From the NCBI GenBank assembly GCA_963675495.1, contig OY776215.1, positions 800,001 through 864,000 of the forward strand: 64,000 nt of DNA. Reading direction: 5' to 3'. How positions within the stretch are numbered: position 1 is the stretch's first letter; each line of letters begins with the position of its first letter. Both the position numbers and the translations under genes were made by a program. This document shows positions 1 to 64,000 of the stretch, piece by piece. Source of the stretch: an uncultured Methanolobus sp. (GTDB lineage Archaea; Halobacteriota; Methanosarcinia; Methanosarcinales; Methanosarcinaceae). The notes under the pieces are model-generated. The model had not been told where the DNA came from, ran no database searches, and worked only from the letters and a program-made list of their open reading frames with translations.

Positions 1-360
1 ACATAATTCTAAAGATGAGTTCAAAGAACCCATACTTGATTTGATCGTAATGACATCTCATTTTTCAAACAATAATTGTCGATTTTATCAAATTGGGTAA
101 CATTAATGAAAATGACCAATTACTGTTTTTCGTAAAATACCGAAGATACTACACGAACTTCCGACCTTGTGCATAACATTTATCTAAAACTGTACTACTT
201 TGCTTACAAAAATATTGTTTGCGATAGATATATTTAGAAGAATGTTTGTTAGACTAAAGCATGGGGTTTGTGTAAAAATAAACTTTTTTATACGTATCCT
301 TAATAATCAATATTATGTTTATTATATGATCCATTTATTTGATCGATCACGGAGATAATT

Positions 361-2601
361 ATGCATCTCATCATAGCAGAAAAGCACATCGCAGCAAAAA
401 GAATAGCAGCGATCCTGGCCCCAGGGAAGACAAAACAAGTTCGTGTGAGTGGAGTAGACACCTATGAATATGAAACAGAAGAGGGAACTAAGATATTCAT
501 GGGACTTAGCGGACACATAGTAAAACTTGATTTTCCAAAAGCCTATAACAACTGGCAAAAAGTAGAAGCAAGCGAGCTGATATCCGCAGATATAATCACT
601 ACATCAACGCAGGTAAAAATAGTAGCTGCACTGAAAAAACTGGGAAAAAAAGCCACCAAAGTAACAATTGCAACGGACTATGACAGAGAAGGAGAACTAA
701 TTGGAGTTGAAGCTCTCGACATCATCCAGAAAGTGAATCCAGATGTCGAATTTGAACGTGTCCACTACAGTGCAATTACTCCAAAGGCTATTGATGATGC
801 TTTTTCAAATCCTGTAAAAGTTGATTTCAACCTGGCAGATGCAGGGCATTCAAGACAGGTCATAGATCTTGTATGGGGTGCTTCACTTACACGTTATATA
901 TCCCTTTCCGCAGGACGTCTTGGAAAGATGTTCCTTTCGGTAGGAAGAGTACAGTCACCTACCCTCTCACTGATAGTGGAACGTGAAAAGGAAAGAGATG
1001 CTTTTATTCCGAAGCCCTATTGGGAACTCTCAGCAATGCTTGAGAGCAAAAAGGGAGAACAGTTCAAGGTAGAACACCGCACAAAACGCTTCTGGGATAA
1101 GGAAGAAGTTGATGCGGCACTGGAAAAGATATCAGTGGGTGATGATGCTGTTGTAACTGATGTCACAACTTCCGAAAAAATAGACAAACAACCAACTCCT
1201 TTTAACACTACTGAATTTATCAGTGCTGCAAGTTCCATCGGTTTTACAGCAGCCAATGCAATGAGGATCGCTGAAACACTTTATACCAGCGGTTGGATCT
1301 CATACCCAAGAACCGATAACACTGTGTACCCTGAAAGTCTGGACCTCAGAGCACAGATAGAGATATTCAAAAAAGGTGCTTTCAAGCAATACGCGCTCAA
1401 ATTACTTGAGAAGAAAGAACTTGTACCCACAAAAGGCAAGAAAGAGACAACAGATCACCCCCCTATTTTTCCTGCATCCCTTGCCAAAAAATCAGAGATG
1501 AATGAGCAGGAATGGAAACTTTACGAACTTGTTGTCAGGCGTTTCTTTGCAACATTTGCCGACCCGGCCAAATGGGAGACCATTCGTTCAAAGTTTGACA
1601 TAAAAGAAGAAGAATTCAAGGCAAACGGCGCAAGACTTGTGGTCCCTGGGTGGAGATGGTACTATCATTACAATGCACCTGAAGACAGACTTTTACCAGA
1701 GCTTAATGAAGGCGACAAGCTCAATGTGAACAATGTGGAAGTTGAGGCAAAAGAAACACAGCCACCCGGAAGATATGGCCAGGGAAGACTCATAAGGATA
1801 ATGGAAGAGATGGGACTTGGCACCAAAGCAACCCGCCATGAGATTATCAGTAAACTTTATTCAAGAGCATACGTGCATGGAAATCCTTTGCAGCCTACCA
1901 AGACCGCAATTGCTGTTGTTGATGCTCTTGAAAAATTCGCTCCCACCATTTCTAAACCAGACATGACCAGCAAACTTGAAGCTGATATGGACAGGATAGC
2001 AGAAGGCGAGATACCTGAAGATGATGTACTGAACGAATCCAGGGAAATGCTGGAGCTTATGTTCAATGATCTTGAAGGAAACAAGGAAGATATCACAGAA
2101 TCATTGCGTGCTGGTCTTCGAGAGGACAAGATCATTGGTGTTTGTTCTAAGTGTAAATCAAACCTCATGATAATGAGATCAAAGAGAGGGTCCCGTTTTA
2201 TAGGCTGTGATGGGTACCCTGATTGCAATTTTGCACTCCCTCTTCCACGCTCAGGACAAATTGTGGTTACGGATAAATTATGTGAGGAGCACGGCATGTA
2301 CCACATACGCATAATCAACTCCGGCAAAAGGCCATGGAACCTTGGATGTCCACATTGTAACTTCCTTGAATGGCAAAAAACACAGGAAGAAGAAAAACAA
2401 AAGCAAGGCACTGATAAGGATAAGGAACGCCCAAAGACAATTAACGACATATCCGGAATTGGGAAAGTTACAACGGAAAAGCTTGCTGATGCTGGAATTT
2501 GTAGTTTGGATGATCTGTGCACTGCTGATGCCATAGAACTTGCAAAAGTTACAAGTATACCTGTTAAGAAATTAAAGAAATGGCAGTCTGAAATAGATTG
2601 A
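361..2601 (+). CDS. topA: DNA topoisomerase I (type IA) with C-terminal Zn ribbons and HhH domain
   Basis: TOPRIM IIAEK and ATDYDREGE, SVGRVQSPTL, catalytic ISYPRTD, GLGTKATR, C4 Zn-ribbon repeats. Confidence 0.97.
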   Translation: MHLIIAEKHIAAKRIAAILAPGKTKQVRVSGVDTYEYETEEGTKIFMGLSGHIVKLDFPKAYNNWQKVEASELISADIITTSTQVKIVAALKKLGKKATKVTIATDYDREGELIGVEALDIIQKVNPDVEFERVHYSAITPKAIDDAFSNPVKVDFNLADAGHSRQVIDLVWGASLTRYISLSAGRLGKMFLSVGRVQSPTLSLIVEREKERDAFIPKPYWELSAMLESKKGEQFKVEHRTKRFWDKEEVDAALEKISVGDDAVVTDVTTSEKIDKQPTPFNTTEFISAASSIGFTAANAMRIAETLYTSGWISYPRTDNTVYPESLDLRAQIEIFKKGAFKQYALKLLEKKELVPTKGKKETTDHPPIFPASLAKKSEMNEQEWKLYELVVRRFFATFADPAKWETIRSKFDIKEEEFKANGARLVVPGWRWYYHYNAPEDRLLPELNEGDKLNVNNVEVEAKETQPPGRYGQGRLIRIMEEMGLGTKATRHEIISKLYSRAYVHGNPLQPTKTAIAVVDALEKFAPTISKPDMTSKLEADMDRIAEGEIPEDDVLNESREMLELMFNDLEGNKEDITESLRAGLREDKIIGVCSKCKSNLMIMRSKRGSRFIGCDGYPDCNFALPLPRSGQIVVTDKLCEEHGMYHIRIINSGKRPWNLGCPHCNFLEWQKTQEEEKQKQGTDKDKERPKTINDISGIGKVTTEKLADAGICSLDDLCTADAIELAKVTSIPVKKLKKWQSEID

Positions 2602-2617
2602 CAGGAGTGAGTTATAA

Positions 2618-3856
2618 ATGGAACTGGAATTCAAAGGTGCATGCAGGGAAGTTGGAAGATCGGCAGTCCTCATTGATGATAAACTTATGATGGATTACGG
2701 AGTGTCTCCGGGAGAGCATATAAAGTACCCAGTGAATGGGTCACGGCCTGAGGCTGTGCTTGTATCCCATGCACACATAGACCATTCCGGAGCAGTTCCA
2801 AACCTAATGGACCTTGAACCTGATATCTACATGACACCAACTACTTTTGACCTCACACATATGCTGGCAAATGACACATTGAGAATTGCAGAAAGGAAAG
2901 GAGAAATGCCAGCATATGATTCTATTGACCTCTCAAAGTTTGTCCATAAAACAAAACAAGTGGATACGGGAGTCGAATTCCAAGTGCATGGTTACGATGT
3001 TGAGTTCCTGAATGCAGGACATATTCCCGGTGCATCAGCGATCCATGTCCGGGATAAAGAGGGTAAAAGTCTGTTCTACACAGGAGACATCAATACCGAT
3101 GATACACGACTGGTTCTCGGTGCAATTGACTTCCCTGATTCAGATATACTCATTACCGAAAGCACATATTTTGGGGACGACCACCCTCCCCGAAAAGAAA
3201 TCGAAAAGGAATTCATCGATTCGGTGCAGGATACTCTAAACATTGGTGGAAGCGTCATTATTCCTGCCTTTGCCATAGGGAGAACTCAGGAAATACTAAT
3301 GCTTCTGGATTCCTACGGCATCAGAGCCTATGTTGACGGAATGGGAGTACAGGCATACAAGATCATGTCAAGACATCCCGAGTACATACGCAATCCCACG
3401 CATCTTAAAAAAGCATTTGATAATGCTACCATGATAACTGGTCGCAAAAGAAATAAGATAAAACTTGAATCTTCCGTAGTTGTAACAACAGCCGGAATGC
3501 TCAATGGCGGACCTGTGCTCTATTACATCAATAAACTATACAATGATCCAAAATCAAAGATAATACTTACAGGATACCAGGTGGAAGGCACTAACGGCAG
3601 AATGGCATTGGACACAGGCAACATAGACAATGATGGAATTATCCAGCACCTCAAACCGAAAATAGAACAATATGATTTTTCCGCCCACTCAGGAGACAGG
3701 GAACTTAAAGAAATGGTGAAGGATTTCTGTGACAGAGGGACTGAACATGTCTTCACTATGCATGGAGATAACTGTGAAGGATTTGCAGACTGGGTAAAAG
3801 AAGAAATGGGCGTTGAGGCATTCGCACCGGAAATCGGTGAGCGCTTTACACTATAA
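2618..3856 (+). CDS. MBL-fold beta-CASP ribonuclease
   Basis: GACREVGRS, SHAHIDHSG, AGHIPG, YTGD, PAFAIGRTQE, FSAHS motifs. Confidence 0.9.
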   Translation: MELEFKGACREVGRSAVLIDDKLMMDYGVSPGEHIKYPVNGSRPEAVLVSHAHIDHSGAVPNLMDLEPDIYMTPTTFDLTHMLANDTLRIAERKGEMPAYDSIDLSKFVHKTKQVDTGVEFQVHGYDVEFLNAGHIPGASAIHVRDKEGKSLFYTGDINTDDTRLVLGAIDFPDSDILITESTYFGDDHPPRKEIEKEFIDSVQDTLNIGGSVIIPAFAIGRTQEILMLLDSYGIRAYVDGMGVQAYKIMSRHPEYIRNPTHLKKAFDNATMITGRKRNKIKLESSVVVTTAGMLNGGPVLYYINKLYNDPKSKIILTGYQVEGTNGRMALDTGNIDNDGIIQHLKPKIEQYDFSAHSGDRELKEMVKDFCDRGTEHVFTMHGDNCEGFADWVKEEMGVEAFAPEIGERFTL

Positions 3857-3871
3857 AAGGAAAATATCAAT

Positions 3872-4513
3872 TCATAAACATGAAGAACTTTGATATTTCA
3901 TATCATCGTTCATCTTTTTGGTCTTTATCATTGCAAGCTTAAGGTTTTCTATTGCATCGCTATGTTCAGGATCGATCCTGAGAACCTTGGAAAAACAGTC
4001 TGCTGCATCCTCATATTGTCCAAGACCGAAGTAAGCAAGCCCTTTTTTATTCCATACAACAGCAAATTTATTATCAAGCTCAATTTCCTTGTGAACCTTG
4101 CTATAACAGTTGATGGCTTCGTTATGATCACCCATCAATTCAAGTATATCACCTTTGTTGATCCATGCATTATCATTGTCAGGATCAAGGGCAAGTATCC
4201 GGTTATAACATTTGATGGACTCCTCATATTTACCCGTATTAAAGAGAACTACACCCATATTGCATAAGACATCAACATCATTTTTATTAAGAAAAACAGA
4301 GTTCCTGAAGCACTCTAAAGCTTCTTCATCCCTCCCAAGGAAAGAAAGTGCGATTCCCTTATTGTTCCAAACGAGTGCTATAGCCTCATTACTCCATAGT
4401 TCAGGATCCAGGTCCTCGCACTCCAATATGAGCGAAAAATATTCAATCTTCTCTTCCGGATCTTCGGCATCAAATGCTAATTTGAACCATTCTTCCGGCA
4501 CATCAGGATCCAT
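3872..4513 (-). CDS. Tetratricopeptide repeat protein
   Basis: Several WNNKG..L...EA..CF TPR units. Confidence 0.88.
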   Translation of the reverse strand: MDPDVPEEWFKLAFDAEDPEEKIEYFSLILECEDLDPELWSNEAIALVWNNKGIALSFLGRDEEALECFRNSVFLNKNDVDVLCNMGVVLFNTGKYEESIKCYNRILALDPDNDNAWINKGDILELMGDHNEAINCYSKVHKEIELDNKFAVVWNKKGLAYFGLGQYEDAADCFSKVLRIDPEHSDAIENLKLAMIKTKKMNDDMKYQSSSCL

Positions 4514-4761
4514 TCAGCCAACCAACTCCAAAATAAATAACATGCTTCTATATACCGCCATATAGCAGTTCATTTTAATTTCTGTTTTCCCTAATGTGCA
4601 TAACATATTAATTAAGTTATCGAAATTATTCGGACACTGTAAAAGCATATCAACTTAGTTCTTAAAACTCCATTTTAAATTTGATACGATTTTCTTAGAA
4701 GAATCTCTAAAATAAGTTCCTGCTTCATGCGAACCTAGTTAACATAAGGAAACAGATTATC

Positions 4762-4812
4762 TTATTATTATTATAATTATTATAATTATTATATTATAAG
4801 TATAACCGTTAT
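4762..4812. repeat. Low-complexity (TTA/TAA)n tract
   Basis: ttattattattataattattataattattatattataagtataac upstream of the pseudogene. Confidence 0.6.
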
Positions 4813-4828
4813 AACCAGGGAGAATTAT

Positions 4829-5075
4829 ATGAATACTTTACAGATTTCAGATATGCATTTCGGCCCCCGACATTGAGATAGAGACAATTAAATCCTACTG
4901 GAGATTATCAATTCGTTTGATGCTGATATCGTCATCAACACCGGGAACAATGCAAGAGATGGTATGAAAGACGAGTGTGCTGAAGAAGGCTGTTTTTTAA
5001 ATTCCGCCGACCTTATCGATTTTGTACAAAAACATAAATTGAATACGTTTTTTGCGGTCATCCTCACGAACTGAA
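4829..5075 (+). pseudogene. Metallophosphoesterase (calcineurin-like) pseudogene fragment
   Basis: ATG at 4829 after GGGAGA reads MNTLQISDMHFGPRH*DRDN*ILLEIINSFDADIVINTGN: DxH motif I and degenerate GD motif II, with two in-frame stops; 3' boundary approximate. Confidence 0.7.
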
Positions 5076-5368
5076 AATTATACAAGCAAATGATCAATAT
5101 CACGGTCATTTATTTACCAATTTTATGTGTGGCAGTCTATCCTCTAGCAATCATCCAAACGATGATAGCATGTTTTTGTATTATGAAAATGTGGACAGTG
5201 AAGATATACATTTACATCTGATACGAATCTTTTTAAAGATAAGGAAGGTACATTTTAAACAAGAAAAAGTCTTTTAGGGGAGACTTTCAGTAATAATACT
5301 TTTATAAGTTCCTTTAACACAGTTGACACCCTTTATAATGGGATGAATACCAAACAATTGGATTTACA

Positions 5369-6388
5369 ATGAGTTTGGACCACAGCAATAGTGATAATGG
5401 AAATATAACCACCGCATTATTATTGGCAGCTGGTAAGGGCAGTCGTTTATATCCTCTAACACGCGACACACCTAAGTGCCTTACAATGGTCCATGAGGCT
5501 TCTATACTTGAGCGACTTGTCATCAATTTGAAAAAACAAGGCTTCAAACGTCTTGTCATTGTCACGGGATACCAGGAGAAATGTATTCGTGATTTTTTAG
5601 AAACGCGTTCATGCGGTATGACAATTGATTATATTTCCAGTCCCCTTTACGCGACCACCAATAACATCTATTCACTCTGGATGGCGCGCGATATTATTAA
5701 TGAGCCTTTCTTACTTGTTGAAAGCGACCTCATTTTTGATGAATCTCTTCTGGATGGTATGTGCTCTCCTGACCGAATTGCCGTTGGATGCATGCAACCA
5801 TGGATGAATGGTTCTACTGTTACAGCCAATAAATCCCATCATGTTAAGAAATTCCAAAGCGGTATTGCTGGGCCGCTTGATGAGATCAGATACAAAACTG
5901 TCAATATTTACAGTTTTTCACTCCCTTCGTGGCATAGTATTAAAGAAAGGCTGGGTCAGTATATTTCAGCCGGTAAAGTAAATGAATATTATGAAACCGT
6001 CTTTGCGGAAATGGTGACTGATGGCAGTCTCTCCCTTGAAACAATCTCATTTGACAGTAAGCGATGGTACGAAATAGACACAGTCTCAGATCTTGAAAAG
6101 GCTGAGAGATTATTTTCAGCAGACAAATATGAAACAATTATTCCTTACAATACCACATCAAAGATTTCTGGACTACCAAGGCCATTTTTTTTGATAAGCA
6201 ACAAACAGGGAGTAAAAGTGGTTACTCGTTCACTTTCCGCCTTAAGGCCATTGACCCAGTCTAACCCTTTGAATTTAAAGTCAATTTATCAAGCTAAGAC
6301 TTTAAAAAATGAAGTGCCACTTCAACATCATTTAAGAGGAATAATACCTGATGCAACACAATTACAAGACCCAAACCGAAAAATATGA
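5369..6388 (+). CDS. LicC-like phosphocholine/sugar-phosphate cytidylyltransferase family protein
   Basis: LLAAGKGSRL..PKCL, YATTNNIYSL, LVESDL, WYEIDT..DL; unusually long C-terminal tail. Confidence 0.85.
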   Translation: MSLDHSNSDNGNITTALLLAAGKGSRLYPLTRDTPKCLTMVHEASILERLVINLKKQGFKRLVIVTGYQEKCIRDFLETRSCGMTIDYISSPLYATTNNIYSLWMARDIINEPFLLVESDLIFDESLLDGMCSPDRIAVGCMQPWMNGSTVTANKSHHVKKFQSGIAGPLDEIRYKTVNIYSFSLPSWHSIKERLGQYISAGKVNEYYETVFAEMVTDGSLSLETISFDSKRWYEIDTVSDLEKAERLFSADKYETIIPYNTTSKISGLPRPFFLISNKQGVKVVTRSLSALRPLTQSNPLNLKSIYQAKTLKNEVPLQHHLRGIIPDATQLQDPNRKI

Positions 6389-7466
6389 TTTCATTTCCAG
6401 ACAGCATGGTGGTTACTATCACCATGAATTTATTGATCATGCTTATCTTTACAATCTATATTTCCCGCCAGAAGCAGTTTTTACAAGCTTTAAAGATCAA
6501 ATTCACGACATTGTCCTTAACTATCCTATTGCACAGGATGCTCTTGCCGGTCTTATAAGTGATCTGATCCATCAACCTGCTGAAAGAATTGTTGTAGGAA
6601 ACGGTGCTGCTGAACTTATCAAAATCATCTCCGGCCACATCTCTGGCAAGTTGATTGTTCCAGTGCCATCTTTTAATGAATATGCAAATGCAGCACCTGA
6701 GGGACAGGTAGTAGAATTTCCTCTCGAATTTCCATCTTTTCAACTGGATGTAAACAAATTTGCTGCCGAAGCGATCAAAGTTAAAGCAGATGTTGCTGTC
6801 GTGGTAACACCTAATAACCCAACATCGATTCTGGTTCCAAAATCCGACCTAATATCTCTTTCTCAAAAACTTGCAGATCATGACTGTATGCTCATCATCG
6901 ATGAGTCCTTCATGGATTTTGCACATGATCCTGATCAGGCAACTCTGGAACACGAAGTTGAAAGCTATCCAAACATAGCCATCCTTAAAAGCATGAGCAA
7001 AGCCTATGGCATCTGTGGTCTCAGGATTGGTTATATGGTAACTGCAAATTTAGAATTCGCTGAATCTGTAAGAAAAGGCATACATATCTGGAATATTAAT
7101 GGATTCGCCGAAGAGTTTTTGCGGATATTGCCCGATTACAGAAAAGAGTTTGTTGAAAGCTGTAAACATGTACGTGTAGACCGAGATAATCTGTATAAAA
7201 GCCTGCGTGCTATCCCGGGAATGACTGTTTACAAACCCGATGCAAACTTTATTTTCTGCCGCCTGCCAGATCACGCACAAAGTGGTCCAGAAGTCACACG
7301 GAAATTGTTCATTGAGCATAACATGTATATAAAACACTGCCAAGACAAGACTCTACCTGATTCCAGCCGTTATGTTCGTATCGCCAGTCGTACTGAAACA
7401 GAAAATTACAAATTAGTTGAAGCGTTGATAGATGTTATTGACTCAGATAAAATGGAAGTATTCTGA
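6351..7466 (+). CDS. PLP-dependent class I/II aminotransferase or decarboxylase (HisC/CobD-like)
   Basis: VGNGAAELI, PNNPT, IDESFMDF, KSMSKAYGICGLRIGY (PLP lysine), ANF, VRIA. Confidence 0.88.
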   Translation: MQHNYKTQTEKYDFISRQHGGYYHHEFIDHAYLYNLYFPPEAVFTSFKDQIHDIVLNYPIAQDALAGLISDLIHQPAERIVVGNGAAELIKIISGHISGKLIVPVPSFNEYANAAPEGQVVEFPLEFPSFQLDVNKFAAEAIKVKADVAVVVTPNNPTSILVPKSDLISLSQKLADHDCMLIIDESFMDFAHDPDQATLEHEVESYPNIAILKSMSKAYGICGLRIGYMVTANLEFAESVRKGIHIWNINGFAEEFLRILPDYRKEFVESCKHVRVDRDNLYKSLRAIPGMTVYKPDANFIFCRLPDHAQSGPEVTRKLFIEHNMYIKHCQDKTLPDSSRYVRIASRTETENYKLVEALIDVIDSDKMEVF

Positions 7467-8098
7467 TGAATGATTCTGACCAGCAGCGATCACATCAGTT
7501 AGGAATGCTTGATTTTGTCCGGGATCTTCCAAACATCTGTTCTCTTGCAGGGTTGTTATGTGCAGTCCTTAGTATATACTATGCCATATTAGGTAATTTG
7601 TCATTTGCGATAATTGGGATGATATGGGCTGTTGTTTTTGATTGGGGAGACGGATTAATTGCTCGCCGGATGAAAGGGCGAACTGATGAATATCGAGCTT
7701 TCGGAGGGCAGCTTGATTCATTGATAGATATTGTAAGTTTTGGAATTTGCCCCGCTGTATTTCTCTTAAGCTATGGAGAATTCAGCCCATGGTTCCTACC
7801 CGGAGCATTTGTGATTGTTGCCGTTGGTGTAATAAGGTTGAGTTATTTCAATGTTTTTGGTTTAGTCGATGATTCGACTTATATGGGATTAGCACTTGAC
7901 AACAATGTCCTTATTCTTGCCTTTATCTTTCTGTTTAACAGTTATTTCAGCCAGCCGATCTTTACAATCACTATATATGCACTGTTAATTGTCATGGCTG
8001 CCTTTAATGTAGCACCAATCCGAACCCCCAAGTTTTCCAGCAGGTGGTTTTCTGTTCTCCTGATTTACACCGTGGGATTGACAGCTATTTATATATGA
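7466..8098 (+). CDS. CDP-alcohol phosphatidyltransferase family protein
   Basis: DWGDGLIARR....FGGQLDSLID signature; multiple TM helices; TGATG overlap with upstream gene. Confidence 0.9.
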   Translation: MNDSDQQRSHQLGMLDFVRDLPNICSLAGLLCAVLSIYYAILGNLSFAIIGMIWAVVFDWGDGLIARRMKGRTDEYRAFGGQLDSLIDIVSFGICPAVFLLSYGEFSPWFLPGAFVIVAVGVIRLSYFNVFGLVDDSTYMGLALDNNVLILAFIFLFNSYFSQPIFTITIYALLIVMAAFNVAPIRTPKFSSRWFSVLLIYTVGLTAIYI

Positions 8099-8161
8099 AT
8101 ATTCTGGAACAAATATCAATGAATTTGAATCAATTACAATTGAAAAAAGGAGGTACAACAT

Positions 8162-9433
8162 ATGTGCAGCTACCAGCCACTAAGGAAATGTATCTCAAAC
8201 AATGACAATGAATTAATAATTTACGGGGCTGATTCTTTCTCTCAGTTCCCCCGCCGTGATGCATCTGTGCATTCAAAATGTGACAGAGCACTTCCAATAG
8301 CACGCCATGATGATCTGGTAGTTCTTCGTGGAACTCTGGATCAAGAGTATAATAAATGGCTGCGTTCTCATGGGCTTGGGTCGGATAATATTGTTGAATA
8401 TAATATTCATTCTCCTGAACTGACTCTTTCAGAACTGATCATTAAGGATCCTGAACCGGTCAATAAAATAATCAGACGGCTTGGGAGAATGCCTGTATAT
8501 GTGCCATGGTTTTCAGGGCGCATGGAGGCTGAAGCTGCAAAGGTCCTTGGAGCGGATCTTTTCGGGGCTACTGAAATTGCAACACTAACATATAATGATA
8601 AATCCGCTTTTAAGACCCTATGTCGACAATTAGACATATCTGTTGTTGAAGGCAGTTTATTTGAAATACATCCTGAAGATGCTAATAATTGCGTAGAGAT
8701 GAAAAACGTTATCAAATGGTATCTGTCAACCTGTGAAACGGTTATAATTCGAGGTGCTGTGGGCGAAGCAGGCATGTCTTTATACAAAACCCGAGGCAAT
8801 GATATTTCAGAGATATATCGTGAAATTGCAATTAGCGGTGAAAAATCGGTTATTATTGAGCCTTTTCTGAATGTTTCGTCTTCTCCAAATGATCAGTGGG
8901 TAATTAGTAGAAATGGAACTATAAATTCTCTTGGTATGCGAAATCAAATATGTGAAAGAGGTATGGTACACATTGGTACTCTTAAAGGAGCAATAATTTC
9001 ACAGGATATTTCAAATTTTATTACAAATACATCTGCAAAAATTATAAACAATATGCTTGAATTTGGATATCGGGGTGTAGTAGGCATCGATTATATTGTA
9101 TCGAATGATGGTATATTCCCTGTTGAAAATAATGCTCGTTTTAACAGTTCCTCTTATGTGGGCATGATAATAGATAACATTGAAGAATTAACAGCTCCTA
9201 TCCCCTGCTGGAAATTTATAAAAATAAAGACCGAAGCATGTTCTTTTCTTGAGCTCACGGACCGTATTGAACCAATACTTTATGATGGAAAAAAATCAAA
9301 TTCGGTGTTTCCTTTCAGCTGCGATACATTGCCGTTGTCCGGCGATTTTGCTGTTGTGCTCTTAGCCGAAAATATGGATGAGATATATAGCATAGAAAAA
9401 TCATTGAAAGAAATGGGTGTTAAAAGGTTTTAA
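8162..9433 (+). CDS. ATP-grasp ligase with N-terminal pre-ATP-grasp-like region
   Basis: NDKSAFK, VIIEPFL, GVVGIDYIV, VENNARFN (ExNxR) motifs; GGAGG RBS. Confidence 0.75.
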   Translation: MCSYQPLRKCISNNDNELIIYGADSFSQFPRRDASVHSKCDRALPIARHDDLVVLRGTLDQEYNKWLRSHGLGSDNIVEYNIHSPELTLSELIIKDPEPVNKIIRRLGRMPVYVPWFSGRMEAEAAKVLGADLFGATEIATLTYNDKSAFKTLCRQLDISVVEGSLFEIHPEDANNCVEMKNVIKWYLSTCETVIIRGAVGEAGMSLYKTRGNDISEIYREIAISGEKSVIIEPFLNVSSSPNDQWVISRNGTINSLGMRNQICERGMVHIGTLKGAIISQDISNFITNTSAKIINNMLEFGYRGVVGIDYIVSNDGIFPVENNARFNSSSYVGMIIDNIEELTAPIPCWKFIKIKTEACSFLELTDRIEPILYDGKKSNSVFPFSCDTLPLSGDFAVVLLAENMDEIYSIEKSLKEMGVKRF

Positions 9434-9515
9434 TCAAATCTATATACCCTAATGAGAAACAGCAATAATAAAAGAAAAAAGTGGCTAAAAATGAATTTTA
9501 TGATTTACTAAGCGA

Positions 9516-10058
9516 TCAACAACTCAATTTTTCATGTTCTTGCTCTTTGCGTATATCATCTATGTGAATAAGCCTGTTAGCATCGATACCAACCAAACAC
9601 ATACCGTTCTTGTCCATTGACCAAACGCAATATCTGTCACCTATATCTTCAGGTATTTTCTCAGATGGCAATTCAGCAGGAGTAATGCTACATGACTGAA
9701 GACCCGGATATTCATCAGGATTCAGTTCCATTATTGTTACTATTTTCTGCAAATATGAAAAGAGGACATTTATATCTTCATGATCCCACTTTCGAATTCT
9801 TTCACACATAATGGGAATCAGAATTTTTGCCACACCAGTATTTGCCAGTATCTTATGTGAAAGACAAATAGAAGCATTATCATGTTTAACATCGTCATTT
9901 GGTCCCCGGAAACAGAATATACCTTCACTGACCATTAATTCAAGGTCCAGAGGGTCTTCCGAGCTATTTATTGCATTTTCTACGATTTCTATGTCAAGAT
10001 CATACTCATCAGCAATTCTTATGATAGCTTTTTCTATAACTATACTATTGTCTATCAG
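9516..10058 (-). CDS. Hypothetical protein (~180 aa, probable CTG start)
   Basis: Frame is open 41 codons upstream of the ATG at 9935 to a CTG that overlaps the mobA stop (CTGA), with GGATGTG upstream; ATG-only call is 9516..9935. Confidence 0.6.
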   Translation of the reverse strand: MIDNSIVIEKAIIRIADEYDLDIEIVENAINSSEDPLDLELMVSEGIFCFRGPNDDVKHDNASICLSHKILANTGVAKILIPIMCERIRKWDHEDINVLFSYLQKIVTIMELNPDEYPGLQSCSITPAELPSEKIPEDIGDRYCVWSMDKNGMCLVGIDANRLIHIDDIRKEQEHEKLSC

Positions 10059-10720
10059 TTTAACACATCCCTGGAAGCAGAACTACCATTATCGTCAAGG
10101 TTTTCATGATTAACATTATCCAGCTTTGCCATATCGGAAGGAATATTTATGTTGACAAAACTCTTAAGGCCTTTGTCTATTTTTTTCATCGCATCAGCAT
10201 CCATGTACAGAACATCGTCCAGAGAAGATACTGGAGCAAGTATGTTCCTGTACCCTTCATGAATAGCATTTTCAATTGCCATCAGCATCTTATCTTTGTG
10301 ATACACAGAATGCAACGGCTCCTTTGTACCATACTCACTAATGGGTATCAATGCATCGTGCTCTTCCACCATATCGAACATCATACCAATCAACTGTCCA
10401 TTAAGAAATGGCATGTCACATGCTACTGTAAAAACGTAGTCACCACAGGCTTCCTCAAAACCCGCAAGCATTCCTGCAAGTGGACCTGCATTTCTAATCT
10501 TATCTATTGCAACTTTTCTGTCTCCGAGATATTCAGAGAATTGCTGCACCTGCTCACTATCCCTCAGAGACACGATAACCTCATCAGAAACTTCATCCAG
10601 AACAGCAAGTGTACGTTCCAGCAATGTGTTGTCCTGATACACCATCAACGCTTTTTCCCTGCCATTAAGACGGGCTCCTAAACCACCTGCCAGCAGTAGT
10701 GATGATCTTTTCATAATCAT
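10055..10720 (-). CDS. mobA: Molybdenum cofactor guanylyltransferase
   Basis: LLAGGLGARL..EKA, GPLAG, ACDMPF, EPLHSVY, FVNINIP. Confidence 0.9.
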   Translation of the reverse strand: MIMKRSSLLLAGGLGARLNGREKALMVYQDNTLLERTLAVLDEVSDEVIVSLRDSEQVQQFSEYLGDRKVAIDKIRNAGPLAGMLAGFEEACGDYVFTVACDMPFLNGQLIGMMFDMVEEHDALIPISEYGTKEPLHSVYHKDKMLMAIENAIHEGYRNILAPVSSLDDVLYMDADAMKKIDKGLKSFVNINIPSDMAKLDNVNHENLDDNGSSASRDVLN

Positions 10721-10753
10721 TGACCTCTTATTTTCCAGATTCAGGCATCTTCA

Positions 10754-12733
10754 CTATACAAGCCCTCTTCTGCGTTCACTCTTATACTCTTCCAGAATGG
10801 ACTGGACTTGTTTATGTTCTTTTTCCTTGCGTCGCTCATCGGCTCTTTTTTGCCATTCTTCTATGGCATCCTCAAGTATTCCGGGTTCTACAGAGGCAAG
10901 GTCACCAATGAGATGAATCTGTACATCTTTTAATACGGGAACATTGCCGTCATAAAAATATTCAAGTGCTCCGTGTGGCATGTCTTCACGTATGATAACT
11001 GCCCTGACCTTCGCTTCAACCAGCAATGAAGCCGTTACAGGACCTCCACCACTTGGATCTTTCAGGTAAATTACATCATTTTCCCTGATGCCATAAAGCT
11101 CAATAGTATGCTGTATCGCTTCCCGCGTGAACGACGAGATGACCTTTACCGGAAGCCCCTCACCCCTTACTTCTTTTTTGCGTATCTGCTTGAGGCGTTT
11201 GTTTTGTTTGCGCTGGTTACGCAGGGATTTCTTCGTTTTGCCAAGCTCTTTGTTGAGACGCTCTATTTCATTGTCCCTTATATGTATCTCTTTTTCCCGC
11301 CTCACCTGACGATAAATTGAATTTTTGACCTTTTTGATACGCATTTCCAGTTGCTCAACAAATCTTTCCTTTTGTACAGCCTCGTATTTGAGTTCAGAAA
11401 CATAATCTTTGAGCTGTTTTATCTGGGAATTCCTATTCCTGAGCTCCTCACGCATTTTCTTTATTTGTTCATCCACATCGGCAGGCTCTTCTTTTGGCGT
11501 TTCTGCCTCCGGCTTCATTCTAATCTTTATCCTTGACTCGGATGCAACCTTTTCAATGGCCTCATCTATGGACTCACCGTTTATCACATGGAACTTTATA
11601 CTGTCAAGATCAAGATATTTAGGAGCTCTCTTCCCGACCTTCGAAAATACATTTTTGTATGATTTATATGCGGATAATGCTGCAGTGAGTGAATCACGCT
11701 CATGGTCATTGGAATATCCGAATTGTCTGGCAATTGCTATCTTTTCCTCTGCCCTTATCTCGCCACCTGGGGTCCAGATAACTGCACTGAAACTGCGGCG
11801 TATTTTTTCGACGGCTGATGGAACTGGATAGACATCCGTGGCTACAAGTATCGGTTTACCATATTCAGCTAGCACCCTGACAACCTCATCATGTGAAATA
11901 CCGCGCGTGCTATCAGAAAGAAGCAGCTCTCCATCAAGGGAGATTATAGCAATTCCTACGGTTGTGCCGGGGTCTATGCCGACTATAGTATATTTACGTC
12001 CTGCTTTTTTGATAGGTATGTACTGTATCTTATCCCTTTCAACATTTTTGACAGTGACCTGTGCATCAGCATTTGCAGATGGTTTTACCGGCACAAGCTC
12101 ACGTCTAGCATTTACAGTATATTCAGCCCTGACGTAGCCACCAAAACCTTCGGTGATGTGTTCGGAATAAGTAAAACCCGTTTCCCGGGAGAACTGGCGC
12201 AGGGCGCTCTCGACCTCCCGGCTCTTTTCCCTGACAGCCCCATGGACTTTCCTTCGATAGCGGTTCTGGCTCCAGCCACCCCTGCCAAGTGAACGGGCAC
12301 GACTTACTTTTATGCGAGTGATGTCTTCAAAAAGAGATACCTCAACACCTACTCCAAGACTTGCAAGAATTGCGCATGCTTCAGCTTCCTGATTAGGGTC
12401 CAATTGATTGAAAGAGAGACCATGCTCTTTTGCCAGACGAAGCAGGGATTTCTGGTGAATACCACCGGTGACCTGCACCAGTTTTGTATTACCAGGGAGT
12501 TTTTCAAGAAAACGTATTAACTCCCGCTTATTTGCCGCAAGCTCAAAAATATTATCAACTGCAATATAATCAGGCCGGTCCTTGTTCAGCATACGGAGTA
12601 TCCTGTGTAACCGAACCATTGTGTAATGGTTTATCTCGCCATCCCTGAGAACGGCAACGGCATATCTGGGAACCTCCTGTGCCCTGGAAGAGCCTTTTGC
12701 TATGTCAATGCCGTATATGACACCGTTTTGCAT
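10754..12733 (-). CDS. DUF460 family protein (RNase H-like domains plus coiled coil)
   Basis: GIDI, SLGRGGWSQNRYRR, IVGIDPGTTVG, NDHERDSL, long coiled coil. Confidence 0.85.
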   Translation of the reverse strand: MQNGVIYGIDIAKGSSRAQEVPRYAVAVLRDGEINHYTMVRLHRILRMLNKDRPDYIAVDNIFELAANKRELIRFLEKLPGNTKLVQVTGGIHQKSLLRLAKEHGLSFNQLDPNQEAEACAILASLGVGVEVSLFEDITRIKVSRARSLGRGGWSQNRYRRKVHGAVREKSREVESALRQFSRETGFTYSEHITEGFGGYVRAEYTVNARRELVPVKPSANADAQVTVKNVERDKIQYIPIKKAGRKYTIVGIDPGTTVGIAIISLDGELLLSDSTRGISHDEVVRVLAEYGKPILVATDVYPVPSAVEKIRRSFSAVIWTPGGEIRAEEKIAIARQFGYSNDHERDSLTAALSAYKSYKNVFSKVGKRAPKYLDLDSIKFHVINGESIDEAIEKVASESRIKIRMKPEAETPKEEPADVDEQIKKMREELRNRNSQIKQLKDYVSELKYEAVQKERFVEQLEMRIKKVKNSIYRQVRREKEIHIRDNEIERLNKELGKTKKSLRNQRKQNKRLKQIRKKEVRGEGLPVKVISSFTREAIQHTIELYGIRENDVIYLKDPSGGGPVTASLLVEAKVRAVIIREDMPHGALEYFYDGNVPVLKDVQIHLIGDLASVEPGILEDAIEEWQKRADERRKEKEHKQVQSILEEYKSERRRGLV

Positions 12734-12765
12734 ATAGTTTCTTTTATGGCATTAATGTAATATAT

Positions 12766-13662
12766 CTATGACTCCAGACCATCTTTTATCTGCGATATGA
12801 CCGCGCCTAAATCCATTTTGATGTTGTATTTGCGCTTGAAGTGTTTGAGCACGTTGGATACATCCCTTTCAAGCAACTCATCTGCATGAGGATGGCTTGT
12901 TTCAACGCACTGTGGCCAGTCGATGAATTGCACTCCACCTTCTATAACGAAGATGTTGTACTCGCTAAGGTCAGAATGAATATAACCTTTTTCATAAACT
13001 ATGCCTACCTGCCTGATGATCTCGTCAAGGAACCATTGCGGTTCTGCAAGTTTTGTCCTGTACAGAAGAGTACCTTTTGCAACGTCCATGACAAGAGCAT
13101 GCCGATTGTTGTCAATTAACTCAGGAACTGAAACATCAGGATGTAGTGTCCTGATAATCTCTGCCTCTCTTTTTGCAGCAAGTCTTGCAGCATATATCCA
13201 TGAGAAGTGCTCCTTGCCCTCAAGATGAGAACGTGATCTTTTGACACTCTTAAAACTGGTCCGTCCTTCCCTGTGGAATTTCAGAATAACGCCCTTAGGC
13301 TCGCCCAAACCAAGTTCGGGTTCTTTCACAGCCTCATGGACTACGGATTCCTTACCTACACCTATCTCATCACCAATGGCACTGATGGTTCCTCTTTTTA
13401 CAAGAGTATTAAGAGCAAGTGTATCGTAACCATCGAAGTATATCTGGTAACCTTCGTATGGCTGGTTGGTCGCAATGACCATATTATTCCTTATAAGAGC
13501 TTTCATCTTATACACAAGAGAAGAATACGGCAAGCGAGTGAACTTCATTAACTCCTCTACCGGCACCCATTCAAAATTCCTCATGCCTATCTCAATACCG
13601 GTGAGTATGCGCAGATCCTTGCTATCCATTTGCTTGAATAACTTCACGACATCGTCTATCAT
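12766..13662 (-). CDS. rio2: RIO2-type Ser/Thr kinase
   Basis: N-terminal wHTH, IGVGKES, KFHREGRTSF, IHSDLSEYN, IDWPQ. Confidence 0.92.
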   Translation of the reverse strand: MIDDVVKLFKQMDSKDLRILTGIEIGMRNFEWVPVEELMKFTRLPYSSLVYKMKALIRNNMVIATNQPYEGYQIYFDGYDTLALNTLVKRGTISAIGDEIGVGKESVVHEAVKEPELGLGEPKGVILKFHREGRTSFKSVKRSRSHLEGKEHFSWIYAARLAAKREAEIIRTLHPDVSVPELIDNNRHALVMDVAKGTLLYRTKLAEPQWFLDEIIRQVGIVYEKGYIHSDLSEYNIFVIEGGVQFIDWPQCVETSHPHADELLERDVSNVLKHFKRKYNIKMDLGAVISQIKDGLES

Positions 13663-13865
13663 TTGCTTTGTAATTACCGGGATGGTTTAGATTGTTTGTG
13701 GTAGATTGGAGTTGAGACATGAATATTATTTGATATCGGTTTTAAAAGCTCCAATTTTGCTTTATCTATGTAGGTATCTTCAACACCTATAAAAACGATG
13801 AAGTAAGAAAATACAAATAATAGATAAATTATTTTAATGGGGGTTAAAATATCAAACTTTGCACA

Positions 13866-14381
13866 TTGATTATCTTATTTTTTTTAGTAGCAAACATATG
13901 TATCGTTTCGGCAGCATATGAGAATTCAGAATATGCTGAGATATTCCGGCAAGAGACCGGGGTCGAGCCACATATTATCGAAATACAAGGAAACAAAACG
14001 GCATTAACCGTAGATGAAACGCGTGATTTTTTTGCTCAGACTCGTCATGTAACATCAAAATATATGCATCCTGATAATGGTTCTATTGTAAGCTATGGTT
14101 ATCATTTTTCATCAGGATACTTTACCGTTAAATTTTTGGAAGGATCTGAAGTTAATGCATCTATCATTGATGAGATATACAAAGCACAAGAAACTGAAGG
14201 TCAGAAAATAGGAATTCAAGACGTTGGCGTAGTTTTTCAATATTCTGAATTACCAATGACGCATGAAGAACAAACAGATACAGAAGATGGGATTGATAGT
14301 GAAAATAACAACCCAATTCCCGCTTTCTCAGCTTTGACACTGTTGCTAGTATTCTCAACACTAATGTGGTTAAGAAGATAA
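13866..14381 (+). CDS. Secreted surface protein with PGF-CTERM-like anchor
   Basis: N-terminal hydrophobic signal; C-terminal IPAF + TM helix + RR; start codon uncertain (TTG). Confidence 0.65.
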   Translation: MIILFFLVANICIVSAAYENSEYAEIFRQETGVEPHIIEIQGNKTALTVDETRDFFAQTRHVTSKYMHPDNGSIVSYGYHFSSGYFTVKFLEGSEVNASIIDEIYKAQETEGQKIGIQDVGVVFQYSELPMTHEEQTDTEDGIDSENNNPIPAFSALTLLLVFSTLMWLRR

Positions 14382-14431
14382 TAAATGCTATAAGTATCCG
14401 TTTATAAAAGTGAAGGTCATGGTGGAATTGA

Positions 14432-15616
14432 TTAACCAAATTTCCCCCAGGCTTCTTCCTCAACTCGCCTGATAACCTCTTTCAGCGGCAGCCCTACCAT
14501 ATCAGCAACCTTGCGGCAATCCTCATACTCAGCAGAGATGTGTAATATCTCACCTGTCTTGTCCTGCGCTATCTTTACGGCACTTGTAAATTCCTCGCCC
14601 TTAAGCAGAATTGTCACTTCATCCATCCTGCGGTCAGCCACAAAACGATGGACTGTAGGAATCACACGTATCCCAAGGGTGCCGGTTTCCTTCATTATCT
14701 CTCTGGCAACCTGTTCACTGTTCTGTGACTTGGTTATAACCTTGATTATATGACCGGACCTGCCCTTTTTCATAATTGTGGGTGTGATGGCAACATCCCT
14801 TGCACCCGCAGCAAGCAGTTTGTCAAACAGGTTCCCCAGAACCTCACCGGTTACATCGTCCACATTGGTTTCCAGTACCTCGATCTGGTCCTTTGTCAAC
14901 ACGTCGTCAACTTCTATGAGCATACTGCGTAGCACGTTAGGATCTTCAGTGTCAGCATCTCCCGCCCCATAACCTACGGAAAGGACCTTGCCTTTGGGAA
15001 GATTATCAATGGGTTTTGCAAAATAGGATAACAAGGCAGCACCCGTGGGAGTCAGGAGTTCACGGTTTCCAGAGCCATATGAAAGCAAGTCACCTGACCT
15101 TAGAATCTCCAGAGTTGCAGGTGCGGGCACAGCCATGGTACCATGTGCGGCTTTTACCCTTCCACCACCTACATTCACAGGAGTACAGAATATAGAATCA
15201 ACTCCCAGCTCATGGATAGCAACACAGGAACCAATCACATCAGCAAGAGCATCGTTCTGTCCGACCTCGTGGAAATGAAGTTTTTCCATTGACTCTCCGT
15301 GAACTTTTGACTCGGCCTCTGCCATGATGGCAAAGACATCAAGAGCACTCTTTTCAACCTTTGGAGAAAGCCCGGCTGACTTTATGATATCCACAAGCTC
15401 ATGGTAATGCCGGGAATGTTCCTCATGTGGCACATTTATATGTACATTAACTGCATCGATACCTTTCTTATTAGCCCGGTCCACAGAGACTGACACATCA
15501 ACGGCAGATTCAATTATTTCGCATATACTTGCCCTGTCAGCACCAAGACTGATAAGACTTCCAAGTATCATATCTCCGGCGCCACCTGAGAAAGGATCGA
15601 ATATAAGGGATCTCAT
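14432..15616 (-). CDS. larC: Nickel pincer cofactor biosynthesis protein LarC
   Basis: GGAGDM, HFHEVG, AHG..VPAPAT, ELLTPTGAA, LETNVDD, MKKGR, ETGTLGIR. Confidence 0.93.
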   Translation of the reverse strand: MRSLIFDPFSGGAGDMILGSLISLGADRASICEIIESAVDVSVSVDRANKKGIDAVNVHINVPHEEHSRHYHELVDIIKSAGLSPKVEKSALDVFAIMAEAESKVHGESMEKLHFHEVGQNDALADVIGSCVAIHELGVDSIFCTPVNVGGGRVKAAHGTMAVPAPATLEILRSGDLLSYGSGNRELLTPTGAALLSYFAKPIDNLPKGKVLSVGYGAGDADTEDPNVLRSMLIEVDDVLTKDQIEVLETNVDDVTGEVLGNLFDKLLAAGARDVAITPTIMKKGRSGHIIKVITKSQNSEQVAREIMKETGTLGIRVIPTVHRFVADRRMDEVTILLKGEEFTSAVKIAQDKTGEILHISAEYEDCRKVADMVGLPLKEVIRRVEEEAWGKFG

Positions 15617-15673
15617 TTTATCTTATCCTAATTGAATGCTCATTATTTCAGACATGAACTTCAAAATTACCTT

Positions 15674-16459
15674 TTATTTTTTAGCGGTGCTGTTCCTTGC
15701 TTCAGCAACCCTGTTAGCTATCCTTGCGGCAAAAGCACCGGCAACAAATCCCGCATCGATATTCACAACAGAGAGTACGGAACATGATTGTAGCATAGAA
15801 AGCAGGGCAGCCTCACCCTTTGCACCGGCACCATATCCTGTGGATACCGGCAGACCTATAACAGGGACATCCACAAGACCCGAAACAACTGTGGGAAGAG
15901 TTCCTTCTCTTCCTGCAGCCACGACAATGGAATCCGGTTTATTCTCCTGCAATGTCTGCATTTCGCCGATTAGCCTATGGAATCCCGCAACACCGACATC
16001 ATAAATAGCAATGGTATCACACCCCATCTCTGATGCCACCATTCTGGCCTCCTCCGCAGCATCGATATCAGCAGTACCGGCAGTAATTATTGCAACAACA
16101 CCACCTGTGCGGAGCGCAGGCGTGCCGTTATGGACCACAGCAGCGGTCGAGTGAAGATTCCATTCAAGTTCTTCAGGTTTGAAACTGGAGAGCAGCAATT
16201 CCCTGTGTTTATCACCAAGTCTTGTGATAAGCACCCTGCCTGTTGCAGCTACCTGTGCCTTTGCGATCTCCACAACATCTGCCGGCTCCTTGCCCTCTGC
16301 AAGTATCGCCTCCATTATACCTGTGCGATGCTTGCGGAAGATATCAATTTTAGCAATGTCACTGACAGGAACATAACCCATGGAACGTATCATGGATTCT
16401 GCGGATTCCATGTCCGTTTCATTGTTCTTCAGCTTATTTAGTACGCTTTTAAGATCCAT
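15674..16459 (-). CDS. larB: Nickel pincer cofactor biosynthesis protein LarB (PurE-like)
   Basis: EAILAEGK, TAGTAD, DVGVAGFHRL, AGREGTLP, PVSTGYG, VVNIDAGF. Confidence 0.93.
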   Translation of the reverse strand: MDLKSVLNKLKNNETDMESAESMIRSMGYVPVSDIAKIDIFRKHRTGIMEAILAEGKEPADVVEIAKAQVAATGRVLITRLGDKHRELLLSSFKPEELEWNLHSTAAVVHNGTPALRTGGVVAIITAGTADIDAAEEARMVASEMGCDTIAIYDVGVAGFHRLIGEMQTLQENKPDSIVVAAGREGTLPTVVSGLVDVPVIGLPVSTGYGAGAKGEAALLSMLQSCSVLSVVNIDAGFVAGAFAARIANRVAEARNSTAKK

Positions 16460-16542
16460 TTTTATCCACACCTATGTTAGCTGAACTGATATTTAAGAGT
16501 AAACAGAAGAAATGAATAGAAAACTATAATATAGATAAAATT

Positions 16543-16767
16543 ATGTTGAACTCTATGGAAGGACCACTTGGGAAAATATACAGCATGCCAACCGCAGTAT
16601 TGCTGGCAATAGGCATGGTTTTAAGTGCTTTTCTTTTCTACAGCCTTATGAAGGCAGCAGAGAACGGAAACGTGTTGATGGTAATACTTCTTGCAGTAGC
16701 AATATCAATTGTAGCTTTTGTAGTTAGCAAAGCAATTAAGATACAAAAAATGAAAGAATTTGAATAA
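16543..16767 (+). CDS. Small two-TM membrane protein
   Basis: Two hydrophobic helices; fills the intergenic gap. Confidence 0.65.
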   Translation: MLNSMEGPLGKIYSMPTAVLLAIGMVLSAFLFYSLMKAAENGNVLMVILLAVAISIVAFVVSKAIKIQKMKEFE

Positions 16768-16784
16768 TTAATGAAATCAACAAA

Positions 16785-17204
16785 TCACTTCATTTTTCGT
16801 CTTGATTCTTCAACTTCATCAACTATCCCAGGGTACTCTTTGAACATAGAAAGTATGTCAAGAGCTGCAACAAGATCCACAACACCGATTGCACCAATGG
16901 CTTCTCCCCGAACAGTCCTTATAGGAGTGACTACAACTGACTTTCCCCTATATGTACCATCTTTGGGCACGGTCCTGATCATGTTGTTGGTCCGGATAAC
17001 TTCTTCCAGAATCGGACCTGTGTAGTCCCGGTCAATTATCATTCCCCGCTCCATTCGAATTCCCTTGAAATTAAGACTGCGAATAGTTATTGGGATCCCC
17101 AGAAGAGTATGCACTGCAATTGCTATCGGTTCCAGGTCATCTGCCGTGGAATCAGGGCATATTTTTAGACAAATGACACCATTAGATTCTTCATCGCATA
17201 TCAT
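16785..17204 (-). CDS. DUF2111 family protein
   Basis: DYTGPILEEV, G.YRG..VVVTPI, AIGVVD; GAGGTG RBS. Confidence 0.75.
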   Translation of the reverse strand: MICDEESNGVICLKICPDSTADDLEPIAIAVHTLLGIPITIRSLNFKGIRMERGMIIDRDYTGPILEEVIRTNNMIRTVPKDGTYRGKSVVVTPIRTVRGEAIGAIGVVDLVAALDILSMFKEYPGIVDEVEESRRKMK

Positions 17205-17237
17205 TTTAAACTCACCTCGTTAATTGAATTGACAAGA

Positions 17238-18155
17238 TCATGATCGATCGAATTTTGCAGATGTAATGTGTTCGTGTGCAGATATGGCTGCTACAGCACC
17301 ATCGGAAACAGCCGTTACAACCTGCCACATTGAAGTTCGCCGGCAATCACCTGCTGCAAATATTCCACTAACAGAACTCTCCATCCGCTCATTAGTCTCA
17401 ATAAAACCTGCATCTATCTTGTTAACATCCACCATTGACGTATTAGGATCGATGCCCACATAAATGAAGACACCATCAATGTTCATTTCAGTTGTTTCAT
17501 CCGTTTTTACATTTTTCAGGACAACTTTGTCGACGAGTTCCCTGCCTTTTATTTCTTTTACTACAGTGTCCCATATGAAAGTTATATTCTCTTTGTCAAA
17601 CACCCTTTTCTGAAGTATGGAGCATGCCCTTAGTTCATCACGCCTGTGGACCACATAAACTTTACTTGCAATATCCGAAAGAATAAGAGCATCTGTGACG
17701 GCAGATTCACCGCCACCGACTACGATCACTTCCAGACCTCCATAGAATGGGCCATCGCATGTAGCACAATATGAAACCCCTTTTGTGAGAAATTCTTCCT
17801 CACCGGGAACTCCAAGATGTCTTGGATTTGCGCCGGTTGCAACTATCACTGCAAGAGCTTCAAGTTCACCATCATCTGTTACGACAACTTTCCGGTCAAC
17901 TTCATCCCTGACTGTCTTCACACCAGTGACCTCTACCTTCACCCCTGTGTTTTCTGCATGGTCTTTGAATTTCTGCATCAGTTCCATCCCTGATATCGAG
18001 GAAAAGCCCGGATAGTTCTCCACCCTGTCAGCTGTGGATATCTGGCCTGGAACTACGTTCTTTTCAAGTACAATTGTATCAAGACCATAACGGACAGCAT
18101 ATATAGCTGCAGTTAGTCCTGCGGGACCTCCACCTATAATAATGAGATCGTGCAT
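17238..18155 (-). CDS. trxB: Thioredoxin-disulfide reductase
   Basis: GGGPAG, ENYPG, CATCD, VHRRDELRA, AAGD. Confidence 0.95.
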   Translation of the reverse strand: MHDLIIIGGGPAGLTAAIYAVRYGLDTIVLEKNVVPGQISTADRVENYPGFSSISGMELMQKFKDHAENTGVKVEVTGVKTVRDEVDRKVVVTDDGELEALAVIVATGANPRHLGVPGEEEFLTKGVSYCATCDGPFYGGLEVIVVGGGESAVTDALILSDIASKVYVVHRRDELRACSILQKRVFDKENITFIWDTVVKEIKGRELVDKVVLKNVKTDETTEMNIDGVFIYVGIDPNTSMVDVNKIDAGFIETNERMESSVSGIFAAGDCRRTSMWQVVTAVSDGAVAAISAHEHITSAKFDRS

Positions 18156-18160
18156 GCTGA

Positions 18161-18409
18161 TCAACTATCATCACAAACATTGCTGGTCTTTTCTTTGTCG
18201 GGAACTCCCACAAAGGCAACCTTATCATCAATGATCGTTGTAGGTATTGAACGGATATTGAACTTTTTTGCAAGCTCTTTCCCTTCAGGAGTGTCCAATT
18301 CCACTTCCTCGTACTCAAAATCACACTGTTCTTTCAAGTCACGCCACATTTTCTTTGCAGTTGGACAAAAATGACACCATTCAGAATGGACTAAAGTAAC
18401 CTTTACCAT
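18161..18409 (-). CDS. Thioredoxin/glutaredoxin-like protein
   Basis: WCHFC active site, cis-Pro motif SIPT, FVGVP. Confidence 0.9.
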   Translation of the reverse strand: MVKVTLVHSEWCHFCPTAKKMWRDLKEQCDFEYEEVELDTPEGKELAKKFNIRSIPTTIIDDKVAFVGVPDKEKTSNVCDDS

Positions 18410-18575
18410 ATTATTCCACACTCCTTTTTATTGGTCGTTATTCTATTAGCTAGTAGAGTATATCAAATTAATGACTGTAAAAAGTTAATTTGCACTGTTA
18501 ACCTGGTTTATATAAGTTAATGTGTTTTTGAAAAAGTATATGACTAATAAACAATATTTATAATGATGAGGAATA

Positions 18576-19274
18576 ATGATGGCAAGATATTCTATTGATG
18601 AATTTGTAAAAAGCACAGGTCAAAAAGACCTTGGACAAGGAAAATTCGAGCTTGAACGTGACAGGATGCTGGAAGTCAATCTGAACGGGAGGGTATGGAT
18701 GAAAAGAGGAGCAATGGTTGCATACCGCGGGGATGTAAAATTCACAAGGGAAGGAGTGCTTGAACACGGCCTTGGAAAGTTCATGAAAAAAGCCGTGACC
18801 GGAGAAGGAGTTTCCCTTACAAAAGCGGAAGGCAACGGAAAGGTATACCTGGCAGATAGTGGAAAGAAGATATCCATACTGAACCTGAACAACGAGTCAA
18901 TATACGTAAATGGTAATGACCTCCTTGCCTTTGAAGAGAGCATCAACTGGGATATCAAAATGATGAAAAAGATAGGAGGCATGATGGCAGGCGGACTTTT
19001 CAATGTTAAACTGGAAGGCACCGGAATGGTGGCTATTACAACCCACTATGATCCCCTGACCCTCATGGTGACAAATGACCAACCAGTGTTCACTGACCCA
19101 AATGCAACTGTTGCATGGTCTGGAAACCTGACGCCGGATATTAAAACAGATATTTCCCTGAAGACCTTTGTGGGCAGGTCAAGCGGTGAAAGTGTACAGA
19201 TGGCCTTTAAGGGAGAAGGTTTCGTTGTGATACAGCCTTATGAAGAAATACCTTATGTCGCTCCGGTGGCATAA
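18576..19274 (+). CDS. AIM24 family protein
   Basis: [36 protein letters not shown]. Confidence 0.88.
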
Positions 19275-19288
19275 TCACTTCTTATTTT

Positions 19289-20002
19289 TTAGCCTTTTGT
19301 GATGCACTCGTACCTCACATCAGCTCTTTGAATCTCAGGTACATCACCCCAGAATCCCATATACTCACCCTGGATAACAATAGCACCTTTTATTCCTGAA
19401 ACATCTTTCATCACATCAAATGAAAGCTCAACAGCTTCTTTTCCAACCTCGGTGTTATTTCCAAGAGCTGTGGCTGCCGAATCTGCCAACGAGACATTAT
19501 CTGAGAAAACAATTGCCGCATCAGCCATCCCAAAACTTATAGAAGGACCGACACTACCTGAAGAAGTGCACACACCCGTTATAGAATCACGGGGTTCTAT
19601 CACAAAACCGAGGTCCTTTAAAGGGGAATTGCCCGCGTATATACCCATTAGCACCGGACGATCGTTGATGATTGCGATATCCCCGCCATTATCCACCATT
19701 GCAAAGCTTGCGCCTGCACCTACCATCGATTCTACCGCAAGGGCAGAGATCGTACCGGCAACTGCACTCATAGGACCTATACCCATTGCGTTTCCAGCTT
19801 CAACCATTCTCCTCACAACTTCGGGAAAATCACCATCCAGGTCATATTGTTCCAGAGTACTCTGGAAGAACGGGTCGGAAGAAATATAGGATTCCAACTC
19901 CCTGCGATGTATCCTTATGGCTTCACGGGCTACTTCGATGTAGGATGAAGAGTCAGCCTGAATAGTCACAATGGTTTCTTTCAACCTGAAATGTTCTTTC
20001 AT
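19289..20002 (-). CDS. UPF0280 / ApbE-like protein
   Basis: [36 protein letters not shown]; start taken at MKEHF. Confidence 0.88.
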
Positions 20003-20033
20003 AATAAAATAATAAAAAAAGTAAAAAGATGTA

Positions 20034-20426
20034 TCACCTGTTCTTTCCAAGTGACAGGGCATTGTGAGGACACATATCGACACAGGTTCCGCACTGGATA
20101 CATTTTGATTCGTCCACAACTAAACTGAACACATCATCCATTGAGAATACTTTGGTCGGGCATACAGACATGCATGCACCGCATTCCACACATTCGTTTT
20201 CATCCCACTTGATAGGAACATTTAGTTTTGTGACCTTAGCCCCTTTGCTGGTTAGTGATTTGCACATTTGGTCAAATTTATCTTCATCCACATCAGCGAC
20301 GACCTCACCGCAAGAACGGTCAAAATGTGCCTGGGAGATGTTCAGCAGGACCCCTGTCTCAAGTATCGATTCTGCCATAATGGGCTTTGTGATTATATCA
20401 CTTGAAATATTGATCTTGACTTTCAC
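20034..20426 (-). CDS. NIL domain / 2x[4Fe-4S] ferredoxin (homocysteine biosynthesis partner)
   Basis: N-terminal NIL-like domain; [12 protein letters not shown] and [12 protein letters not shown]. Confidence 0.88.
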
Positions 20427-20428
20427 AT

Positions 20429-21931
20429 TTATGACCTCCTGGCATACAGTTTGCTGATATCATCACTTGTTATCATACCAACGATGTGTTTGTCCTTATT
20501 TATCACTGGCATTGCGGAAACTGAATCCTGACCCATCCTCCTTGCAACAACAGCTACCCGTTCATCAGCACTGGCCGTTATGACCTTACGTGTCATTATA
20601 TCCTCCACAAGATCGAACTTGTTCTGGGAAACAGCTTTTGAAATGTCCCAGGCAGTGACGACACCGGCAAGGGTTCCATCGGCACTGACAACAGGAAGAT
20701 GGTTAAAATCAGTATCCATTATGATCTTAGCCGCATCGTAAACACTTGCACCCTTAGTAATTGTTACCACACTGACTGCCATGATATCAGAAACAAGTGC
20801 TATACCCTCAGTCTGTTTCATCGGTTTTGCAGATATATCCTTTGGAAGCCTCTCAACAGGCATTGACACAAAGAAATCACCTTTAGAGATCCATTCCTTG
20901 AGTTCAGATGCAATTATTCTTGATTTCTTGAAACTTGACAGAGAAGATGTAGGAACATCACGTCCGTTTATCTCAACATGTCCGCTGCGCAGCTCTTCAT
21001 AAGTTACATCGCGCACTGCAGCCCTGTCCCTGCTGGGAATACCATAATCTAAGATCTTTGTAGTGACACCAGCATCAGTTACAGCTGTAGCCTGCGCGAT
21101 CTGCTCATTTAAGACAGGGATTGGAATACCCATTCCAACATAAAGGGAGGTGCCATATCCAGTGAAATTTGCAGCTCGTATGTAATCAGGACTCATGTGC
21201 TTAAGGTCCCCCTGAACCATAAGAGTTCCAAAACCGCCTCCTGAAGAATGCTGAGTTCCCTGACCAACTATATATCCCTGGGCACCTCCCAGGAATATCC
21301 TGGTTCCTGAACCAATGGTCATGTAATCAGGATCGTTGGATAGAGGTGAGAGGACTCCGGCACCGGAATAGGTGACATTTCCAAATGAAGGGAGCAATGA
21401 GCCCATATAAGTGTGTATCGTGCCCTTTGTACCATTTGTTGCAGCATTGTATTTCTGATATGCATTACGAGGATTCATCATTATGGCTTCATTCATGTCT
21501 TCAAGAGACAGAGTTGTATCAAGCACTTTTCGAGGATAACAGTCAGTTCCATGTGAGGTTGCATGAAGGTGGACAGACTTACCCCTTATCAGATCTTCTA
21601 TCACATGAGCTCCACCGTATTCCATACCCAGTGACTCAGATACCTGAGTCGCTCCAATAAAAGCATCCACAGCAGCAACACCCGTGTAAGCTTCAACATC
21701 GTTCAAAAATACTTTCTGCATCTTAATTGGAGGTTCCGAATGACCGAAGTTCAACCAGACGCCTGATGAACACATAGCACCGAAAGTACCGGTAGTTACG
21801 ACATCGACTTCTTTTGCAGCACCTTCTGCACCCAGTTCACCCACAATGTGAACCATTTCTTCGGCAGTGACCACATTGACACTTCCATCTCTTATTCTAC
21901 CGTTGATTTCATGAATTGTTTTTTTGACCAT
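20429..21931 (-). CDS. L-aspartate semialdehyde sulfurtransferase (DUF39 + CBS; homocysteine biosynthesis)
   Basis: VDVVTTGTFGAMCSSG, YGGAHVIEDL, TDCYP, NPRNAYQ, C-terminal CBS pair; adjacent NIL-ferredoxin. Confidence 0.9.
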   Translation of the reverse strand: MVKKTIHEINGRIRDGSVNVVTAEEMVHIVGELGAEGAAKEVDVVTTGTFGAMCSSGVWLNFGHSEPPIKMQKVFLNDVEAYTGVAAVDAFIGATQVSESLGMEYGGAHVIEDLIRGKSVHLHATSHGTDCYPRKVLDTTLSLEDMNEAIMMNPRNAYQKYNAATNGTKGTIHTYMGSLLPSFGNVTYSGAGVLSPLSNDPDYMTIGSGTRIFLGGAQGYIVGQGTQHSSGGGFGTLMVQGDLKHMSPDYIRAANFTGYGTSLYVGMGIPIPVLNEQIAQATAVTDAGVTTKILDYGIPSRDRAAVRDVTYEELRSGHVEINGRDVPTSSLSSFKKSRIIASELKEWISKGDFFVSMPVERLPKDISAKPMKQTEGIALVSDIMAVSVVTITKGASVYDAAKIIMDTDFNHLPVVSADGTLAGVVTAWDISKAVSQNKFDLVEDIMTRKVITASADERVAVVARRMGQDSVSAMPVINKDKHIVGMITSDDISKLYARRS

Positions 21932-22095
21932 TCGATATACCTCTAATACCAGAAAGTAATTTTTTGGCAACTATATATTACTTATGGTAATGTGACTTTG
22001 AAACAACATATTCAGGAATACACAGAAATAACAGAGAGGGAGTATAATTGCAGTTCTTAATAAAAGTTGTCATTCTAAATTTGTCAGTTCAATCT

Positions 22096-24483
22096 TTAAA
22101 ACTCATCATACATCTTTACAGTAAACCAAAAAGTGCTTCCTTTACCTGCCTTATTGTCAACAACATGAAGTTCTTCCCCATGACACTTCAACGCCATTTT
22201 AGCAATTGCAAGCCCAAGACCTTTTCCCTGAACAGAAGAAGACCCTGCCCTTTTGAATCTGCCAAATATCCTTAGTTTATCTTCATCTGAGATACCGGGA
22301 CCAAGATCTGACACACTTACATTCCATTTGTTACCTGCCTCAGTAATATCCACAATTACCTCACCACCCTCTGGCGAGTATTTTATGGCATTTGACATCA
22401 GATTGAAAAATACCTCTTCCAAAATTGGATTCACATAAGCAGGGCAAACCTCAGGAGAGACCAGTACAATTTTGACATCATTATCCAGAACTTTATCGTT
22501 GAGCCTTGCCCGAGAATTATTAAAAAACCATCTAAGATCCAACATCTGAGTGGGCATATCTGTTGAACAATTCATTTTTGCGAAAACGGAAGCTGATTCT
22601 ATTGTTTTTCTTAATTTTCCAGTAGCTTTACTAATATTATCAAGAAAATGCTTTTTTCCCTCATCATCTTCAATACCAGACAGATATTCAACAAATCCTT
22701 CTATTATGGAAACTGAACTTGTAAGGTCGTGACTGGTAACATCAGCAAACATGTCTTTGAGCTCATTTGAGTGTTCCAACTGATTTGAATGTTCTCTGAT
22801 TGCTTTTTCAAATGCCCGTCTTTCACTTATATCCCGCCCTATCAACACCATATATGTGCTATCTTCGTTCTCCACAAATGCAAAACTTATGTCCACAGGA
22901 AAGGATGTTCCATTTTTTCGCATAAACTCAGACTCTAGCAACAAAGACCCTTTGTCAGCTACTTTACTGGAAATATCATGCATGTTCAGCCCTTTTATGA
23001 AACAATCCGGTTCAAAGATATTCTGAGCCATTATTTCAGATTCAAAGTAACCGAGGTCTTGAAATATCCGGTCACTTACATAGATAAACTTCTTGGATAC
23101 CGCATCAAGAACCATGATGTAATCAGTAGACTGGTTCATCAGTTTCTTATAGAGTTCTAAAGAGCTGAATGACTCCCGTAATCTAATAGTATCGGCGAGT
23201 ATGGTCGAAACAGATTGCAGGAAATTAATTTCATGCTCTGAAAACTTTTTTTTCCTGTCTGTATGAACACACAATATTCCAAAAGGTTCGGTCTTGTTTC
23301 CGATTATAACACTTGCTCCACTAACAACATCTTGTTCATAGAGAAAACGTGGTATTTTAAAGCGTTTTTCACTGCTCAGATCATCAATAATAACCGGGTT
23401 GCCGGTAAATACCGTGTATCCTGCCTGTGAACCTTCATCTTTGTCTACCACAACAGAACCAATACCCCAATCACTCCACCCATATCCATACCTCAGGAGA
23501 AAACGTCCATCAGGAAGTTTTTCCATTATAGTTCCATACTTCACATCGAGTGCATTTGCTATAAGCTCCACAGTATAGTTCATCAGGTCATTTACATCAT
23601 TGCAGGAAAGAGCTTTTTCTCCAAGTTTTGAGAGAGAGCTTTGCTGAAGATTTGTATTCTTCAGTTCCTGTTCAAATCTTTTCCTTTCATCAATATCAAG
23701 AATAGCACCATGAAAATGAGTAATGTTCTGATATTTATCACGAACAGCATATGACCTTGCAAGAACCCAACGAGATTCCCCATTTGCGGTTAAAAGCATA
23801 TATTCTTTTGAGAAATAATTCCCTGTGAAGAAACAAACCATATCTTTTACAGCTTCCAGATGATCAGGATGTATAATATCTGCATACGAGAGTTTCCCGG
23901 ATTTGAAATCATCAGGGTCATATCCAAATTGAACTACATTATCCGACACATATTCTACAGACCATGCATCATCTCCTTTCCATAGAAATGATACGAACGG
24001 AAGATGTGAAGCATCCAGTTCATCGCACCCAAAAAAAGATTTGTTTGAACAAACTGTTTTAACCGTTTCATCTTTGAGAAGAAACATCATGCCATTAAAA
24101 CCACCTTCATTCTCAAATGATGGAATGCTATCACATGAAAAATATTTCAAGCAACCATCGTGGGTTACTATTTGTACAGGATCGTTTTGATTGAGGTTTT
24201 CCATCTGTTTTGCTGAAAGCATGCACTCGAACAAAGAAGAGTACTCTTTCATTATTGTTGAAGAAAGATGGTTCAGATCGTTCCCTATGATGTCTGAATC
24301 AATAACTCCTGTGAGGGCCTGAAAGACTTTGTTAAAATAAAGGACCTTGTCTTTTTTATCCAGACAAATGACCCCTATATCAAGCTTAGAAAATACATCT
24401 GTATAATCGCATTGCAACGTTTTTGGTAGAATTAAAGAATTACTATTAAGCTCTCCCTGACTGGCAGACATTTTTACCCCCAC
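22096..24483 (-). CDS. PAS/GAF sensor histidine kinase
   Basis: PAS/PAC and GAF segments; SHDL H-box, NLMSNAIKYS, DLGPGI, GKGLGL. Confidence 0.9.
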   Translation of the reverse strand: MGVKMSASQGELNSNSLILPKTLQCDYTDVFSKLDIGVICLDKKDKVLYFNKVFQALTGVIDSDIIGNDLNHLSSTIMKEYSSLFECMLSAKQMENLNQNDPVQIVTHDGCLKYFSCDSIPSFENEGGFNGMMFLLKDETVKTVCSNKSFFGCDELDASHLPFVSFLWKGDDAWSVEYVSDNVVQFGYDPDDFKSGKLSYADIIHPDHLEAVKDMVCFFTGNYFSKEYMLLTANGESRWVLARSYAVRDKYQNITHFHGAILDIDERKRFEQELKNTNLQQSSLSKLGEKALSCNDVNDLMNYTVELIANALDVKYGTIMEKLPDGRFLLRYGYGWSDWGIGSVVVDKDEGSQAGYTVFTGNPVIIDDLSSEKRFKIPRFLYEQDVVSGASVIIGNKTEPFGILCVHTDRKKKFSEHEINFLQSVSTILADTIRLRESFSSLELYKKLMNQSTDYIMVLDAVSKKFIYVSDRIFQDLGYFESEIMAQNIFEPDCFIKGLNMHDISSKVADKGSLLLESEFMRKNGTSFPVDISFAFVENEDSTYMVLIGRDISERRAFEKAIREHSNQLEHSNELKDMFADVTSHDLTSSVSIIEGFVEYLSGIEDDEGKKHFLDNISKATGKLRKTIESASVFAKMNCSTDMPTQMLDLRWFFNNSRARLNDKVLDNDVKIVLVSPEVCPAYVNPILEEVFFNLMSNAIKYSPEGGEVIVDITEAGNKWNVSVSDLGPGISDEDKLRIFGRFKRAGSSSVQGKGLGLAIAKMALKCHGEELHVVDNKAGKGSTFWFTVKMYDEF

Positions 24484-24596
24484 GGCTACATACTCTGCAA
24501 AACTAAATAATAGTTATATGTAATACATATATACATGTCGGTATAAATTAATCAGTGAATATAAATTATAGGGAAAAAAGAGTAGAAAAAGTTTAA

Positions 24597-25136
24597 TTAA
24601 TCAATTTGAACTGGGCGAGCTAATCCTAGCTCTTTCATATCCATAACAACTTCAAGGACACCATTTAGATACGTTGCCTTTGCAGTATCCGGATCCACAC
24701 TCGAAGGAAGTTCGATGCTTTCTGAATAAGACATTACTTCAGTCTGTGCATCCAGTTCAAGCAATGTTTCGGTGACATTCAGGTTAATATCTTCCTTTTC
24801 TACATCAGGAAGCTCTACCACAACATGAATTTTCTCATTGATTTCAAAAACGTCTATCAAAGGCTTTCTTTCATTTACCCTGAACTGTTGTTTTACAGAT
24901 TCCAGTCCATCATTTTCATCACCATCGGGAAAGACGTTCCCAAACTCCCTGATCTCCGGCTCTTCACCGGGATGCCTGGATACGGAAAAACCGTAGAAGA
25001 ATGGTTGCGTTTCGAAATCATCGAGGTTGATACCGAACTTATCCATCATGTGATCTATGATATCCTCTATATCACCAAAGTTACCTTCCTCAAAGATATC
25101 ATCAAAAAATCCTCGCTTTCTTCTTTTGTCAGCCAT
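24597..25136 (-). CDS. hsp20: Archaeal small heat shock protein Hsp20
   Basis: YGFS, IREFGN, PLIDV, ELPDV.KEDI, ATYLNGVLEV. Confidence 0.9.
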   Translation of the reverse strand: MADKRRKRGFFDDIFEEGNFGDIEDIIDHMMDKFGINLDDFETQPFFYGFSVSRHPGEEPEIREFGNVFPDGDENDGLESVKQQFRVNERKPLIDVFEINEKIHVVVELPDVEKEDINLNVTETLLELDAQTEVMSYSESIELPSSVDPDTAKATYLNGVLEVVMDMKELGLARPVQID

Positions 25137-25302
25137 TGGTAATCACCGCTTTGGTAGCTAGATGGGATTGGCACTATTTATCTTTTGGCAACTATTTCAT
25201 CCTTTTGGGAAACGGAATTTAAAATAAGGGTTAGATAACAATATCAATCAATACTTATATGAAAAATAATCAATATATTATCAATAGTTGATAGTGAGTG
25301 AA

Positions 25303-25509
25303 ATGATGGAAATGCAATCATTTATTCTTAAGAATTTCATGGGAAAAGATGTTTCCGTGTATTGTGGAGGAATAATTACATTCCGGGGAAATGTAAAAGC
25401 TTGCAACGATGGAGTCCTTACACTTGAGATAACAGACCGACGCTATTCACACATTTCAATTAGCAAGATAATTACGGTCCAGCCTGACCAAAATCCCGAT
25501 GATGCCTGA
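25303..25509 (+). CDS. Small Sm/Lsm-like fold protein (MM0924-like)
   Basis: MQSFI....GK.V.VYCGG...FRG.V....DGVLTL pattern; start uncertain. Confidence 0.6.
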   Translation: MMEMQSFILKNFMGKDVSVYCGGIITFRGNVKACNDGVLTLEITDRRYSHISISKIITVQPDQNPDDA

Positions 25510-25661
25510 AGTATTATTGAGCCACTTTTTCAAGCTACGATATTAGTTGCAAATGTACGATATTTTCATCAGATTTCAAAGATGAGCAGACCATACTTCT
25601 GTAATGTTTATAATTTGATGCAGTTCAATAACGAAAAAAACAGCTACTGAGGAATATATCA

Positions 25662-27008
25662 ATGGATATGGAATATGATGCTTTTGTAATAGGTACCGGA
25701 GTTGCAGGTTCTTCACTTGCATACAAACTCAACAATGCAGGAATGAAAGTTGCCATTGCAGACAAGGATAAGTACGGAGGGATTTGTGCATTTCATGGAT
25801 GCATTCCTAAGAAGATACTTAGTGGTGCTGCCGATATCGTGGCTTCCGGTAAGAGGATGAAAAATAAAGGTATAAAATGTGATAATTATCTTCAATGGCC
25901 GGAGTTGATCGATTTTAAGGATGAACTTGTTCACTCCTTAACAAGTCCTAAAGAAAAGGCATTCATTGATGCAGGGATAGATACCTATCACGGTAAAGTG
26001 AGTTTTCATGACAGTAACACACTGGCTATTGGAGACAAACTCATATCTTCGAAGTACATCCTTGTAACTGTCGGAGCAAGATCAAAGCCTATTGATATGC
26101 CCGGAGCAAAACTTCTCACAACCAGTGATGAGTTCCTTGACCTGAAAGAATTCCCTAAGAAGATAATCTTTGTAGGTGGTGGCTATATTTCATTTGAATT
26201 TGCACACATAGCTGCAAGAGCAGGTGCAGACGTCACGCTAGTCCATAGAGGAGAGAACATTCTCAAGACCTTTGACACTGACCTTGTGAATATGCTGATA
26301 AAAGCATCGGAAAAAGCAGGAATCAGAATCCATACAGATCAGGAGCTTATAAGGATAGAAAAGAAGAGAGGTTCTCTTGAATTAAATGTTTATGATAGTA
26401 AAAAGCAGAAAGATATCATCCATGAATGCGACATGGTGGTCCATGGACTTGGAAGGGTTCCTGCCATAGATGGCCTTGAACCTGAAAAAGGCGGAGTGGA
26501 TATCGAACATGGCGCCATTGATGTCAATGAGTATCTGCAAAGCGTATCAAATCCTTCAGTATATGCCGCAGGAGATTGTATAATCCCCGGACCTGCACTT
26601 ACCCCAACTGCAAGTCTTCAGGCACACATAGTTGCATCCAATATACTGGATGGAAACAAACATACAGCAGACTACACAGAAATAGCCTCTGCAGTATTTA
26701 CCATTCCCACACTTGCAGCAGTGGGAATAATGGAAAAGGATGCTACTGACAAACACAAAGTCTTGTTCAATGATATGAGCCAGTATTATTCTGCAAAGAA
26801 AACTAACCTTGGATTTTCTGCATCCAAGATAATTGTCGAGAAAGACACCGGAAAAATAGTAGGAGCACACGTCATTGGACCAAATGCGGAAGATACTATC
26901 AACCTTTTTACTCTGGCTATAAAAGCAGGACTTACCGCGGACCAGGTAAGGGAACCCATGTACGCCTATCCTGCAAGCAGTTACGATGTGAAGTATATGC
27001 TCAAATAA
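25662..27008 (+). CDS. Pyridine nucleotide-disulfide oxidoreductase (glutathione reductase/DLD family)
   Basis: IGTGVAG, GGICAFHGCIPKK redox disulfide, GGGYI, YAAGD, AVFTIP. Confidence 0.9.
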   Translation: MDMEYDAFVIGTGVAGSSLAYKLNNAGMKVAIADKDKYGGICAFHGCIPKKILSGAADIVASGKRMKNKGIKCDNYLQWPELIDFKDELVHSLTSPKEKAFIDAGIDTYHGKVSFHDSNTLAIGDKLISSKYILVTVGARSKPIDMPGAKLLTTSDEFLDLKEFPKKIIFVGGGYISFEFAHIAARAGADVTLVHRGENILKTFDTDLVNMLIKASEKAGIRIHTDQELIRIEKKRGSLELNVYDSKKQKDIIHECDMVVHGLGRVPAIDGLEPEKGGVDIEHGAIDVNEYLQSVSNPSVYAAGDCIIPGPALTPTASLQAHIVASNILDGNKHTADYTEIASAVFTIPTLAAVGIMEKDATDKHKVLFNDMSQYYSAKKTNLGFSASKIIVEKDTGKIVGAHVIGPNAEDTINLFTLAIKAGLTADQVREPMYAYPASSYDVKYMLK

Positions 27009-27031
27009 GAGCATACTTTTTTTCAAAAATA

Positions 27032-28330
27032 TTATTCAGTTGAAAGATCAAAGGAACGAAGACGCAGGGCTAGTACAAATACAAGATAGATTATAAGCGC
27101 AGATACTATGAATGCACCTCTTCCCATGAGTTCATAGATGAAACCGCCCCCGATCAGTCCCAGAATACTGGCGATGCTCATAAAACTGCCCGAAACTCCC
27201 TGAACAAGTCCTTGATTTTCATTTCCTGCAAGCTTTGATAACATGGACTGTATGGAAGGCCACATGAAACCGTTGCCAACTGCGAAAAATATCGCTGCAA
27301 CATACGTAAGTAATGTACTACCAAAGGCCAGAAGCACAAAATTACTCCCGAGTATCAGGCTCCCTGATATTATCAGAAAAACGTCCGAATATCTTTTGGA
27401 AACGTATGAGAGTACCGGCCCTTCGACTATCACAAGCATGATACTCAGGAAAGAAAAATAGAAACCAAGCTCTGCAATACTCCATTGAAGATCATTTGCT
27501 GCATGCACCGGGAAAGCCGTATAGAAGGCATTGAAACCAAGGAAGATAAGGAAGTATATAAGGAACATATAAGGTATGTGCTTTAATTTCATCACATCCC
27601 TGAACTTCTGCTTTTGTAGGGGTGCACTGTCAACACATCCACCTGGTTTATCAGACATTACGGATAATTCTGCCGGAATCTTGTTCTTTGAGACGCACCT
27701 ACGGGACTCTGGTACATAGAATGCTATCAGTACGACACCTGCCAGAGATATCAGAATAGCTGCAAGCACCGGAAGAGCTTCACCATATATGGTAACACTG
27801 AGAATTCCGGCAAGTGCAGGCCCGACAATAAAACCAAGATTTGTGGAAACTGACATTTTTCCGAAATTCTTGCTTCTGTCCTTATCCTCGGTAATATCAG
27901 CGATGTAGGCGTTTGAAACGGAAACATTGCCTCCGGTAAGTCCGTCAAATCCCCTTGCAATGAAGAGAAGAACAAGAGGAACTGTAATTACAAAAGAACC
28001 CAGTATTCCGGAACTTACAGGCACCAGCACGGCTACCGGTACAAAAAGAGCGATGAAGAAAATTATCCATGAGAGAAGTGTTCCTGCCTGACTTAAAAAA
28101 AGAACCTTTTTCCTGCCATATGTATCAGACCATCGTCCCAAAAGCGGAGAGCCTATTAACTGGAAAACAGGATACATTGAAGACATAATACCGTAAATCA
28201 GTGCATTGCCGCCGAACCTTTCAACAAGAAATATGAGGAAAGGCAAAACTAAACTAAGCCCCATGGTGCCGATAAAATTCACCAGAAGAAGAGGGTAGAT
28301 AGATATATCCCTTGTTCCTTTGCCAGCCAT
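27032..28330 (-). CDS. MFS transporter (TetA/DHA1-like)
   Basis: GRWSDTYGRKK motif A, RGFDGLTGG, AYIADIT, GFIVGPALAG, ~12 TM. Confidence 0.9.
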   Translation of the reverse strand: MAGKGTRDISIYPLLLVNFIGTMGLSLVLPFLIFLVERFGGNALIYGIMSSMYPVFQLIGSPLLGRWSDTYGRKKVLFLSQAGTLLSWIIFFIALFVPVAVLVPVSSGILGSFVITVPLVLLFIARGFDGLTGGNVSVSNAYIADITEDKDRSKNFGKMSVSTNLGFIVGPALAGILSVTIYGEALPVLAAILISLAGVVLIAFYVPESRRCVSKNKIPAELSVMSDKPGGCVDSAPLQKQKFRDVMKLKHIPYMFLIYFLIFLGFNAFYTAFPVHAANDLQWSIAELGFYFSFLSIMLVIVEGPVLSYVSKRYSDVFLIISGSLILGSNFVLLAFGSTLLTYVAAIFFAVGNGFMWPSIQSMLSKLAGNENQGLVQGVSGSFMSIASILGLIGGGFIYELMGRGAFIVSALIIYLVFVLALRLRSFDLSTE

Positions 28331-28790
28331 TTTCTCAATTATTTTAGGGTGCAGCTAATATATGACGCTTTTGTGACTTTTGGGATGATACAAAAATAGC
28401 CATATTGGGATCACAGCTCAGTTCTCCCTGAATATATTTCATTTTTCCTTAGCATCATCGACTTAATCCGATTGATTCACCACAAACCAGATAGTTAAGT
28501 TTCTTTTCAGACCTCAAAGACAAACTATACTGTAAATAACGCATTATTATATATAACACATATATTAATACAATTATAAATAGAGCCATATTCTTAATTT
28601 GAATTAAGTTTTATCGGGAAAACGACATGTGATGATCAGAAACGAGTCGATTATAAAATGCGAGTTTCTGTGAGAGGGAATCATGATACAAAATTTATCG
28701 ATTGAGAAGAATGAAATGAATTCAAAAAAACACATATTGTTAGCTAAACATATGAAAAAACCATACCTGGAGAAAAACATTCTTTTTTAT

Positions 28791-31700
28791 ATGCAACCTC
28801 TCCGTTACATTTTCACCTTCATTGCTGGAATCATCATACTATCATCCATTACTACAGCCGGAGCTTTAGCACCAACCGCTAATTTCACGGCTGATGTGTT
28901 TTCCGGTTTAGCACCACTCACTGTAAACTTTGCCGATGAATCGTTAAACAGTCCCACAGGCTGGGCATGGTACTTCGGTGACCAGAATCCCTCAGAACCC
29001 TGGGAAGAAATAAACTCAAGTGCAGGATGGTCGAAAAGATACAGCCATAGCAGCGTAGTACTTCCTGATGGTAGCATAGTGCTCATGGGTGGTAACGACG
29101 GCAGCTACAAAAATGACGTATGGAAGTCCATAGACAATGGCACAACATGGACAGAGATTAACTCAAGTGCTGGATGGCAGGGGAGATTTGGCCATAGCAG
29201 CGTTGTACTTCCTGATAGCAGCATTGTGCTTATGGGTGGTAGTTCCTCCAGCGGGTATAAAAATGACGTATGGAGGTCCACAGACGATGGTACAACATGG
29301 AAGGAGATAAACTCAAATGCAGGGTGGTCGGGAAGATATGTCCATACCAGCGTTGTGCTTCCCGATGGTAGTATCGTACTCATGGCCGGTGGCAATGCCA
29401 GCAGCAAAAAGAATGATGTATGGAAGTCCGCAGACAATGGCACAACATGGACGGAAATGAACTCAAGTGCAGGGTGGTCAGGAAGGATTGTTCACAGCAG
29501 TGTTGCACTTTCTGACGGTACTATAGTACTCATGGGTGGTCTTGCCGGTGTTTATAAGAATGATGTGTGGAAATCAACAGATAGCGGTGCAACATGGATC
29601 CAGGTTAACTCTAGTGCAGAATGGATGGAAAGATTAGGGCATAGCAGTGTTGCTCTTCCTGATGATAGCATAGTGCTCATGGGAGGGCGTAGTGTCAACT
29701 TTAAGAATGATGTATGGAAATCAACAGAAAATGGTACAACTTGGACAGAGATAAACTCAAGTGCAGGGTGGACGGAAAGATTAGGTCACACAAGTGTTGT
29801 ACTTCATGATGGCAGTATAGTGTTGATGGGGGGTCGTAATACTACTAACTATAAGAATGATGTATGGAAACTCACAACTGCTGATTCTTCCCAACAGAAT
29901 CCACCTCATGTGTATACTGAACCTGGAATCTATAAGATAGCACTGCAGGCATACAACGATGTAGGCTGCAACAGAACCCTAGTCACCGATTATATTACCG
30001 TTGCCGATACTCCTGTTGCCAACTTCACTGCTGATATTACATCAGGTGTAGTTCCTCTGGTTGTAAACTTTACTGACCTATCCAACAATACCCCCACTTC
30101 CTGGATATGGAACTTTGGTGATGGTACTATTTCTACAGATCAGAATCCTACACACACATATTCAATTGCAGGCACCTATACAGTCAGCCTGAATGCTACA
30201 AATATAGGTAGCAGCAACATAAATACTCAGGAAAATTGCATAGTGGTTGCTGGTGTTCCTGTTGCTAATTTCACATCAAATGTTACGTCAGGTGGAGTAC
30301 CACTTTCTGTTAACTTCACCGATACATCATTGAACAGTCCAACAGGCTGGACATGGTACTTTGACGATGAAGGTTTCTCAGAACCCTGGACAGAAATAAA
30401 CTCAAGTGCGGGATGGAATGGAAGATATGGTCACAGTAGCATTGTACTTCCCGATGGAAGCATAGTACTAATGGGAGGAGGGTCTCCCAGCGGCTATGAG
30501 AATGATGTGTGGAAGTCCATAGACAATGGCACAACATGGAATATGATAAATCCAAACGCAGGATGGTCAGGAAGATACATTCATAGCAGCGTTGTGCTTC
30601 CTGATGGCAGTATTATCCTTATGGGTGGTTACAATGTTAGCGGCATGAAGAATGACGTATGGAAGTCCACAGATAATGGAACAACATGGATAGAAATTAA
30701 TTCAAGTGCTGGATGGTCAGAAAGAACAGGCCATAGCAGCGTTGTGCTTTCTGATGGAAGCATAGTACTTATGGGAGGGTACGATGGCAGCTACAAGAAT
30801 GATGTCTGGAGATCCACAAATAACGGAACAACATGGACAGAGATAAACTCAAGCGCTGGATGGCAGGGAAGATATATTCATACTAGTATTACACTTCCTG
30901 ACGGCAGCATAGTACTGATGGGTGGGGGTTCCTCTGGTGTCCATAATAATGATGTATGGAGGTCTACGGACAAAGGTTACACATGGACAGAGATAAACTC
31001 AAGTGCAGGATGGTCCAAAAGATTTGGTCACAGCAGCGTTTCACTTCCCGATGGAAGTATAATGATTATGGGCGGTCTTGACAACAGTAACACCAGAAAG
31101 AATGACGTATGGAAGTCTACGGATAAAGGTTACACATGGACAGAGGTAAACTCAAGTGCAGGATGGTCAGGAAGAATATGCCGAAACAGCGTTGTACTAC
31201 CTGACGGTAGCGTAGTGTTTATGGGAGGCCATGATGGTAGCAACTTCAAGAATGACGTATGGCACTTTGGAACTGCTGGATCTTCTGAAGAGAATCCATA
31301 TCACACATATACTGCTTCAGGGACATATCAGGTAACATTACAGGCATACAATGCATTTGGATACAACAGCACCCTAGTTACTGATTACATCACGGTTGCT
31401 GTTGCTCCCATTACCAACTTCACGGCTAACACCACATCAGGCACAGCTCCACTTACTGTAAACTTCACCGACCTCTCCACCAATGCTCCTACTTCATGGG
31501 AATGGGATTTCGGTGACGGAACTACATCTATTGACCAGAATTCCATACACACATATGCAACTGCAGGCACCTATAACGTCATTTTAAATGCAACAAATGC
31601 GGGTGGTAGTAATACCATCATGCAGATGAATCATATAAATGTGATTTCTAGCAGTCCTGTCAGTACCATCAGTTCCAGCTCTGACAACTCAGGAACTCGT

Positions 31701-32348
31701 ACATCAGTAAGCCAGGGACAGAATCCTAAGATTGTTGAAACAACTGCTGCATCTACGTTGCGTATCATCAAAGGAACAGAAGTAAAATACAACTTCTCTG
31801 ACAGTGGTACTCCAGTTGTTGGTGTCAGTTTCGATGCTAAGGACAATAAGGGTCTCGTTGTTGCCAAAGTTCAGGCACTCTCAGATTCACCTGAAGGTAT
31901 ACCTCGTCCCTCAGGCACTTCCCACCAATTGATGAGCATAGATGTGGGAAGTGCAGGTACTATCACAACAGATAATGCTGACAATATCCTCATTCACTTT
32001 AAAGTAAGAAAAGGATGGATACGTGAGAAAAACATAGACCCTACTACCATACGTATGGCACATTATAACGATAAAAAGTGGGAAGAGTTACCTACCAGCA
32101 AAGTAAGAGAAGAAGATGATTTCCTTTACTTCACAGCTGAAACACCCGGGTTCTCATTATTTAGTATCGTGGGTGATGAGGCAATAGAAGTTATCGATTA
32201 TGTAGAAACTGTCGCAACAAAACCTGTTGATAAGGATATAAATGAACCTGAAACAACACAAGATAAGAACACTTCTGGATTCAGTGCACTGTCAGGATCG
32301 ATCTTAGTATCTGTTGCTTTCCTTGTGAGCAGACGGCACCATAAATGA
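28791..32348 (+). CDS. Cell-surface protein: PKD domains, two Kelch/Asp-box beta-propellers, PGF-pre-PGF domain, PGF-CTERM-like anchor
   Basis: Signal peptide after MQPL; PKD motifs (P.ANF, W.W.FGDG); 12 repeats of ~49 aa; AETPGFS.F; SGF-TM-RR tail; ORF is open from 28683. Confidence 0.88.
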   Translation: MQPLRYIFTFIAGIIILSSITTAGALAPTANFTADVFSGLAPLTVNFADESLNSPTGWAWYFGDQNPSEPWEEINSSAGWSKRYSHSSVVLPDGSIVLMGGNDGSYKNDVWKSIDNGTTWTEINSSAGWQGRFGHSSVVLPDSSIVLMGGSSSSGYKNDVWRSTDDGTTWKEINSNAGWSGRYVHTSVVLPDGSIVLMAGGNASSKKNDVWKSADNGTTWTEMNSSAGWSGRIVHSSVALSDGTIVLMGGLAGVYKNDVWKSTDSGATWIQVNSSAEWMERLGHSSVALPDDSIVLMGGRSVNFKNDVWKSTENGTTWTEINSSAGWTERLGHTSVVLHDGSIVLMGGRNTTNYKNDVWKLTTADSSQQNPPHVYTEPGIYKIALQAYNDVGCNRTLVTDYITVADTPVANFTADITSGVVPLVVNFTDLSNNTPTSWIWNFGDGTISTDQNPTHTYSIAGTYTVSLNATNIGSSNINTQENCIVVAGVPVANFTSNVTSGGVPLSVNFTDTSLNSPTGWTWYFDDEGFSEPWTEINSSAGWNGRYGHSSIVLPDGSIVLMGGGSPSGYENDVWKSIDNGTTWNMINPNAGWSGRYIHSSVVLPDGSIILMGGYNVSGMKNDVWKSTDNGTTWIEINSSAGWSERTGHSSVVLSDGSIVLMGGYDGSYKNDVWRSTNNGTTWTEINSSAGWQGRYIHTSITLPDGSIVLMGGGSSGVHNNDVWRSTDKGYTWTEINSSAGWSKRFGHSSVSLPDGSIMIMGGLDNSNTRKNDVWKSTDKGYTWTEVNSSAGWSGRICRNSVVLPDGSVVFMGGHDGSNFKNDVWHFGTAGSSEENPYHTYTASGTYQVTLQAYNAFGYNSTLVTDYITVAVAPITNFTANTTSGTAPLTVNFTDLSTNAPTSWEWDFGDGTTSIDQNSIHTYATAGTYNVILNATNAGGSNTIMQMNHINVISSSPVSTISSSSDNSGTRTSVSQGQNPKIVETTAASTLRIIKGTEVKYNFSDSGTPVVGVSFDAKDNKGLVVAKVQALSDSPEGIPRPSGTSHQLMSIDVGSAGTITTDNADNILIHFKVRKGWIREKNIDPTTIRMAHYNDKKWEELPTSKVREEDDFLYFTAETPGFSLFSIVGDEAIEVIDYVETVATKPVDKDINEPETTQDKNTSGFSALSGSILVSVAFLVSRRHHK
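29001..29870 (+). repeat. Six tandem ~147-nt coding repeats (propeller 1)
   Basis: W.EINSSAGW..R..HSSV.LPDGSIVLMGG....KNDVW.S.D.G.T six times. Confidence 0.85.
30387..31265 (+). repeat. Six tandem ~147-nt coding repeats (propeller 2)
   Basis: Same unit as 29001-29870, six copies. Confidence 0.85.
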
Positions 32349-32491
32349 AGAAAGGGCATATCTGTCCTTTCAGTTATCTTTTTTTGATGAATATTGTTAG
32401 GCTGTACTACGATATGTAACAGTTCCTGCTATAGTGCAACTCCCTACAATACCCAAAAAATTAATCATGGAAAGGAACTTTACCTGTATCC

Positions 32492-33205
32492 ATGAAAGAA
32501 TTATACCTTACTGAATGTTACCTGAAAGAATTCGATGCAACGGTTGAGACTGTCAAGGATGACAAATTCGTAGTACTTGACAAAACAGCATTCTATCCAA
32601 ATTCTGGTGGGCAGCCAAATGACACCGGAATTCTTGTAAGAGAGGACGGAACTGAATTCCCTGTAAGCTATGTTGCAAAATTCGATGGCAATATCAGCCA
32701 TGAAGTCACATTACCGGGACTGAAGGCAGGAGACAGGGTAAAAGGAGTAATTGACTGGGAAAGAAGATACCGGTTCATGCAATACCACACTGCATGCCAT
32801 ATACTGAGTGCCATAATACACAATGAGACAGGAGCAAAGATATCAGGCAACCAGTTAGGCGAAGAAAAGACACGAGTGGATTTCAACCTGGAGGACTTTG
32901 ACAGGGAGCAGATAAAGTCCTACGAAGGCAAGGTCAATGAGATAATAGACCGCAATATACCTGTGAGTATTACCATTATGCCAAGGGATGAAGCGTTCAA
33001 GATCCCTTCTGTAGTTAAACTGAAAGATGCATTCCCTCCTGAAATAGAAGATATTAGAGTAATTAGCATCCCTGATGTGGATACACAGGCATGTGGTGGA
33101 ACCCACATGGCAAATACAGGCGATATACCCCACATCGAGATAATCAAAGCTGAGAATAAGGGGAAAAACAACAGAAGGGTATATTTCCGATTTATGGACA
33201 ACTGA
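32492..33205 (+). CDS. alaXM: Alanyl-tRNA editing protein AlaX-M
   Basis: FYPNSGGQPNDTG, HTACH, CGGTH Zn ligands. Confidence 0.92.
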   Translation: MKELYLTECYLKEFDATVETVKDDKFVVLDKTAFYPNSGGQPNDTGILVREDGTEFPVSYVAKFDGNISHEVTLPGLKAGDRVKGVIDWERRYRFMQYHTACHILSAIIHNETGAKISGNQLGEEKTRVDFNLEDFDREQIKSYEGKVNEIIDRNIPVSITIMPRDEAFKIPSVVKLKDAFPPEIEDIRVISIPDVDTQACGGTHMANTGDIPHIEIIKAENKGKNNRRVYFRFMDN

Positions 33206-33219
33206 GGGAATTACTTTAT

Positions 33220-35613
33220 CTAATCGTGAATATCCGGGTTGTACAGAGGAATGGACACGTGGACAACTGTACCAACGCCTTCCTCACTTTCAACCTCAAT
33301 TGTCCCGGAATGCAATTCCACAATATTCTTTGCAAGATAAAGACCCAGTCCATTACCCCCATGGATACGGGTGGCTGAACCATCAACCTGATAGAACCTG
33401 TCAAAAATCAGGTCCATACAGTTTTGTGGGATTCCCATCCCATGGTCACTTATGTCCACATGGATATTAGTAACATCTTCCTTGATCGAAATAGAGACTA
33501 TAGAGCCACGGGAAGAGAATTTTATTGCATTATCCAGAACATAAACAAAAAGATACTGTAGAAATTCGCAGTTACCATATACCAGATTCATATCAAACGA
33601 ATAATCGGTGTTTAGATAGATGTCCTTTTCTTCCACCTTGGTATGGAGGCTGCTTATAGAATTATCAAGAACTTCTTTAAGGTGAATTGGTGATAATACA
33701 TGATACTTTTCAAAGTAAAGAGAGTTCATGTTAAGCAAAGACTCTATTAACTGCTCAAGGCGTTCTGAATTAGAAACAACGATTTTCATACATTTTTTTT
33801 GTTTTTCATCAAGCTCACCAAGAAGTCCGTCATAAATAGCTTCACTATACCCTTTAATGGAGATGAGAGGTGTTTTGAGCTCATGGGTGATATTAGCTAC
33901 GAACTCATCTTTCATCCTGTCAAGAGATTTCAGCTCTTCGTATGCGTTTCTGGTTTCATCAACAAGACGAATATTCTCAACAGCGATACCAACCTGATGA
34001 CCTACGTTACCAAGTATTTCAAGATCAGTGTTTGAGATAATAGTCCCATCATCGGGGAACAATAATATGACACCAACCAGATCTTCACGGGAAATAACAG
34101 GAACAAAAACAAATCTTCCGGAATATTCATTCACGTTTAACTTTTTCAGGCTAGCCTGAATATCATTTGCCTTGTCTGTGACCAATGTGCTCTTCTTTAG
34201 ATCAGGAATGGTACGGAATAGAGGATCATCACAATTAATGCTATTTAATTCCTCATTTAGCTCTTCTTTTATTCCGCTCGATGAGCAAACATTAAAAGAC
34301 TTGTCCTGGGAACAACGAAGGCAAATTAAACCTGAATTGCACCCTACATAAGAAAGCAACTCAACAAGGACATCATCCAGAAAATCCTTCATTTCCAGTG
34401 AACTTGCAGCGATCAATGCCGTAGACTGCAGAATAAGCAGATTACGATTCTTTATTTGAAGGTCTTCTTCTGCAAGTGATATGTCAGTTACATCCTGGGT
34501 AGTTCCCCGAAAAAGAACTTGTTTGCCATTATTGTCCCATGTTACTTCACCAAGAGAATGAAGGATGCAAATTGAGCCGTTTTTCTTTATTACCCTGGTC
34601 CTAACTTCGAATTTATAACCATGAATCGAAAGTGCCTTGTCTAAGCATGAATTGAACAAACTGCGGTCGTTTGGATGTATGAGAGTAGAATAGAGATCCT
34701 TGGTAATTGATATTTCATTGGGTGAAAAGCCCATGATCCGATACATCTCATCAGACCAAAAATGCTTTTTAGTGCGCAGATCAATTTCCCAACTTCCTGT
34801 ATGTGATATTTCCTGTGCCCTTGTAAGTCTTTCTTTGTGTTCAACAATAGATTCCTGAGCTTTTTTTCGTTCTATACTGTCTACAAAAATATCGCCAATT
34901 ATCCTCATGAGTTTTATGTAATTTGGTGGCCATACCCTGTTCTGGCTAAAGGAATCAAAACCTAGAAAACCAATCAACAAACCATTGGATTGAAGAGGAA
35001 TAGACAGTGCAGACATAATTCCTGCTTTTTGCAAAGCTTCTTTTTCTTTGCTTGCCTCTGCCGGTAATTTTGATACATCTGGTATGTTTAGTATATCAGG
35101 ATCCCGTAGCCTCTCCATCCACCATGGGAAATCCCTTCCTGGTAGATTATCTACATGGATATTATCGATATTTTCCGCATGCCATTTGTATACTGTATCA
35201 TTTTCGTTTCGATATTTTGAGAAAAGTATTAAGTAACTGCGATCAGCACCGGCAAATTCAGCTATCTTCTTAAGAGAAAGACGGATTCCAGTGTCGATAT
35301 GCTCTGATTTCTTGCCAATGAAATAGGAAGAGATCTCTGCAACAATATTCTCAAATTTCAATTGTGAAAGTAGCTCGCTCTCAGCAGATTGACATTTTTG
35401 GGACATTTTTGAAACGGTCATACCAAACAAAAGGAAGCCGATGAAAACAAAGGACCGGACATAATTATCATAGAAAAATGCCTTTTGCGACAAAGAATTA
35501 GGCAAGTTGCTTGCATTTAGCAAGAAATGTACTAGGTAGGCATCCAGAATCCAAAATGCAAGACCAAATGAGATCGATACTAATACTATTCTTGCTTCTT
35601 TCTTCATATACAA
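33220..35613 (-). CDS. Membrane-anchored GAF/PAS sensor histidine kinase
   Basis: 2 N-terminal TM, GAF-PAS-GAF, THELKTPL, DNAIKFS, DHGMGI, GGNGLGL. Confidence 0.92.
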   Translation of the reverse strand: MYMKKEARIVLVSISFGLAFWILDAYLVHFLLNASNLPNSLSQKAFFYDNYVRSFVFIGFLLFGMTVSKMSQKCQSAESELLSQLKFENIVAEISSYFIGKKSEHIDTGIRLSLKKIAEFAGADRSYLILFSKYRNENDTVYKWHAENIDNIHVDNLPGRDFPWWMERLRDPDILNIPDVSKLPAEASKEKEALQKAGIMSALSIPLQSNGLLIGFLGFDSFSQNRVWPPNYIKLMRIIGDIFVDSIERKKAQESIVEHKERLTRAQEISHTGSWEIDLRTKKHFWSDEMYRIMGFSPNEISITKDLYSTLIHPNDRSLFNSCLDKALSIHGYKFEVRTRVIKKNGSICILHSLGEVTWDNNGKQVLFRGTTQDVTDISLAEEDLQIKNRNLLILQSTALIAASSLEMKDFLDDVLVELLSYVGCNSGLICLRCSQDKSFNVCSSSGIKEELNEELNSINCDDPLFRTIPDLKKSTLVTDKANDIQASLKKLNVNEYSGRFVFVPVISREDLVGVILLFPDDGTIISNTDLEILGNVGHQVGIAVENIRLVDETRNAYEELKSLDRMKDEFVANITHELKTPLISIKGYSEAIYDGLLGELDEKQKKCMKIVVSNSERLEQLIESLLNMNSLYFEKYHVLSPIHLKEVLDNSISSLHTKVEEKDIYLNTDYSFDMNLVYGNCEFLQYLFVYVLDNAIKFSSRGSIVSISIKEDVTNIHVDISDHGMGIPQNCMDLIFDRFYQVDGSATRIHGGNGLGLYLAKNIVELHSGTIEVESEEGVGTVVHVSIPLYNPDIHD

Positions 35614-35961
35614 CCCTGCGATGAAAACAATTATTTTAGTATATTTAAATATCTAAATTGATTTTCATTGGCCAGATATCTTATTATTGAGTCTTTTATA
35701 TATATGTTCCTATTTATTACGGGAAAAAGTAAAATAGCTTTGCAATTGAATTCAACAATAATATGCATTTAAAAGGGTAAAGAGACAAGTATATGTAAAA
35801 TGGCGCATTTTCAAAATAGATTAAAATAGCTTGAAAAGAACTAGGGAAGCACAGGACGATACGTAGACAAATATAAAAGAGATAATTGTATTAGTCCTTT
35901 AACCACATTAAATCAAAATGCGTAATTGCTTATATTGCATTTATCTGCGGAGATATACAAA

Positions 35962-37533
35962 ATGAAAGTACTAGTTAGTGATCCATTATCAGAACAGGGA
36001 TTAACGATACTTCAACAACATTTCACAGTTGATGTCCTTACAGGACTTTCCGAAGAAGAGCTCGTTGAAAAGATACCAGAATATGACGCACTTGTTATCA
36101 GAAGTGGAACACAAGTTACAAGAAAGGTCATAGAGGCAGCTGACAGGCTGAAGATAGTAGGCAGGGCAGGAGTTGGAGTTGATAATATAGATGTAGAGGC
36201 AGCTACGGAAAAAGGAATAATAGTTGTCAATGCACCTGAAGGAAACATGCTCTCCGCGGCAGAACACACTATTGCAATGATGATGGCGCTGGCAAGGAAT
36301 GTGGCACAGGCCAATGAGTCGCTTAAGTCCAAAAAATGGGAGCGTAGCAAGTTCATGGGTATAGAGGTCAATGGTAAGATCCTTGGTGTGATCGGGCTGG
36401 GCCGAATTGGTGCTGAGGTTGCAAAAAGAGCACAGGGACTTAACATGGATATCTTAGCATACGATCCTTTTGTCTCAGATGAGAGAGCAGAGGAAATGGG
36501 TGTAAGAATGATGTCCGTGCATGAGATAGTGAAACAGGCTGACTTTATTACTGTTCATACACCACTTATCAAAGAGACCAGAAACATAATTGATGCTGAA
36601 GAGTTCGCTATGATGAAAAGCAACGCAAGGATAATCAATTGTGCACGTGGTGGGATCATCAATGAGGAAGCACTTGCTGATGCATTGAACACTAATAAAA
36701 TAGCAGGTGCTGCAATTGATGTGTTCGTCAATGAACCTCCTTTTGACAGCCCTCTTATTGATTGCAAGACCCTGATAGCTACACCACACCTTGGTGCTTC
36801 GACCAAGGAGGCACAGGTCAATGTCGCAGTTTCCGTGGCCGAAGAAGTAGTATCTGTACTTAACGGTGGACCTGCGAAAAGTGCTATCAATATACCATCG
36901 GTCAAACCAGAGATCATGACCATGCTTGCACCTTATATCCAGCTTGCTGAAACAATGAGCAGTGCATGTGCACAACTCCTTGGCAAGAACTATGAAAAGA
37001 TAGAAATATCGTACAACGGGGACATTGCTGAGAAAGATACACGACCAATAACTGTTGCTGCACTAAAAGGTATGCTCCAGGTCGCACTTGGTTCAGCTGT
37101 CAACTATGTTAACTCAAGCTCCCTTGCAAAATCAAGGAAGGTTGAAGTTGTTGAAAGTAAATCTGAAACTACAGAAGAATTCACTTCAACAATAAAAGTA
37201 GAGATCACAATGGATGAAGAGAAGGTATCGATCATAGGTACAGTAGTTGGTGGCAAAGGAAAGATCATCAACATCAACGGGGAACATGTTGATATGATAC
37301 CATCCGGATATATGATAGTAGCAAAACATATTAACAAACCTAACGTGATCGGACCCTGCTGCATAGTGCTTGGAAAGAACAACATAAATATATCTGGAAT
37401 GCAGGTTGGAAGAGCAGATATTGGCGGAACGACCATAATGGCACTTAATGTTGATTCAGAAGTTCCGGAATCAATACTAAAAGAGATGAGATCGGTCGAA
37501 GGAATAATTGATGCCAAACTCATTCAGCTATAA
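35962..37533 (+). CDS. serA: D-3-phosphoglycerate dehydrogenase
   Basis: GRAGVGVDNID, GLGRIG, NCARGG, TPHLGAST, C-terminal ACT domain. Confidence 0.96.
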   Translation: MKVLVSDPLSEQGLTILQQHFTVDVLTGLSEEELVEKIPEYDALVIRSGTQVTRKVIEAADRLKIVGRAGVGVDNIDVEAATEKGIIVVNAPEGNMLSAAEHTIAMMMALARNVAQANESLKSKKWERSKFMGIEVNGKILGVIGLGRIGAEVAKRAQGLNMDILAYDPFVSDERAEEMGVRMMSVHEIVKQADFITVHTPLIKETRNIIDAEEFAMMKSNARIINCARGGIINEEALADALNTNKIAGAAIDVFVNEPPFDSPLIDCKTLIATPHLGASTKEAQVNVAVSVAEEVVSVLNGGPAKSAINIPSVKPEIMTMLAPYIQLAETMSSACAQLLGKNYEKIEISYNGDIAEKDTRPITVAALKGMLQVALGSAVNYVNSSSLAKSRKVEVVESKSETTEEFTSTIKVEITMDEEKVSIIGTVVGGKGKIININGEHVDMIPSGYMIVAKHINKPNVIGPCCIVLGKNNINISGMQVGRADIGGTTIMALNVDSEVPESILKEMRSVEGIIDAKLIQL

Positions 37534-37583
37534 TTCAGGCAAACAGAGATTTTGTTAAAATATAAAGGATGGTAGCAGTTTAA

Positions 37584-38066
37584 ATGATGCGAAAACGTAT
37601 ATATCATCGGTTTCCCCACAGGGATGTGGAGTTTGAACAGAAATACCGCTACCATTCGGACCTTCCTTTTTTTGTGAAAGTGATGGCAAACACGGACGGA
37701 AAATTCGGCATGTTTGTTACCGAGTCTGTTACCCAAAGAGGACATCGTATACAGGCAAAGAGGGAAATTGCTGTGGAAGTCGTAAGCAATGGCATCGATT
37801 TTTCCCCACTTAATTATGATACTGTAGATGAAGTACTGGATACCATTGAAAGAGAAGGAATTATGGATTTCAGGGTTCACTTGAGGTATAGTTATCTTGA
37901 CGGGAAGTATAATCGTGTACCATTTCGAGGTGACATATATCTTGTGAGAGCCATTCTCGAATATGAACTACTGGTGCTTCAGATAAATCATATAGACGGT
38001 CCAAAGAGAACAGAATGTGGCCGGGTTGCCGACACTATTATTGATGAGCTTCGAAGGGGTTCATGA
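37584..38066 (+). CDS. Hypothetical protein
   Basis: 160-aa ORF, co-oriented, ATGA overlap with next gene. Confidence 0.7.
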   Translation: MMRKRIYHRFPHRDVEFEQKYRYHSDLPFFVKVMANTDGKFGMFVTESVTQRGHRIQAKREIAVEVVSNGIDFSPLNYDTVDEVLDTIEREGIMDFRVHLRYSYLDGKYNRVPFRGDIYLVRAILEYELLVLQINHIDGPKRTECGRVADTIIDELRRGS

Positions 38067-38542
38067 TGGATGAATTGATGCTTGTAGCTGCAACCCCATT
38101 TAAAAGAAATAACAAGAGTTCACTTTCGATCAAGGATTTTGAATTCGTGCTCTCTTTTGACCTTAAGTGGATGGCACCTGATGTTGCATCAAAGGTCAGG
38201 GACAGGGCCATTGGAGCCCACTTGTTGAAATTTAGTGGGGCAGAATTAATTCCAAATTTTGACATAAGTACAATAGAGATACCACATGGTTTCAAGCCTT
38301 CAGAATCAATTTTCAAAGAGAGATCGACCATTGAGGATATAATCGCCCTGATAGTTGCAAATTGTGGAAAAAGTGCAAGGGATACAACTGCACTTATCAA
38401 TAAAAAACAAGAATTATTCGATGATCTTATAGATATAGAGGTTGCTGCCCTGCTAACAGCAAAAGAACTGGGATGTGACATAGAACCAATATACGATAAA
38501 GTGTATAACAATGTTTTTAGTAGTGACCAAAATCCCACATAA
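38063..38542 (+). CDS. DUF2240 family protein
   Basis: F.FVLSFDLKWM.P, IP.GFKP, EVAALL.AKELG. Confidence 0.75.
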   Translation: MMDELMLVAATPFKRNNKSSLSIKDFEFVLSFDLKWMAPDVASKVRDRAIGAHLLKFSGAELIPNFDISTIEIPHGFKPSESIFKERSTIEDIIALIVANCGKSARDTTALINKKQELFDDLIDIEVAALLTAKELGCDIEPIYDKVYNNVFSSDQNPT

Positions 38543-38676
38543 TCTTTATGTACTATTAGTGTTATTCAAGAGCAGTCTGATTCTACAGACAACTCATGTT
38601 CTTACTTAATTGACACCTAACGGATGTTCGAACGCATATAATGCGTGAGTGAGACATACTCTTGCGGAGGAACAAT

Positions 38677-39057
38677 ATGAGCAAGACTACACAAGTCAAA
38701 ATTGAAAGAAAGACAAACCCTCGCACTCCTGTGCTTATTGCAGCACTGAAGGAAGGGTCACGTCAGAATGAAGCTGCTATCTGGAGAGATGTGGCAAAGA
38801 GGTTGGAAAAGCCTGGAAGGAATTACGCACAGGTAAACCTCAGTAAGATCAACAGGTATGCAAAGGATGGAGAGACAGTCCTTATTGCAGGCAAAGTACT
38901 TGGATCAGGACTCCTTGATAAGGCAGTCACTGTTGCAGCATACAATTTCAGTGCAACTGCAATGGAAAAGATCACAGGTCTTGGCGGCAAATGCCTGACA
39001 ATAGAACAGATAATGGAAGAGAACCCGAAGGGATCTGGAATTAAGATCTTACAGTAG
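38677..39057 (+). CDS. rpl18e: 50S ribosomal protein L18e
   Basis: KTNP, VNLSKINR, GKVLGSG, NPKG; GGAGG RBS. Confidence 0.95.
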   Translation: MSKTTQVKIERKTNPRTPVLIAALKEGSRQNEAAIWRDVAKRLEKPGRNYAQVNLSKINRYAKDGETVLIAGKVLGSGLLDKAVTVAAYNFSATAMEKITGLGGKCLTIEQIMEENPKGSGIKILQ

Positions 39058-39066
39058 GTGAAGAAG

Positions 39067-39486
39067 ATGACAATTATCGATGCAGACGGACTCATTATGG
39101 GTAGGCTTGCAAGCACTGTGGCAAAGAAATTGCTTGCTGGTGAGGAAATTGATATCATCAATGCTGAAAAAGCAGTAATTTCCGGTTCAAAGATCACCAC
39201 ATTAAGAGAGTATGACGAGACTCTGAAAAGAGGAAAGCCCGAATTCGGACCATACTTCCCCAAGAGACCAGACCGAATCCTTAAAAGAACTGTAAGAGGA
39301 ATGCTGCCATACAAACGTGCAAGAGGAAAAGATGCAATGGGTCGCCTTAAAGTGTACGTAGGTATTCCAATGGAATTCAAGGACAAGGAAAGTGTAAGAA
39401 TTGCTGAGGCAAGCATGGACCGCCTGAGCTCAAACAAATACCTCAGACTTGGCGATGTCAGTGTAAAACTGGGTGCTAAGTTCTAA
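39067..39486 (+). CDS. rpl13: 50S ribosomal protein L13
   Basis: [31 protein letters not shown]. Confidence 0.96.
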
Positions 39487-39503
39487 TAAGGAGGAAGATT
39501 ATA

Positions 39504-39908
39504 ATGTCCATTAAAGTAATAACCTCATCAGGTAAGAAGAAGACAGCTATTGCACGTGCAACAGTTAAGAAGGGAAACGGAAAGGTGCGCATAAACAAGA
39601 AGCCACTGGAAATATACGACCCTGATTTTGCAAAGTTCAAGATCACTGAAGCAGTAATGCTTGCAGGCGAAGTTGTTAACGGAATTGATATAGACGTTGT
39701 TGTCAGCGGCGGCGGAATAATAGGCCAGGCAAGTGCTGTAAGAACTGCAATCGCTAGAGGCATTGTAGATTGGACCAATGACACAAGCCTTAGGGACACA
39801 TACATGGCATACGACCGTAACCTCCTGGTAAACGACTCCAGGCAGAAGGAAACCAAGAAGTTTGGTGGACCAGGTGCACGTGCCAGATATCAGAAATCAT
39901 ACAGGTAG
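39504..39908 (+). CDS. rps9: 30S ribosomal protein S9
   Basis: [35 protein letters not shown]. Confidence 0.97.
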
Positions 39909-39918
39909 GCAATAGAAT

Positions 39919-40107
39919 ATGTTACCAGTTCGATGTTTCAGCTGTGGAAAAGTAATCTCAAATTGCTGGGAAGAGTACAAACAGCGCGTAAATGAAGGAG
40001 AAGACCCCGGAGCAGTGCTTAATGACCTTGGTGTCACACGCTATTGTTGCCGAAGGATGATCCTTTCACACGTCGAGCTAGTAGATACGCTTGCCCCATA
40101 CCAGTAA
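39919..40107 (+). CDS. rpoN: RNA polymerase subunit Rpo10 (N)
   Basis: [16 protein letters not shown]. Confidence 0.96.
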
Positions 40108-40200
40108 GGACTGTAGAGTATTCTGGGCCTTAGCGTTTGGGACATAAATATTTACTATGCGAAACACGCTGCGATCTGAGTTTAAATCTCAGCAGGCCCA
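40107..40200 (+). tRNA. tRNA-Pro(TGG)-like gene with 24-nt BHB intron (40142-40165); probably a pseudogene
   Basis: Anticodon stem TAGCG/CGCTG, TGG at 40138-40140, T arm CTGAG-TTTAAAT-CTCAG, 3' CAGGCCCA; acceptor stem has 2 mismatches, D arm is shortened, T loop lacks C56. Confidence 0.75.
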
Positions 40201-40395
40201 TGACACTTTATAGGAAACTACTGTTCAGGACAAAGATATGACCACATTCGGAGGGATTCCGAATAAAATATTTATAATAACTATCATTGACCCCATTAAT
40301 GGCTATCCATACAGGAACATTTTTGTAAGCAATAGGAGTAGCTGTCGATAAATGGACTATTGATATTTTCATTATGATTTTGATAAGGTGATCTA

Positions 40396-40578
40396 TTGAC
40401 TACAGAACACTATACCAGGTATGAAAAGGCTAGAATTGTTGGTGCCAGAGCACTGCAGATTTCAATGGGAGCTCCAGTTCTTATAGATGACCCAAGTATG
40501 AACTCATTATTTCTTGCCAAAAGAGAGTTTGAACTAGGGGTTACCCCAATTACTGTTAAAAGAAATATTGATAATTAG
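40396..40578 (+). CDS. rpoK: RNA polymerase subunit Rpo6 (K)
   Basis: [22 protein letters not shown]; TTG start after AGGTGA. Confidence 0.95.
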
Positions 40579-40586
40579 GTGATTTT

Positions 40587-41237
40587 ATGGATTCAACAGA
40601 GGAAACTATAATCAATGAAGCAAGTGAAGTGACAGAGGAAGTAAGCGAAGAAGCAAAAACCACATCCCTTGTCCCTATAGATGAGTATCTTGCAGCAGGC
40701 GTACACATTGGTACACAGCAGAAGACCGAGAACATGATGAAATTCGTCTACCGTGTAAGGACAGACGGTCTTTATGTACTCGACATTCAGGCAACAGATG
40801 AAAGGATCAGACTTGCAGCAGAATTCCTTTCAAAATATGAACCACAAAGAGTTCTTGTTGTCTCTGCAAGGCAGTACGGTCAATTCCCTGCAAAGATGTT
40901 CGCAAAAGCCATCGGTGCTAAGTCAATGGTCGGCAGATTTATCCCAGGGCTTCTCACAAACCCAAAAATTGAACAATTCTGTGAGCCAGATGTAGTAATT
41001 GTTACTGACCCAACCGGAGATGCACAGGTCATCAAAGAGACCGTAAACATTGGTATCCCAGTTGTTGCACTCTGTGACACAAACAACATGACATCTAACG
41101 TAGATCTTGTTATCCCAACCAACAACAAAGGAAGAAAAGCACTTTCCCTTGTATACTGGTTACTTGCAAGAGAGATAGCAAAGGCCAACGATTCAATGTT
41201 CACTTACGAACTTGAAGACTTTGAAGTAGGAGTCTGA
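40587..41237 (+). CDS. rps2: 30S ribosomal protein S2
   Basis: [26 protein letters not shown]. Confidence 0.96.
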
Positions 41238-41309
41238 ACTGACAACTTTGTGTGAAGCATACTACAAATATATTAAAAACCCTTATTAGAATATGGGGTG
41301 ATAAGTAGT

Positions 41310-42107
41310 ATGAGACAAACAACCGTTGCCGGTCAGTTCTATCCGCATAATCCGAAAAGTCTTAAAAAAGAACTTAGCAGGTGCTTCAAGGTTCTGGCAA
41401 TTTCAGAAAAGCCAATTCTTGGTGCTGTTGTACCTCACGCCGGATACGTGTATTCGGGTGAGGTGGCAGCACATGCATATGCTCAATTACCCAGAGCAGA
41501 CACCTATGTCCTGTTTGGACCAAACCATACAGGATACGGATCTGCTGTGGCAATGTCCCAGGATACATGGACGACCCCTCTTGGAGTTGTTGAAACAGAC
41601 AGGGAAATTGGAAAGCTGCTTGCGGGAACCATCATAGACTTTGATGAGCTTGCACACCATTTTGAACATTCTATTGAAGTGCAGATACCTTTTTTGCAGC
41701 ACAGGTTTGGCAGTGATTTCAAGATACTCCCCGTATGCATGGGTCTTCAAGATGAAGAAACCGCAATAGAAGTGGGGGAAGAACTTGCAAGGGCCGTTAA
41801 GGCTTCAGGAAAGAAAGTGGTGTTCATCGCATCAAGTGATTTTACTCATTACCAGCCTGCTGCAATTGCAAGTGATAATGATCAGTATCTCATCGAGCCA
41901 ATACTTGAAATGGATATTCCTGAATTTTACAGACGTAAAGAAGAAAGGAATATTTCAGCATGCGGATTTGGCCCTATAGCAGCAATGCTTGCAGCTACAA
42001 TGGAATTTGGTGCCAGGAAAGCATCACTGTTAAAATATGCAAACAGTGGAGACGTGACCGGAGACATGTCAGGAGTTGTCGGATACGCGGCAATTACCGT
42101 GGAGTGA
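41310..42107 (+). CDS. MEMO1 family protein (AmmeMemoRadiSam protein B)
   Basis: VAGQFYP, PHAGYVYSG, GPNH, EHSIEVQIPF, SSDFTHY, CGFGP. Confidence 0.92.
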   Translation: MRQTTVAGQFYPHNPKSLKKELSRCFKVLAISEKPILGAVVPHAGYVYSGEVAAHAYAQLPRADTYVLFGPNHTGYGSAVAMSQDTWTTPLGVVETDREIGKLLAGTIIDFDELAHHFEHSIEVQIPFLQHRFGSDFKILPVCMGLQDEETAIEVGEELARAVKASGKKVVFIASSDFTHYQPAAIASDNDQYLIEPILEMDIPEFYRRKEERNISACGFGPIAAMLAATMEFGARKASLLKYANSGDVTGDMSGVVGYAAITVE

Positions 42108-42131
42108 ATATCAATATCAAAAGGACATCCT

Positions 42132-43049
42132 ATGATAACATGTTCGGCACCCGGGAAAGTTTACCTTTTTGGTGAACATGCAGTAGTGTATGGTGAAAGC
42201 GCCATCTGCTGTGCAATAGAACTTCGCACGAAGGTACACGTGCAGAAAGATAGCGATATAATAATTGAATCAGTTCTTGGAACCACAGGACTTGATTTTG
42301 AAATACACCCATACATATCCCATGTCATCGAGAAAATGCGACAGATGACAGACATAGAAGGACTTAGAATTAAGATAGAATCAGAGCTTCCAGTGGGTTC
42401 CGGACTTGGATCATCAGCCGCAGTCACTGTTGCAACTATACAGGCATTGAACCACTTATATGAATGTGACCTTTCGCTCGAAGATATTGCGAAGACCGGA
42501 CATGAAATAGAGAAGATGGTACAGGGCAATGCGAGCCCCACAGACACATATGTGAGTACCATGGGCGGTGTTGTGATGATACCCCAACGAAAGAAGCTTC
42601 AACTTATTAAATGTCCAATTGTGATCGGCAATACGAACAAGTTTTCCTCTACAAAGGAGCTTGTAGGAAATGTTGCGAAGCTTCGTAGAGAATTTCCTAC
42701 TGTAATTGACCCAATACTTTCCAATATTGGCCAGATGTCCATAGTTGCTGAAAAATTCGTCAATGAAAACGACTACATAACCATAGGCAAGCTCATGAAT
42801 GTTAATCAGGGACTTCTCGATGCTATTGGTGTCGGAAGTGCGGAACTTTCATCCCTTGTATATGCAGCACGCAAAAATGGTGCCATAAGTGCTAAAATAA
42901 CAGGTGCTGGCGGTGGAGGATGTATGGTTGCACTTGCAGAAGACGAAAATGCAACGGATGTTTCAAGAGCCATTGAAAAAGCAGGCGGAGAAGCCATTAT
43001 TACTAAAAATACAGAAGAAGGCGTACGACTGGAGTCATTAAATGGATAA
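42132..43049 (+). CDS. mvk: Mevalonate kinase
   Basis: APGKVYLFGEHAVVYG, PVGSGLGSSAA, KITGAGGGG. Confidence 0.95.
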   Translation: MITCSAPGKVYLFGEHAVVYGESAICCAIELRTKVHVQKDSDIIIESVLGTTGLDFEIHPYISHVIEKMRQMTDIEGLRIKIESELPVGSGLGSSAAVTVATIQALNHLYECDLSLEDIAKTGHEIEKMVQGNASPTDTYVSTMGGVVMIPQRKKLQLIKCPIVIGNTNKFSSTKELVGNVAKLRREFPTVIDPILSNIGQMSIVAEKFVNENDYITIGKLMNVNQGLLDAIGVGSAELSSLVYAARKNGAISAKITGAGGGGCMVALAEDENATDVSRAIEKAGGEAIITKNTEEGVRLESLNG

Positions 43050-43812
43050 CAATAGTATCACCATCTTAAAGATTGGTGGCAGTGTCATCACTGACAAAAG
43101 TGCTGATGACGGTGCTGCAAGAATGGATGAAATTAAGCGTATTGCCAGTGAAATTGCAGATTTTGACGGTAAACTTATCATCGTGCATGGAGCCGGTTCC
43201 TTCGGCCATCCGCAGGTCAAACGCTTTGGACTGACAGGAAAATTCGATCACGCAGGGTCGATAATAACACACATGTCCGTAAGGGAACTAAACACCACGG
43301 TAGTCGAGACCCTGAATTCTGCAGGAGTGAATGCGTTACCATTACACCCAATGGCCTGTACAGTGTCTGAAAACAGCCGAATAAAGAGTATGTTCCTTGA
43401 ACAGATAGAGGAAATGCTTGCAAATGGTTTTGTTCCTGTGTTACATGGAGACATGGTAATGGACACTGAACTTGGAACTTCAGTGCTTTCCGGAGACCAG
43501 ATAGTCCCATATCTGGCAATACAGATGAAAGCATCAAGAATTGGTATCGGAAGTGCTGAAGAAGGTGTACTTGACAATAAGAATGAAGTTATACCAAAGA
43601 TCAGCAATGAAAACTTCGATGAAGTCAGGGAATACCTTGGAGGATCATCCAAAACTGATGTCACCGGTGGTATGCTGGGAAAAGTACTTGAGCTTTTAAA
43701 TCTTAGTGAGCAGTCAAGTAGCACTTCTTATATATTCAATGCAGGCAATTCAGGGAACATATCCGATTTCCTGAAAGGAAAGAATATCGGCACCGCAATT
43801 TCTGGTGTCTGA
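43042..43812 (+). CDS. ipk: Isopentenyl phosphate kinase
   Basis: LKIGGSVITDK, VHGAGSFGH, PVLHGD, SGD, DVTGGM. Confidence 0.93.
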   Translation: MDNNSITILKIGGSVITDKSADDGAARMDEIKRIASEIADFDGKLIIVHGAGSFGHPQVKRFGLTGKFDHAGSIITHMSVRELNTTVVETLNSAGVNALPLHPMACTVSENSRIKSMFLEQIEEMLANGFVPVLHGDMVMDTELGTSVLSGDQIVPYLAIQMKASRIGIGSAEEGVLDNKNEVIPKISNENFDEVREYLGGSSKTDVTGGMLGKVLELLNLSEQSSSTSYIFNAGNSGNISDFLKGKNIGTAISGV

Positions 43813-43837
43813 ACAATATAGATATTAAGGTATTATT

Positions 43838-44941
43838 ATGAGCACTTCCAGGAGAAAGATAGAGCATCTAGAGTTATGCGCTGCAAGCCCGGTAGAATCA
43901 AGGAAAATTGGACCAGGATTCAAGGATGTCATGCTGGTGCACAGGGCTTTGCCAGAGATGGACATGGATGAGATCGATCTGTCTGTCCGTTTTCTGGAAA
44001 AGGACATGAATGCACCTTTCATGATAGCATCCATAACCGGCGGACATCCGGATACAAAACCTGTCAATGCTGCACTTGCAGAAGCTGCAGAAGAACTGGG
44101 AATTGGAATTGGCGTTGGAAGCCAGAGAGCAGCCATAGAAGACCCTTCACAGGAAGAATCTTTCAGCATTGTCAGGGATAAAGCACCCAGTGCATTTGTA
44201 TATGGGAATATTGGTGCTGCACAAATACGAGAATATGGCGTTGAAGGCGTAGAAAAGATCATTGAAATGATCGATGCAGATGCCATTGCAATTCATCTGA
44301 ACTTCCTTCAGGAAGCAATACAACCAGAAGGTGACAGAGATGCTTCTGGAGCACTGGATGTCATAAAAGAAATCTGTTCCCTAGCAGTACCTGTGATCAT
44401 TAAAGAAACAGGTGCAGGAATATCACATGAAGACGCATTACTCCTCAAAGATGCAGGAGCCTCAGCCATAGACGTAGGTGGTGTGGGAGGTACCAGCTGG
44501 TCCGGTGTGGAAGTATATCGTGCCAGGGAGAGAAAAGACCTGGAATCTGAATTACTAGGAGAATTGTTCTGGGATTTCGGCATACCCACTGTTCCAAGTA
44601 TAGTGGAATGCAGCGTGTTTTTACCAGTAATAGCAACCGGCGGACTTAGAACGGGCTTGGATATTGCAAAGTCACTTGCACTTGGTGCATCTGTTGCGAG
44701 TGCTGCGCTTCCTTTTGTTGAGCCGGCATTAAAAGGAAAAGATGAGGTCGTAAGCAGCATTCAGCATATGCTGAATGAACTCAAAGTAGCAATGTTCCTT
44801 TGCGGCTACAAAGATGTGAAAGACCTGCATCTGGCACCCACTGTGATCAGTGGCTGGACAAGAGAGTATCTTGAAATGCGTGGCTTTAACGTGAAAGACC
44901 TTGCTCTTCGTTCAAAGAACACTGATTTCCAGAGAGTTTAA
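43838..44941 (+). CDS. fni: Type 2 isopentenyl-diphosphate delta-isomerase
   Basis: RKIEHL, ITGG, GVGSQR, HLNFLQE.IQPEGD, KETGAG, GGTSW. Confidence 0.95.
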   Translation: MSTSRRKIEHLELCAASPVESRKIGPGFKDVMLVHRALPEMDMDEIDLSVRFLEKDMNAPFMIASITGGHPDTKPVNAALAEAAEELGIGIGVGSQRAAIEDPSQEESFSIVRDKAPSAFVYGNIGAAQIREYGVEGVEKIIEMIDADAIAIHLNFLQEAIQPEGDRDASGALDVIKEICSLAVPVIIKETGAGISHEDALLLKDAGASAIDVGGVGGTSWSGVEVYRARERKDLESELLGELFWDFGIPTVPSIVECSVFLPVIATGGLRTGLDIAKSLALGASVASAALPFVEPALKGKDEVVSSIQHMLNELKVAMFLCGYKDVKDLHLAPTVISGWTREYLEMRGFNVKDLALRSKNTDFQRV

Positions 44942-45001
44942 CATTCATCAAATAAGGGGATACTTAAATAAAACACATATAATAATTAGAGAGATATACA
45001 T

Positions 45002-46348
45002 ATGACTGAAATAGGAATCATTGCAGTTGGCGGCTATAACGAAATGGGCCGTAACATGACTGCTATCAGGATCAATGATGACATAATCATCGTTGATATG
45101 GGCCTTCGTCTGGACAGAGTCCAGATACATGAGGACGTAGAGATCGACAAGATGCACTCGCTTGAACTTATTGAGATGGGAGCCATTCCTGACGACACAA
45201 TCATGAAGGAAGTCAACGGGAATGTACGTGCAATTGTCTGCACACACGGTCACCTTGACCATATTGGTGCAATATCAAAACTTGCACACAGATACACAGC
45301 TCCTATAATAGGAACGCCTTATACAACAACCCTCATTAAACATCAAATAGAATCCGAGAGAAAATTCGGAGTAAAGAACAACATCGTGTCAATGAATGCC
45401 GGCGGCACAATGGAAATAACAAAAGATATTTCCATCGAATTTGTCAATGCCCAACACAGCATAATTGATACCATTTTCCTTGTAGTCCATACAGTAAGTG
45501 GTGCTATAATCTACGCTTGTGACTTTAAGCTTGACAGGACACCTACACTTGGAGAAGCACCTGACTTTGACAGACTCAAGCAGCTTGGAGAAGAAGGAGT
45601 TATTGCACTTATTACAGAAAGTACAAATTCCGGTCGTAACGGAAAAACTCCATCTGAAATGATAGCTCATTCAATGCTAAGGGATGTACTTATCGAGACA
45701 GAAGAATCAGATGTAGGCATGATCGTAACAACCTTTGCATCACATGTAGCCCGAATGAACTCTATTGTTAAGTTCGCAGAAGAAATGGGAAGAATCCCTG
45801 TACTTATGGGCAGGTCCATGGAGAGATACATTGCAACTGCGCACCAGATGGGATACATCGACCTTCCTGAATCAGTAGAGATATATGGCAACCGCAGGGA
45901 GATAGACAAGGCCCTTGCAAGGATCATGGAAGGTGGAAAAGATAAATACCTGCCAGTGGTCACAGGCCATCAGGGAGAACCTGGCGCTGTGCTTGGAAGA
46001 ATTGCAAGTGGAGATACACCTTTCAAGATAGACAAAGGTGACAGGATCATATTCTCTGCTAATATAATACCAAATCCAATGACACAGGCAAACCGCTATG
46101 CACTTGAGACTAAATTGAAGATGCGTGGAGCCAGGATATATGACAATGTCCATGTTTCAGGACACGCATACCGTGAAGACCACTGGGAATTGCTAAGGAT
46201 GTTGAAACCCGAACATGTAGTACCCGCACACGGAACCATACAAATGCACAGTGAATACATACAGATGGCAGAAGATGCAGGGTACATACTTGGAGATACT
46301 CTCCACCTCCTAAGGAATGGAGAAGAACTCTACATTGAGGAAGAGTAA
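45002..46348 (+). CDS. rnj: RNase J family beta-CASP ribonuclease
   Basis: GGYNEMGRNM, THGHLDHIG, HSIID, TGHQGEP, HVSGHA. Confidence 0.93.
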   Translation: MTEIGIIAVGGYNEMGRNMTAIRINDDIIIVDMGLRLDRVQIHEDVEIDKMHSLELIEMGAIPDDTIMKEVNGNVRAIVCTHGHLDHIGAISKLAHRYTAPIIGTPYTTTLIKHQIESERKFGVKNNIVSMNAGGTMEITKDISIEFVNAQHSIIDTIFLVVHTVSGAIIYACDFKLDRTPTLGEAPDFDRLKQLGEEGVIALITESTNSGRNGKTPSEMIAHSMLRDVLIETEESDVGMIVTTFASHVARMNSIVKFAEEMGRIPVLMGRSMERYIATAHQMGYIDLPESVEIYGNRREIDKALARIMEGGKDKYLPVVTGHQGEPGAVLGRIASGDTPFKIDKGDRIIFSANIIPNPMTQANRYALETKLKMRGARIYDNVHVSGHAYREDHWELLRMLKPEHVVPAHGTIQMHSEYIQMAEDAGYILGDTLHLLRNGEELYIEEE

Positions 46349-46369
46349 TTAGTTTAGACAGGGATCTTT

Positions 46370-47335
46370 ATGGATTTGATCGAAGAGATTAAAAAGCGCT
46401 CAAAGCATGTTGATAAAGGAATAGAGGAATACCTCCCAATCGACAAACCATATGAGCTTTATAAGGCAGCTAGATACCTTCCTGACGCAGGTGGTAAAAG
46501 GTTGCGTCCGGCAACAGTCATTCTTGCAGCAGAAGCTGTGGGATCAGATCTTGAAACAGTTCTTCCGGCCGCAGTGGCAGTTGAACTGGTCCATAATTTC
46601 ACACTTGTTCACGATGACATAATGGACAGGGATGATATACGCCGCGGAATGCCTGCAGTCCATGTCAAATGGGGAGAAGCAGGAGCAATCCTTGCTGGCG
46701 ATACCCTTTACTCGAAAGCTTTCGAGATACTTACACATGCACCAGGAGAACCTAAGCGCATCCTTAAATGTATCGACATACTTTCCAAGACATGTAGAGA
46801 CATTTGTGAGGGTCAGTGGCTTGATGTGGAATTCGAGGACCGCATGGATGTTACAAAGGAAGAATATCTCGAAATGATCGAGAAGAAAACCGGTGTACTT
46901 TATGCTGCTTCCCTGCAAATTGGTGCCATTCTGGGTGGTGCATCTGATGAAGTTGCCGATGCATTCTATGAGTGTGGAAGATTAATTGGTATAGCTTTCC
47001 AGATATATGATGATGTCATTGACATGACAACCCCTGAAGAAGTGCTGGGAAAGGTCAGAGGCAGTGACCTTATGGAAGGTAAGAAAACCCTCATAGCCAT
47101 ACATGCTCTGAATAATGGTGTGGACCTTAAGATATTCGGTAAAGGAAAAGCCACAACTGAAGAGATCAATGAGGCTGTTCATCAACTGGAAGAGGCAGGC
47201 TCAATAGATTATGTAAGCGATCTTGCACTGGGCTATGTAGCAAAAGGCAAAGAGCTTCTTGATGTTGTTGAGGATTCTGATTCAAAGACCATACTTCTGG
47301 CAATTGCAGATTATATGATCACAAGATCATATTGA
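46370..47335 (+). CDS. idsA: Geranylgeranyl diphosphate synthase (polyprenyl synthetase)
   Basis: GGKRLRP, HDDIMD..RRG, FQIYDD, GSDL.EGKKT. Confidence 0.92.
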   Translation: MDLIEEIKKRSKHVDKGIEEYLPIDKPYELYKAARYLPDAGGKRLRPATVILAAEAVGSDLETVLPAAVAVELVHNFTLVHDDIMDRDDIRRGMPAVHVKWGEAGAILAGDTLYSKAFEILTHAPGEPKRILKCIDILSKTCRDICEGQWLDVEFEDRMDVTKEEYLEMIEKKTGVLYAASLQIGAILGGASDEVADAFYECGRLIGIAFQIYDDVIDMTTPEEVLGKVRGSDLMEGKKTLIAIHALNNGVDLKIFGKGKATTEEINEAVHQLEEAGSIDYVSDLALGYVAKGKELLDVVEDSDSKTILLAIADYMITRSY

Positions 47336-47338
47336 TCT

Positions 47339-47372
47339 GTTCTTTCTCTTTTTTGTTTTTTATCTTATTTTT
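47339..47372 (+). terminator. Oligo-T terminator after the isoprenoid operon
   Basis: ttctttctctttttttgttttttatcttattttt right after the stop; convergent with ppdK. Confidence 0.5.
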
Positions 47373-47491
47373 AAGAGCTACGCTTTTAGCCTATTCTAGT
47401 TACCATTTAGGACGAGTGATGCTGAAAATACCCCAATAACTGAAAGTACTCAGTTGTAAATAATCAAGAAAAAAGAAAGAATATTGAAAAA

Positions 47492-50170
47492 TCAGGAGTT
47501 GTCCTGTTTTTCAATTGCAGCCTGTGCTGCGGAAAGTCTTGCAATTGGTACACGGAAAGGTGAGCAACTTACGTAGTTCAGTCCGACGTTATATCCGAAC
47601 TTTACAGAGCTTGGTTCTCCACCGTGTTCACCACATATACCTATCTTAAGATCAGGTCTTGTGGAGCGTCCCTTTTCAATACCGATCCTGACAAGTTCAC
47701 CAACGCCTTCCTGGTCAAGGACTGCAAAAGGATCGTTATCAAGTATTGAATTCTCGACATAGAATGGAAGGAACTTACCTGCATCATCCCTGCTGAAACC
47801 AAAGGTTGTCTGCGTAAGATCATTGGTTCCGAATGAGAAGAACTCTGCTTCCTTTGCTATCTGGTCAGCTGTCAGAGCAGCTCTTGGAAGTTCGATCATT
47901 GTACCTACAAGATACTCCAGCTCGACACAGTTTTTGGCTATCACGGCTTCTGCGACTTCAACAAGATCCTTCTTGGCAGAACGGAGTTCATTAACGTGAG
48001 ATATCAGAGGGATCATAATTTCAGGAACTATATCCATGCCCTCGGACTTCAGCTCACATGCAGCTTCCATTATAGCCCGGACCTGCATTGCATAGATCTC
48101 AGGGTATGTGATACCAAGACGGCAACCACGGTGTCCTAACATCGGATTTGTCTCTACCATAGAGTCAACGCGTTCCATCAGCTTTTTGATATCTTCCATG
48201 CTTTGGGAACTGCCACCTTCTGCTTCAAGAGCCCTTAACTTATCTGCAAGCTCTTCGTGTTTTGGAAGGAACTCATGCAGAGGCGGATCAAGAAGACGAA
48301 TGGTTACAGGATAACCTTCCATTGCCCTGAACATACCTATGAAGTCTTCTTTCTGCATCGGAAGAAGCTTATCAAGAGCTGCTCTTCTCACATTGGTATC
48401 TTCAGCCAGTATCATATCCCTTACTGCAGGAATACGGTCCTCTCCAAAGAACATGTGTTCGGTTCTGCAAAGTCCAATGCCTTCGGCACCGAATTCCCTG
48501 GCAACCTTAGCATCATGAGGCGTATCTGCGTTTGTCCTGACACCCATATCCCTTACTTCATCTGCCCATGAAAGGAGTATATCAAGTTCACCGCTTACAC
48601 CAGGAGTGATCAAATCGACTTTACCAATAATGAGACCACCAGTAGCTCCATCCACTGTAATGTAGTCCCCTTCCTTCACAGTAACATCACGGACTGCAAA
48701 TGTCGAGTTAGCCATGTCAATCGTGATTGCACCACAGCCGGCAACACATGGTTTGCCCATACCTCTTGCAACAACAGCCGCATGAGAGGTCATACCCCCT
48801 CTTACAGTGAGTATTCCCTGCGCAGCATCCATACCGCCTATATCCTCAGGGGATGTTTCGGTACGAACAAGAATGACCTTTTCGTTATTCTTTGCCATTT
48901 CTTCAGCATGCTCTGCAGTAAAAACGACTTTACCAACAGCGGCTCCCGGGGATGCAGGAAGACCTGTGGCAAGAACTTCATATTCAGCTTGAGAATCAAT
49001 AGTTGGATGTAAAAGATTATCGATCTGTTCAGGAGAGACACGCATGAGAGCTGTTCGTTTGTCAATGAGTCCTTCATTGACCATGTCAACAGCCGTTTTC
49101 AAGGCCGCTGCAGCAGTGCGTTTGCCTGCTCTTGTTTGAAGCATGTACAATATGCCGTCCTCAATCGTAAATTCGATATCCTGCATGTCCTTGAAGTGGT
49201 TTTCCAGTTTCTTGTAGATCTCTTCAAGTTTTGCATAAGCTTCAGGCATTGTTTCTTCAAGGGTCGCTATTGGTTCAGGCGTCCTTATACCTGCAACGAC
49301 ATCTTCCCCCTGAGCATTCATCAGATACTCACCGAAGAAGCGCTTGTCCCCTGTTGCAGGGTCTCTTGTAAATGCTACACCTGTACCTGATGTCTCACCC
49401 ATGTTCCCATAGACCATGGATTGTACATTTACAGCTGTACCCCATTCACCCGGGATGCTGTTAAGACGTCTGTAGGTGATCGCACGCTGATTGTTCCATG
49501 AACTGAATACGGCATCAATAGCCATTTGGAGCTGCTTGCGTGGGTCCTGAGGGAAATCATTACCGGTTTCATCCCTTATTATATTCTTGAAGGTATCAAC
49601 AAGCTCTTTAAGAGACTCTGCATTAAGTTCCGTATCAAGAGTTACACCAAGTTCCTTTTTCTTTGCACTCAGAACAGATTCGAACTTATGATGTTCAATA
49701 TCCAGCACAACATCACCAAACATGGTGAGGAACCTGCGGTAGCTGTCATAGGCGAACCTTTCATTACCAGCCTTCTTTGCCAGGCCTGCTACAGTATCAT
49801 CATTCAACCCAAGGTTTAGAACAGTATCCATCATACCAGGCATGGAAACCCGTGCACCGGACCTGACTGAAATAAGCAAAGGATTTTCATTGTCTCCGAA
49901 CTTTTTGCCAGTTACCTTTTCAAGCTTTAATATTGCATTATTTATCTGGTCAATAACCTCGGTTGGATAAACCCCCTTCTCAAGATAAAGTAAACAAACC
50001 TCAGTTGTTATGGTGAATCCTGGTGGAACAGGGATTCCCAGATTGGCCATCTCTGCAAGGTTGGCTCCTTTGCCACCAAGCAGATCTTTCATACTATTTT
50101 TACCTTCAGTTTCTTCGTTCCCGAAAAAATATACAAATTTATTATCTGCCACCGAATTTCCTCCACGCAT
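47492..50170 (-). CDS. ppdK: Pyruvate, phosphate dikinase
   Basis: LGGKGANL, SVRSGA..SMPGMMDT, GGMTSHAAVVAR, GIGLCRTEHMF, SFGTNDLTQ, GICGEHGG; true start may be GTG at 50152. Confidence 0.97.
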   Translation of the reverse strand: MRGGNSVADNKFVYFFGNEETEGKNSMKDLLGGKGANLAEMANLGIPVPPGFTITTEVCLLYLEKGVYPTEVIDQINNAILKLEKVTGKKFGDNENPLLISVRSGARVSMPGMMDTVLNLGLNDDTVAGLAKKAGNERFAYDSYRRFLTMFGDVVLDIEHHKFESVLSAKKKELGVTLDTELNAESLKELVDTFKNIIRDETGNDFPQDPRKQLQMAIDAVFSSWNNQRAITYRRLNSIPGEWGTAVNVQSMVYGNMGETSGTGVAFTRDPATGDKRFFGEYLMNAQGEDVVAGIRTPEPIATLEETMPEAYAKLEEIYKKLENHFKDMQDIEFTIEDGILYMLQTRAGKRTAAAALKTAVDMVNEGLIDKRTALMRVSPEQIDNLLHPTIDSQAEYEVLATGLPASPGAAVGKVVFTAEHAEEMAKNNEKVILVRTETSPEDIGGMDAAQGILTVRGGMTSHAAVVARGMGKPCVAGCGAITIDMANSTFAVRDVTVKEGDYITVDGATGGLIIGKVDLITPGVSGELDILLSWADEVRDMGVRTNADTPHDAKVAREFGAEGIGLCRTEHMFFGEDRIPAVRDMILAEDTNVRRAALDKLLPMQKEDFIGMFRAMEGYPVTIRLLDPPLHEFLPKHEELADKLRALEAEGGSSQSMEDIKKLMERVDSMVETNPMLGHRGCRLGITYPEIYAMQVRAIMEAACELKSEGMDIVPEIMIPLISHVNELRSAKKDLVEVAEAVIAKNCVELEYLVGTMIELPRAALTADQIAKEAEFFSFGTNDLTQTTFGFSRDDAGKFLPFYVENSILDNDPFAVLDQEGVGELVRIGIEKGRSTRPDLKIGICGEHGGEPSSVKFGYNVGLNYVSCSPFRVPIARLSAAQAAIEKQDNS

Positions 50171-50401
50171 AAGAATATATGATGGACATTTAAGTATTGT
50201 AATTTAAATTAGTGCTGTAAGTCGAGCCACAATTGTTTTTTTATCTCTTTAAGGTTGTGGTCTGTGAAAGGATAACACAGTCCGAAAAAGAATGGATATG
50301 TTTTTGTACTGAAAAAAATAAGTATTAAAATGCTTACGATAATTATATATACTATAAACGTACCATATAGTACAAAACCTAAATATAATGAATGAAGACA
50401 T

Positions 50402-50662
50402 ATGAAAAGATTAGGTCAAATACTGCATATTTCAAAGCAGAATGAAATCGTTGTTAGAGGGGACGAGAAACAATTTTCTGGGTCAATGAAGGAGCTACCT
50501 AGAGTTAACTCTTTTGTCCTGGATAAATCCATTAAGCCCATCGGAAAGGTTTCCGGCATATTTGGTCCTGTGGACCAGCCTTATTTTACTCTGAAACCTG
50601 ATAAGAGAATTATAGCTAGCGGATTGGAAAAACTTGTTAATGAGCGAGTTTACGTTCAATGA
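50402..50662 (+). CDS. gar1: H/ACA RNP protein Gar1/Naf1 family
   Basis: MKRLG..LH, IGKV..IFGPV..PY; usual position upstream of tfb. Confidence 0.88.
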   Translation: MKRLGQILHISKQNEIVVRGDEKQFSGSMKELPRVNSFVLDKSIKPIGKVSGIFGPVDQPYFTLKPDKRIIASGLEKLVNERVYVQ

Positions 50663-50763
50663 TGAATTGAATTAAACTATAAGTATTTACGCTGTGAGCT
50701 GTGAATGACTAAAAATACACTTACCAAATATATTTTACATAATGTTTATTAAAGGTGATTTAA

Positions 50764-51777
50764 ATGGTCGAAGTTGAAAGGGTACGATATTCCGATACTT
50801 CCGAAAGGGAGAAGATACGTGCAATGATCAAGGCACGTAAAGAGAAAGATAAGAACTTAGACGTTGAAAAAGCAAAGGTCCAGTGCCCCGAGTGTGGCAG
50901 CCGCAACCTTGTACAGGACTACGAGAGAGCAGAGCTCGTATGTTCTGACTGTGGACTTGTAGTTGACGCAGAGTTCGTTGATGAAGGACCCGAATGGCGT
51001 GCTTTCGATCATGACCAGAGGATGAAGCGTTCCCGTGTGGGCGCACCAATGACCTACACGATACACGACAAAGGTCTGTCAACTATGATAGACTGGAGGA
51101 ACCGTGATTCATACGGAAAATCTATTTCATCAAAGAACAGGGCCCAGCTTTACAGGCTGAGAAAATGGCAACGTAGGATAAGAGTAAGCAATGCTACGGA
51201 AAGGAACCTTGCGTTCGCATTGTCCGAACTGGACCGTATGGCATCAGCTCTTGGTCTTCCAAGAACTGTTCGTGAGACTGCTGCTGTAGTCTACAGGAAA
51301 GCAGTCGACAAGAACCTCATCCGTGGAAGGAGCATTGAAGGTGTTGCCGCAGCAGCATTGTATGCAGCATGCCGCCAGTGCAGTGTCCCAAGGACACTTG
51401 ATGAGATAGGAGAAGTATCAAGGGTAAGCAGGAAAGAGATCGGAAGGACATACCGTTTCATCTCAAGAGAACTGTCCCTGAAGCTTATGCCAACCTCACC
51501 AATAGACTATGTCCCAAGATTCTGCTCAGGACTTAACCTTAAAGGTGAAGTTCAGTCCAGAGGCGTGGAGATTCTCAGGCAGGCTTCCGAGAAAGAGCTT
51601 ACCAGTGGCCGTGGGCCAACCGGTGTAGCTGCTGCAGCCATCTATATTGCATCCATTCTTTGTGGAGAGCGCCGTACACAGCGTGAGGTTGCTGATGTTG
51701 CCGGTGTGACAGAGGTCACTATCCGTAACAGATACAAAGAGCTTGCAGAAGAGCTTGATATTGAGATCATTCTCTGA
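50764..51777 (+). CDS. tfb: Transcription initiation factor IIB
   Basis: CPECG..C..CG Zn ribbon, GPEWRAF, HDKGL, two cyclin repeats. Confidence 0.97.
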
Positions 51778-51888
51778 GAACGCTGTCAAAATTCTGAAAC
51801 GAAGGAAGACCGTACCACCTCTTCCTTTGTTCCACATACTTTTTTCCAAATCTTTTTTACCATTTAGCCGGATTAACCAGTGTAAACT

Positions 51889-52500
51889 ATGTTAGAACTT
51901 CTGGAAATGCTGACAATAGGATTTGCCATGGGCATGACAGGTGCGCTTGTACCTGGACCAATGCTATTCGCTACGATAGATACGTCCCTGAAGAAAGGCT
52001 GGAAAGCTGGCCCCGAGATATTCATAGGCCACGCAATACTGGAATTTCTGGTCTGCATACTGATAATATTTGGTATCACAGCAGTTAGTGACAACACGGT
52101 CATGACAATATCCATACTCGGAGGAGCCACCCTTATTATGTTCGGCATCCTGACAATGAGAAATGCAAAGGGTGCGGCAGACTCAATGCATGAGCATGGA
52201 AATGCGAGCTCAAATCCAGTGCTTGCCGGAATAATCACATCAGCCTCAAACCCTTATTTCTGGCTCTGGTGGCTAGCTGCAGGAAGTGCGCTCGTACTAC
52301 GAGGACTTGAGATAAGTCTGCTTGCTGCAGCCATGTTCATGATAGGACACTGGTTAGCAGACCTTGGTTATTTCACATTTGTCTCTACATCATTCAGCAA
52401 AGGAAAGAAACTCATGTCCCCAAAAGTTTATGAAAGGGTACTGATGTCTTGTGGTCTGTTCCTTGTCCTGTTCGGGTCATGGTTTATCATAGGTACGTAG
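51889..52500 (+). CDS. LysE family transporter
   Basis: GAL.PGPM, G...GH, SNPYFWLWW, ~6 TM. Confidence 0.85.
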   Translation: MLELLEMLTIGFAMGMTGALVPGPMLFATIDTSLKKGWKAGPEIFIGHAILEFLVCILIIFGITAVSDNTVMTISILGGATLIMFGILTMRNAKGAADSMHEHGNASSNPVLAGIITSASNPYFWLWWLAAGSALVLRGLEISLLAAAMFMIGHWLADLGYFTFVSTSFSKGKKLMSPKVYERVLMSCGLFLVLFGSWFIIGT

Positions 52501-52502
52501 AC

Positions 52503-53504
52503 ATGAAAAAAAATTGTATCAAGGTTTTGAAGAAAGAAGGTGAACCAATACGCAGATCACTGCTGGAAATGGACTTGCTGGATAATTCCGCACGCATTAT
52601 TTCAGAAGGAGATCACCTGTATCTACCCCTTACAGAAGAGCCGCAGGAAAAACAGTTAATGAACCTGTCCGGAAATTTCGAACTCACCGAGCACGAGTTT
52701 GAGGAACAGAAAGGACAATTAAGGTTTGAAGACCTGCTTGATGAAGTACCGCATTTCGAACTAATTGGTGATATCGCACTTGTCGAAGATGATGTATCAG
52801 AGCCTGAAAAGGTAGCTGATGCCATCATGAAAGTGAAGAAGAACGTCAAAACAGTACTTGCCGCCATGAGCCCTGTTGAAGGAGAGTTCAGGACCCGCAG
52901 GTTCAGGGTAGTTGCAGGAGAGGACAGGACCTCAACCACACACAAGGAGTACGGTTGCAGATACTACATCGATCTTGAGAGAGCATACTTCACCCCCCGT
53001 CTGGCAACTGAGCGCTCACGTATCCTCGCACAGATCAGTGAAGGCCAGACCGTGGCAGACATGTTCGCAGGTGTTGGACCTTATAGTATAATGATAGCAA
53101 AAAAAAGCCCCGACATCCGGGTGATCGCCATAGACAAGAACCCCGATGCAGTGGAATTCCTTCGCCGCAACGTAGAACTCAATTCCGCCACCAATGTAGA
53201 AGCAATAGAAGGCGATGCCAACCTCGAGGCAGAAAAGTTTGCCGGAGTCGCCGACCACGTTATCATGAACCTACCCCACAACGCCAATGAGTTCCTTGAC
53301 GCTGCCATGAAATTGTGCGCTCCAAACGGTATCATCCACTATTATGATATCACCCACGAGGACGACCTTTTCGAGAGTTCCCTGAAACTTATCGAGGAGG
53401 CTGCATCCAGGGCAAATCGTACAACCGAGCTAGTAGAATCAAGGGTCGTCCGTTCCTACGCCCCTCACCAATCCAATGTCTGCATAGAAGTAAAAGTGAT
53501 ATAA
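52503..53504 (+). CDS. trm5: tRNA (guanine37-N1)-methyltransferase Trm5 family
   Basis: IGDIA, GEFRTR, HKEYG, YFTPRLATER, DMFAGVGPY, IMNLP. Confidence 0.88.
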   Translation: MKKNCIKVLKKEGEPIRRSLLEMDLLDNSARIISEGDHLYLPLTEEPQEKQLMNLSGNFELTEHEFEEQKGQLRFEDLLDEVPHFELIGDIALVEDDVSEPEKVADAIMKVKKNVKTVLAAMSPVEGEFRTRRFRVVAGEDRTSTTHKEYGCRYYIDLERAYFTPRLATERSRILAQISEGQTVADMFAGVGPYSIMIAKKSPDIRVIAIDKNPDAVEFLRRNVELNSATNVEAIEGDANLEAEKFAGVADHVIMNLPHNANEFLDAAMKLCAPNGIIHYYDITHEDDLFESSLKLIEEAASRANRTTELVESRVVRSYAPHQSNVCIEVKVI

Positions 53505-53522
53505 TCAGGCAGATTAATAAGC

Positions 53523-53535
53523 GAAATGGTTAAAT
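53523..53535 (+). promoter_or_regulatory. BRE/TATA promoter of tRNA-Thr
   Basis: GAAATGGTTAAAT ~33 nt upstream of the mature tRNA 5' end. Confidence 0.5.
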
Positions 53536-53567
53536 CATTACATACAATTATAGTGTCGTCCACACTT

Positions 53568-53639
53568 GCCTCTGTGGCTTAGCGGTATAGCGGCTGATTC
53601 GTAATCAGCAGGCCGAGGGTTCGAATCTCTCCAGGGGCT
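53568..53639 (+). tRNA. tRNA-Thr(CGT)
   Basis: Cloverleaf: GCCTCTG/CAGGGGC acceptor, GCTGA-TTCGTAA-TCAGC anticodon arm (CGT 53600-53602), GAGGG-TTCGAAT-CTCTC T arm. Confidence 0.95.
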
Positions 53640-53640
53640 T
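53624..53640 (+). repeat. attL core (3' end of tRNA-Thr)
   Basis: AATCTCTCCAGGGGCTT, 16/17 identical to 63460-63476. Confidence 0.85.
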
Positions 53641-53648
53641 GACATCAC

Positions 53649-53672
53649 GGGGTTAAAAGCCCCCTTTTTCTT
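53649..53672 (+). terminator. Hairpin plus T-tract downstream of tRNA-Thr
   Basis: GGGGTT-AA-AAGCCCC stem (imperfect) followed by CTTTTTCTT. Confidence 0.5.
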
Positions 53673-53846
53673 ATATTGTAAGTATTATCAGTTCAAATAC
53701 CAATTATAAAAAAACAAAGGATGATTATTGAGAAAATTTTATGAAGGGTAGATTGTATTTTGGTTTGTATATTGTTATAGGCTTTTGGTTGAAATAAAAA
53801 TGTGGGATCATGAGTGATTCCACATTTTGTCCATGTTTTGTTTGTT

Positions 53847-55091
53847 TCAGGAAGAAGATGTTGGTACTGTCAATGGTATCCAGCGTATATCGCAATTTGC
53901 CGCATTTGTTTCTACTTTCCAAACATCATCTTTTCGCACAGGCATGGTAATTGATGCATACTTCATTTTCTTTGTTGGGTAAATACTATCAGCCACCACA
54001 AGTTCCATAGTGGAACCAGTGAAAGTGGAGCCTTCTACATATATGGTTTCTTTGTTCTTTTTAGGCATGTCAGTTGAAGATATATAACAAACAACAAATC
54101 CATCAGTTTCCGCTATATATTGACCACCTGCAACAAAGGAATCTTTGTCCCATTCTCCAAACTCTGGACTTTCGCCCTGTGGACCTTGCTCACCTTGTGG
54201 TCCTTGCTCACCTTGTGGACCTACTGGAATAGCAACTATTTGGTCTTGTAAATCATAAATACTATCCCATATTTCATAAATTGCCTTCCATAAACCACTT
54301 ATTTCTTTATCTGGATCAATGAAGTTGACGACATTGTAATTAATACCTGTATCAACAAATACAGAACTTGGGTAATTATTAATTGTGCCGAATGAATCCG
54401 GTTCTGCTGAAGTGCCAAGCGTGCAACTACTAATTAATATGCCATAATTGTTGATGATACCAGGGCCATAATCTGCATTATTGTTAAAAATGTTGTAATT
54501 TAGAATTGTGCCGGTATTATTTACAATTCCATAAGTATAGACATACATATAATTTGTAAAATTTCCATTGTTTTGAATCAATGTTTCACTAAAAATTGTG
54601 CCGTTGTTATTTAGTGACCCGTTTTCATAGTTATAAAGCATGCCATAGAAGTTAAATTTTTTATTATTGTTTATAATTCCGTAATTATGGAGACTTATTG
54701 TAGGCTCAATGTGTAGGAAATCGTTGTTCTCAAAAACACCAAAATTATAAAATTCACTTGATAAAAGCTCCATAGACCCATTGTTCAAAAATATACCGTG
54801 GTTATTCAGATTACCCACTATCATGAAGTGTCCGTCTGAACTGATTTCGAGCACCCCGTTCGGTTGGATGATAAGGCTACCTCCATTATTTAGTTCAAAC
54901 CGATCACCATGCACTATGAGACTTTCACCATCTTCAATTACAAGTGTGTCACCTGCGTTTATATACAGTTCATCACCAATATTAATTACACCTGGGTTTG
55001 TCAGATTTGTTGCGTTGGCAGTGCCTGCAAAAACAAGCATTAATGCTATTATTATAAAGAATAATCTATCCCTATTCATATTTATCACCAT
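53847..55091 (-). CDS. Secreted Asn/Gly-rich (beta-helix-like) protein with short coiled coil, collagen-like repeat and small C-terminal domain
   Basis: Signal peptide ending ANA; repeated N.G.I.N; IYDLQDQI; GPQGEQGPQGEQGPQGES; YIAETDGFV. Confidence 0.75.
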   Translation of the reverse strand: MVINMNRDRLFFIIIALMLVFAGTANATNLTNPGVINIGDELYINAGDTLVIEDGESLIVHGDRFELNNGGSLIIQPNGVLEISSDGHFMIVGNLNNHGIFLNNGSMELLSSEFYNFGVFENNDFLHIEPTISLHNYGIINNNKKFNFYGMLYNYENGSLNNNGTIFSETLIQNNGNFTNYMYVYTYGIVNNTGTILNYNIFNNNADYGPGIINNYGILISSCTLGTSAEPDSFGTINNYPSSVFVDTGINYNVVNFIDPDKEISGLWKAIYEIWDSIYDLQDQIVAIPVGPQGEQGPQGEQGPQGESPEFGEWDKDSFVAGGQYIAETDGFVVCYISSTDMPKKNKETIYVEGSTFTGSTMELVVADSIYPTKKMKYASITMPVRKDDVWKVETNAANCDIRWIPLTVPTSSS

Positions 55092-55419
55092 TTCATAATT
55101 ATTGAAAAAATATGTAAAAACATGTCCCCCTTAAAAAAATGTCTTTAAGTAAGTATATAAAATTATCCAAATGAACGTGTATTATTAAAAGTTATGAATA
55201 ATTCAAGCTCTGTAGAAAAACTACTTCTATTTTATTTTAGTATCACTATTTAAAAAGGATGACTCCCCTAAGGAATACTTATCACTAAAAGCACAAAGGG
55301 GATGAGTGTGTTTCGTCTAGTCAGTACTTAAATAATTGATTCATAAAAATCGCATTCAAAATCCTTCCTTCCTAAAAATAAAAAAAGATGCATTGCAAAT
55401 CAACGCATCAAAAACAAAC

Positions 55420-55668
55420 TTATCTAGAATTCTCACTTTTCAGCGATTCAAGTATTGAAAGAAGCTTAACACTCAACACCTCAAGATCCGAACCAAAGAG
55501 AGTGAAGTTCTCCCATCTGTTTGATTTCTTGTTGAACTTGGAGAACTGAAGCCATTTCACGCTTGAACCATCATCCTTTTTCTTTTCAGAGATTGAGACT
55601 GACGTATTTGCCAGGTGGATCTTTTCGCCTATCTGTCTAATTCCATATTCATTATATTCATTTGACAT
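55420..55668 (-). CDS. Small protein, possibly PC4-like ssDNA-binding
   Basis: Beta-strand pattern VSISEK..WLQFSKF.K....WENFTL followed by a C-terminal helix; fold is a guess. Confidence 0.55.
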   Translation of the reverse strand: MSNEYNEYGIRQIGEKIHLANTSVSISEKKKDDGSSVKWLQFSKFNKKSNRWENFTLFGSDLEVLSVKLLSILESLKSENSR

Positions 55669-55824
55669 TTTGAATTACCAATTAAACATTGAAATATCAA
55701 TACAAGAACATTTATAATTTCAATAAAAAGAGGACGCAAAAGTAATACAAAAACAATACTGTTTTTCACACTTGTCTACGATGCAGTAAATAATAGTCTG
55801 TTTCTTGGGTTTGGTTAGGATGTT

Positions 55825-56130
55825 CCTCACTTGCGCCCGCAGTGTTCGTCACATCATTTTTAGAGGGGAGTTTGGTATTTGACGGACAGAATTACTGCGC
55901 AACTCTGCCCTTTAAAGATGGTTGGTGCGTCAATGCGCCCTTTGGTCGCATTCACACTGAAAATTAGATTACTTGCAACTTACACTGACAGTTTGCAGGA
56001 CTTGCAGTCCCGGGGAGCAGAGTTTGTCGGCTCCCCTTCGTTCTAGTCTTGCTTTTGTTACGGGATTCTGCGAGGTGTAGCTAACTGGAAATATGCTCCG
56101 CATACTGTGGGGTTTCTGCGAAACCCCACT
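55825..56130. other. GC-enriched hairpin cluster (candidate single-strand origin or structured RNA)
   Basis: Stems 55852-72/55901-20, 55995-56002/56045-52, 56012-18/56030-36, and perfect GTGGGGTTTC-TGC-GAAACCCCAC at 56107-56129. Confidence 0.55.
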
Positions 56131-56131
56131 T

Positions 56132-56398
56132 TTACATATTGAAAACTTGAAAATGCCGGAAAGCATTTATGTTGTTTTCAAAGTGCTCACATGCTATGTC
56201 ATATGATTTCCAGGAACATGCATTCCCTAGAATTATATTCTTCAGTACTATATCGGGATGTAGATCACAGGATTGTGTTTCAATGAAAGATTGAACATTA
56301 TATGATGTCAATGCACCTGTTCTTTGTTCTTTACGATATTGATTGATCCTTTTGTATAGCTCTTGTTCACTTCTTATGAGAGTTTTGTCTTCATTCAT
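56132..56398 (-). CDS. Hypothetical protein (element-encoded)
   Basis: 88-aa ATG ORF co-oriented with the element; AT-rich TATA-like sequence upstream. Confidence 0.55.
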   Translation of the reverse strand: MNEDKTLIRSEQELYKRINQYRKEQRTGALTSYNVQSFIETQSCDLHPDIVLKNIILGNACSWKSYDIACEHFENNINAFRHFQVFNM

Positions 56399-56524
56399 GC
56401 AAAGTAGTATGTATCCTGTATATATTCTGATGAGCCAAGTGAGGTGAAAGTAATTTGTTGAACCTCTGTTTCATGTAAAAAGAATTTATGCAATATTTGG
56501 GTTAAAAATCACGGTAAAATCGGG

Positions 56525-56608
56525 TTGCATGTCAACTGTGGCACACACGCCTTAATCGTGTACCTAAGGGAACATTGGAAAAAAGCCACGGGCGCCGCGA
56601 AGCGGCGC
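56525..56608 (+). repeat. 84-bp dispersed repeat, copy A, ending in GCGCCGC-GAA-GCGGCGC hairpin
   Basis: Ungapped match to 63847-63930, 61/84 identical by hand count. Confidence 0.75.
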
Positions 56609-56799
56609 GAGTGCTGGGTAGGTTGGATATTTTGAAGGATAAGAGGATTTAGTAAAAACAGTAGCAAGAGATTTTTGTACAAAATAATTAATAGTACACA
56701 AGAAAAACCATTTTCCACTAGAAATGATACTGCACCTGTTCTAGCTGAAATATCTAAAAGAAATATCTTTTTTGTATATTGATTAATGTGCTACTATTC

Positions 56800-58530
56800 T
56801 TACCGTATATCAACTTTAATTCCTAATAATTTATATTCATCTGATTTATCAGTTAAAGTTAATACTTTGTGTTTTGTAATCATTTCATCAAATTCGCTTT
56901 GATTCATGTGTTTTCTAATTTCATCAAGTTGATTTTGATTCACAGTTGCAATGTATTGCTTTTTAGAATTTGAAAATTTATCGTTTATGACCTTGAACAT
57001 GTCAGCTATTTGCCTCTCGTCAATATCCGAAAAAAGTCTACTGTCATGAAAAACAAAATCTATTTTATGTTTGTATCCTTCAAATAATATTGTCAAGTCG
57101 TAGCAAAAAATCTTGACATGATTTATACCATCAGAAGCATCTGATTCAATTTTTGCATCAATATCAAATCGCAATTGATTTGTTCCGTTATTGGGATCAA
57201 TTGTAATGCCAGCTACACTATCTGGATAGAATGTTTTCGCAAGACTCCTAAAAAAGTTTCTTAATATGACAATATCATCTCCAATATCTTCTAGATACTT
57301 GTCGGTAGTTTCAGCAGATTCCATAAACTCTTTTTTAATTTCTCTTTCTTTGGAGCTGCACTCCGCTTGTAGCAATTGATATTTTTTAATGTTTTCTCTT
57401 TCTAGCTCATATTCTGCTTTCTTACTATTAAGACTAACAAAAAGATCAAGTGCTTGATGGTCACCTAGATATTTCATAATACTATCGAGTTCTTTTTGCA
57501 ACTTCTCTATTTTCTTTTCTTTAGTTTGTATTTCTAATTTCAATCTGTTTTGCTGCTCACTTAATCTTCTTTTTCGATTTGATATCAACTTTTCATAGAA
57601 TTTTTCTAATTCGTCTAACTCTTTGACTAACATTTCGGAGAATTGTATTTTTGATTCTTGATAAACATTTAATATACTATTCTTGGACAAATCAGGTGAG
57701 AAATTTAAACTATTATTTACTTGTTCTAGATTATTTTGTAAAAGTATAATCTTATTATTTAGTACAAATAGTTCTTTTTCTACTTTATCTGCCTTCAGTT
57801 GGATATCTCTATAATCTTCTGCCACTTCAAATGTTTTTAAATTATCTTCCAATTGATTGATTCGGTCTTCTAATTCTACTAGTGTCAAAGCAGCATCTTT
57901 ATTCCCGGTAAAGAAATCTTTTAATAATGAATCATTTTTAAAAGTTTTCTTCAAATTATCCACAGAGTCTAATTCTTTTTTAAGCTCTGCTTTTTTTTGT
58001 ATCAGAGAAACATCTAATCCTAGTAAAAACGAATTGTACAGTAATGTCTGGTATTGTTTTCCAGTCTTTGCCGGTTGATCAAAATTTACATAAGATTCTT
58101 TTTTCGGTCGAACAAAAAAAGGAATTAAGCTTCTGAAAGAAAGATAAGAAATATTTTCAGGAATAACAAAACACAAAGAATCCATCTTCTTGTTAAATTT
58201 TAGAACCGACATTAATTCATCATTTAACACTATATCCTTTGGATTATTTGTAGTTCTTTTAACTGTATACGTTTCATTGCCTACCTTAAAATCAATGAAG
58301 AATTCCCAATCTTCTAATTTTTCACAAAAATCATTGTATCCTTTTTCAGCAGCTCCAAAACAAAAATGAATTATGCGGACTAAAAGAGATTTTCCTACTC
58401 CATTATAGGTTTTTCCTTTGTCATTGGATTCTGGATCATCCTGTTCTGCGACAATAAAGCTAGGTCCAGTTACATTAAATTCAACTGTCCTGAAGCTTTC
58501 TTTGTTCGAATAAACTTTCAACAAATGCAT
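56800..58530 (-). CDS. lmuB: Lamassu LmuB / ABC-3C SMC-like ATPase (DUF2326-type)
   Basis: Walker A YNGVGKS, central coiled coil, signature-like ESDASDG, Walker B FVFHDS, D-loop DIDERQ, QYIATVN. Confidence 0.8.
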   Translation of the reverse strand: MHLLKVYSNKESFRTVEFNVTGPSFIVAEQDDPESNDKGKTYNGVGKSLLVRIIHFCFGAAEKGYNDFCEKLEDWEFFIDFKVGNETYTVKRTTNNPKDIVLNDELMSVLKFNKKMDSLCFVIPENISYLSFRSLIPFFVRPKKESYVNFDQPAKTGKQYQTLLYNSFLLGLDVSLIQKKAELKKELDSVDNLKKTFKNDSLLKDFFTGNKDAALTLVELEDRINQLEDNLKTFEVAEDYRDIQLKADKVEKELFVLNNKIILLQNNLEQVNNSLNFSPDLSKNSILNVYQESKIQFSEMLVKELDELEKFYEKLISNRKRRLSEQQNRLKLEIQTKEKKIEKLQKELDSIMKYLGDHQALDLFVSLNSKKAEYELERENIKKYQLLQAECSSKEREIKKEFMESAETTDKYLEDIGDDIVILRNFFRSLAKTFYPDSVAGITIDPNNGTNQLRFDIDAKIESDASDGINHVKIFCYDLTILFEGYKHKIDFVFHDSRLFSDIDERQIADMFKVINDKFSNSKKQYIATVNQNQLDEIRKHMNQSEFDEMITKHKVLTLTDKSDEYKLLGIKVDIR

Positions 58531-58763
58531 TTTTTTATTACACCGTCCTGCTCAATAACGGCCCCTATGGAATAGAGAAAAACGATTGTGAGTAAAAAAC
58601 TATCAAAATTATGCTTCGCATGATATATTTTATTTTGATAATCATTCTGATATTTATCCCATAAATTATCAATAGGTTTTGATGATTCTAATTGAGTCAA
58701 AATGTAGCTGCCAAAACCCAGCAAAGATTCTGAAAAATTAGTGTGCTTAGTTGGAAGGATCAT
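58518..58763 (-). CDS. lmuC: Lamassu LmuC / ABC-3C middle component
   Basis: MILPTKH...SESLLG.G..IL ... FLYSIGAV, typical of small ABC-3C middle components; overlaps both neighbours. Confidence 0.75.
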   Translation of the reverse strand: MILPTKHTNFSESLLGFGSYILTQLESSKPIDNLWDKYQNDYQNKIYHAKHNFDSFLLTIVFLYSIGAVIEQDGVIKKCIC

Positions 58764-59671
58764 TACATTTCTCCTTTGAGAGGTTCTTCAAATATATCAC
58801 ATGTTTCAAAATACTTTGCCATAATTACAATAACTGATATTTCATATATTTGTTCTGCTTTTGGACTTGCACATTTAACAATTGCCCAAAATAATTCGTC
58901 CCCACAACTATTCTTTTTTTCTTGGATGTAGATTTCATTCATTTTATCCCGCAAAGAATCTGCAAGGAAATCACTATTATTTTTCAAATAATTTTCTAAA
59001 GAATGCAACTGAATGCATCCATTGTTAAGGAATCTAGACACATATTTAGATAGATTGTTAAACTCTATTTTTTCATCCCAATCTGGCAATTTTACTTCAG
59101 GCTTATCATCTTTTGGTAAAGGTAATGTCATTATATATGAAATTATTTCGCGGAGTATTGAGTAATCTAATTGTTTTATCTTAGCAGGATCAGGAATAAA
59201 TCCTGCTATCATTCCTATCTGATCATCAGCAAGCTCAAAAAGCATATTTTCAAGGTCTTTTGCAGTCATAAATCCTGCATAATCAAGATTATGTGATGTC
59301 CTTATGTCTTGAATTATTTTTTCAGAGTCAGGATTTACACCTTTGTACTTGTCATTGACTACAAAATAAAATTGTTTTACTGGTCCCCATTGTTTATTTA
59401 AACCTGCGAAATCTGTTTTTAGTTTATTGACAATGTCTGTGTAGGATTTTCTTATATCCTCAGGAGCAAATACCTGAAAATATATGCATTTAGATTTTAT
59501 GTAACCATCATTTTTTCTGTCACCGATGTTTCCCCATGGCTTTATCTGCTGAAAATCTGGTTCTGTATAATTCATAATTGCACTGAATATATCTTCAAAT
59601 ATTTGTCCATCAGCTTTTAAGATTTTGTTTTGAAACAAATATCTAGTTAATGTTCTTTCTTGAACGTCCAT
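58763..59671 (-). CDS. lmuA: Lamassu LmuA / ABC-3C effector with restriction-endonuclease-like N-terminus
   Basis: FEDIF, GDRKNDGY..YFQVFAPE nuclease-like motif; KIEFNNL and KYFETCDIFE ABC-3C C-terminal motifs. Confidence 0.75.
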   Translation of the reverse strand: MDVQERTLTRYLFQNKILKADGQIFEDIFSAIMNYTEPDFQQIKPWGNIGDRKNDGYIKSKCIYFQVFAPEDIRKSYTDIVNKLKTDFAGLNKQWGPVKQFYFVVNDKYKGVNPDSEKIIQDIRTSHNLDYAGFMTAKDLENMLFELADDQIGMIAGFIPDPAKIKQLDYSILREIISYIMTLPLPKDDKPEVKLPDWDEKIEFNNLSKYVSRFLNNGCIQLHSLENYLKNNSDFLADSLRDKMNEIYIQEKKNSCGDELFWAIVKCASPKAEQIYEISVIVIMAKYFETCDIFEEPLKGEM

Positions 59672-59961
59672 TCTATTGCACCTATGCTGAATTATGGAAC
59701 CGTGTAATCTGTATTATGCAGTTTACTTAAAAACAATACACTATTATCAAATATACTTCTATATAATAAATAATGATAATTTCATTTTTAAGCTGCCGAC
59801 ACAAATTTTATCTGAAGGTTTATACTATGAACTTAAACTTAAAATTTGCGATTTCATTCATAAGCACATCAAAATGGCAAGAGTTTATAATAATGCAATT
59901 TAACTATGAATATTTACAATTATGTGTTCTATATATCTTATTTTTTGATAGCTCACGCTCT

Positions 59962-61407
59962 TCAGATTACTCTGCTATACCTCATAGTATTGTAATTTGA
60001 CCTGACTGCAATACCACGCCAAATTCCAAGTTCTTTGAACTCTTTCGCTAGCTGTTTAGCCTGTCTGTAAGTATCAACTACAATAGGTTCTTGGTCAGGA
60101 GTGTGGCGAGACTTAATTAATTTCAGGTTCTTTTTACGTTCCTTGAAAGGACGGATTACTCCGGAATCTACGAAGACGTGGCCGAATATCTTTTTGAAGC
60201 CTATGTTAAAGTCTGAACAGAAGTTGATGAGAGGATCTTTTGCTTTTTCCCATAGGCGTTTAGTTTTGAAGAATACCTTTGTGCAGTGTTCGCGGGCTGT
60301 GTCCAGGGTACCTTCGGATTTCCAGTAATTGATGTAGCGCCATAGGGAACGCTCGGGGATTTCTGTTTGTTCCTGGATGTCTCGGAAGTCTGCGCATCCT
60401 TCAGATTGAAGGGCAATGAATGCCAGGGCTTTAATGGCCTGCATGTTCTTGCCAAAGTCGATGTTCTCATCTTGAGAAGATTGATTATTATAGTTCCATT
60501 TTGGGAGATCATAGCGATATTCAAAGACCTTTTCAGCATCGAAGTAATTGTCTGATACGTATTCTATGGGAGAGATGAAGTTAAGAAGGGAGAACAGGAG
60601 TTTATCGAGGTCTTTTTTCAGGGAGAGGAATTCATTGATAGAGGGATTTTGTTTTGAATCGGATTTGAGGAAGACCTCAAGTTTTGGGTGTCTTAGGGGA
60701 TCTTCTGGTCTGCGGTCCAGGAAGTTTTTTATACGGTAGGATTTGACGCTGTGTTGATATTCGGTTTTTATGTTGCAGGCGGAGAAGTCGGGATTATCCA
60801 GTTTGTACATGTCGTATTTACCGGACCTTAGATTTTTGACAAGTTTTGAATCTCCACGCATGGAGGATTCATATTCTATTGCCTGGAGCATTGTTACCAG
60901 GTCATGTTCGTGTCGTTCATGACAACGTATGTGTCTGGCCATCTGGTATATTGTGGACCTTGAACGGTCTATCATGTGGCGGAAGCGTGAAGCTCCCAGA
61001 AAGTCCATGAATTCAAAGATGATGTCAAAGTGTTCGTCAAGGTCGATATAAGAGGACTGGATATGAATTTGAGTTCCTATTGATGGAAGGTTAAGGATCT
61101 TTCCTGATTTTGTTTTTGTGCCTGCTCCAAATAGGGGTTTTATGGTGTAGGTGCATTTTGATGCTCCTTCTTTATCGGTCCATTGGAGCATGTACTCAAA
61201 GGCGAGTTTCTTTGTTTTGGGATTGTAGAGGCCGCCTTGTTTGGGCCAGAACTTGAAGTTACGGTCACCTATCTTGATATGATGGTTATAGCTATCAGTT
61301 ACATTGTTAGAGAAGTAACTGACAACTGTATAATAGAAGTCCAGGTCTGTTATATGTAAATAACAGCCGAACTCATGGGTGACGGGTTCCGGGAACTTAT
61401 GAACCAT
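59962..61407 (-). CDS. Putative replication protein with C-terminal wHTH (recalls betapleolipovirus/haloarchaeal plasmid Rep-like family)
   Basis: N-terminal PVTHEF..YL....DFYY, KSY...DPLRHPKLEV, HTH ADFRDIQEQTEIPERSLWRYI; family link is from memory of motifs. Confidence 0.6.
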   Translation of the reverse strand: MVHKFPEPVTHEFGCYLHITDLDFYYTVVSYFSNNVTDSYNHHIKIGDRNFKFWPKQGGLYNPKTKKLAFEYMLQWTDKEGASKCTYTIKPLFGAGTKTKSGKILNLPSIGTQIHIQSSYIDLDEHFDIIFEFMDFLGASRFRHMIDRSRSTIYQMARHIRCHERHEHDLVTMLQAIEYESSMRGDSKLVKNLRSGKYDMYKLDNPDFSACNIKTEYQHSVKSYRIKNFLDRRPEDPLRHPKLEVFLKSDSKQNPSINEFLSLKKDLDKLLFSLLNFISPIEYVSDNYFDAEKVFEYRYDLPKWNYNNQSSQDENIDFGKNMQAIKALAFIALQSEGCADFRDIQEQTEIPERSLWRYINYWKSEGTLDTAREHCTKVFFKTKRLWEKAKDPLINFCSDFNIGFKKIFGHVFVDSGVIRPFKERKKNLKLIKSRHTPDQEPIVVDTYRQAKQLAKEFKELGIWRGIAVRSNYNTMRYSRVI

Positions 61408-61444
61408 GTGTTTGCAAGAGCTTATTTTGTCTCACAACTTTGCA

Positions 61445-61648
61445 TTAAAAACTATTATTTTTGTTCGGTTCATAGGGTTGAATTATGGCATGTAATCCAT
61501 TTTCATCCATGTATAATTCGTATTTTACGCAGTCAATTACTAGACTCCCATCAGGATCAACAATACCCAAAGCAAAAGCAACTTTTTGGGGTAATGTTAT
61601 GTTCAGACGGCCACCGTTTTCCTTGATACGGTATCCTGTTTTTCCCAT
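61445..61648 (-). CDS. AbrB/SpoVT-like DNA-binding protein
   Basis: RIKENGGRLNITLPQKVAFALGI swapped-hairpin pattern. Confidence 0.65.
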   Translation of the reverse strand: MGKTGYRIKENGGRLNITLPQKVAFALGIVDPDGSLVIDCVKYELYMDENGLHAIIQPYEPNKNNSF

Positions 61649-61863
61649 TAGATCAAACCCCTTGACCTTTTGAGCTCATCCAGCGTTATTTCCCCACGTC
61701 TTACAGGTTCAAGAAGTTCATTCAACTTTTCTTTTGCGAGCTTATCGATTTTAAGCATCACTTTTTTAGAGGGAGACAAATGGTTTAAAAATTCATCATC
61801 AAAAGTACTATCGTCAATAATAGATTGCTTTAAAGATTTTAATTGTGTATTTATACGAAACAT
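61648..61863 (-). CDS. Small hypothetical protein, translationally coupled to the AbrB-like gene
   Basis: GGAG-ATG at 61863 (alternative GTG at 61893); TAATG overlap with the next gene. Confidence 0.6.
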   Translation of the reverse strand: MFRINTQLKSLKQSIIDDSTFDDEFLNHLSPSKKVMLKIDKLAKEKLNELLEPVRRGEITLDELKRSRGLI

Positions 61864-62155
61864 CTCCAGAGAGTTTCGTAAAAAAGGATGCACAGTTGTG
61901 CACCTTCTGGAGTTTTCTTTTATTCTATTGCGGCTTCTCTTCTTTTTGGCTATCTTTATTATCGGCTTTTTATTCTAGGCTTTATTATTGGCATTTTCTT
62001 TTTGGCTTTTCATTTTGGGATTTTTACCCTTTCTTGTCTTCGCCTTATTTTTTGCCTTTCTTATTTTGCCTTTTTCTCTCGCCTTTCTTATATTAGCCTT
62101 CTATTTTTTGCCTTTGGTTCTTATTCTTCATATCCTTTGAAGATAACCTTTTTTA
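61864..62155 (-). ncRNA. Candidate structured leader, ncRNA or ssDNA element: GGC/GCC ladder plus 3' hairpin
   Basis: Six GGC + GGG / CCC + six GCC at 12-16 nt spacing, A-rich on the minus strand; TATA upstream; hairpin plus T6 downstream. Confidence 0.45.
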
Positions 62156-62178
62156 CAAGAGTACCTTGAACCTATAGA

Positions 62179-62190
62179 TATATAAACTTT
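62179..62190 (-). promoter_or_regulatory. BRE/TATA box for the leader and rep operon
   Basis: Minus strand AAAGTTTATATA. Confidence 0.55.
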
Positions 62191-62246
62191 TCTAATTTTC
62201 ATACGAAGAGTGCTATTATGTCTCGCAAACCGTGCTATTTATCATC

Positions 62247-63419
62247 TTAGATAGTCATATTTCGCAAAGCCTCATTGACCTTTGCGTTAACCAAGTCATC
62301 TAAGTTTGCGTCAAGAATCTTGGATATTGCATCTTCTATTGGTTGTGATTTCTCTTCTATTTCAAGTGCAGTTTTTAGTGTTAACACTGAACCACAATTG
62401 TAGCAGAACATGTTGTTTGGAGTGTTAAGTGTCTTGCACCTGGGGCACTTGTGCACTTTTGACTTATTCTCTTCTTCTTCGATTTCAACACCGTTTGCCC
62501 TCAGTACAGCATCATCGACATCACGTCCGGATAAGTGAACATATACTGATGGAACATCTGAACCTTGTATCCATCCAAAATAGGCATTCATCTGTGCCTC
62601 TGTTAAGTGATTAGCCATAAATGTAGCTCGGCTATGCCTGAATAAGTGAGCGTGAATTCTTTTGTTTACACCTGCATTTTTGGCTATCTTTTTGAGCTGC
62701 TTAGTAATAGCGGCATAACCTATCATGGTAGAAGTGTTAGCTTTATTTCTATCAAAGTTCCACCATAATGGTGCATCTGGATTATCCCTTTCAGGATGCT
62801 GTTCAAGCCAAGACATTAAAAGGCGAACAGAATAAAAAAGAAGTACAGTACGATGTCCTGTCTTACCATCAACCCTTATTTTCATGCCTTCGTCAGCGTG
62901 CATTATATGTTTTATTTTTAAATTACCAATTTCACCAATCCGACAACCAGAATCCCATAAAATAGCTATAATAGCTTGATCCCTTATGCTGCGTGTTGAT
63001 TCAATCATTTTATTGACATCATCTTCTGTTAGCAACTCTTCGGGTAACTTGCGCCCCTTGCTCTTCTTTGTTGCCTTGAAGAATGCAATGATTTCAGGCT
63101 CTTTTCCACCATTCAACCATCGATAAAATTTCTTTAATGTTACTGCATAGTCGTGCCGCGTATCTTCACTTTCTGTTCTATCCCTAACGGCAATAAGCAC
63201 ATCTTCTATGTCAGTCTTTGTTGCTTCATCCAATGGCTTGTCATTCATCATAAGAGCAATTTGCTTCAAGGTGCTAACATATTTCATTTTCCTGAAATCC
63301 GTCATACCTTCAATATCACACTGTCTTACAAACTTCTTTATATGCTGAATATTGGAATCGGATATTTTCCCATCAAGCCCAGAAATCCTTTTTTTGAGAT
63401 TGTGATTGTAAAGTGCCAT
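62247..63419 (-). CDS. int: Tyrosine recombinase/integrase with C-terminal Zn ribbon
   Basis: SGCRIGE (R), DGKTG (K), HLFRHSRAT (HxxR), FGW, SVYVHLS (Y); CPRC..CYNC; adjacent to attR. Confidence 0.93.
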   Translation of the reverse strand: MALYNHNLKKRISGLDGKISDSNIQHIKKFVRQCDIEGMTDFRKMKYVSTLKQIALMMNDKPLDEATKTDIEDVLIAVRDRTESEDTRHDYAVTLKKFYRWLNGGKEPEIIAFFKATKKSKGRKLPEELLTEDDVNKMIESTRSIRDQAIIAILWDSGCRIGEIGNLKIKHIMHADEGMKIRVDGKTGHRTVLLFYSVRLLMSWLEQHPERDNPDAPLWWNFDRNKANTSTMIGYAAITKQLKKIAKNAGVNKRIHAHLFRHSRATFMANHLTEAQMNAYFGWIQGSDVPSVYVHLSGRDVDDAVLRANGVEIEEEENKSKVHKCPRCKTLNTPNNMFCYNCGSVLTLKTALEIEEKSQPIEDAISKILDANLDDLVNAKVNEALRNMTI

Positions 63420-63459
63420 AGTACATAATTGGATTAAGGGCTTATAACCTTTAGGTAAA

Positions 63460-63476
63460 AATCCCTCCAGGGGCTT
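63460..63476 (+). repeat. attR core
   Basis: AATCCCTCCAGGGGCTT duplicates the tRNA-Thr 3' end. Confidence 0.85.
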
Positions 63477-63580
63477 ACTTCTTTTTCGGGTACAAAACTC
63501 TTTAATTCTGATCTTACAATATTTTCACCCATATATTGTAAAATATACATTATCAGGCAGAGCTCATCAGCCTCACGGTT

Positions 63581-63739
63581 TTAATCTTCAGATAAGATCC
63601 ACGTAGCTGCCTCAATAAGATCCATATCAGAACCATTAACTAAGAATTTGTCTTCAGAAACACGTTCAACGAGATAAGATCCAAAAAAGTGCTTCTCACC
63701 AAATGGAAGTTTGTTCAATTCGCTTATTACTTTATCCAT
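63581..63739 (-). CDS. Small hypothetical protein (52 aa), probably leaderless
   Basis: MDKVISELNKLPFGEKHFFGSYLVERVSEDKFLVNGSDMDLIEAATWILSED; TTATAA ~25 nt upstream; below the ORF-track cutoff. Confidence 0.5.
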   Translation of the reverse strand: MDKVISELNKLPFGEKHFFGSYLVERVSEDKFLVNGSDMDLIEAATWILSED

Positions 63740-63846
63740 AAAAGTAATATGTATCAAACTTTATAACTATTCGTATGCCGCTTGTACGATAATTATCTTT
63801 TATTTCAACTGGGACAAACTATACAAAAAACAAGCCATAAATCATA

Positions 63847-63930
63847 TTGCAGACCAAAACTAGTACACACGCTTTAATCATTTACCTAAGAAAAACTAGA
63901 AATAAAACCATGGGCGTCACGAAGCGGCAC
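63847..63930 (+). repeat. 84-bp dispersed repeat, copy B (degenerate hairpin)
   Basis: Shares ACACACGC.TTAATC...TACCTAAG and GGGCG...CGAAGCGGC with 56525-56608. Confidence 0.75.
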
Positions 63931-64000
63931 AACTTTCTGATTGAAGACCAATATAAACATAGCTCAAACAAACATCAATCAGATTCATTCCACCTCTGCC

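Follow-up and report, generated by a model that had tools for sequence, protein, structure and literature searches.

A 9.8 kb mobile element in a methanogen threonine tRNA gene carries an integrase, an archaeal rolling-circle Rep with an origin-like element and an ABC-3C defence-type cassette

A mobile element of 9.8 kb occupies a threonine tRNA gene, tRNA-Thr(CGT), of a methanogen at 53640-63476 of the window, the 64,000-nucleotide stretch of DNA analysed here. It encodes an integrase and an archaeal rolling-circle Rep with an origin-like element, and it carries an ABC-3C defence-type cassette as cargo. We interpret it as a plasmid-like replicon of the Rep-Arvir class that integrates and replicates by rolling circle, and we give this reading a probability of about 0.75. 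The analysis establishes the anatomy of the element (Table 1), its boundaries and its membership of a family known from four species and two tRNA-Thr target genes. All 12 open reading frames treated as genes in this analysis lie on the minus strand, in agreement with the single-orientation layout of the initial annotation. The integrase gene lies at the end remote from the tRNA and not beside it. The G+C content is 29-43% within the element versus 44-48% in the left flank.

Table 1. Features of the element and its flanks (window positions).
Feature	Position	Strand	Evidence and remarks
tRNA-Thr(CGT), integration target	53568-53639	+	ARAGORN; Rfam tRNA 65.1 bits
attL core	53624-53640	+	AATCTCTCCAGGGGCTT
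GC hairpin and T run	53641-53672	+	GGGGTTAAAAGCCCCC TTTTT; element-borne, directly 3' of tRNA
414-aa orphan secreted-type protein	53847-55091	-	collagen-like GPQGEQ repeats, (GPQGEQ)3
o82, backbone gene, 82 aa	55420-55668	-	kept in 10 other copies
o65, backbone ORF	55969-56166	-	homologues in G006, G199, G009
o88, backbone ORF	56132-56398	-	homologues in G006, G199
Conserved non-coding origin-like element	56520-56631 (core 56538-56588)	-	
ABC-3C ABC/SMC-like ATPase, DUF2326	56800-58530	-	PF10088 1.5e-32; PDC-M68B 4.7e-90; LmuB 2.1e-12
ABC-3C middle component MC6	58518-58763	-	PF20293 6.1e-16
ABC-3C effector-type protein, C-terminal CTD10	58763-59671	-	PF20275 2.1e-14; PDC-M68A 6.1e-13
Rep-Arvir (DUF7845) rolling-circle initiator	59962-61407	-	PF25227; 481 aa
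o67, small rep-coupled protein	61445-61648	-	adjoins rep in 13 other copies
o81, small helical protein	61648-61893	-	type 1 backbone-specific; homologues in G001a, G006, G199, G160
Spacer int/o81	61894-62246	-	TATA-like GAAAAGTTTATATATC, then A-rich array of 13-14 nt repeats
Tyrosine integrase, 390 aa	62247-63419	-	XerA-like catalytic domain and C-terminal zinc ribbon
attR core	63460-63476	+	AATCCCTCCAGGGGCTT
Degenerate second origin-like copy, outside element	63839-63928	-	72% identity to 56517-56606

The 3' end of the tRNA gene is rebuilt from element DNA. The att duplication described earlier is real and correctly placed, although it is not a perfect 17-mer: the cores are identical at 16 of 17 positions, with 12 exact, and the two sites of the exact 12-mer CTCCAGGGGCTT in the whole 2.87 Mb genome are those in attL and attR. 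When up to two mismatches were allowed, the repeat pattern matched twice in the window versus 0.04 matches expected (100 shuffles). The attR core lies 41 nt from the integrase gene, with the repeat upstream of the gene. In the closest relative, G001, a sister element (Int and Rep both 90% identical) occupies the same tRNA, the element end that runs up to its right repeat matches the one here, and homology to the window stops at 63475, which bears out the repeat at 63460 as the boundary. Both attR copies have a C at the T position of the tRNA, which fits attP-derived DNA. Because the G001 attR diverges on its right side, the crossover can be bracketed and would lie within CTCCAG. The hairpin that follows the tRNA is likely both its terminator and an attP arm; each of the four type 1 elements (G000, G001a, G006 and G199) has kept it, whichever tRNA-Thr is used, and it is also present in G009, G002 and, in a diverged form, G005.

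A search of related genomes recovered the same integrase and rep backbone with other cargo, as had been anticipated. Three other species have elements with the same integrase, in tRNA-Thr(CGT) or tRNA-Thr(GGT). The elements of G006 and G199, with integrases 81-82% identical to the one here, are located in tRNA-Thr(GGT); their att repeats match at 20/21 nt and 21/21 nt (23 nt by eye), respectively, and the repeat is at a similar distance from int (36 nt, and 41 nt here). That four species carry near-identical backbones at two different tRNA genes, combined with differing cargo, indicates recent movement.

The tyrosine integrase with a Zn ribbon was found as annotated (Phage_integrase, 1.8e-18; NCBIfam XerA, 1.4e-32; PDB XerA, 1.7e-13), and its ORF remains intact in the integrated state. 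The C-terminal CxxC...CxxC ribbon is readable in the sequence, with Pfam matches under the gathering score. Between int and o81, the supposed structured leader is present as a spacer, but it is A-rich with tandem repeats; the same spacer holds arrays of different units in G001a and G199 and no array in G006.

The protein annotated as a Rep-like wHTH protein retains its Rep role and can now be identified as a member of the Rep-Arvir family (DUF7845), since it matched PF25227 with 97.2 bits (E = 1.7e-27; cut-off 27) and aligned with RepSNJ2 by hhalign at 99.87% probability (E = 7.7e-32, 396 columns). Its residues E12, Y224 and E244 align with E25, Y283 and E303 of RepSNJ2, and mutation of any of these three abolishes SNJ2 replication (PMC13107129). 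Y224, which is invariant in 45 of 45 Rep homologues, is the putative catalytic residue and lies in the motif VKSYRIK. Counting against the assignment, D207 of RepSNJ2 is not kept and aligns to Q155; the D207A substitution had little effect in SNJ2 (PMC13107129). The Rep-Arvir family was described in 2026 from work on the pleolipovirus SNJ2; experiments there showed that it drives rolling-circle replication through ssDNA intermediates (PMC13107129), and this supports the earlier proposal of a replicon with an ssDNA stage. Immediately upstream of rep, o67 gave a sub-threshold match to MazE_antitoxin in four of five orthologues (E = 0.017-0.17), weakly suggesting an AbrB/MazE-like DNA binder.

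The hairpins noted in the initial annotation proved to be real and conserved: all 16 of the full-length rep copies from related genomes have the core on their downstream side, even where Rep is 33-41% identical. On the rep-sense strand, a GC hairpin (GCGCCGC/GCGGCGC) with a T run is followed by an invariant CCTTAG...TTAAGG and then by a GTGCCA/TGGCAC-type hairpin. Base-pair covariation supports this structure: 90.8% of cells were paired versus 87.0 +/- 0.5 in shuffles, and compensatory changes occur at four of the seven pairs of hairpin 1. The element shares the sequence GTTCCC(C)TTAG...GTGTG and a hairpin after it with HGPV-1, HHPV3, HRPV-3 and SNJ2, where it stands +176 nt from rep, the place to which the essential SNJ2 hairpin was mapped (PMC13107129). 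We regard the region as a putative double-strand origin and nick site. Two features count against this: the third hairpin of this copy contains one mismatch and one G-T pair, and the origin is 3.4 kb away from rep and does not adjoin it. Downstream of rep, the core follows after 105-135 nt in G079 and G160, and after about 190 nt in the G004 remnant.

Between rep and origin sits the ABC-3C cassette, in a slot that is variable among sister elements; the rep-to-origin distance among copies is 1.2 to 6 kb. Within this slot or in their other variable parts, the sister elements have genes for ABC-3C, KAP NTPase, DEAD-like helicase, radical SAM, HNH, NERD and a UvrD helicase with an EEP nuclease. 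The cassette, a candidate ABC-3C defence system by sequence, resembles Lamassu/ABC-3C systems in its three-gene arrangement of effector-CTD, middle component and SMC-like ABC ATPase (PMC10586767). The earlier description as Lamassu cargo is thus correct in the superfamily sense but not for Lamassu proper: PADLOC files the cassette as the candidate system PDC-M68, with PDC-M68A and PDC-M68B called, and the LmuB match is weak by comparison. The gene of the 414-aa protein is at a variable, tRNA-proximal cargo position; it is absent from the sister elements, and in G001a a 558-aa ORF unrelated to it takes that position. The secreted nature claimed for this protein agrees with an N-terminal hydrophobic signal-like segment (residues 7-25) and the collagen-like repeats; it has no C-terminal TM, and among 8000 candidates scored there were only three weak partial homologues.

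The backbone protein o82 is 53-96% identical across the 10 other copies, a partial G204 match included, and its AF2 model consists of four beta strands followed by one helix (pLDDT 89.0). Pfam, PHROGs, NCBIfam and further family searches gave no match, so the label "SSB-like" is without family-search support, its sole evidence being the predicted beta4-alpha topology; o82 can be considered a candidate ssDNA-binding protein on the basis of this model. The o88 and o65 ORFs overlap, spanning 55969-56398, and gave no match in family searches.

We infer that the element excises and replicates. The integrase recombines an attP mimicking the tRNA-Thr 3' end with the chromosomal tRNA-Thr(CGT), after which the element provides the last bases of the tRNA and the terminator hairpin. 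The excised circle would replicate by rolling circle, with Rep (Y224) nicking the origin-like hairpin region to yield ssDNA intermediates; o67 and o82 may regulate replication and bind ssDNA. The cassette has entered a slot that holds other defence-like genes in the sisters and would act in defence, and a route from cell to cell may exist. As the initial annotation had it, none of the element proteins matched a family of capsids, packaging ATPases, relaxases or T4SS components when Pfam, PHROGs, NCBIfam and PADLOC were searched, and these searches revealed no virion or conjugation genes; the element encodes no means of horizontal transfer, which counts against our reading.

Such an element might be a satellite, unable to spread alone and mobilised by larger type 2 relatives, whose vesicle-type virions would wrap its genome. 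Type 2 elements (G186, G001b, G208, G176, and G007 with a different block) share o67, rep, origin and o82 with it and carry a membrane, spike-like and P-loop NTPase block in a pleolipovirus-like layout: a 180-aa Walker-A protein (replaced in G007 by a Zot-like NTPase; phrog_197, 2.3e-18), a pair of proteins that each have a signal peptide and are TM-anchored at the C terminus, and a number of small TM proteins. In G001, moreover, type 1 and type 2 elements stand in tandem at the same tRNA. We nevertheless consider this unlikely, as no type 2 protein matches a known virion protein by sequence, the only type 2 element in this genome is a decayed remnant (C1:2471527-2474850), and the element itself has no homologue of a type 2 morphogenesis gene.

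That the element is an immobile former replicon or defective provirus, retained for its defence cassette, seems to us distinctly improbable. The integrated form was contiguous in four public runs of one study, in which no attP or attB joint was seen, this being a comparison of contigs, which cannot reveal rare forms. Decayed relatives are common, with rep fragments containing stop codons in many genomes, this one included; just beyond attR lies the degenerate origin copy, probably a remnant of an older element; and one origin hairpin is imperfect. However, the reading frames of int, rep, o67 and o82 are uninterrupted, Rep retains its essential residues, the att repeat is nearly perfect, and the sister elements indicate recent movement. 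We give next to no credence to a chance repeat within an ordinary genomic island without defined ends. The one mismatch in the repeat and the DNA past attR (63477 to about 68270), also variable among relatives, could be cited in its favour; yet the shuffle count, the G001 boundary and the homologous att arms in three sister elements already contradict it. The variable DNA past attR also weighs against our own reading, as does the fact that no relative offers a fully unoccupied site in collinear surroundings. The integrative replicon remains our preferred reading.

Archaeal integrative elements of the pNOB8 type likewise combine a tyrosine integrase, a tRNA 3' end as target and flanking direct repeats, with an attP outside the integrase ORF that leaves the gene intact after integration. 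They differ from the present element in their replication machinery, and the integrase here is XerA-like with a C-terminal zinc ribbon. The Thermococcales plasmids pAMT11 and pRT1, for which ssDNA intermediates are reported, and the virus PAV1 (ORF528) also have DUF7845 Reps (PMC13107129). ORF528 was the only match to our Rep in the phage collection (25% identity, 1e-7). In contrast to the integrative element described here, pAMT11 and pRT1 are free plasmids and PAV1 a spindle-shaped virus, all of hyperthermophiles. To our knowledge, none of them has a tRNA-integrating int backbone of this kind or a defence cargo slot.

The likeness to the betapleolipovirus SNJ2 extends from the Rep family, with its essential E, Y and E aligned, to a small ORF immediately upstream of rep, a tyrosine integrase upstream of rep in the same orientation, and a conserved hairpin origin downstream of rep with the GTTCCC(C)TTAG/GTGTG/hairpin sequence in common. 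The att site of SNJ2 divides the int-to-rep operon, which is therefore complete only in the excised form (PMC13107129), whereas the present element keeps int, o81, o67 and rep in one unbroken run when integrated, with att upstream of int. The element also lacks the morphogenesis genes (VP3, VP4, NTPase), its defence cassette parts the origin from rep, its Rep is shorter (481 versus 659 aa) with the catalytic motif YRIK (canonical Rep_trans YxxK) in place of KHYYM, and its host is a methanogen.

The initial annotation took the element to belong to a poorly described class. The integrative-element part of that view stands, but such elements are by now on record: a supplementary table of PMC13107129 includes Rep-Arvir integrative elements ("IE") from Methanolobus, Methanococcoides, Methanohalophilus and Methanomethylovorans. 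These Methanosarcinaceae entries with a DUF7845 Rep almost certainly belong to the same class, and named o82 homologues come from Methanolobus. In the portion of that source considered here, the entries consist of the label only, with no description of att sites, origin, backbone or cargo. The present element is a well-preserved representative of a class that has so far appeared as table entries only.

Profile comparison identified the 481-aa protein encoded upstream of the cargo genes in the ~9.8 kb element (53640-63476) as a replication initiator of the DUF7845 family, which is named Rep-Arvir in the parts of PMC13107129 (NAR 2026) used here. Residues 6-292 of this Rep scored 97.2 bits against PF25227, for which the gathering cut-off is 27, and the hhalign alignment with ORF19 of the pleolipovirus SNJ2 (RepSNJ2) reached 99.87% probability (E 7.7e-32) over 396 aligned columns. 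E12, Y224, and E244 of Rep align to E25, Y283, and E303, the residues reported as essential in RepSNJ2, and the position of D207, where the D207A substitution had little effect, is occupied by Q155 in the profile alignment (PMC13107129). The same source describes ssDNA intermediates for SNJ2 and a RepSNJ2 fold related to Rep_trans, and the motif VKSYRIK (YxxK) of our Rep has the form that it gives as canonical for Rep_trans. When Rep was aligned with 10 copies from relatives and 34 distant representatives, the latter picked from 121 cluster representatives at E <= 1e-3 among 1.84 billion proteins, H11, R161, K222, Y224, K242, and D286 were invariant across the 45 sequences; in a 14-sequence alignment, E244 was invariant and E12 nearly so.

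What the initial annotation had called a Rep-like wHTH protein can thus be placed as a Rep-Arvir Rep with the essential E/Y/E residues aligned. For the wHTH part, the alignment spans the wHTH region of RepSNJ2 and the PAV1 homologue is annotated as "winged helix," with MarR chains matching at an E of only 0.087. PAV1 was the only match in the phage collection; Rep had no match in the plasmid collection and no significant match in the PDB by sequence. One 42 kb IMG/VR contig encodes a Rep 56% identical to this one, with no further shared gene and no origin motif found by regular expression. Of two bridges to pleolipoviruses, P0098 gave a link and P0030 gave nothing.

Features of the element and its flanks (window coordinates)
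Feature	Position	Strand	Evidence or remark
Trm5/TYW2-type tRNA methyltransferase gene	52449-53504		directly upstream of target tRNA; used as synteny anchor
tRNA-Thr(CGT), integration target	53568-53639	+	ARAGORN; sole tRNA of the window
attL	53624-53640		last 16 tRNA bases + one, AATCTCTCCAGGGGCTT
414-aa protein	53847-55091	-	signal-like N-terminus, (GPQGEQ)3; tRNA-proximal variable position
o88, o65, o82		-	small ORFs past the origin, towards the tRNA
Origin-like non-coding hairpin stretch	~56520-56631		core 56538-56588
DUF2326 ABC ATPase (SMC/Rad50-like), ABC-3C	56800-58530	-	PDC-M68B 4.7e-90; LmuB only 2.1e-12
MC6, ABC-3C middle component	58518-58763	-	
CTD10 protein, ABC-3C	58763-59671	-	PADLOC PDC-M68A 6.1e-13
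Rep, 481 aa	59962-61407	-	DUF7845 (PF25227) 1.7e-27
o67	61445-61648	-	small ORF between o81 and rep
o81	61648-61893	-	small ORF between int spacer and o67
int-o81 spacer, 353 nt			TATA-like GAAAAGTTTATATATC, then A-rich 13-14 nt tandem repeats
Tyrosine integrase, 390 aa	62247-63419	-	Phage_integrase PF00589 1.8e-18; NCBIfam XerA 1.4e-32; PDB 5hxy (XerA) 1.7e-13
attR	63460-63476		AATCCCTCCAGGGGCTT
Right-flank genes	63477-~68270		PF20603 hydrolase, GNAT, lipoprotein, rubrerythrin, Cache-cupin protein

The best conserved non-coding piece (56516-56677) coincides with the hairpins noted initially, which are a real element conserved with covariation. BLASTN detected its core at 16/16 full-length rep loci and in the remnants of two further genomes (G004 and G009), and a degenerate copy sits at 63839-63928, immediately beyond attR. 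The nucleotide sequence is also kept in the relatives G079 and G176, although Rep identity there is no more than 33-41%. Downstream of rep, the core follows after 105-135 nt in G079 and G160 and after ~190 nt in the G004 remnant; in the other copies it is 1.2-6 kb from rep with variable genes between, and here the cargo separates the two by 3.4 kb. The consensus, written for the rep-sense strand, is GCGCCGC-TTC-GCGGCGC, GTGGCTTTTTT, N6, GTTCCCTTAGGTACACGATTAAGGCGTGTGTGCCAC-AGTT-GGCAC. After a motif filter had removed the G004 copy and the second, degenerate one, 17/19 copies were aligned; 90.8% of the cells in this alignment are paired, versus 87.0 +/- 0.5 after shuffling (0/500 shuffles reached 90.8%) and 30-54% when the partners were slid. 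Hairpin 1 has compensatory changes in 4/7 pairs, hairpin 2 (CCTTA/TAAGG) is invariant, and hairpin 3, which has one mismatch in this copy, has one compensatory pair in the aligned columns and, by eye, a fuller swap (GTCTCA/TGAGAC) in G196a. Folding as ssDNA predicted hairpin 1 in 15/17 copies, with the remaining structure shifting between alternatives. A 69-aa ORF across this stretch (56509-56718) was rejected as a gene, the conservation being at the nucleotide level and fitting the hairpins.

In SNJ2, ORF19 with 210 bp of downstream region sustains a plasmid, and replication requires a hairpin at +176 to +197 together with an upstream inverted repeat (PMC13107129); the hairpin GTGGC-TAAG-GCCAC fits the SNJ2 mutants of that paper. 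Counted from the rep stop, the DNA at ~+165 to +197 nt reads (GTTCCCC)TTAGG-GTGTG-GCTAAGGCCAC or a close variant in HRPV-3, HGPV-1, HHPV3, and SNJ2, and the order GTTCCCTTAG, GTGTG, then a hairpin is common to the methanogen core and the betapleolipovirus-type origins. Given its conservation at rep loci, its covariation, and its homology to the mapped SNJ2-type origin, we infer that 56520-56631 acts as a double-strand origin, probably combined with a terminator of the rep operon (hairpin 1 followed by a T run). Since the origin sequence is recognisably kept from halophile viruses to methanogen elements, the comparison also narrows the site of Rep binding and nicking.

The 17-bp att duplication proposed earlier is a real direct repeat, far above shuffles, but not a perfect one: attR is identical to attL at 16/17 positions, including an exact 12-mer. 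With up to 2 mismatches, the att pattern matched twice in the window against 0.04 expected (100 shuffles), and the exact 12-mer is absent elsewhere in the 2.87 Mb genome. The G+C content is 29-43% between the repeats versus 44-48% left of the element, and the single-orientation layout holds, with 12/12 ORFs treated as genes on the minus strand. An Rfam scan gave nothing but tRNA above threshold. Comparative alignment agreed with the repeat at 63460 as the boundary: nucleotide homology with the related genome G001 stops at 63475, and the same element end, gcttataacctttaggtaa, precedes the right repeat of G001, AAATCCCTCCAGAGGCT. Both attR copies have a C at the position of a T in the tRNA, as expected if the left part of attR derives from attP, and the G001 attR departs from its own tRNA further right; these differences bracket the crossover, which would lie within CTCCAG.

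In two other relatives, G006 and G199, the target is tRNA-Thr(GGT), and the att repeats (20/21 nt in G006; 21/21 nt, or 23 nt by eye, in G199) lie 36 nt upstream of int. Both also have the hairpin TGAAATCTCGGGGTTAAAAGCCCC found here directly 3' of the tRNA. The recurrence of this hairpin at tRNA-Thr(GGT) sites argues that it is element DNA and, together with the repeats, that attP diverged to fit different tRNA-Thr isoacceptors. On the far side, DNA beyond the G001 attR aligns with the post-tRNA DNA of G004, G003, and G016. Among the relatives compared, no clean empty site collinear with G000, the genome of the window, was found; the region from 63477 to ~68270 is variable, and conserved synteny returns only near 68270-68420. 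Immediately outside attR, 63477-63980 contains a 58-aa ORF and the degenerate origin-like copy (63839-63928), probably left behind by an earlier element that occupied this tRNA.

The target tRNA itself varies. In the genus (12 genomes compared), tRNA-Thr(CGT) is almost invariant over its 5' 44 nt, and its 3' part has two forms, ...GGCCGAGGGTTCGAATCTCTCCAGGGGCT and ...GGTCGGGGGTTCAAATCCCCCCGG[G/A]GGCT, whose distribution does not track how similar the adjacent Trm5 genes are. In G000, G001, G009, and G002 the ...GGCCGAGGGTTCGAATCTCTCCAGGGGCT form is accompanied by element DNA or by the element's hairpin, and the tRNA gene may have been converted by repeated integration. An origin of the whole tRNA 3' half from the element was rejected, as attR has only ~17 nt that are tRNA-like.

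The integrase is intact, as initially read, and three profile and PDB matches and the motifs RIGE and HLFRHSR mark its tyrosine recombinase catalytic domain; of the Zn ribbon ascribed to it, the C-terminal CxxC...CxxC pattern is visible, with Pfam matches below threshold. From attR inwards to its start codon is 41 nt, and AAAGGTTATAAG within this interval looks like an archaeal BRE/TATA. In the spacer towards o81, a conserved TATA-like box precedes repeats (61954-62115) with a unit of 13-14 or 27 nt; in the equivalent spacers (loci L015 and L059) the unit is 61 nt in G001a, one of two elements in G001, and 53-56 nt in G199, and G006 has none. The repeats might serve as iterons, form a long leader, or bend the DNA. 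Among the small backbone ORFs, o67 and 3/4 orthologues tested gave a MazE/AbrB match below threshold (E 0.017-0.17). Ten other copies have a homologue of o82, 53-96% identical, if the partial match in G204 is included. Sequence and family searches gave no match for o82, whose homologues are "hypothetical protein" entries from Methanolobus. Its AF2 model, built from 8 sequences (pLDDT 89.0, pTM 0.66), has strands at 10-19, 22-30, 36-46, and 51-58 followed by a long helix at 59-79. Such a beta4-alpha arrangement is the topology of PC4-type ssDNA-binding domains, and o82 is at most a candidate SSB-like protein.

Between rep and the origin lies an ABC-3C trio in one operon, consisting of the ABC ATPase, the middle component, and the CTD-bearing effector. 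The label "Lamassu cargo" is right in a broad sense, since ABC-3C is counted within the Lamassu superfamily in the review sections cited here (PMC10586767); in the canonical sense it is not, the LmuB match being weak and the PADLOC assignment being PDC-M68. The trio (56800-59671) is 72-81% identical to its counterpart in the G001 sister element (L015 7576-10444), below the 90% of Int and Rep, so the cargo diverged faster or was exchanged. In other elements the same slot holds a KAP NTPase-pentapeptide-S-layer protein (G007), a DEAD-like 487-aa protein (G006), a radical SAM protein (G186), or ORFs without assigned function (G199). Other variable positions carry NERD (G199), HNH (G001b, the second element of G001), or a UvrD-like helicase, an EEP nuclease, and a TPR protein (G001a). 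The 414-aa protein next to the tRNA has no counterpart in the sister elements, and only 3 weak partial homologues were found among 8000 candidates scored; because it occupies a variable position and lacks a counterpart elsewhere, we treat it as cargo.

A Rep search in 284 genomes of the order gave matches in 34, G000 included. By genus and without G000, these fall in g1 (16/35), g17 (6/13), g20 (2/11), g22 (8/11), and g4 (1/49), with 0 in other genera. Full-length rep is present as 16 copies in 14 genomes, one with an internal TAG, and C-terminal rep fragments are many among relatives, with a decayed one in G000. Six genomes (G184, G002, G202, G153, G152, and G158) have open frames of 144-187 aa that match only the C-terminal third of Rep (~aa 320-481), some without an internal stop codon and the G202 frame with one TGA; these may be free-standing wHTH or C-terminal-domain genes rather than debris. 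Up to 20 kb around the full-length copies was taken and the element's proteins were mapped onto it. Four elements (this one, G001a, G006, and G199) share the layout int-o81-o67-rep-[cargo]-origin-(o88)-o65-o82-[cargo]-tRNA, which we call type 1, so that the int and rep backbone sought with other cargo was found in the latter three. In G001a, Int and Rep are each 90% identical to those here and the target is also tRNA-Thr(CGT); in G006 and G199, Int is 81-82% identical.

Five larger elements, termed type 2 (L067 in G186, L061 in G001b, L064 in G007, L071 in G176, and L066 in G204), share rep, the origin, o67, and o82 with this element but have a different integrase, 38-40% identical, which adjoins the tRNA on the other strand. 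In them a ~5 kb block comes before o82, the origin, the cargo, and the rep-o67 pair. Encoded in the block are a Walker-A protein, represented in G007 by a Zot-like NTPase (phrog_197 2.3e-18), 1-2 proteins that combine a signal peptide with a C-terminal anchor, among them ones of 346, 370, and 548 aa, and small membrane proteins, a layout like that of a pleolipovirus morphogenesis module. The spike-like proteins had nothing meaningful in the PDB or among phages by sequence. Type 2 elements may be pleolipovirus-like proviruses of Methanosarcinaceae. Proviruses of this kind in methanogens are reported from Methanonatronarchaeales and Methanomassiliicoccales, and those of Methanosarcinaceae are not among the reports in the portions of PMC10919331 and bioRxiv 10.1101/2025.02.15.638363 cited here.

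The initial annotation left the choice between a small integrative plasmid and a virus satellite. Type 2 elements would, in the satellite case, be undescribed pleolipovirus-like temperate viruses, and the small, int-bearing elements would be derivatives that shed the virion genes, kept the module of Rep, origin, and o82, carried defence cassettes, and rode in type 2 vesicle-type virions. The shared backbone fits such a relationship, and G001 carries one element of each type in tandem. G000 holds type 2 only as a decayed remnant outside the window (C1:2471527-2474850), in which the C-terminal part of an integrase, a piece of rep interrupted by stop codons, and homologues of the proteins of 210 and 180 aa can be recognised. 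The element itself has no recognisable capsid, packaging, relaxase, or T4SS gene, as already noted on first reading: Pfam, PHROGs, NCBIfam, and PADLOC gave no capsid, terminase, relaxase, or T4SS family. No pleolipovirus-type morphogenesis module (VP4-like spike, VP3-like membrane protein, and NTPase) was found in it either; its sole secreted-type protein is without a C-terminal TM, and no homologue of the type 2 block is present. We regard the satellite scenario as unlikely, but if true, these would be the first archaeal satellites of pleomorphic viruses, like the P4- and PICI-type defence carriers.

Taken together, the reading as a small integrative replicon stands and is refined by the Rep-Arvir Rep, the origin-like element, and the tRNA att boundaries: judged by its sequence, it is probably an integrative replicon of the Rep-Arvir rolling-circle type whose cargo slot holds a predicted defence cassette. 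Over 52000-64000, contigs from four public runs of one study have the integrated form contiguous with no joint reported, rare circles being below contig resolution, and a k-mer scan of G000 gave no CRISPR array of at least 4 repeats. The class is less poorly described than initially supposed, as the supplementary table of PMC13107129 already has Rep-Arvir "IE" entries for Methanolobus and relatives; new here is the anatomy, which covers att sites, origin, and cargo slots as well as a replicon common to two architectures.

Few plasmids and few genetic tools are known for Methanosarcinaceae-type methanogens. The element offers a compact putative replicon, with a Rep whose family was recently demonstrated to function in haloarchaea, a sharply delimited candidate origin of ~110 nt, and an integrase for which att sites at two different tRNA-Thr genes are known; these parts could be used in a shuttle or integration vector. 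The comparison further reveals that archaeal rolling-circle elements have swappable, putatively defensive cargo at fixed slots, as bacterial satellites do.

Follow-up and report, generated by a model that had tools for sequence, protein, structure and literature searches.

Between the integrase gene and the replication operon of a mobile element in an uncultured Methanolobus sp., GGC triplets recur at short intervals up to a central point, beyond which GCC triplets take their place. What is this ladder, and does it act as RNA, as DNA, or not at all? We addressed the question in the 64,000-nt stretch of contig OY776215.1 in which the ladder had been noticed; this whole stretch is called the window here, and all positions are counted from its first base.

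On the + strand, GGC occurs at 61932, 61948, 61964, 61978, 61990, and 62004, followed by a central GGG (62017) and CCC (62027) and then by GCC at 62042, 62054, 62068, 62081, 62096, and 62110; on recount, all positions given in the original prediction were matched to the base. The arms are fully segregated, the left one being free of GCC and the right one of GGC, and successive rungs lie 16, 16, 14, 12, 14, and 13 nt apart on the left and 15, 12, 14, 13, 15, and 14 nt apart on the right. Eight of these 12 spacings are not multiples of 3, as had been claimed of most of them. The 206 nt from 61920 to 62125 comprise 120 T, 41 C, 25 G, and 20 A on the + strand (78% pyrimidine), and 21 of the 25 G fall within triplets, which bears out the claim that almost every G does. 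Not one of 20,000 dinucleotide-preserving shuffles of these 206 nt gave at least six GGC and at least six GCC in full segregation, so the pattern is not one that shuffled sequences often produce; 54 of the 20,000 reached the triplet counts alone, without segregation. When the whole genome (2,874,008 bases, 2.87 Mb) was scanned on both strands, the two arms were the only chains of at least six GGC or GCC triplets at 10- to 18-nt spacing. The ladder exists as described, and chance is a very poor account of it.

Tandem Repeats Finder describes each arm as a period-14 array with super-periods of 26 and 27. Compared with each other as reverse complements, the arms are identical at 35 of 91 positions, versus 63 of 91 in direct orientation. 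The reverse-complementary arms of an ordinary inverted repeat or cruciform are thus not found here, and only the triplets are complementary, as originally stated: the arms are direct repeats of one T-rich unit, in which GGC and GCC differ by one transversion. Apart from the tRNA-Thr, Rfam gave no gathering-score match in 50000-64000, and at E values up to 10 no match in 61000-63000 overlapped the ladder. No printed account of the ladder was found in Rfam, in the sections of PMC13107129 consulted, or in literature searches on other aspects of the element. The genome of the window holds no second copy of the region. Contigs derived from the reads of four sequencing runs of one study list no variants of it, three runs being identical to the window, and possibly its own source, and the fourth giving only short fragments. 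None of the sequencing runs listed for this DNA is registered as RNA.

The ladder belongs to a 9.8-kb element integrated in a tRNA-Thr gene, with all element genes on the minus strand (Table 1). The right att core lies 40 nt past the integrase start, and similarity to related elements stops at 63475-63476. The gene originally called Rep encodes a member of the Rep-Arvir family of rolling-circle initiators (PF25227): its DUF7845 domain spans residues 6 to 292 and scores 97.2 bits against a Pfam cut-off of 27, and a six-frame genome search recovered the same gene. The family (PF25227/DUF7845), characterized in PMC13107129, is marked by a catalytic YxxK motif and a central MarR-like winged helix-turn-helix (wHTH) domain and makes single-stranded intermediates. 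Candidate YxxK motifs occur in our protein at residues 61, 87, and 224 (the last being Y-R-I-K). The first operon gene encodes a small protein, p71, with no family in Pfam or PHROG. Its AlphaFold2 model is all helical (mean pLDDT, 76.9) and had no Foldseek match in the PDB at an E value of 0.001 or less; a wide VIA-align search, with a best Z of 4.0, was uninformative, and the ESM Atlas gave no usable match. In the AbrB-like protein, a looped-hinge-helix motif was recognized by eye. A reading of the ladder as integrase arm sites was rejected because int itself separates the ladder from the att core, which is about 1.35 kb distant.

Table 1. Features of the element and of its control region (positions in the window)
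Feature	Positions	Strand	Basis
att core, left end of element	53624..53640	+	3' end of tRNA-Thr(CGU)
Rep-Arvir (DUF7845) rolling-circle replication initiator, 481 aa	59962..61407	-	PF25227, E 1.7e-27
AbrB/MazE-like small protein, 67 aa	61445..61648	-	weak PF04014 match, E 0.017, under family cut-off
p71, first operon gene, small helical protein, predicted start	61648..61863	-	open reading frame
Hairpin/palindrome H2, with GGAG and ATG (61863) in the loop and codons 2-3 in the stem	61855..61879	-	inverted repeat
CCUUUUUUAC: T6 run (61880-61885) and 3' strand of terminal stem	61878..61887	-	5/5 loci
Conserved hairpin H1, immediately ahead of T6	61887..61904	-	terminator scan, 5/5 loci
Ladder arm, six GGC on + (six GCC in minus-strand RNA; 3' arm)	61932..62006	-	consensus TTTATTATTGGCTT
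Central mini-hairpin, GGG - 7 nt - CCC	62017..62029	-	pairing probability 0.66-0.71
Ladder arm, six GCC on + (six GGC in minus-strand RNA; 5' arm)	62042..62112	-	consensus TTTTGCCTTTCTTA
Predicted 5' stem-loop of leader	62116..62148	-	minimum-energy folds; less clear in other loci
Predicted first transcript bases GUAAAAAAGG, 5' strand of terminal stem	62147..62156	-	motif in 5/5 loci
Archaeal-type promoter: TATA box TTTATATA and purine-rich BRE-like stretch just upstream	62179..62192	-	sequence
Tyrosine integrase, C-terminal zinc ribbon	62247..63419	-	PF00589, E 1.8e-18
Second att core, right end of element	63460..63476	+	16/17 identical to left core

Comparison of five homologous loci (that in the window, G033, G125, G001, and G006) separated a constant frame from a variable middle: a promoter-like box, a 10-bp end-to-end stem, a hairpin, and T6 are kept in all five. 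The minus-strand TATA box of the original prediction was found, with TTTATATA running from 62186 to 62179, and the ladder does sit, as proposed, between a predicted minus-strand promoter and the regulator-rep operon. The integrase stop codon is 55 nt upstream of this promoter. Between the box and the predicted start G lie 22 nt, and an A/T-rich box precedes the equivalent G by 19 to 23 nt in all five loci. In a Methanolobus species studied by dRNA-seq, BRE/TATA elements lie about 19 to 22 nt from start sites, and 24% of mRNAs have a 5' untranslated region of more than 150 nt (PMC5378194), which makes a leader of this length unremarkable for the genus. The start motif G(C/U)AAAAAAG(G/A) occurs in five of five loci and can pair with the complement at the far end of the leader (62147-62156 with 61878-61887): over the 10 pairs and five loci, 49 of 50 cells are paired, and one of the pairs is C-G in three loci, U-A in one, and U.G in one.

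At that far end, the 7-pair stem of H1 (61904-61887) is followed by CTTTTTT, a terminator-like combination of hairpin and T run. It is the sole such site found by a scan of 61400-62500 and lies 16 nt upstream of the first operon gene. Two of the five counted pairs of H1 are changed on both sides, and there is one G.U in the sense orientation; this wobble and that of the terminal stem both pair in the sense orientation only. RNAalifold also gave a helix for H2, of 8 pairs, 2 with changes on both sides; since its GGAG abuts the ATG with zero spacing, GGAG may not be a working ribosome-binding site. In the flanks, 98.7% of 75 cells are paired and three pairs are changed on both sides, values that 3 to 25 of 500 shuffles reach, depending on the measure, for only five related sequences. 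When the structure is scored as a whole, its percentage paired is reached by 3 of 500 shuffles, and partners slid out of register are 47 to 63% paired. This covariation comprises few events in five related sequences, and related sequences can outscore shuffles without any structure.

T runs are unevenly distributed between the strands. On the sense strand, no run of at least five T occurs over the 130 to 359 nt before the conserved T6 in any of the five loci, T6 being the only such run in the leader, and the opposite strand carries 3 to 10 of them. Because archaeal termination uses U-tracts (PMC8716108), this asymmetry fits transcription in the minus direction; the A-richness of the sense strand could mean no more than that a transcribed spacer avoids T runs. 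Together, these features suggest that the ladder is the variable middle of an A-rich, untranslated minus-strand leader of about 278 nt that runs from the predicted promoter to the hairpin and T6. Upstream open reading frames were considered and set aside, there being, by eye, two of 12 codons in the leader of the window and no ATG in that of G033, and no conservation. By eye, each of the five loci has an A/T-rich octamer that precedes the left copy of GCAAAAAAGG by 25 to 28 nt. A + strand antisense promoter at this octamer, inside the start of p71, was rejected: the octamer is made of p71 Ile, Asn, and Lys codons and is therefore indistinguishable from coding constraint, and the two wobble pairs fit the sense RNA only.

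Whether a rod is predicted depends on the energies applied. With RNA parameters, the minimum-energy fold of either strand is a rung-by-rung rod in which the six GGC/GCC rungs have pairing probabilities of 0.94 to 1.00. The sense RNA reaches -26.5 kcal/mol, compared with -8.8 +/- 3.1 kcal/mol for 200 mononucleotide shuffles, none of them as low, and the fold of 251 nt has a z of -2.66 against dinucleotide shuffles. With DNA parameters, the energy is -5.8 kcal/mol (z, -0.04; equaled or bettered by 105 of 200 shuffles) and, for the + strand, -3.3 kcal/mol (z, +0.88; 160 of 200 at least as stable). The rod is predicted with RNA energies and not with DNA energies, and of the original proposal of a rod in RNA or single-stranded DNA the RNA half stands, as a predicted fold, and the DNA half is not supported. 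Helices of 3 bp between loops of about 10 by 10 nt are at the limit of what nearest-neighbor energy models can be trusted with.

We tentatively prefer to read the tract as a structured leader or attenuator RNA that may help control the replication genes. In this scenario, transcription would start near 62156, from the archaeal promoter (TATA, 62179-62186) just downstream of the integrase gene, and the minus-strand transcript would cross the ladder and reach the conserved hairpin and T6 (61904-61880). Between its conserved ends the leader is nearly all A, with U scarce, so that the triplets are almost the sole residues able to pair; they would clamp one half of the leader to the other, giving a long rod in which 3- to 5-bp rungs alternate with A-rich bubbles. 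The rod would bring the conserved first ten bases (GYAAAAAAGG) beside their conserved complement (CCUUUUUURC), and this end pairing would close the leader next to both the terminator-like hairpin and the start-codon hairpin. The closed leader could then set how much transcription and translation pass into the replication operon, resulting in control of copy number or dormancy, much as the attenuating leaders of bacterial rolling-circle plasmids act. What the sequence establishes is the pattern with its improbability and non-coding nature, the conserved promoter-like box, end-to-end stem, hairpin, and T6, and a stability predicted for RNA only; that the minus-strand RNA is made, folds as a rod in the cell, and has any regulatory role is inferred. 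A bolder version, which we think improbable, is that the ladder represents a new kind of RNA in archaeal mobile elements: an end-paired rod of about 280 nt with 3- to 4-bp G/C staples, both released free at the hairpin and U6 and read through as an mRNA leader, whose A-rich bubbles or evenly spaced rungs would gather a multimeric binder, be it p71, the AbrB-like protein, or an Lsm-type ring, with occupancy switching the rolling-circle operon.

How far do the relatives agree? A GGC-to-GCC ladder is present in three of the five loci (the window, G033, and G125) and absent from two, so that the lack of the pattern in related elements, which had been named as evidence against it, applies in part. 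The three ladders come from two genera and their spacers cannot be aligned, which limits comparison to architecture. At this level, polarity, a central 3- to 4-bp stem with a 7-nt loop, and strand asymmetry recur in all three, in support of the original interpretation; triplet number and spacing do not (6/6 rungs at about 14 nt in the window, 5/5 at about 28 nt in G033, and about 11/3 at about 14 nt in G125). G033 reads GGC, three GGGC, GGC and then GCC, three GCCC, GCC, in matched order and with spacings matched across the arms (27/26, 28/28, 28/28, and 40/44 nt). G125 is lopsided, with about 11 GGC versus 3 GCC, which means either that equal arms are not required or that this copy is decaying; p71 is kept there, no AbrB-like gene or Rep adjoins, and int is a remnant. 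In G006 the leader is 130 nt long and lacks a ladder, and in G001 five to six copies of a different 10-nt direct repeat stand in place of one. As int, p71, the AbrB-like gene, and Rep are full-length in both, the ladder is dispensable for this type of element.

Furthermore, the ladder is not tied to Rep, and there are loci with H1 and the p71 gene but no Rep-Arvir in the vicinity. Within about 7 kb around the 10 other Rep-Arvir loci of the family, we found no chain of GGC or GCC at 9 to 18 nt and no strongly T-skewed 150-nt tract. A metagenome scan with Rep gave four loci: in the two with upstream DNA (L070 and L071), the gene context is different and there is no ladder, and the other two contain only the C-terminal part of rep. 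Viral contigs matched neither Rep nor the flank motif. A flank-motif scan of genome contigs returned two records, Methanolobus vulcani PL 12/M and a Methanococcoides MAG, which are possibly among the five loci already and are not counted as new. In all, the homologue, metagenome, viral, and flank-motif searches found the ladder in only three genomes.

The alternative that survives best is that the array works as double-stranded DNA, as an operator or iterons, which we consider unlikely but credible. Here, a small DNA binder encoded by the element (p71, the AbrB-like protein, and the wHTH domain of Rep being candidates) would nucleate at the GGG-N7-CCC dyad and spread outward head-to-tail, with the half-sites left of the center oriented opposite to those right of it, and would block the operon promoter, causing repression in the integrated state or incompatibility. 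A position shortly after the start site is a common one for archaeal repressors, and the array begins no more than 45 bp downstream of the predicted start. The central half-sites are 10 bp apart, center to center, in the window and in G033, and a GG(G/C)-N6-7-(G/C)CC dyad occurs in four of five loci, three times in G001, whose repeats are plainly direct, without fold-back symmetry, and iteron-like. The type of array also tracks the p71/AbrB-like module rather than int and Rep: G001, with its different repeats, has the int (90%) and Rep (90%) most similar to those of the window but the most distant p71 (72%) and AbrB-like protein (69%), and G033, with its ladder, has the closest p71 (85%). Even the lopsided ladder of G125 poses no problem for an operator. 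However, the common motif is merely 3 to 4 bp, and the irregular 12- to 16-bp spacing is off the helical phase and unlike known iterons or cooperative operators; the fixed length, single orientation, and helical phase of iterons are lacking in the ladder, with the G001 repeats coming closer. Moreover, an operator leaves unexplained why both arms keep T on one and the same strand despite the inversion of the triplets, and why rung order and spacing are matched in G033.

The second alternative, to which we give little credence, is that the array is neutral filler, prone to slippage, within a spacer under no demand other than freedom from T runs on its sense strand. One unit would have changed from GGC to GCC and both variants expanded, the symmetry being accidental and inherited by a few relatives. 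The direct identity of the arms (63 of 91, with one transversion between their units) is what such a history predicts, as are the variation among loci in copy number, period, and spacer composition, the identical units within arms (a sign of recent expansion), the two intact elements without a ladder, and the confinement of the ladder to three genomes. Against neutrality, polarity, the 7-nt loop, and strand asymmetry have been kept in three loci of two genera whose spacers no longer align, the G033 arms have altered in concert (GGGC with GCCC) with order and spacing matched, and in the window no GCC has strayed into the GGC arm or vice versa.

Replication origins are less probable still. As a single-strand origin, which we regard as very improbable, the tract would either fold in the displaced strand or serve the host primase as a pyrimidine-rich landing site from which to start the lagging strand; archaeal primases favor pyrimidine-rich templates, and the + strand is 78% pyrimidine. 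The element encodes an initiator whose family makes single-stranded intermediates (PMC13107129), and the terms "sso" and "single-strand origin" do not occur in that paper, which describes no such origin for the family. Single-strand origins lie in non-coding DNA, act on one strand only, differ even between related plasmids, and can be dispensed with (PMC9569500), a nature that matches the patchy distribution of the ladder. Nevertheless, the stable fold of one DNA strand that defines them is not seen, stability with DNA parameters (z, -0.04 and +0.88) being no better than that of shuffles; such a tract is missing from the 10 other Rep-Arvir loci of the family, one ladder locus (G125) has no adjoining Rep, and the conserved flanks resemble transcription signals.

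A double-strand origin, with Rep-binding repeats around a nick hairpin (the central mini-hairpin or H1), is barely plausible. There is precedent in rolling-circle plasmids of the pMV158 type, some of which carry an origin hairpin and direct repeats upstream of the cop-rep operon, and an upstream origin has been suggested for thermococcal Rep-Arvir plasmids (PMC13107129). However, a block of about 100 nt with a GC hairpin at 56520-56640 is a much better candidate for the replication origin than the ladder: it is present at 14 of 14 other Rep-bearing loci with 74 to 96% identity, always downstream of rep and in constant orientation to it, and is absent from the ladder locus without Rep. Most Rep-Arvir loci, in turn, lack a ladder, and H1 and p71 are also present without Rep. 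The weakest alternative, that protein is encoded by the 93-aa frame of the + strand (61888-62169) or by some other frame of the ladder, can safely be dismissed. Three + strand frames are open across the ladder because A is rare (20 A in 206 nt), but the repeat units are mostly not multiples of 3 in length, the translations of the five loci match over the conserved flank alone (best E, 8e-7 over 24 residues; all E above 0.002 outside it), upholding the non-coding nature originally claimed, the 93-aa frame has no Pfam family, and a conserved minus-strand "HPFL" stretch is in frame with p71 in some loci only (by eye).

Rep-Arvir initiators were recognized as late as 2026. To our knowledge, control of their expression has been described for one haloarchaeal virus only, and their origins are undefined outside Halobacteria. 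This locus offers a compact control region of a methanogen Rep-Arvir element, with a predicted promoter, a putatively closed leader, a terminator-like hairpin, and small regulators. Its design principle is unusual, a predicted RNA stripped of nearly all pairing potential save that of about twelve G/C triplets. Should the rod prove true, the leader would be a clean natural case of minimal stapling in a long leader and a possible handle for regulated Methanolobus and Methanococcoides vectors; if it is false, the region still marks a small exchangeable module, leader plus p71, moving between elements.

Several known systems resemble parts of this region. In pT181-type plasmids, whose Rep_trans initiators are bacterial structural relatives of Rep-Arvir, repC has an attenuating leader. 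As proposed for our element, a long untranslated leader precedes a rolling-circle initiator operon, with a hairpin and U-run right ahead of the first start codon and copy-number control as the presumed purpose. The differences are that short antisense RNAs trigger the terminator in pT181; that our host is an archaeon, in which termination has no need of a hairpin; and that pT181 is not known to have anything like the GC-stapled A-rich rod. Plasmids of the pMV158 type carry iterons (the "bind" locus) and a CopG operator upstream of the cop-rep operon, and thus likewise place tandem short repeats beside a hairpin, upstream of a small regulator and rep; their iterons are of fixed length, in phase, and in one orientation, unlike a ladder with 12- to 16-bp spacing, a 3- to 4-bp motif, and a flip in polarity. 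The sponge RNAs CsrB and RsmZ present many short repeated motifs in hairpin loops to a known protein. Our RNA would similarly repeat a G-rich motif of 3 nt a dozen times, at 12- to 16-nt spacing, but its copies would pair with each other instead of lying in protein-bound hairpin loops.

Single-strand origins share with the ladder its non-coding, strand-specific, fold-back-shaped, variable, and dispensable character (PMC9569500), but the known ones are well-paired, imperfect DNA palindromes, whereas the ladder has no predicted stability as DNA. The Methanosarcina plasmid pC2A, a rolling-circle replicon from the same archaeal family as our host, also has long repeats between its recombinase gene, ssrA, and repA, and these can be deleted without loss of replication (PMC9569500); its Rep is of another family (HUH). 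The virus SNJ2 has a Rep of the same family and the same order of integrase gene, small genes, and rep, as well as a conserved hairpin element downstream of rep (PMC13107129), to which the 56520-56640 block is the candidate counterpart in our element. In SNJ2, however, the operon start site is inside int, and, with attP downstream of int, excision is needed before the operon can form (PMC13107129), whereas in our element int adjoins the operon even while integrated, with att across int, and the operon has a separate predicted promoter and a ladder leader of its own.

Our analysis confirmed the ladder of GGC and GCC triplets at 61920-62125, with every triplet at the position originally described, and placed it far from chance. 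The partner triplet is missing from both arms (no GCC in the GGC arm and no GGC in the GCC arm), 21 of the 25 G residues lie inside triplets, and T makes up 120 of the 206 bases. The idea that shuffled sequences might often reproduce such a pattern found no support, as none of 20,000 dinucleotide-preserving shuffles gave at least six GGC and at least six GCC in full segregation, and chains of at least six GGC or GCC at 10- to 18-nt spacing occur, on both strands of the 2.87-Mb genome, solely in these two adjacent arms. Nor is the ladder an ordinary inverted repeat, as had been pointed out: the arms are identical at 35/91 positions when compared as reverse complements and at 63/91 as direct repeats, so that both arms repeat a single T-rich unit in direct orientation and are not mutual reverse complements. 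Each arm is a period-14 array with a super-period of 26/27 nt (Tandem Repeats Finder), and the core GGC and core GCC are one transversion apart, each being the reverse complement of the other. The ladder may have originated as a tandem array of one unit in which a single G-to-C change created a self-complementary partner, followed by two-sided expansion. From one sequencing run (X4) of the study that covers this DNA, very short contigs numbering in the hundreds fell on 61400-62400; word depth was very high there, and many variants showed 90-99% likeness.

Features of the ladder-bearing element and its surroundings (window positions)
Feature	Position	Strand	Remarks
tRNA-Thr(CGU)	53568-53639		
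Mobile element, 9.8 kb	53624-63476		within tRNA 3' end
17-nt core, left copy	53624-53640		
17-nt core, right copy	63460-63476		16/17 identical; 40 nt past integrase start
414-aa protein	53847-55091	-	
Conserved block, ~100 nt, non-coding	56520-56640	+	perfect GC hairpin (7-bp stem, GAA loop)
Three-gene ABC-3C defence-type cargo	56800-59671	-	DUF2326 ATPase, MC6 middle component, CTD10 effector-type domain
DUF7845 protein (Rep-Arvir), 481 aa	59962-61407	-	97 bits vs cut-off of 27
AbrB/MazE-like protein, 67 aa	61445-61648	-	weak Pfam match below cut-off
p71, 71-aa helical protein	61648-61863	-	no known family
Inverted repeat	61855-61879		GGAG and ATG in loop
Hairpin before T6	61904-61887		
GGC (six)	61932, 61948, 61964, 61978, 61990, 62004	+	
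Ladder centre	62017 (GGG), 62027 (CCC)	+	GGG-ATTTTTA-CCC
GCC (six)	62042, 62054, 62068, 62081, 62096, 62110	+	
TATA-like box	62186-62179	-	TTTATATA; 22 nt ahead of G62156
Tyrosine integrase	62247-63419	-	
Degenerate copy of conserved block	63865-63928		78% over 64 nt

Every gene of the ladder neighbourhood lies on the minus strand, in the order integrase (int), ladder region, p71, AbrB/MazE-like protein and DUF7845 protein (Rep), the Rep-Arvir proteins being rolling-circle initiators and distant structural relatives of bacterial Rep_trans (PMC13107129). Homology with related elements ends at the right core; those of two other genomes (G033 and G006) adjoin the same tRNA gene, and at a third locus (G125) the tRNA region is matched at two sites ~10 kb apart that flank the ladder. 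The ABC-3C cargo separates rep from the conserved block, and the stretch from rep to the left end also has a few small genes; the system recurs in the element of genome G001 (77% DNA identity), not in G033 or G006. The 414-aa protein carries a hydrophobic segment at its N terminus, along with Asn/Gly-rich repeats and a short collagen-like run, GPQGEQ, to which its weak PHROG matches to tail-fibre proteins are restricted. Possibly it acts as a spike or other surface protein, in which case the element would be a small provirus and not a plasmid. Just outside the right core, DNA at 63480-64000 and beyond is related to other Rep-Arvir elements, includes the degenerate block copy and probably represents what is left of an earlier element integrated at the same tRNA.

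We used Rep, p71 and PF25227 as queries, first against 101 and later against 177 genomes of the family, and recovered 15 Rep-Arvir genes in 13 of the 177. The p71 type and the conserved flanks are common to five loci, namely, those of the window, G033, G006 and G001 (same genus) and G125 (another genus), and a genome-contig scan places relatives in Methanolobus and Methanococcoides. In window orientation, the window carries six GGC, the centre and six GCC at ~14-nt spacing; G033 carries GGC, three GGGC and GGC, a GGC-7nt-GCC centre, and GCC, three GCCC and GCC, with a period of ~28 nt and spacings matched between sides (27/26, 28/28, 28/28, and 40/44); and G125 carries 10 GGC units, a GGCC-7nt-GGCC centre and three GCC units. 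All three ladders keep the triplet polarity, the T-rich strand, the 7-nt central loop and the lack of partner triplets within an arm. In the comparison originally proposed, polarity thus persists while the spacers diverge to the point of being unalignable (T/C-rich in the window, T/G-rich in G033 and G125), whereas triplet number and spacing proved variable.

Two of the five loci lack the pattern: G006 has a short region with no repeats, and G001 (L044/L076) has five to six copies of a 10-nt direct repeat plus three GGG-6nt-GCC. In both, int, p71, AbrB-like and Rep genes are all full-length; elements of this type can thus do without the ladder. The G001 repeat shows alternating spacings of ~21 and ~40 nt; relative to the window, int and Rep are 90% identical, and the divergent segment, from the p71 N terminus through the promoter (61802-62244), looks like a module exchange. 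At the G125 locus, p71 is present with no AbrB-like or Rep gene beside it, and int is a remnant. The ladder is also missing from the other 10 Rep-Arvir loci retrieved (each with ~7 kb on both sides), from two metagenome loci covering DNA upstream of rep and from the viral contigs searched; it is rare, known from only three genomes.

The minus-strand TATA box of the original prediction has a counterpart at all five loci, where an A/T-rich TATA-like box lies 19-23 nt 5' of the G opening the minus-strand motif G(C/U)AAAAAAG(G/A). In a Methanolobus species, differential RNA sequencing placed BRE/TATA elements ~19-22 nt from start sites, and 24% of mRNAs had 5' untranslated regions longer than 150 nt (PMC5378194). 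At the far end of the region, all five loci have the hairpin followed by CCTTTTTT(A/G)C; this hairpin and its T run (T6) form the sole terminator-like site detected in a scan of 61400-62500. The first 10 bases of the predicted transcript can pair with the 10 bases holding T6, and 49 of 50 cells are paired across the five loci. At pair 2 of this terminal stem, three loci have C-G, the window has U-A and G006 has U.G; in the hairpin, both partners have changed at two pairs, and one pair is G.U. Neither wobble would pair except in the minus-strand (sense) RNA. For the structure as a whole, the observed percentage of pairing was reached by 3 of 500 shuffles and falls to 47-63% when the partners are slid. 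For five related sequences, such conserved pairing of the flanks is suggestive, not proof. From the start motif to T6, runs of at least five T are absent from the sense strand at every locus and number 3-10 per locus on the opposite strand. Because archaeal termination depends on U-tracts (PMC8716108), any spacer transcribed in the minus direction must show such a bias; the asymmetry needs no further explanation, yet it tells which strand matters.

Under RNA energy parameters, both strands have the rung-by-rung ladder as their minimum-energy fold, in keeping with the proposed RNA rod. Pairing probabilities are 0.94-1.00 for the six GGC/GCC rungs and 0.66-0.71 for the central one, and the sense-strand energy is -26.5 kcal/mol versus -8.8 +/- 3.1 for mononucleotide shuffles (0/200 as low); over 251 nt, dinucleotide shuffles gave z = -2.66 (sense) and -3.40 (antisense), although three-pair helices between ~10x10-nt loops are near the limit of the energy model's reliability. 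G033 has a like predicted fold, as does G125 with its three rungs, and the end-to-end stem closes the predicted sense fold in four of the five loci. The window's sense RNA would be rich in A and poor in U (148 A and 39 U of 278), leaving the G/C triplets as nearly the sole pairable residues apart from the designed stems; a sequence made to impose a single long-range fold would look like this.

We tentatively favor, at somewhat under an even chance, the hypothesis that the ladder is the variable body of a structured leader, a predicted ~278-nt untranslated minus-strand RNA, of the p71-AbrB-like-Rep operon, and possibly also of a terminated small RNA. In this scenario, the triplets act as staples that zip the A-rich leader into a rod, which would let the conserved ends pair across ~260 nt and set the hairpin with its U6 and the start-codon hairpin into a defined junction controlling entry into the replication genes. 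Selection would favor staples, as so long an A-rich insert would otherwise hold the ends apart, and on this view the short G006 leader would need none. What the analysis establishes is the triplet pattern, the extent to which it is kept and the fold prediction; the existence of the RNA, its folding into this shape and its regulatory role are inferred.

Alternatively, and with lower probability, the region may be a double-stranded operator array: it sits just past the start site, has a 10-bp dyad at its centre, is replaced by plain direct repeats in G001, and is of a type that tracks the p71/AbrB-like module and not int/Rep. However, the motif would be 3 bp long, the spacing is irregular, and the T-rich strand stays put while the triplets invert. 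Neutral slippage repeats, which would account for the patchy distribution and the lopsided G125 array, are less probable still, given that in G033 the GGGC/GCCC change affects both arms in concert and the spacings match. There is only a slim chance of a single-strand origin, which would suit the biology of rolling-circle replicons; its distribution speaks against it, as do DNA energies, under which the ladder has z = -0.04 and +0.88. This lack of stability, which leaves the single-stranded DNA version of the rod without support, tells against both a cruciform and a single-strand origin formed by folding.

A double-strand origin at the ladder is nearly excluded. In the SNJ2 virus, the origin is a conserved hairpin downstream of rep (PMC13107129), and its natural counterpart here is the block at 56520-56640, likewise downstream of rep, which makes the ladder unlikely in that role. 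This block occurs at all 14 other Rep-bearing loci fetched from the family (74-96% identity), always downstream of rep and in constant orientation to it, 1.6-3.4 kb away where the distance was worked out; it is missing from the ladder locus that lacks Rep, and Rfam has no match to the block. We regard the block as a candidate for either a double-strand origin (nick hairpin) or an RNA gene. The 2026 Rep-Arvir paper reports no such conserved element outside Halobacteria (PMC13107129), and the block may therefore itself be new. A coding origin of the ladder can be set aside as practically excluded.

As to the start-codon hairpin of the favored leader, the inverted repeat at 61855-61879 is common to the five loci. 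GGAG (61864-61867) abuts the p71 ATG (61863) with zero spacing and is the only Shine-Dalgarno-like motif, and p71 residues 1 to ~25 vary and are predicted with low confidence, so that p71 may in truth start elsewhere. Distant p71 homologs (52-55% identical) occur at three loci, L045, L061 and L062 (G000:C1:2352056-2352241), one of which belongs to the window's own genome. These have no Rep-Arvir gene alongside, keep a GTGCA-type hairpin directly 5' of the start codon and have a divergent upstream gene that by eye resembles a wHTH regulator, so that p71 and its hairpin form a module of their own.

We know of no described element of such architecture, going by Rfam, which has no match at the ladder, and by the accessible text of the Rep-Arvir paper, which makes no mention of such a region (PMC13107129). 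In kind, it belongs with the known regulatory leaders or repeat regions that lie ahead of rolling-circle rep operons; what is new is its modeled build, in which G/C staples would hold together an A-rich rod closed by its own ends.
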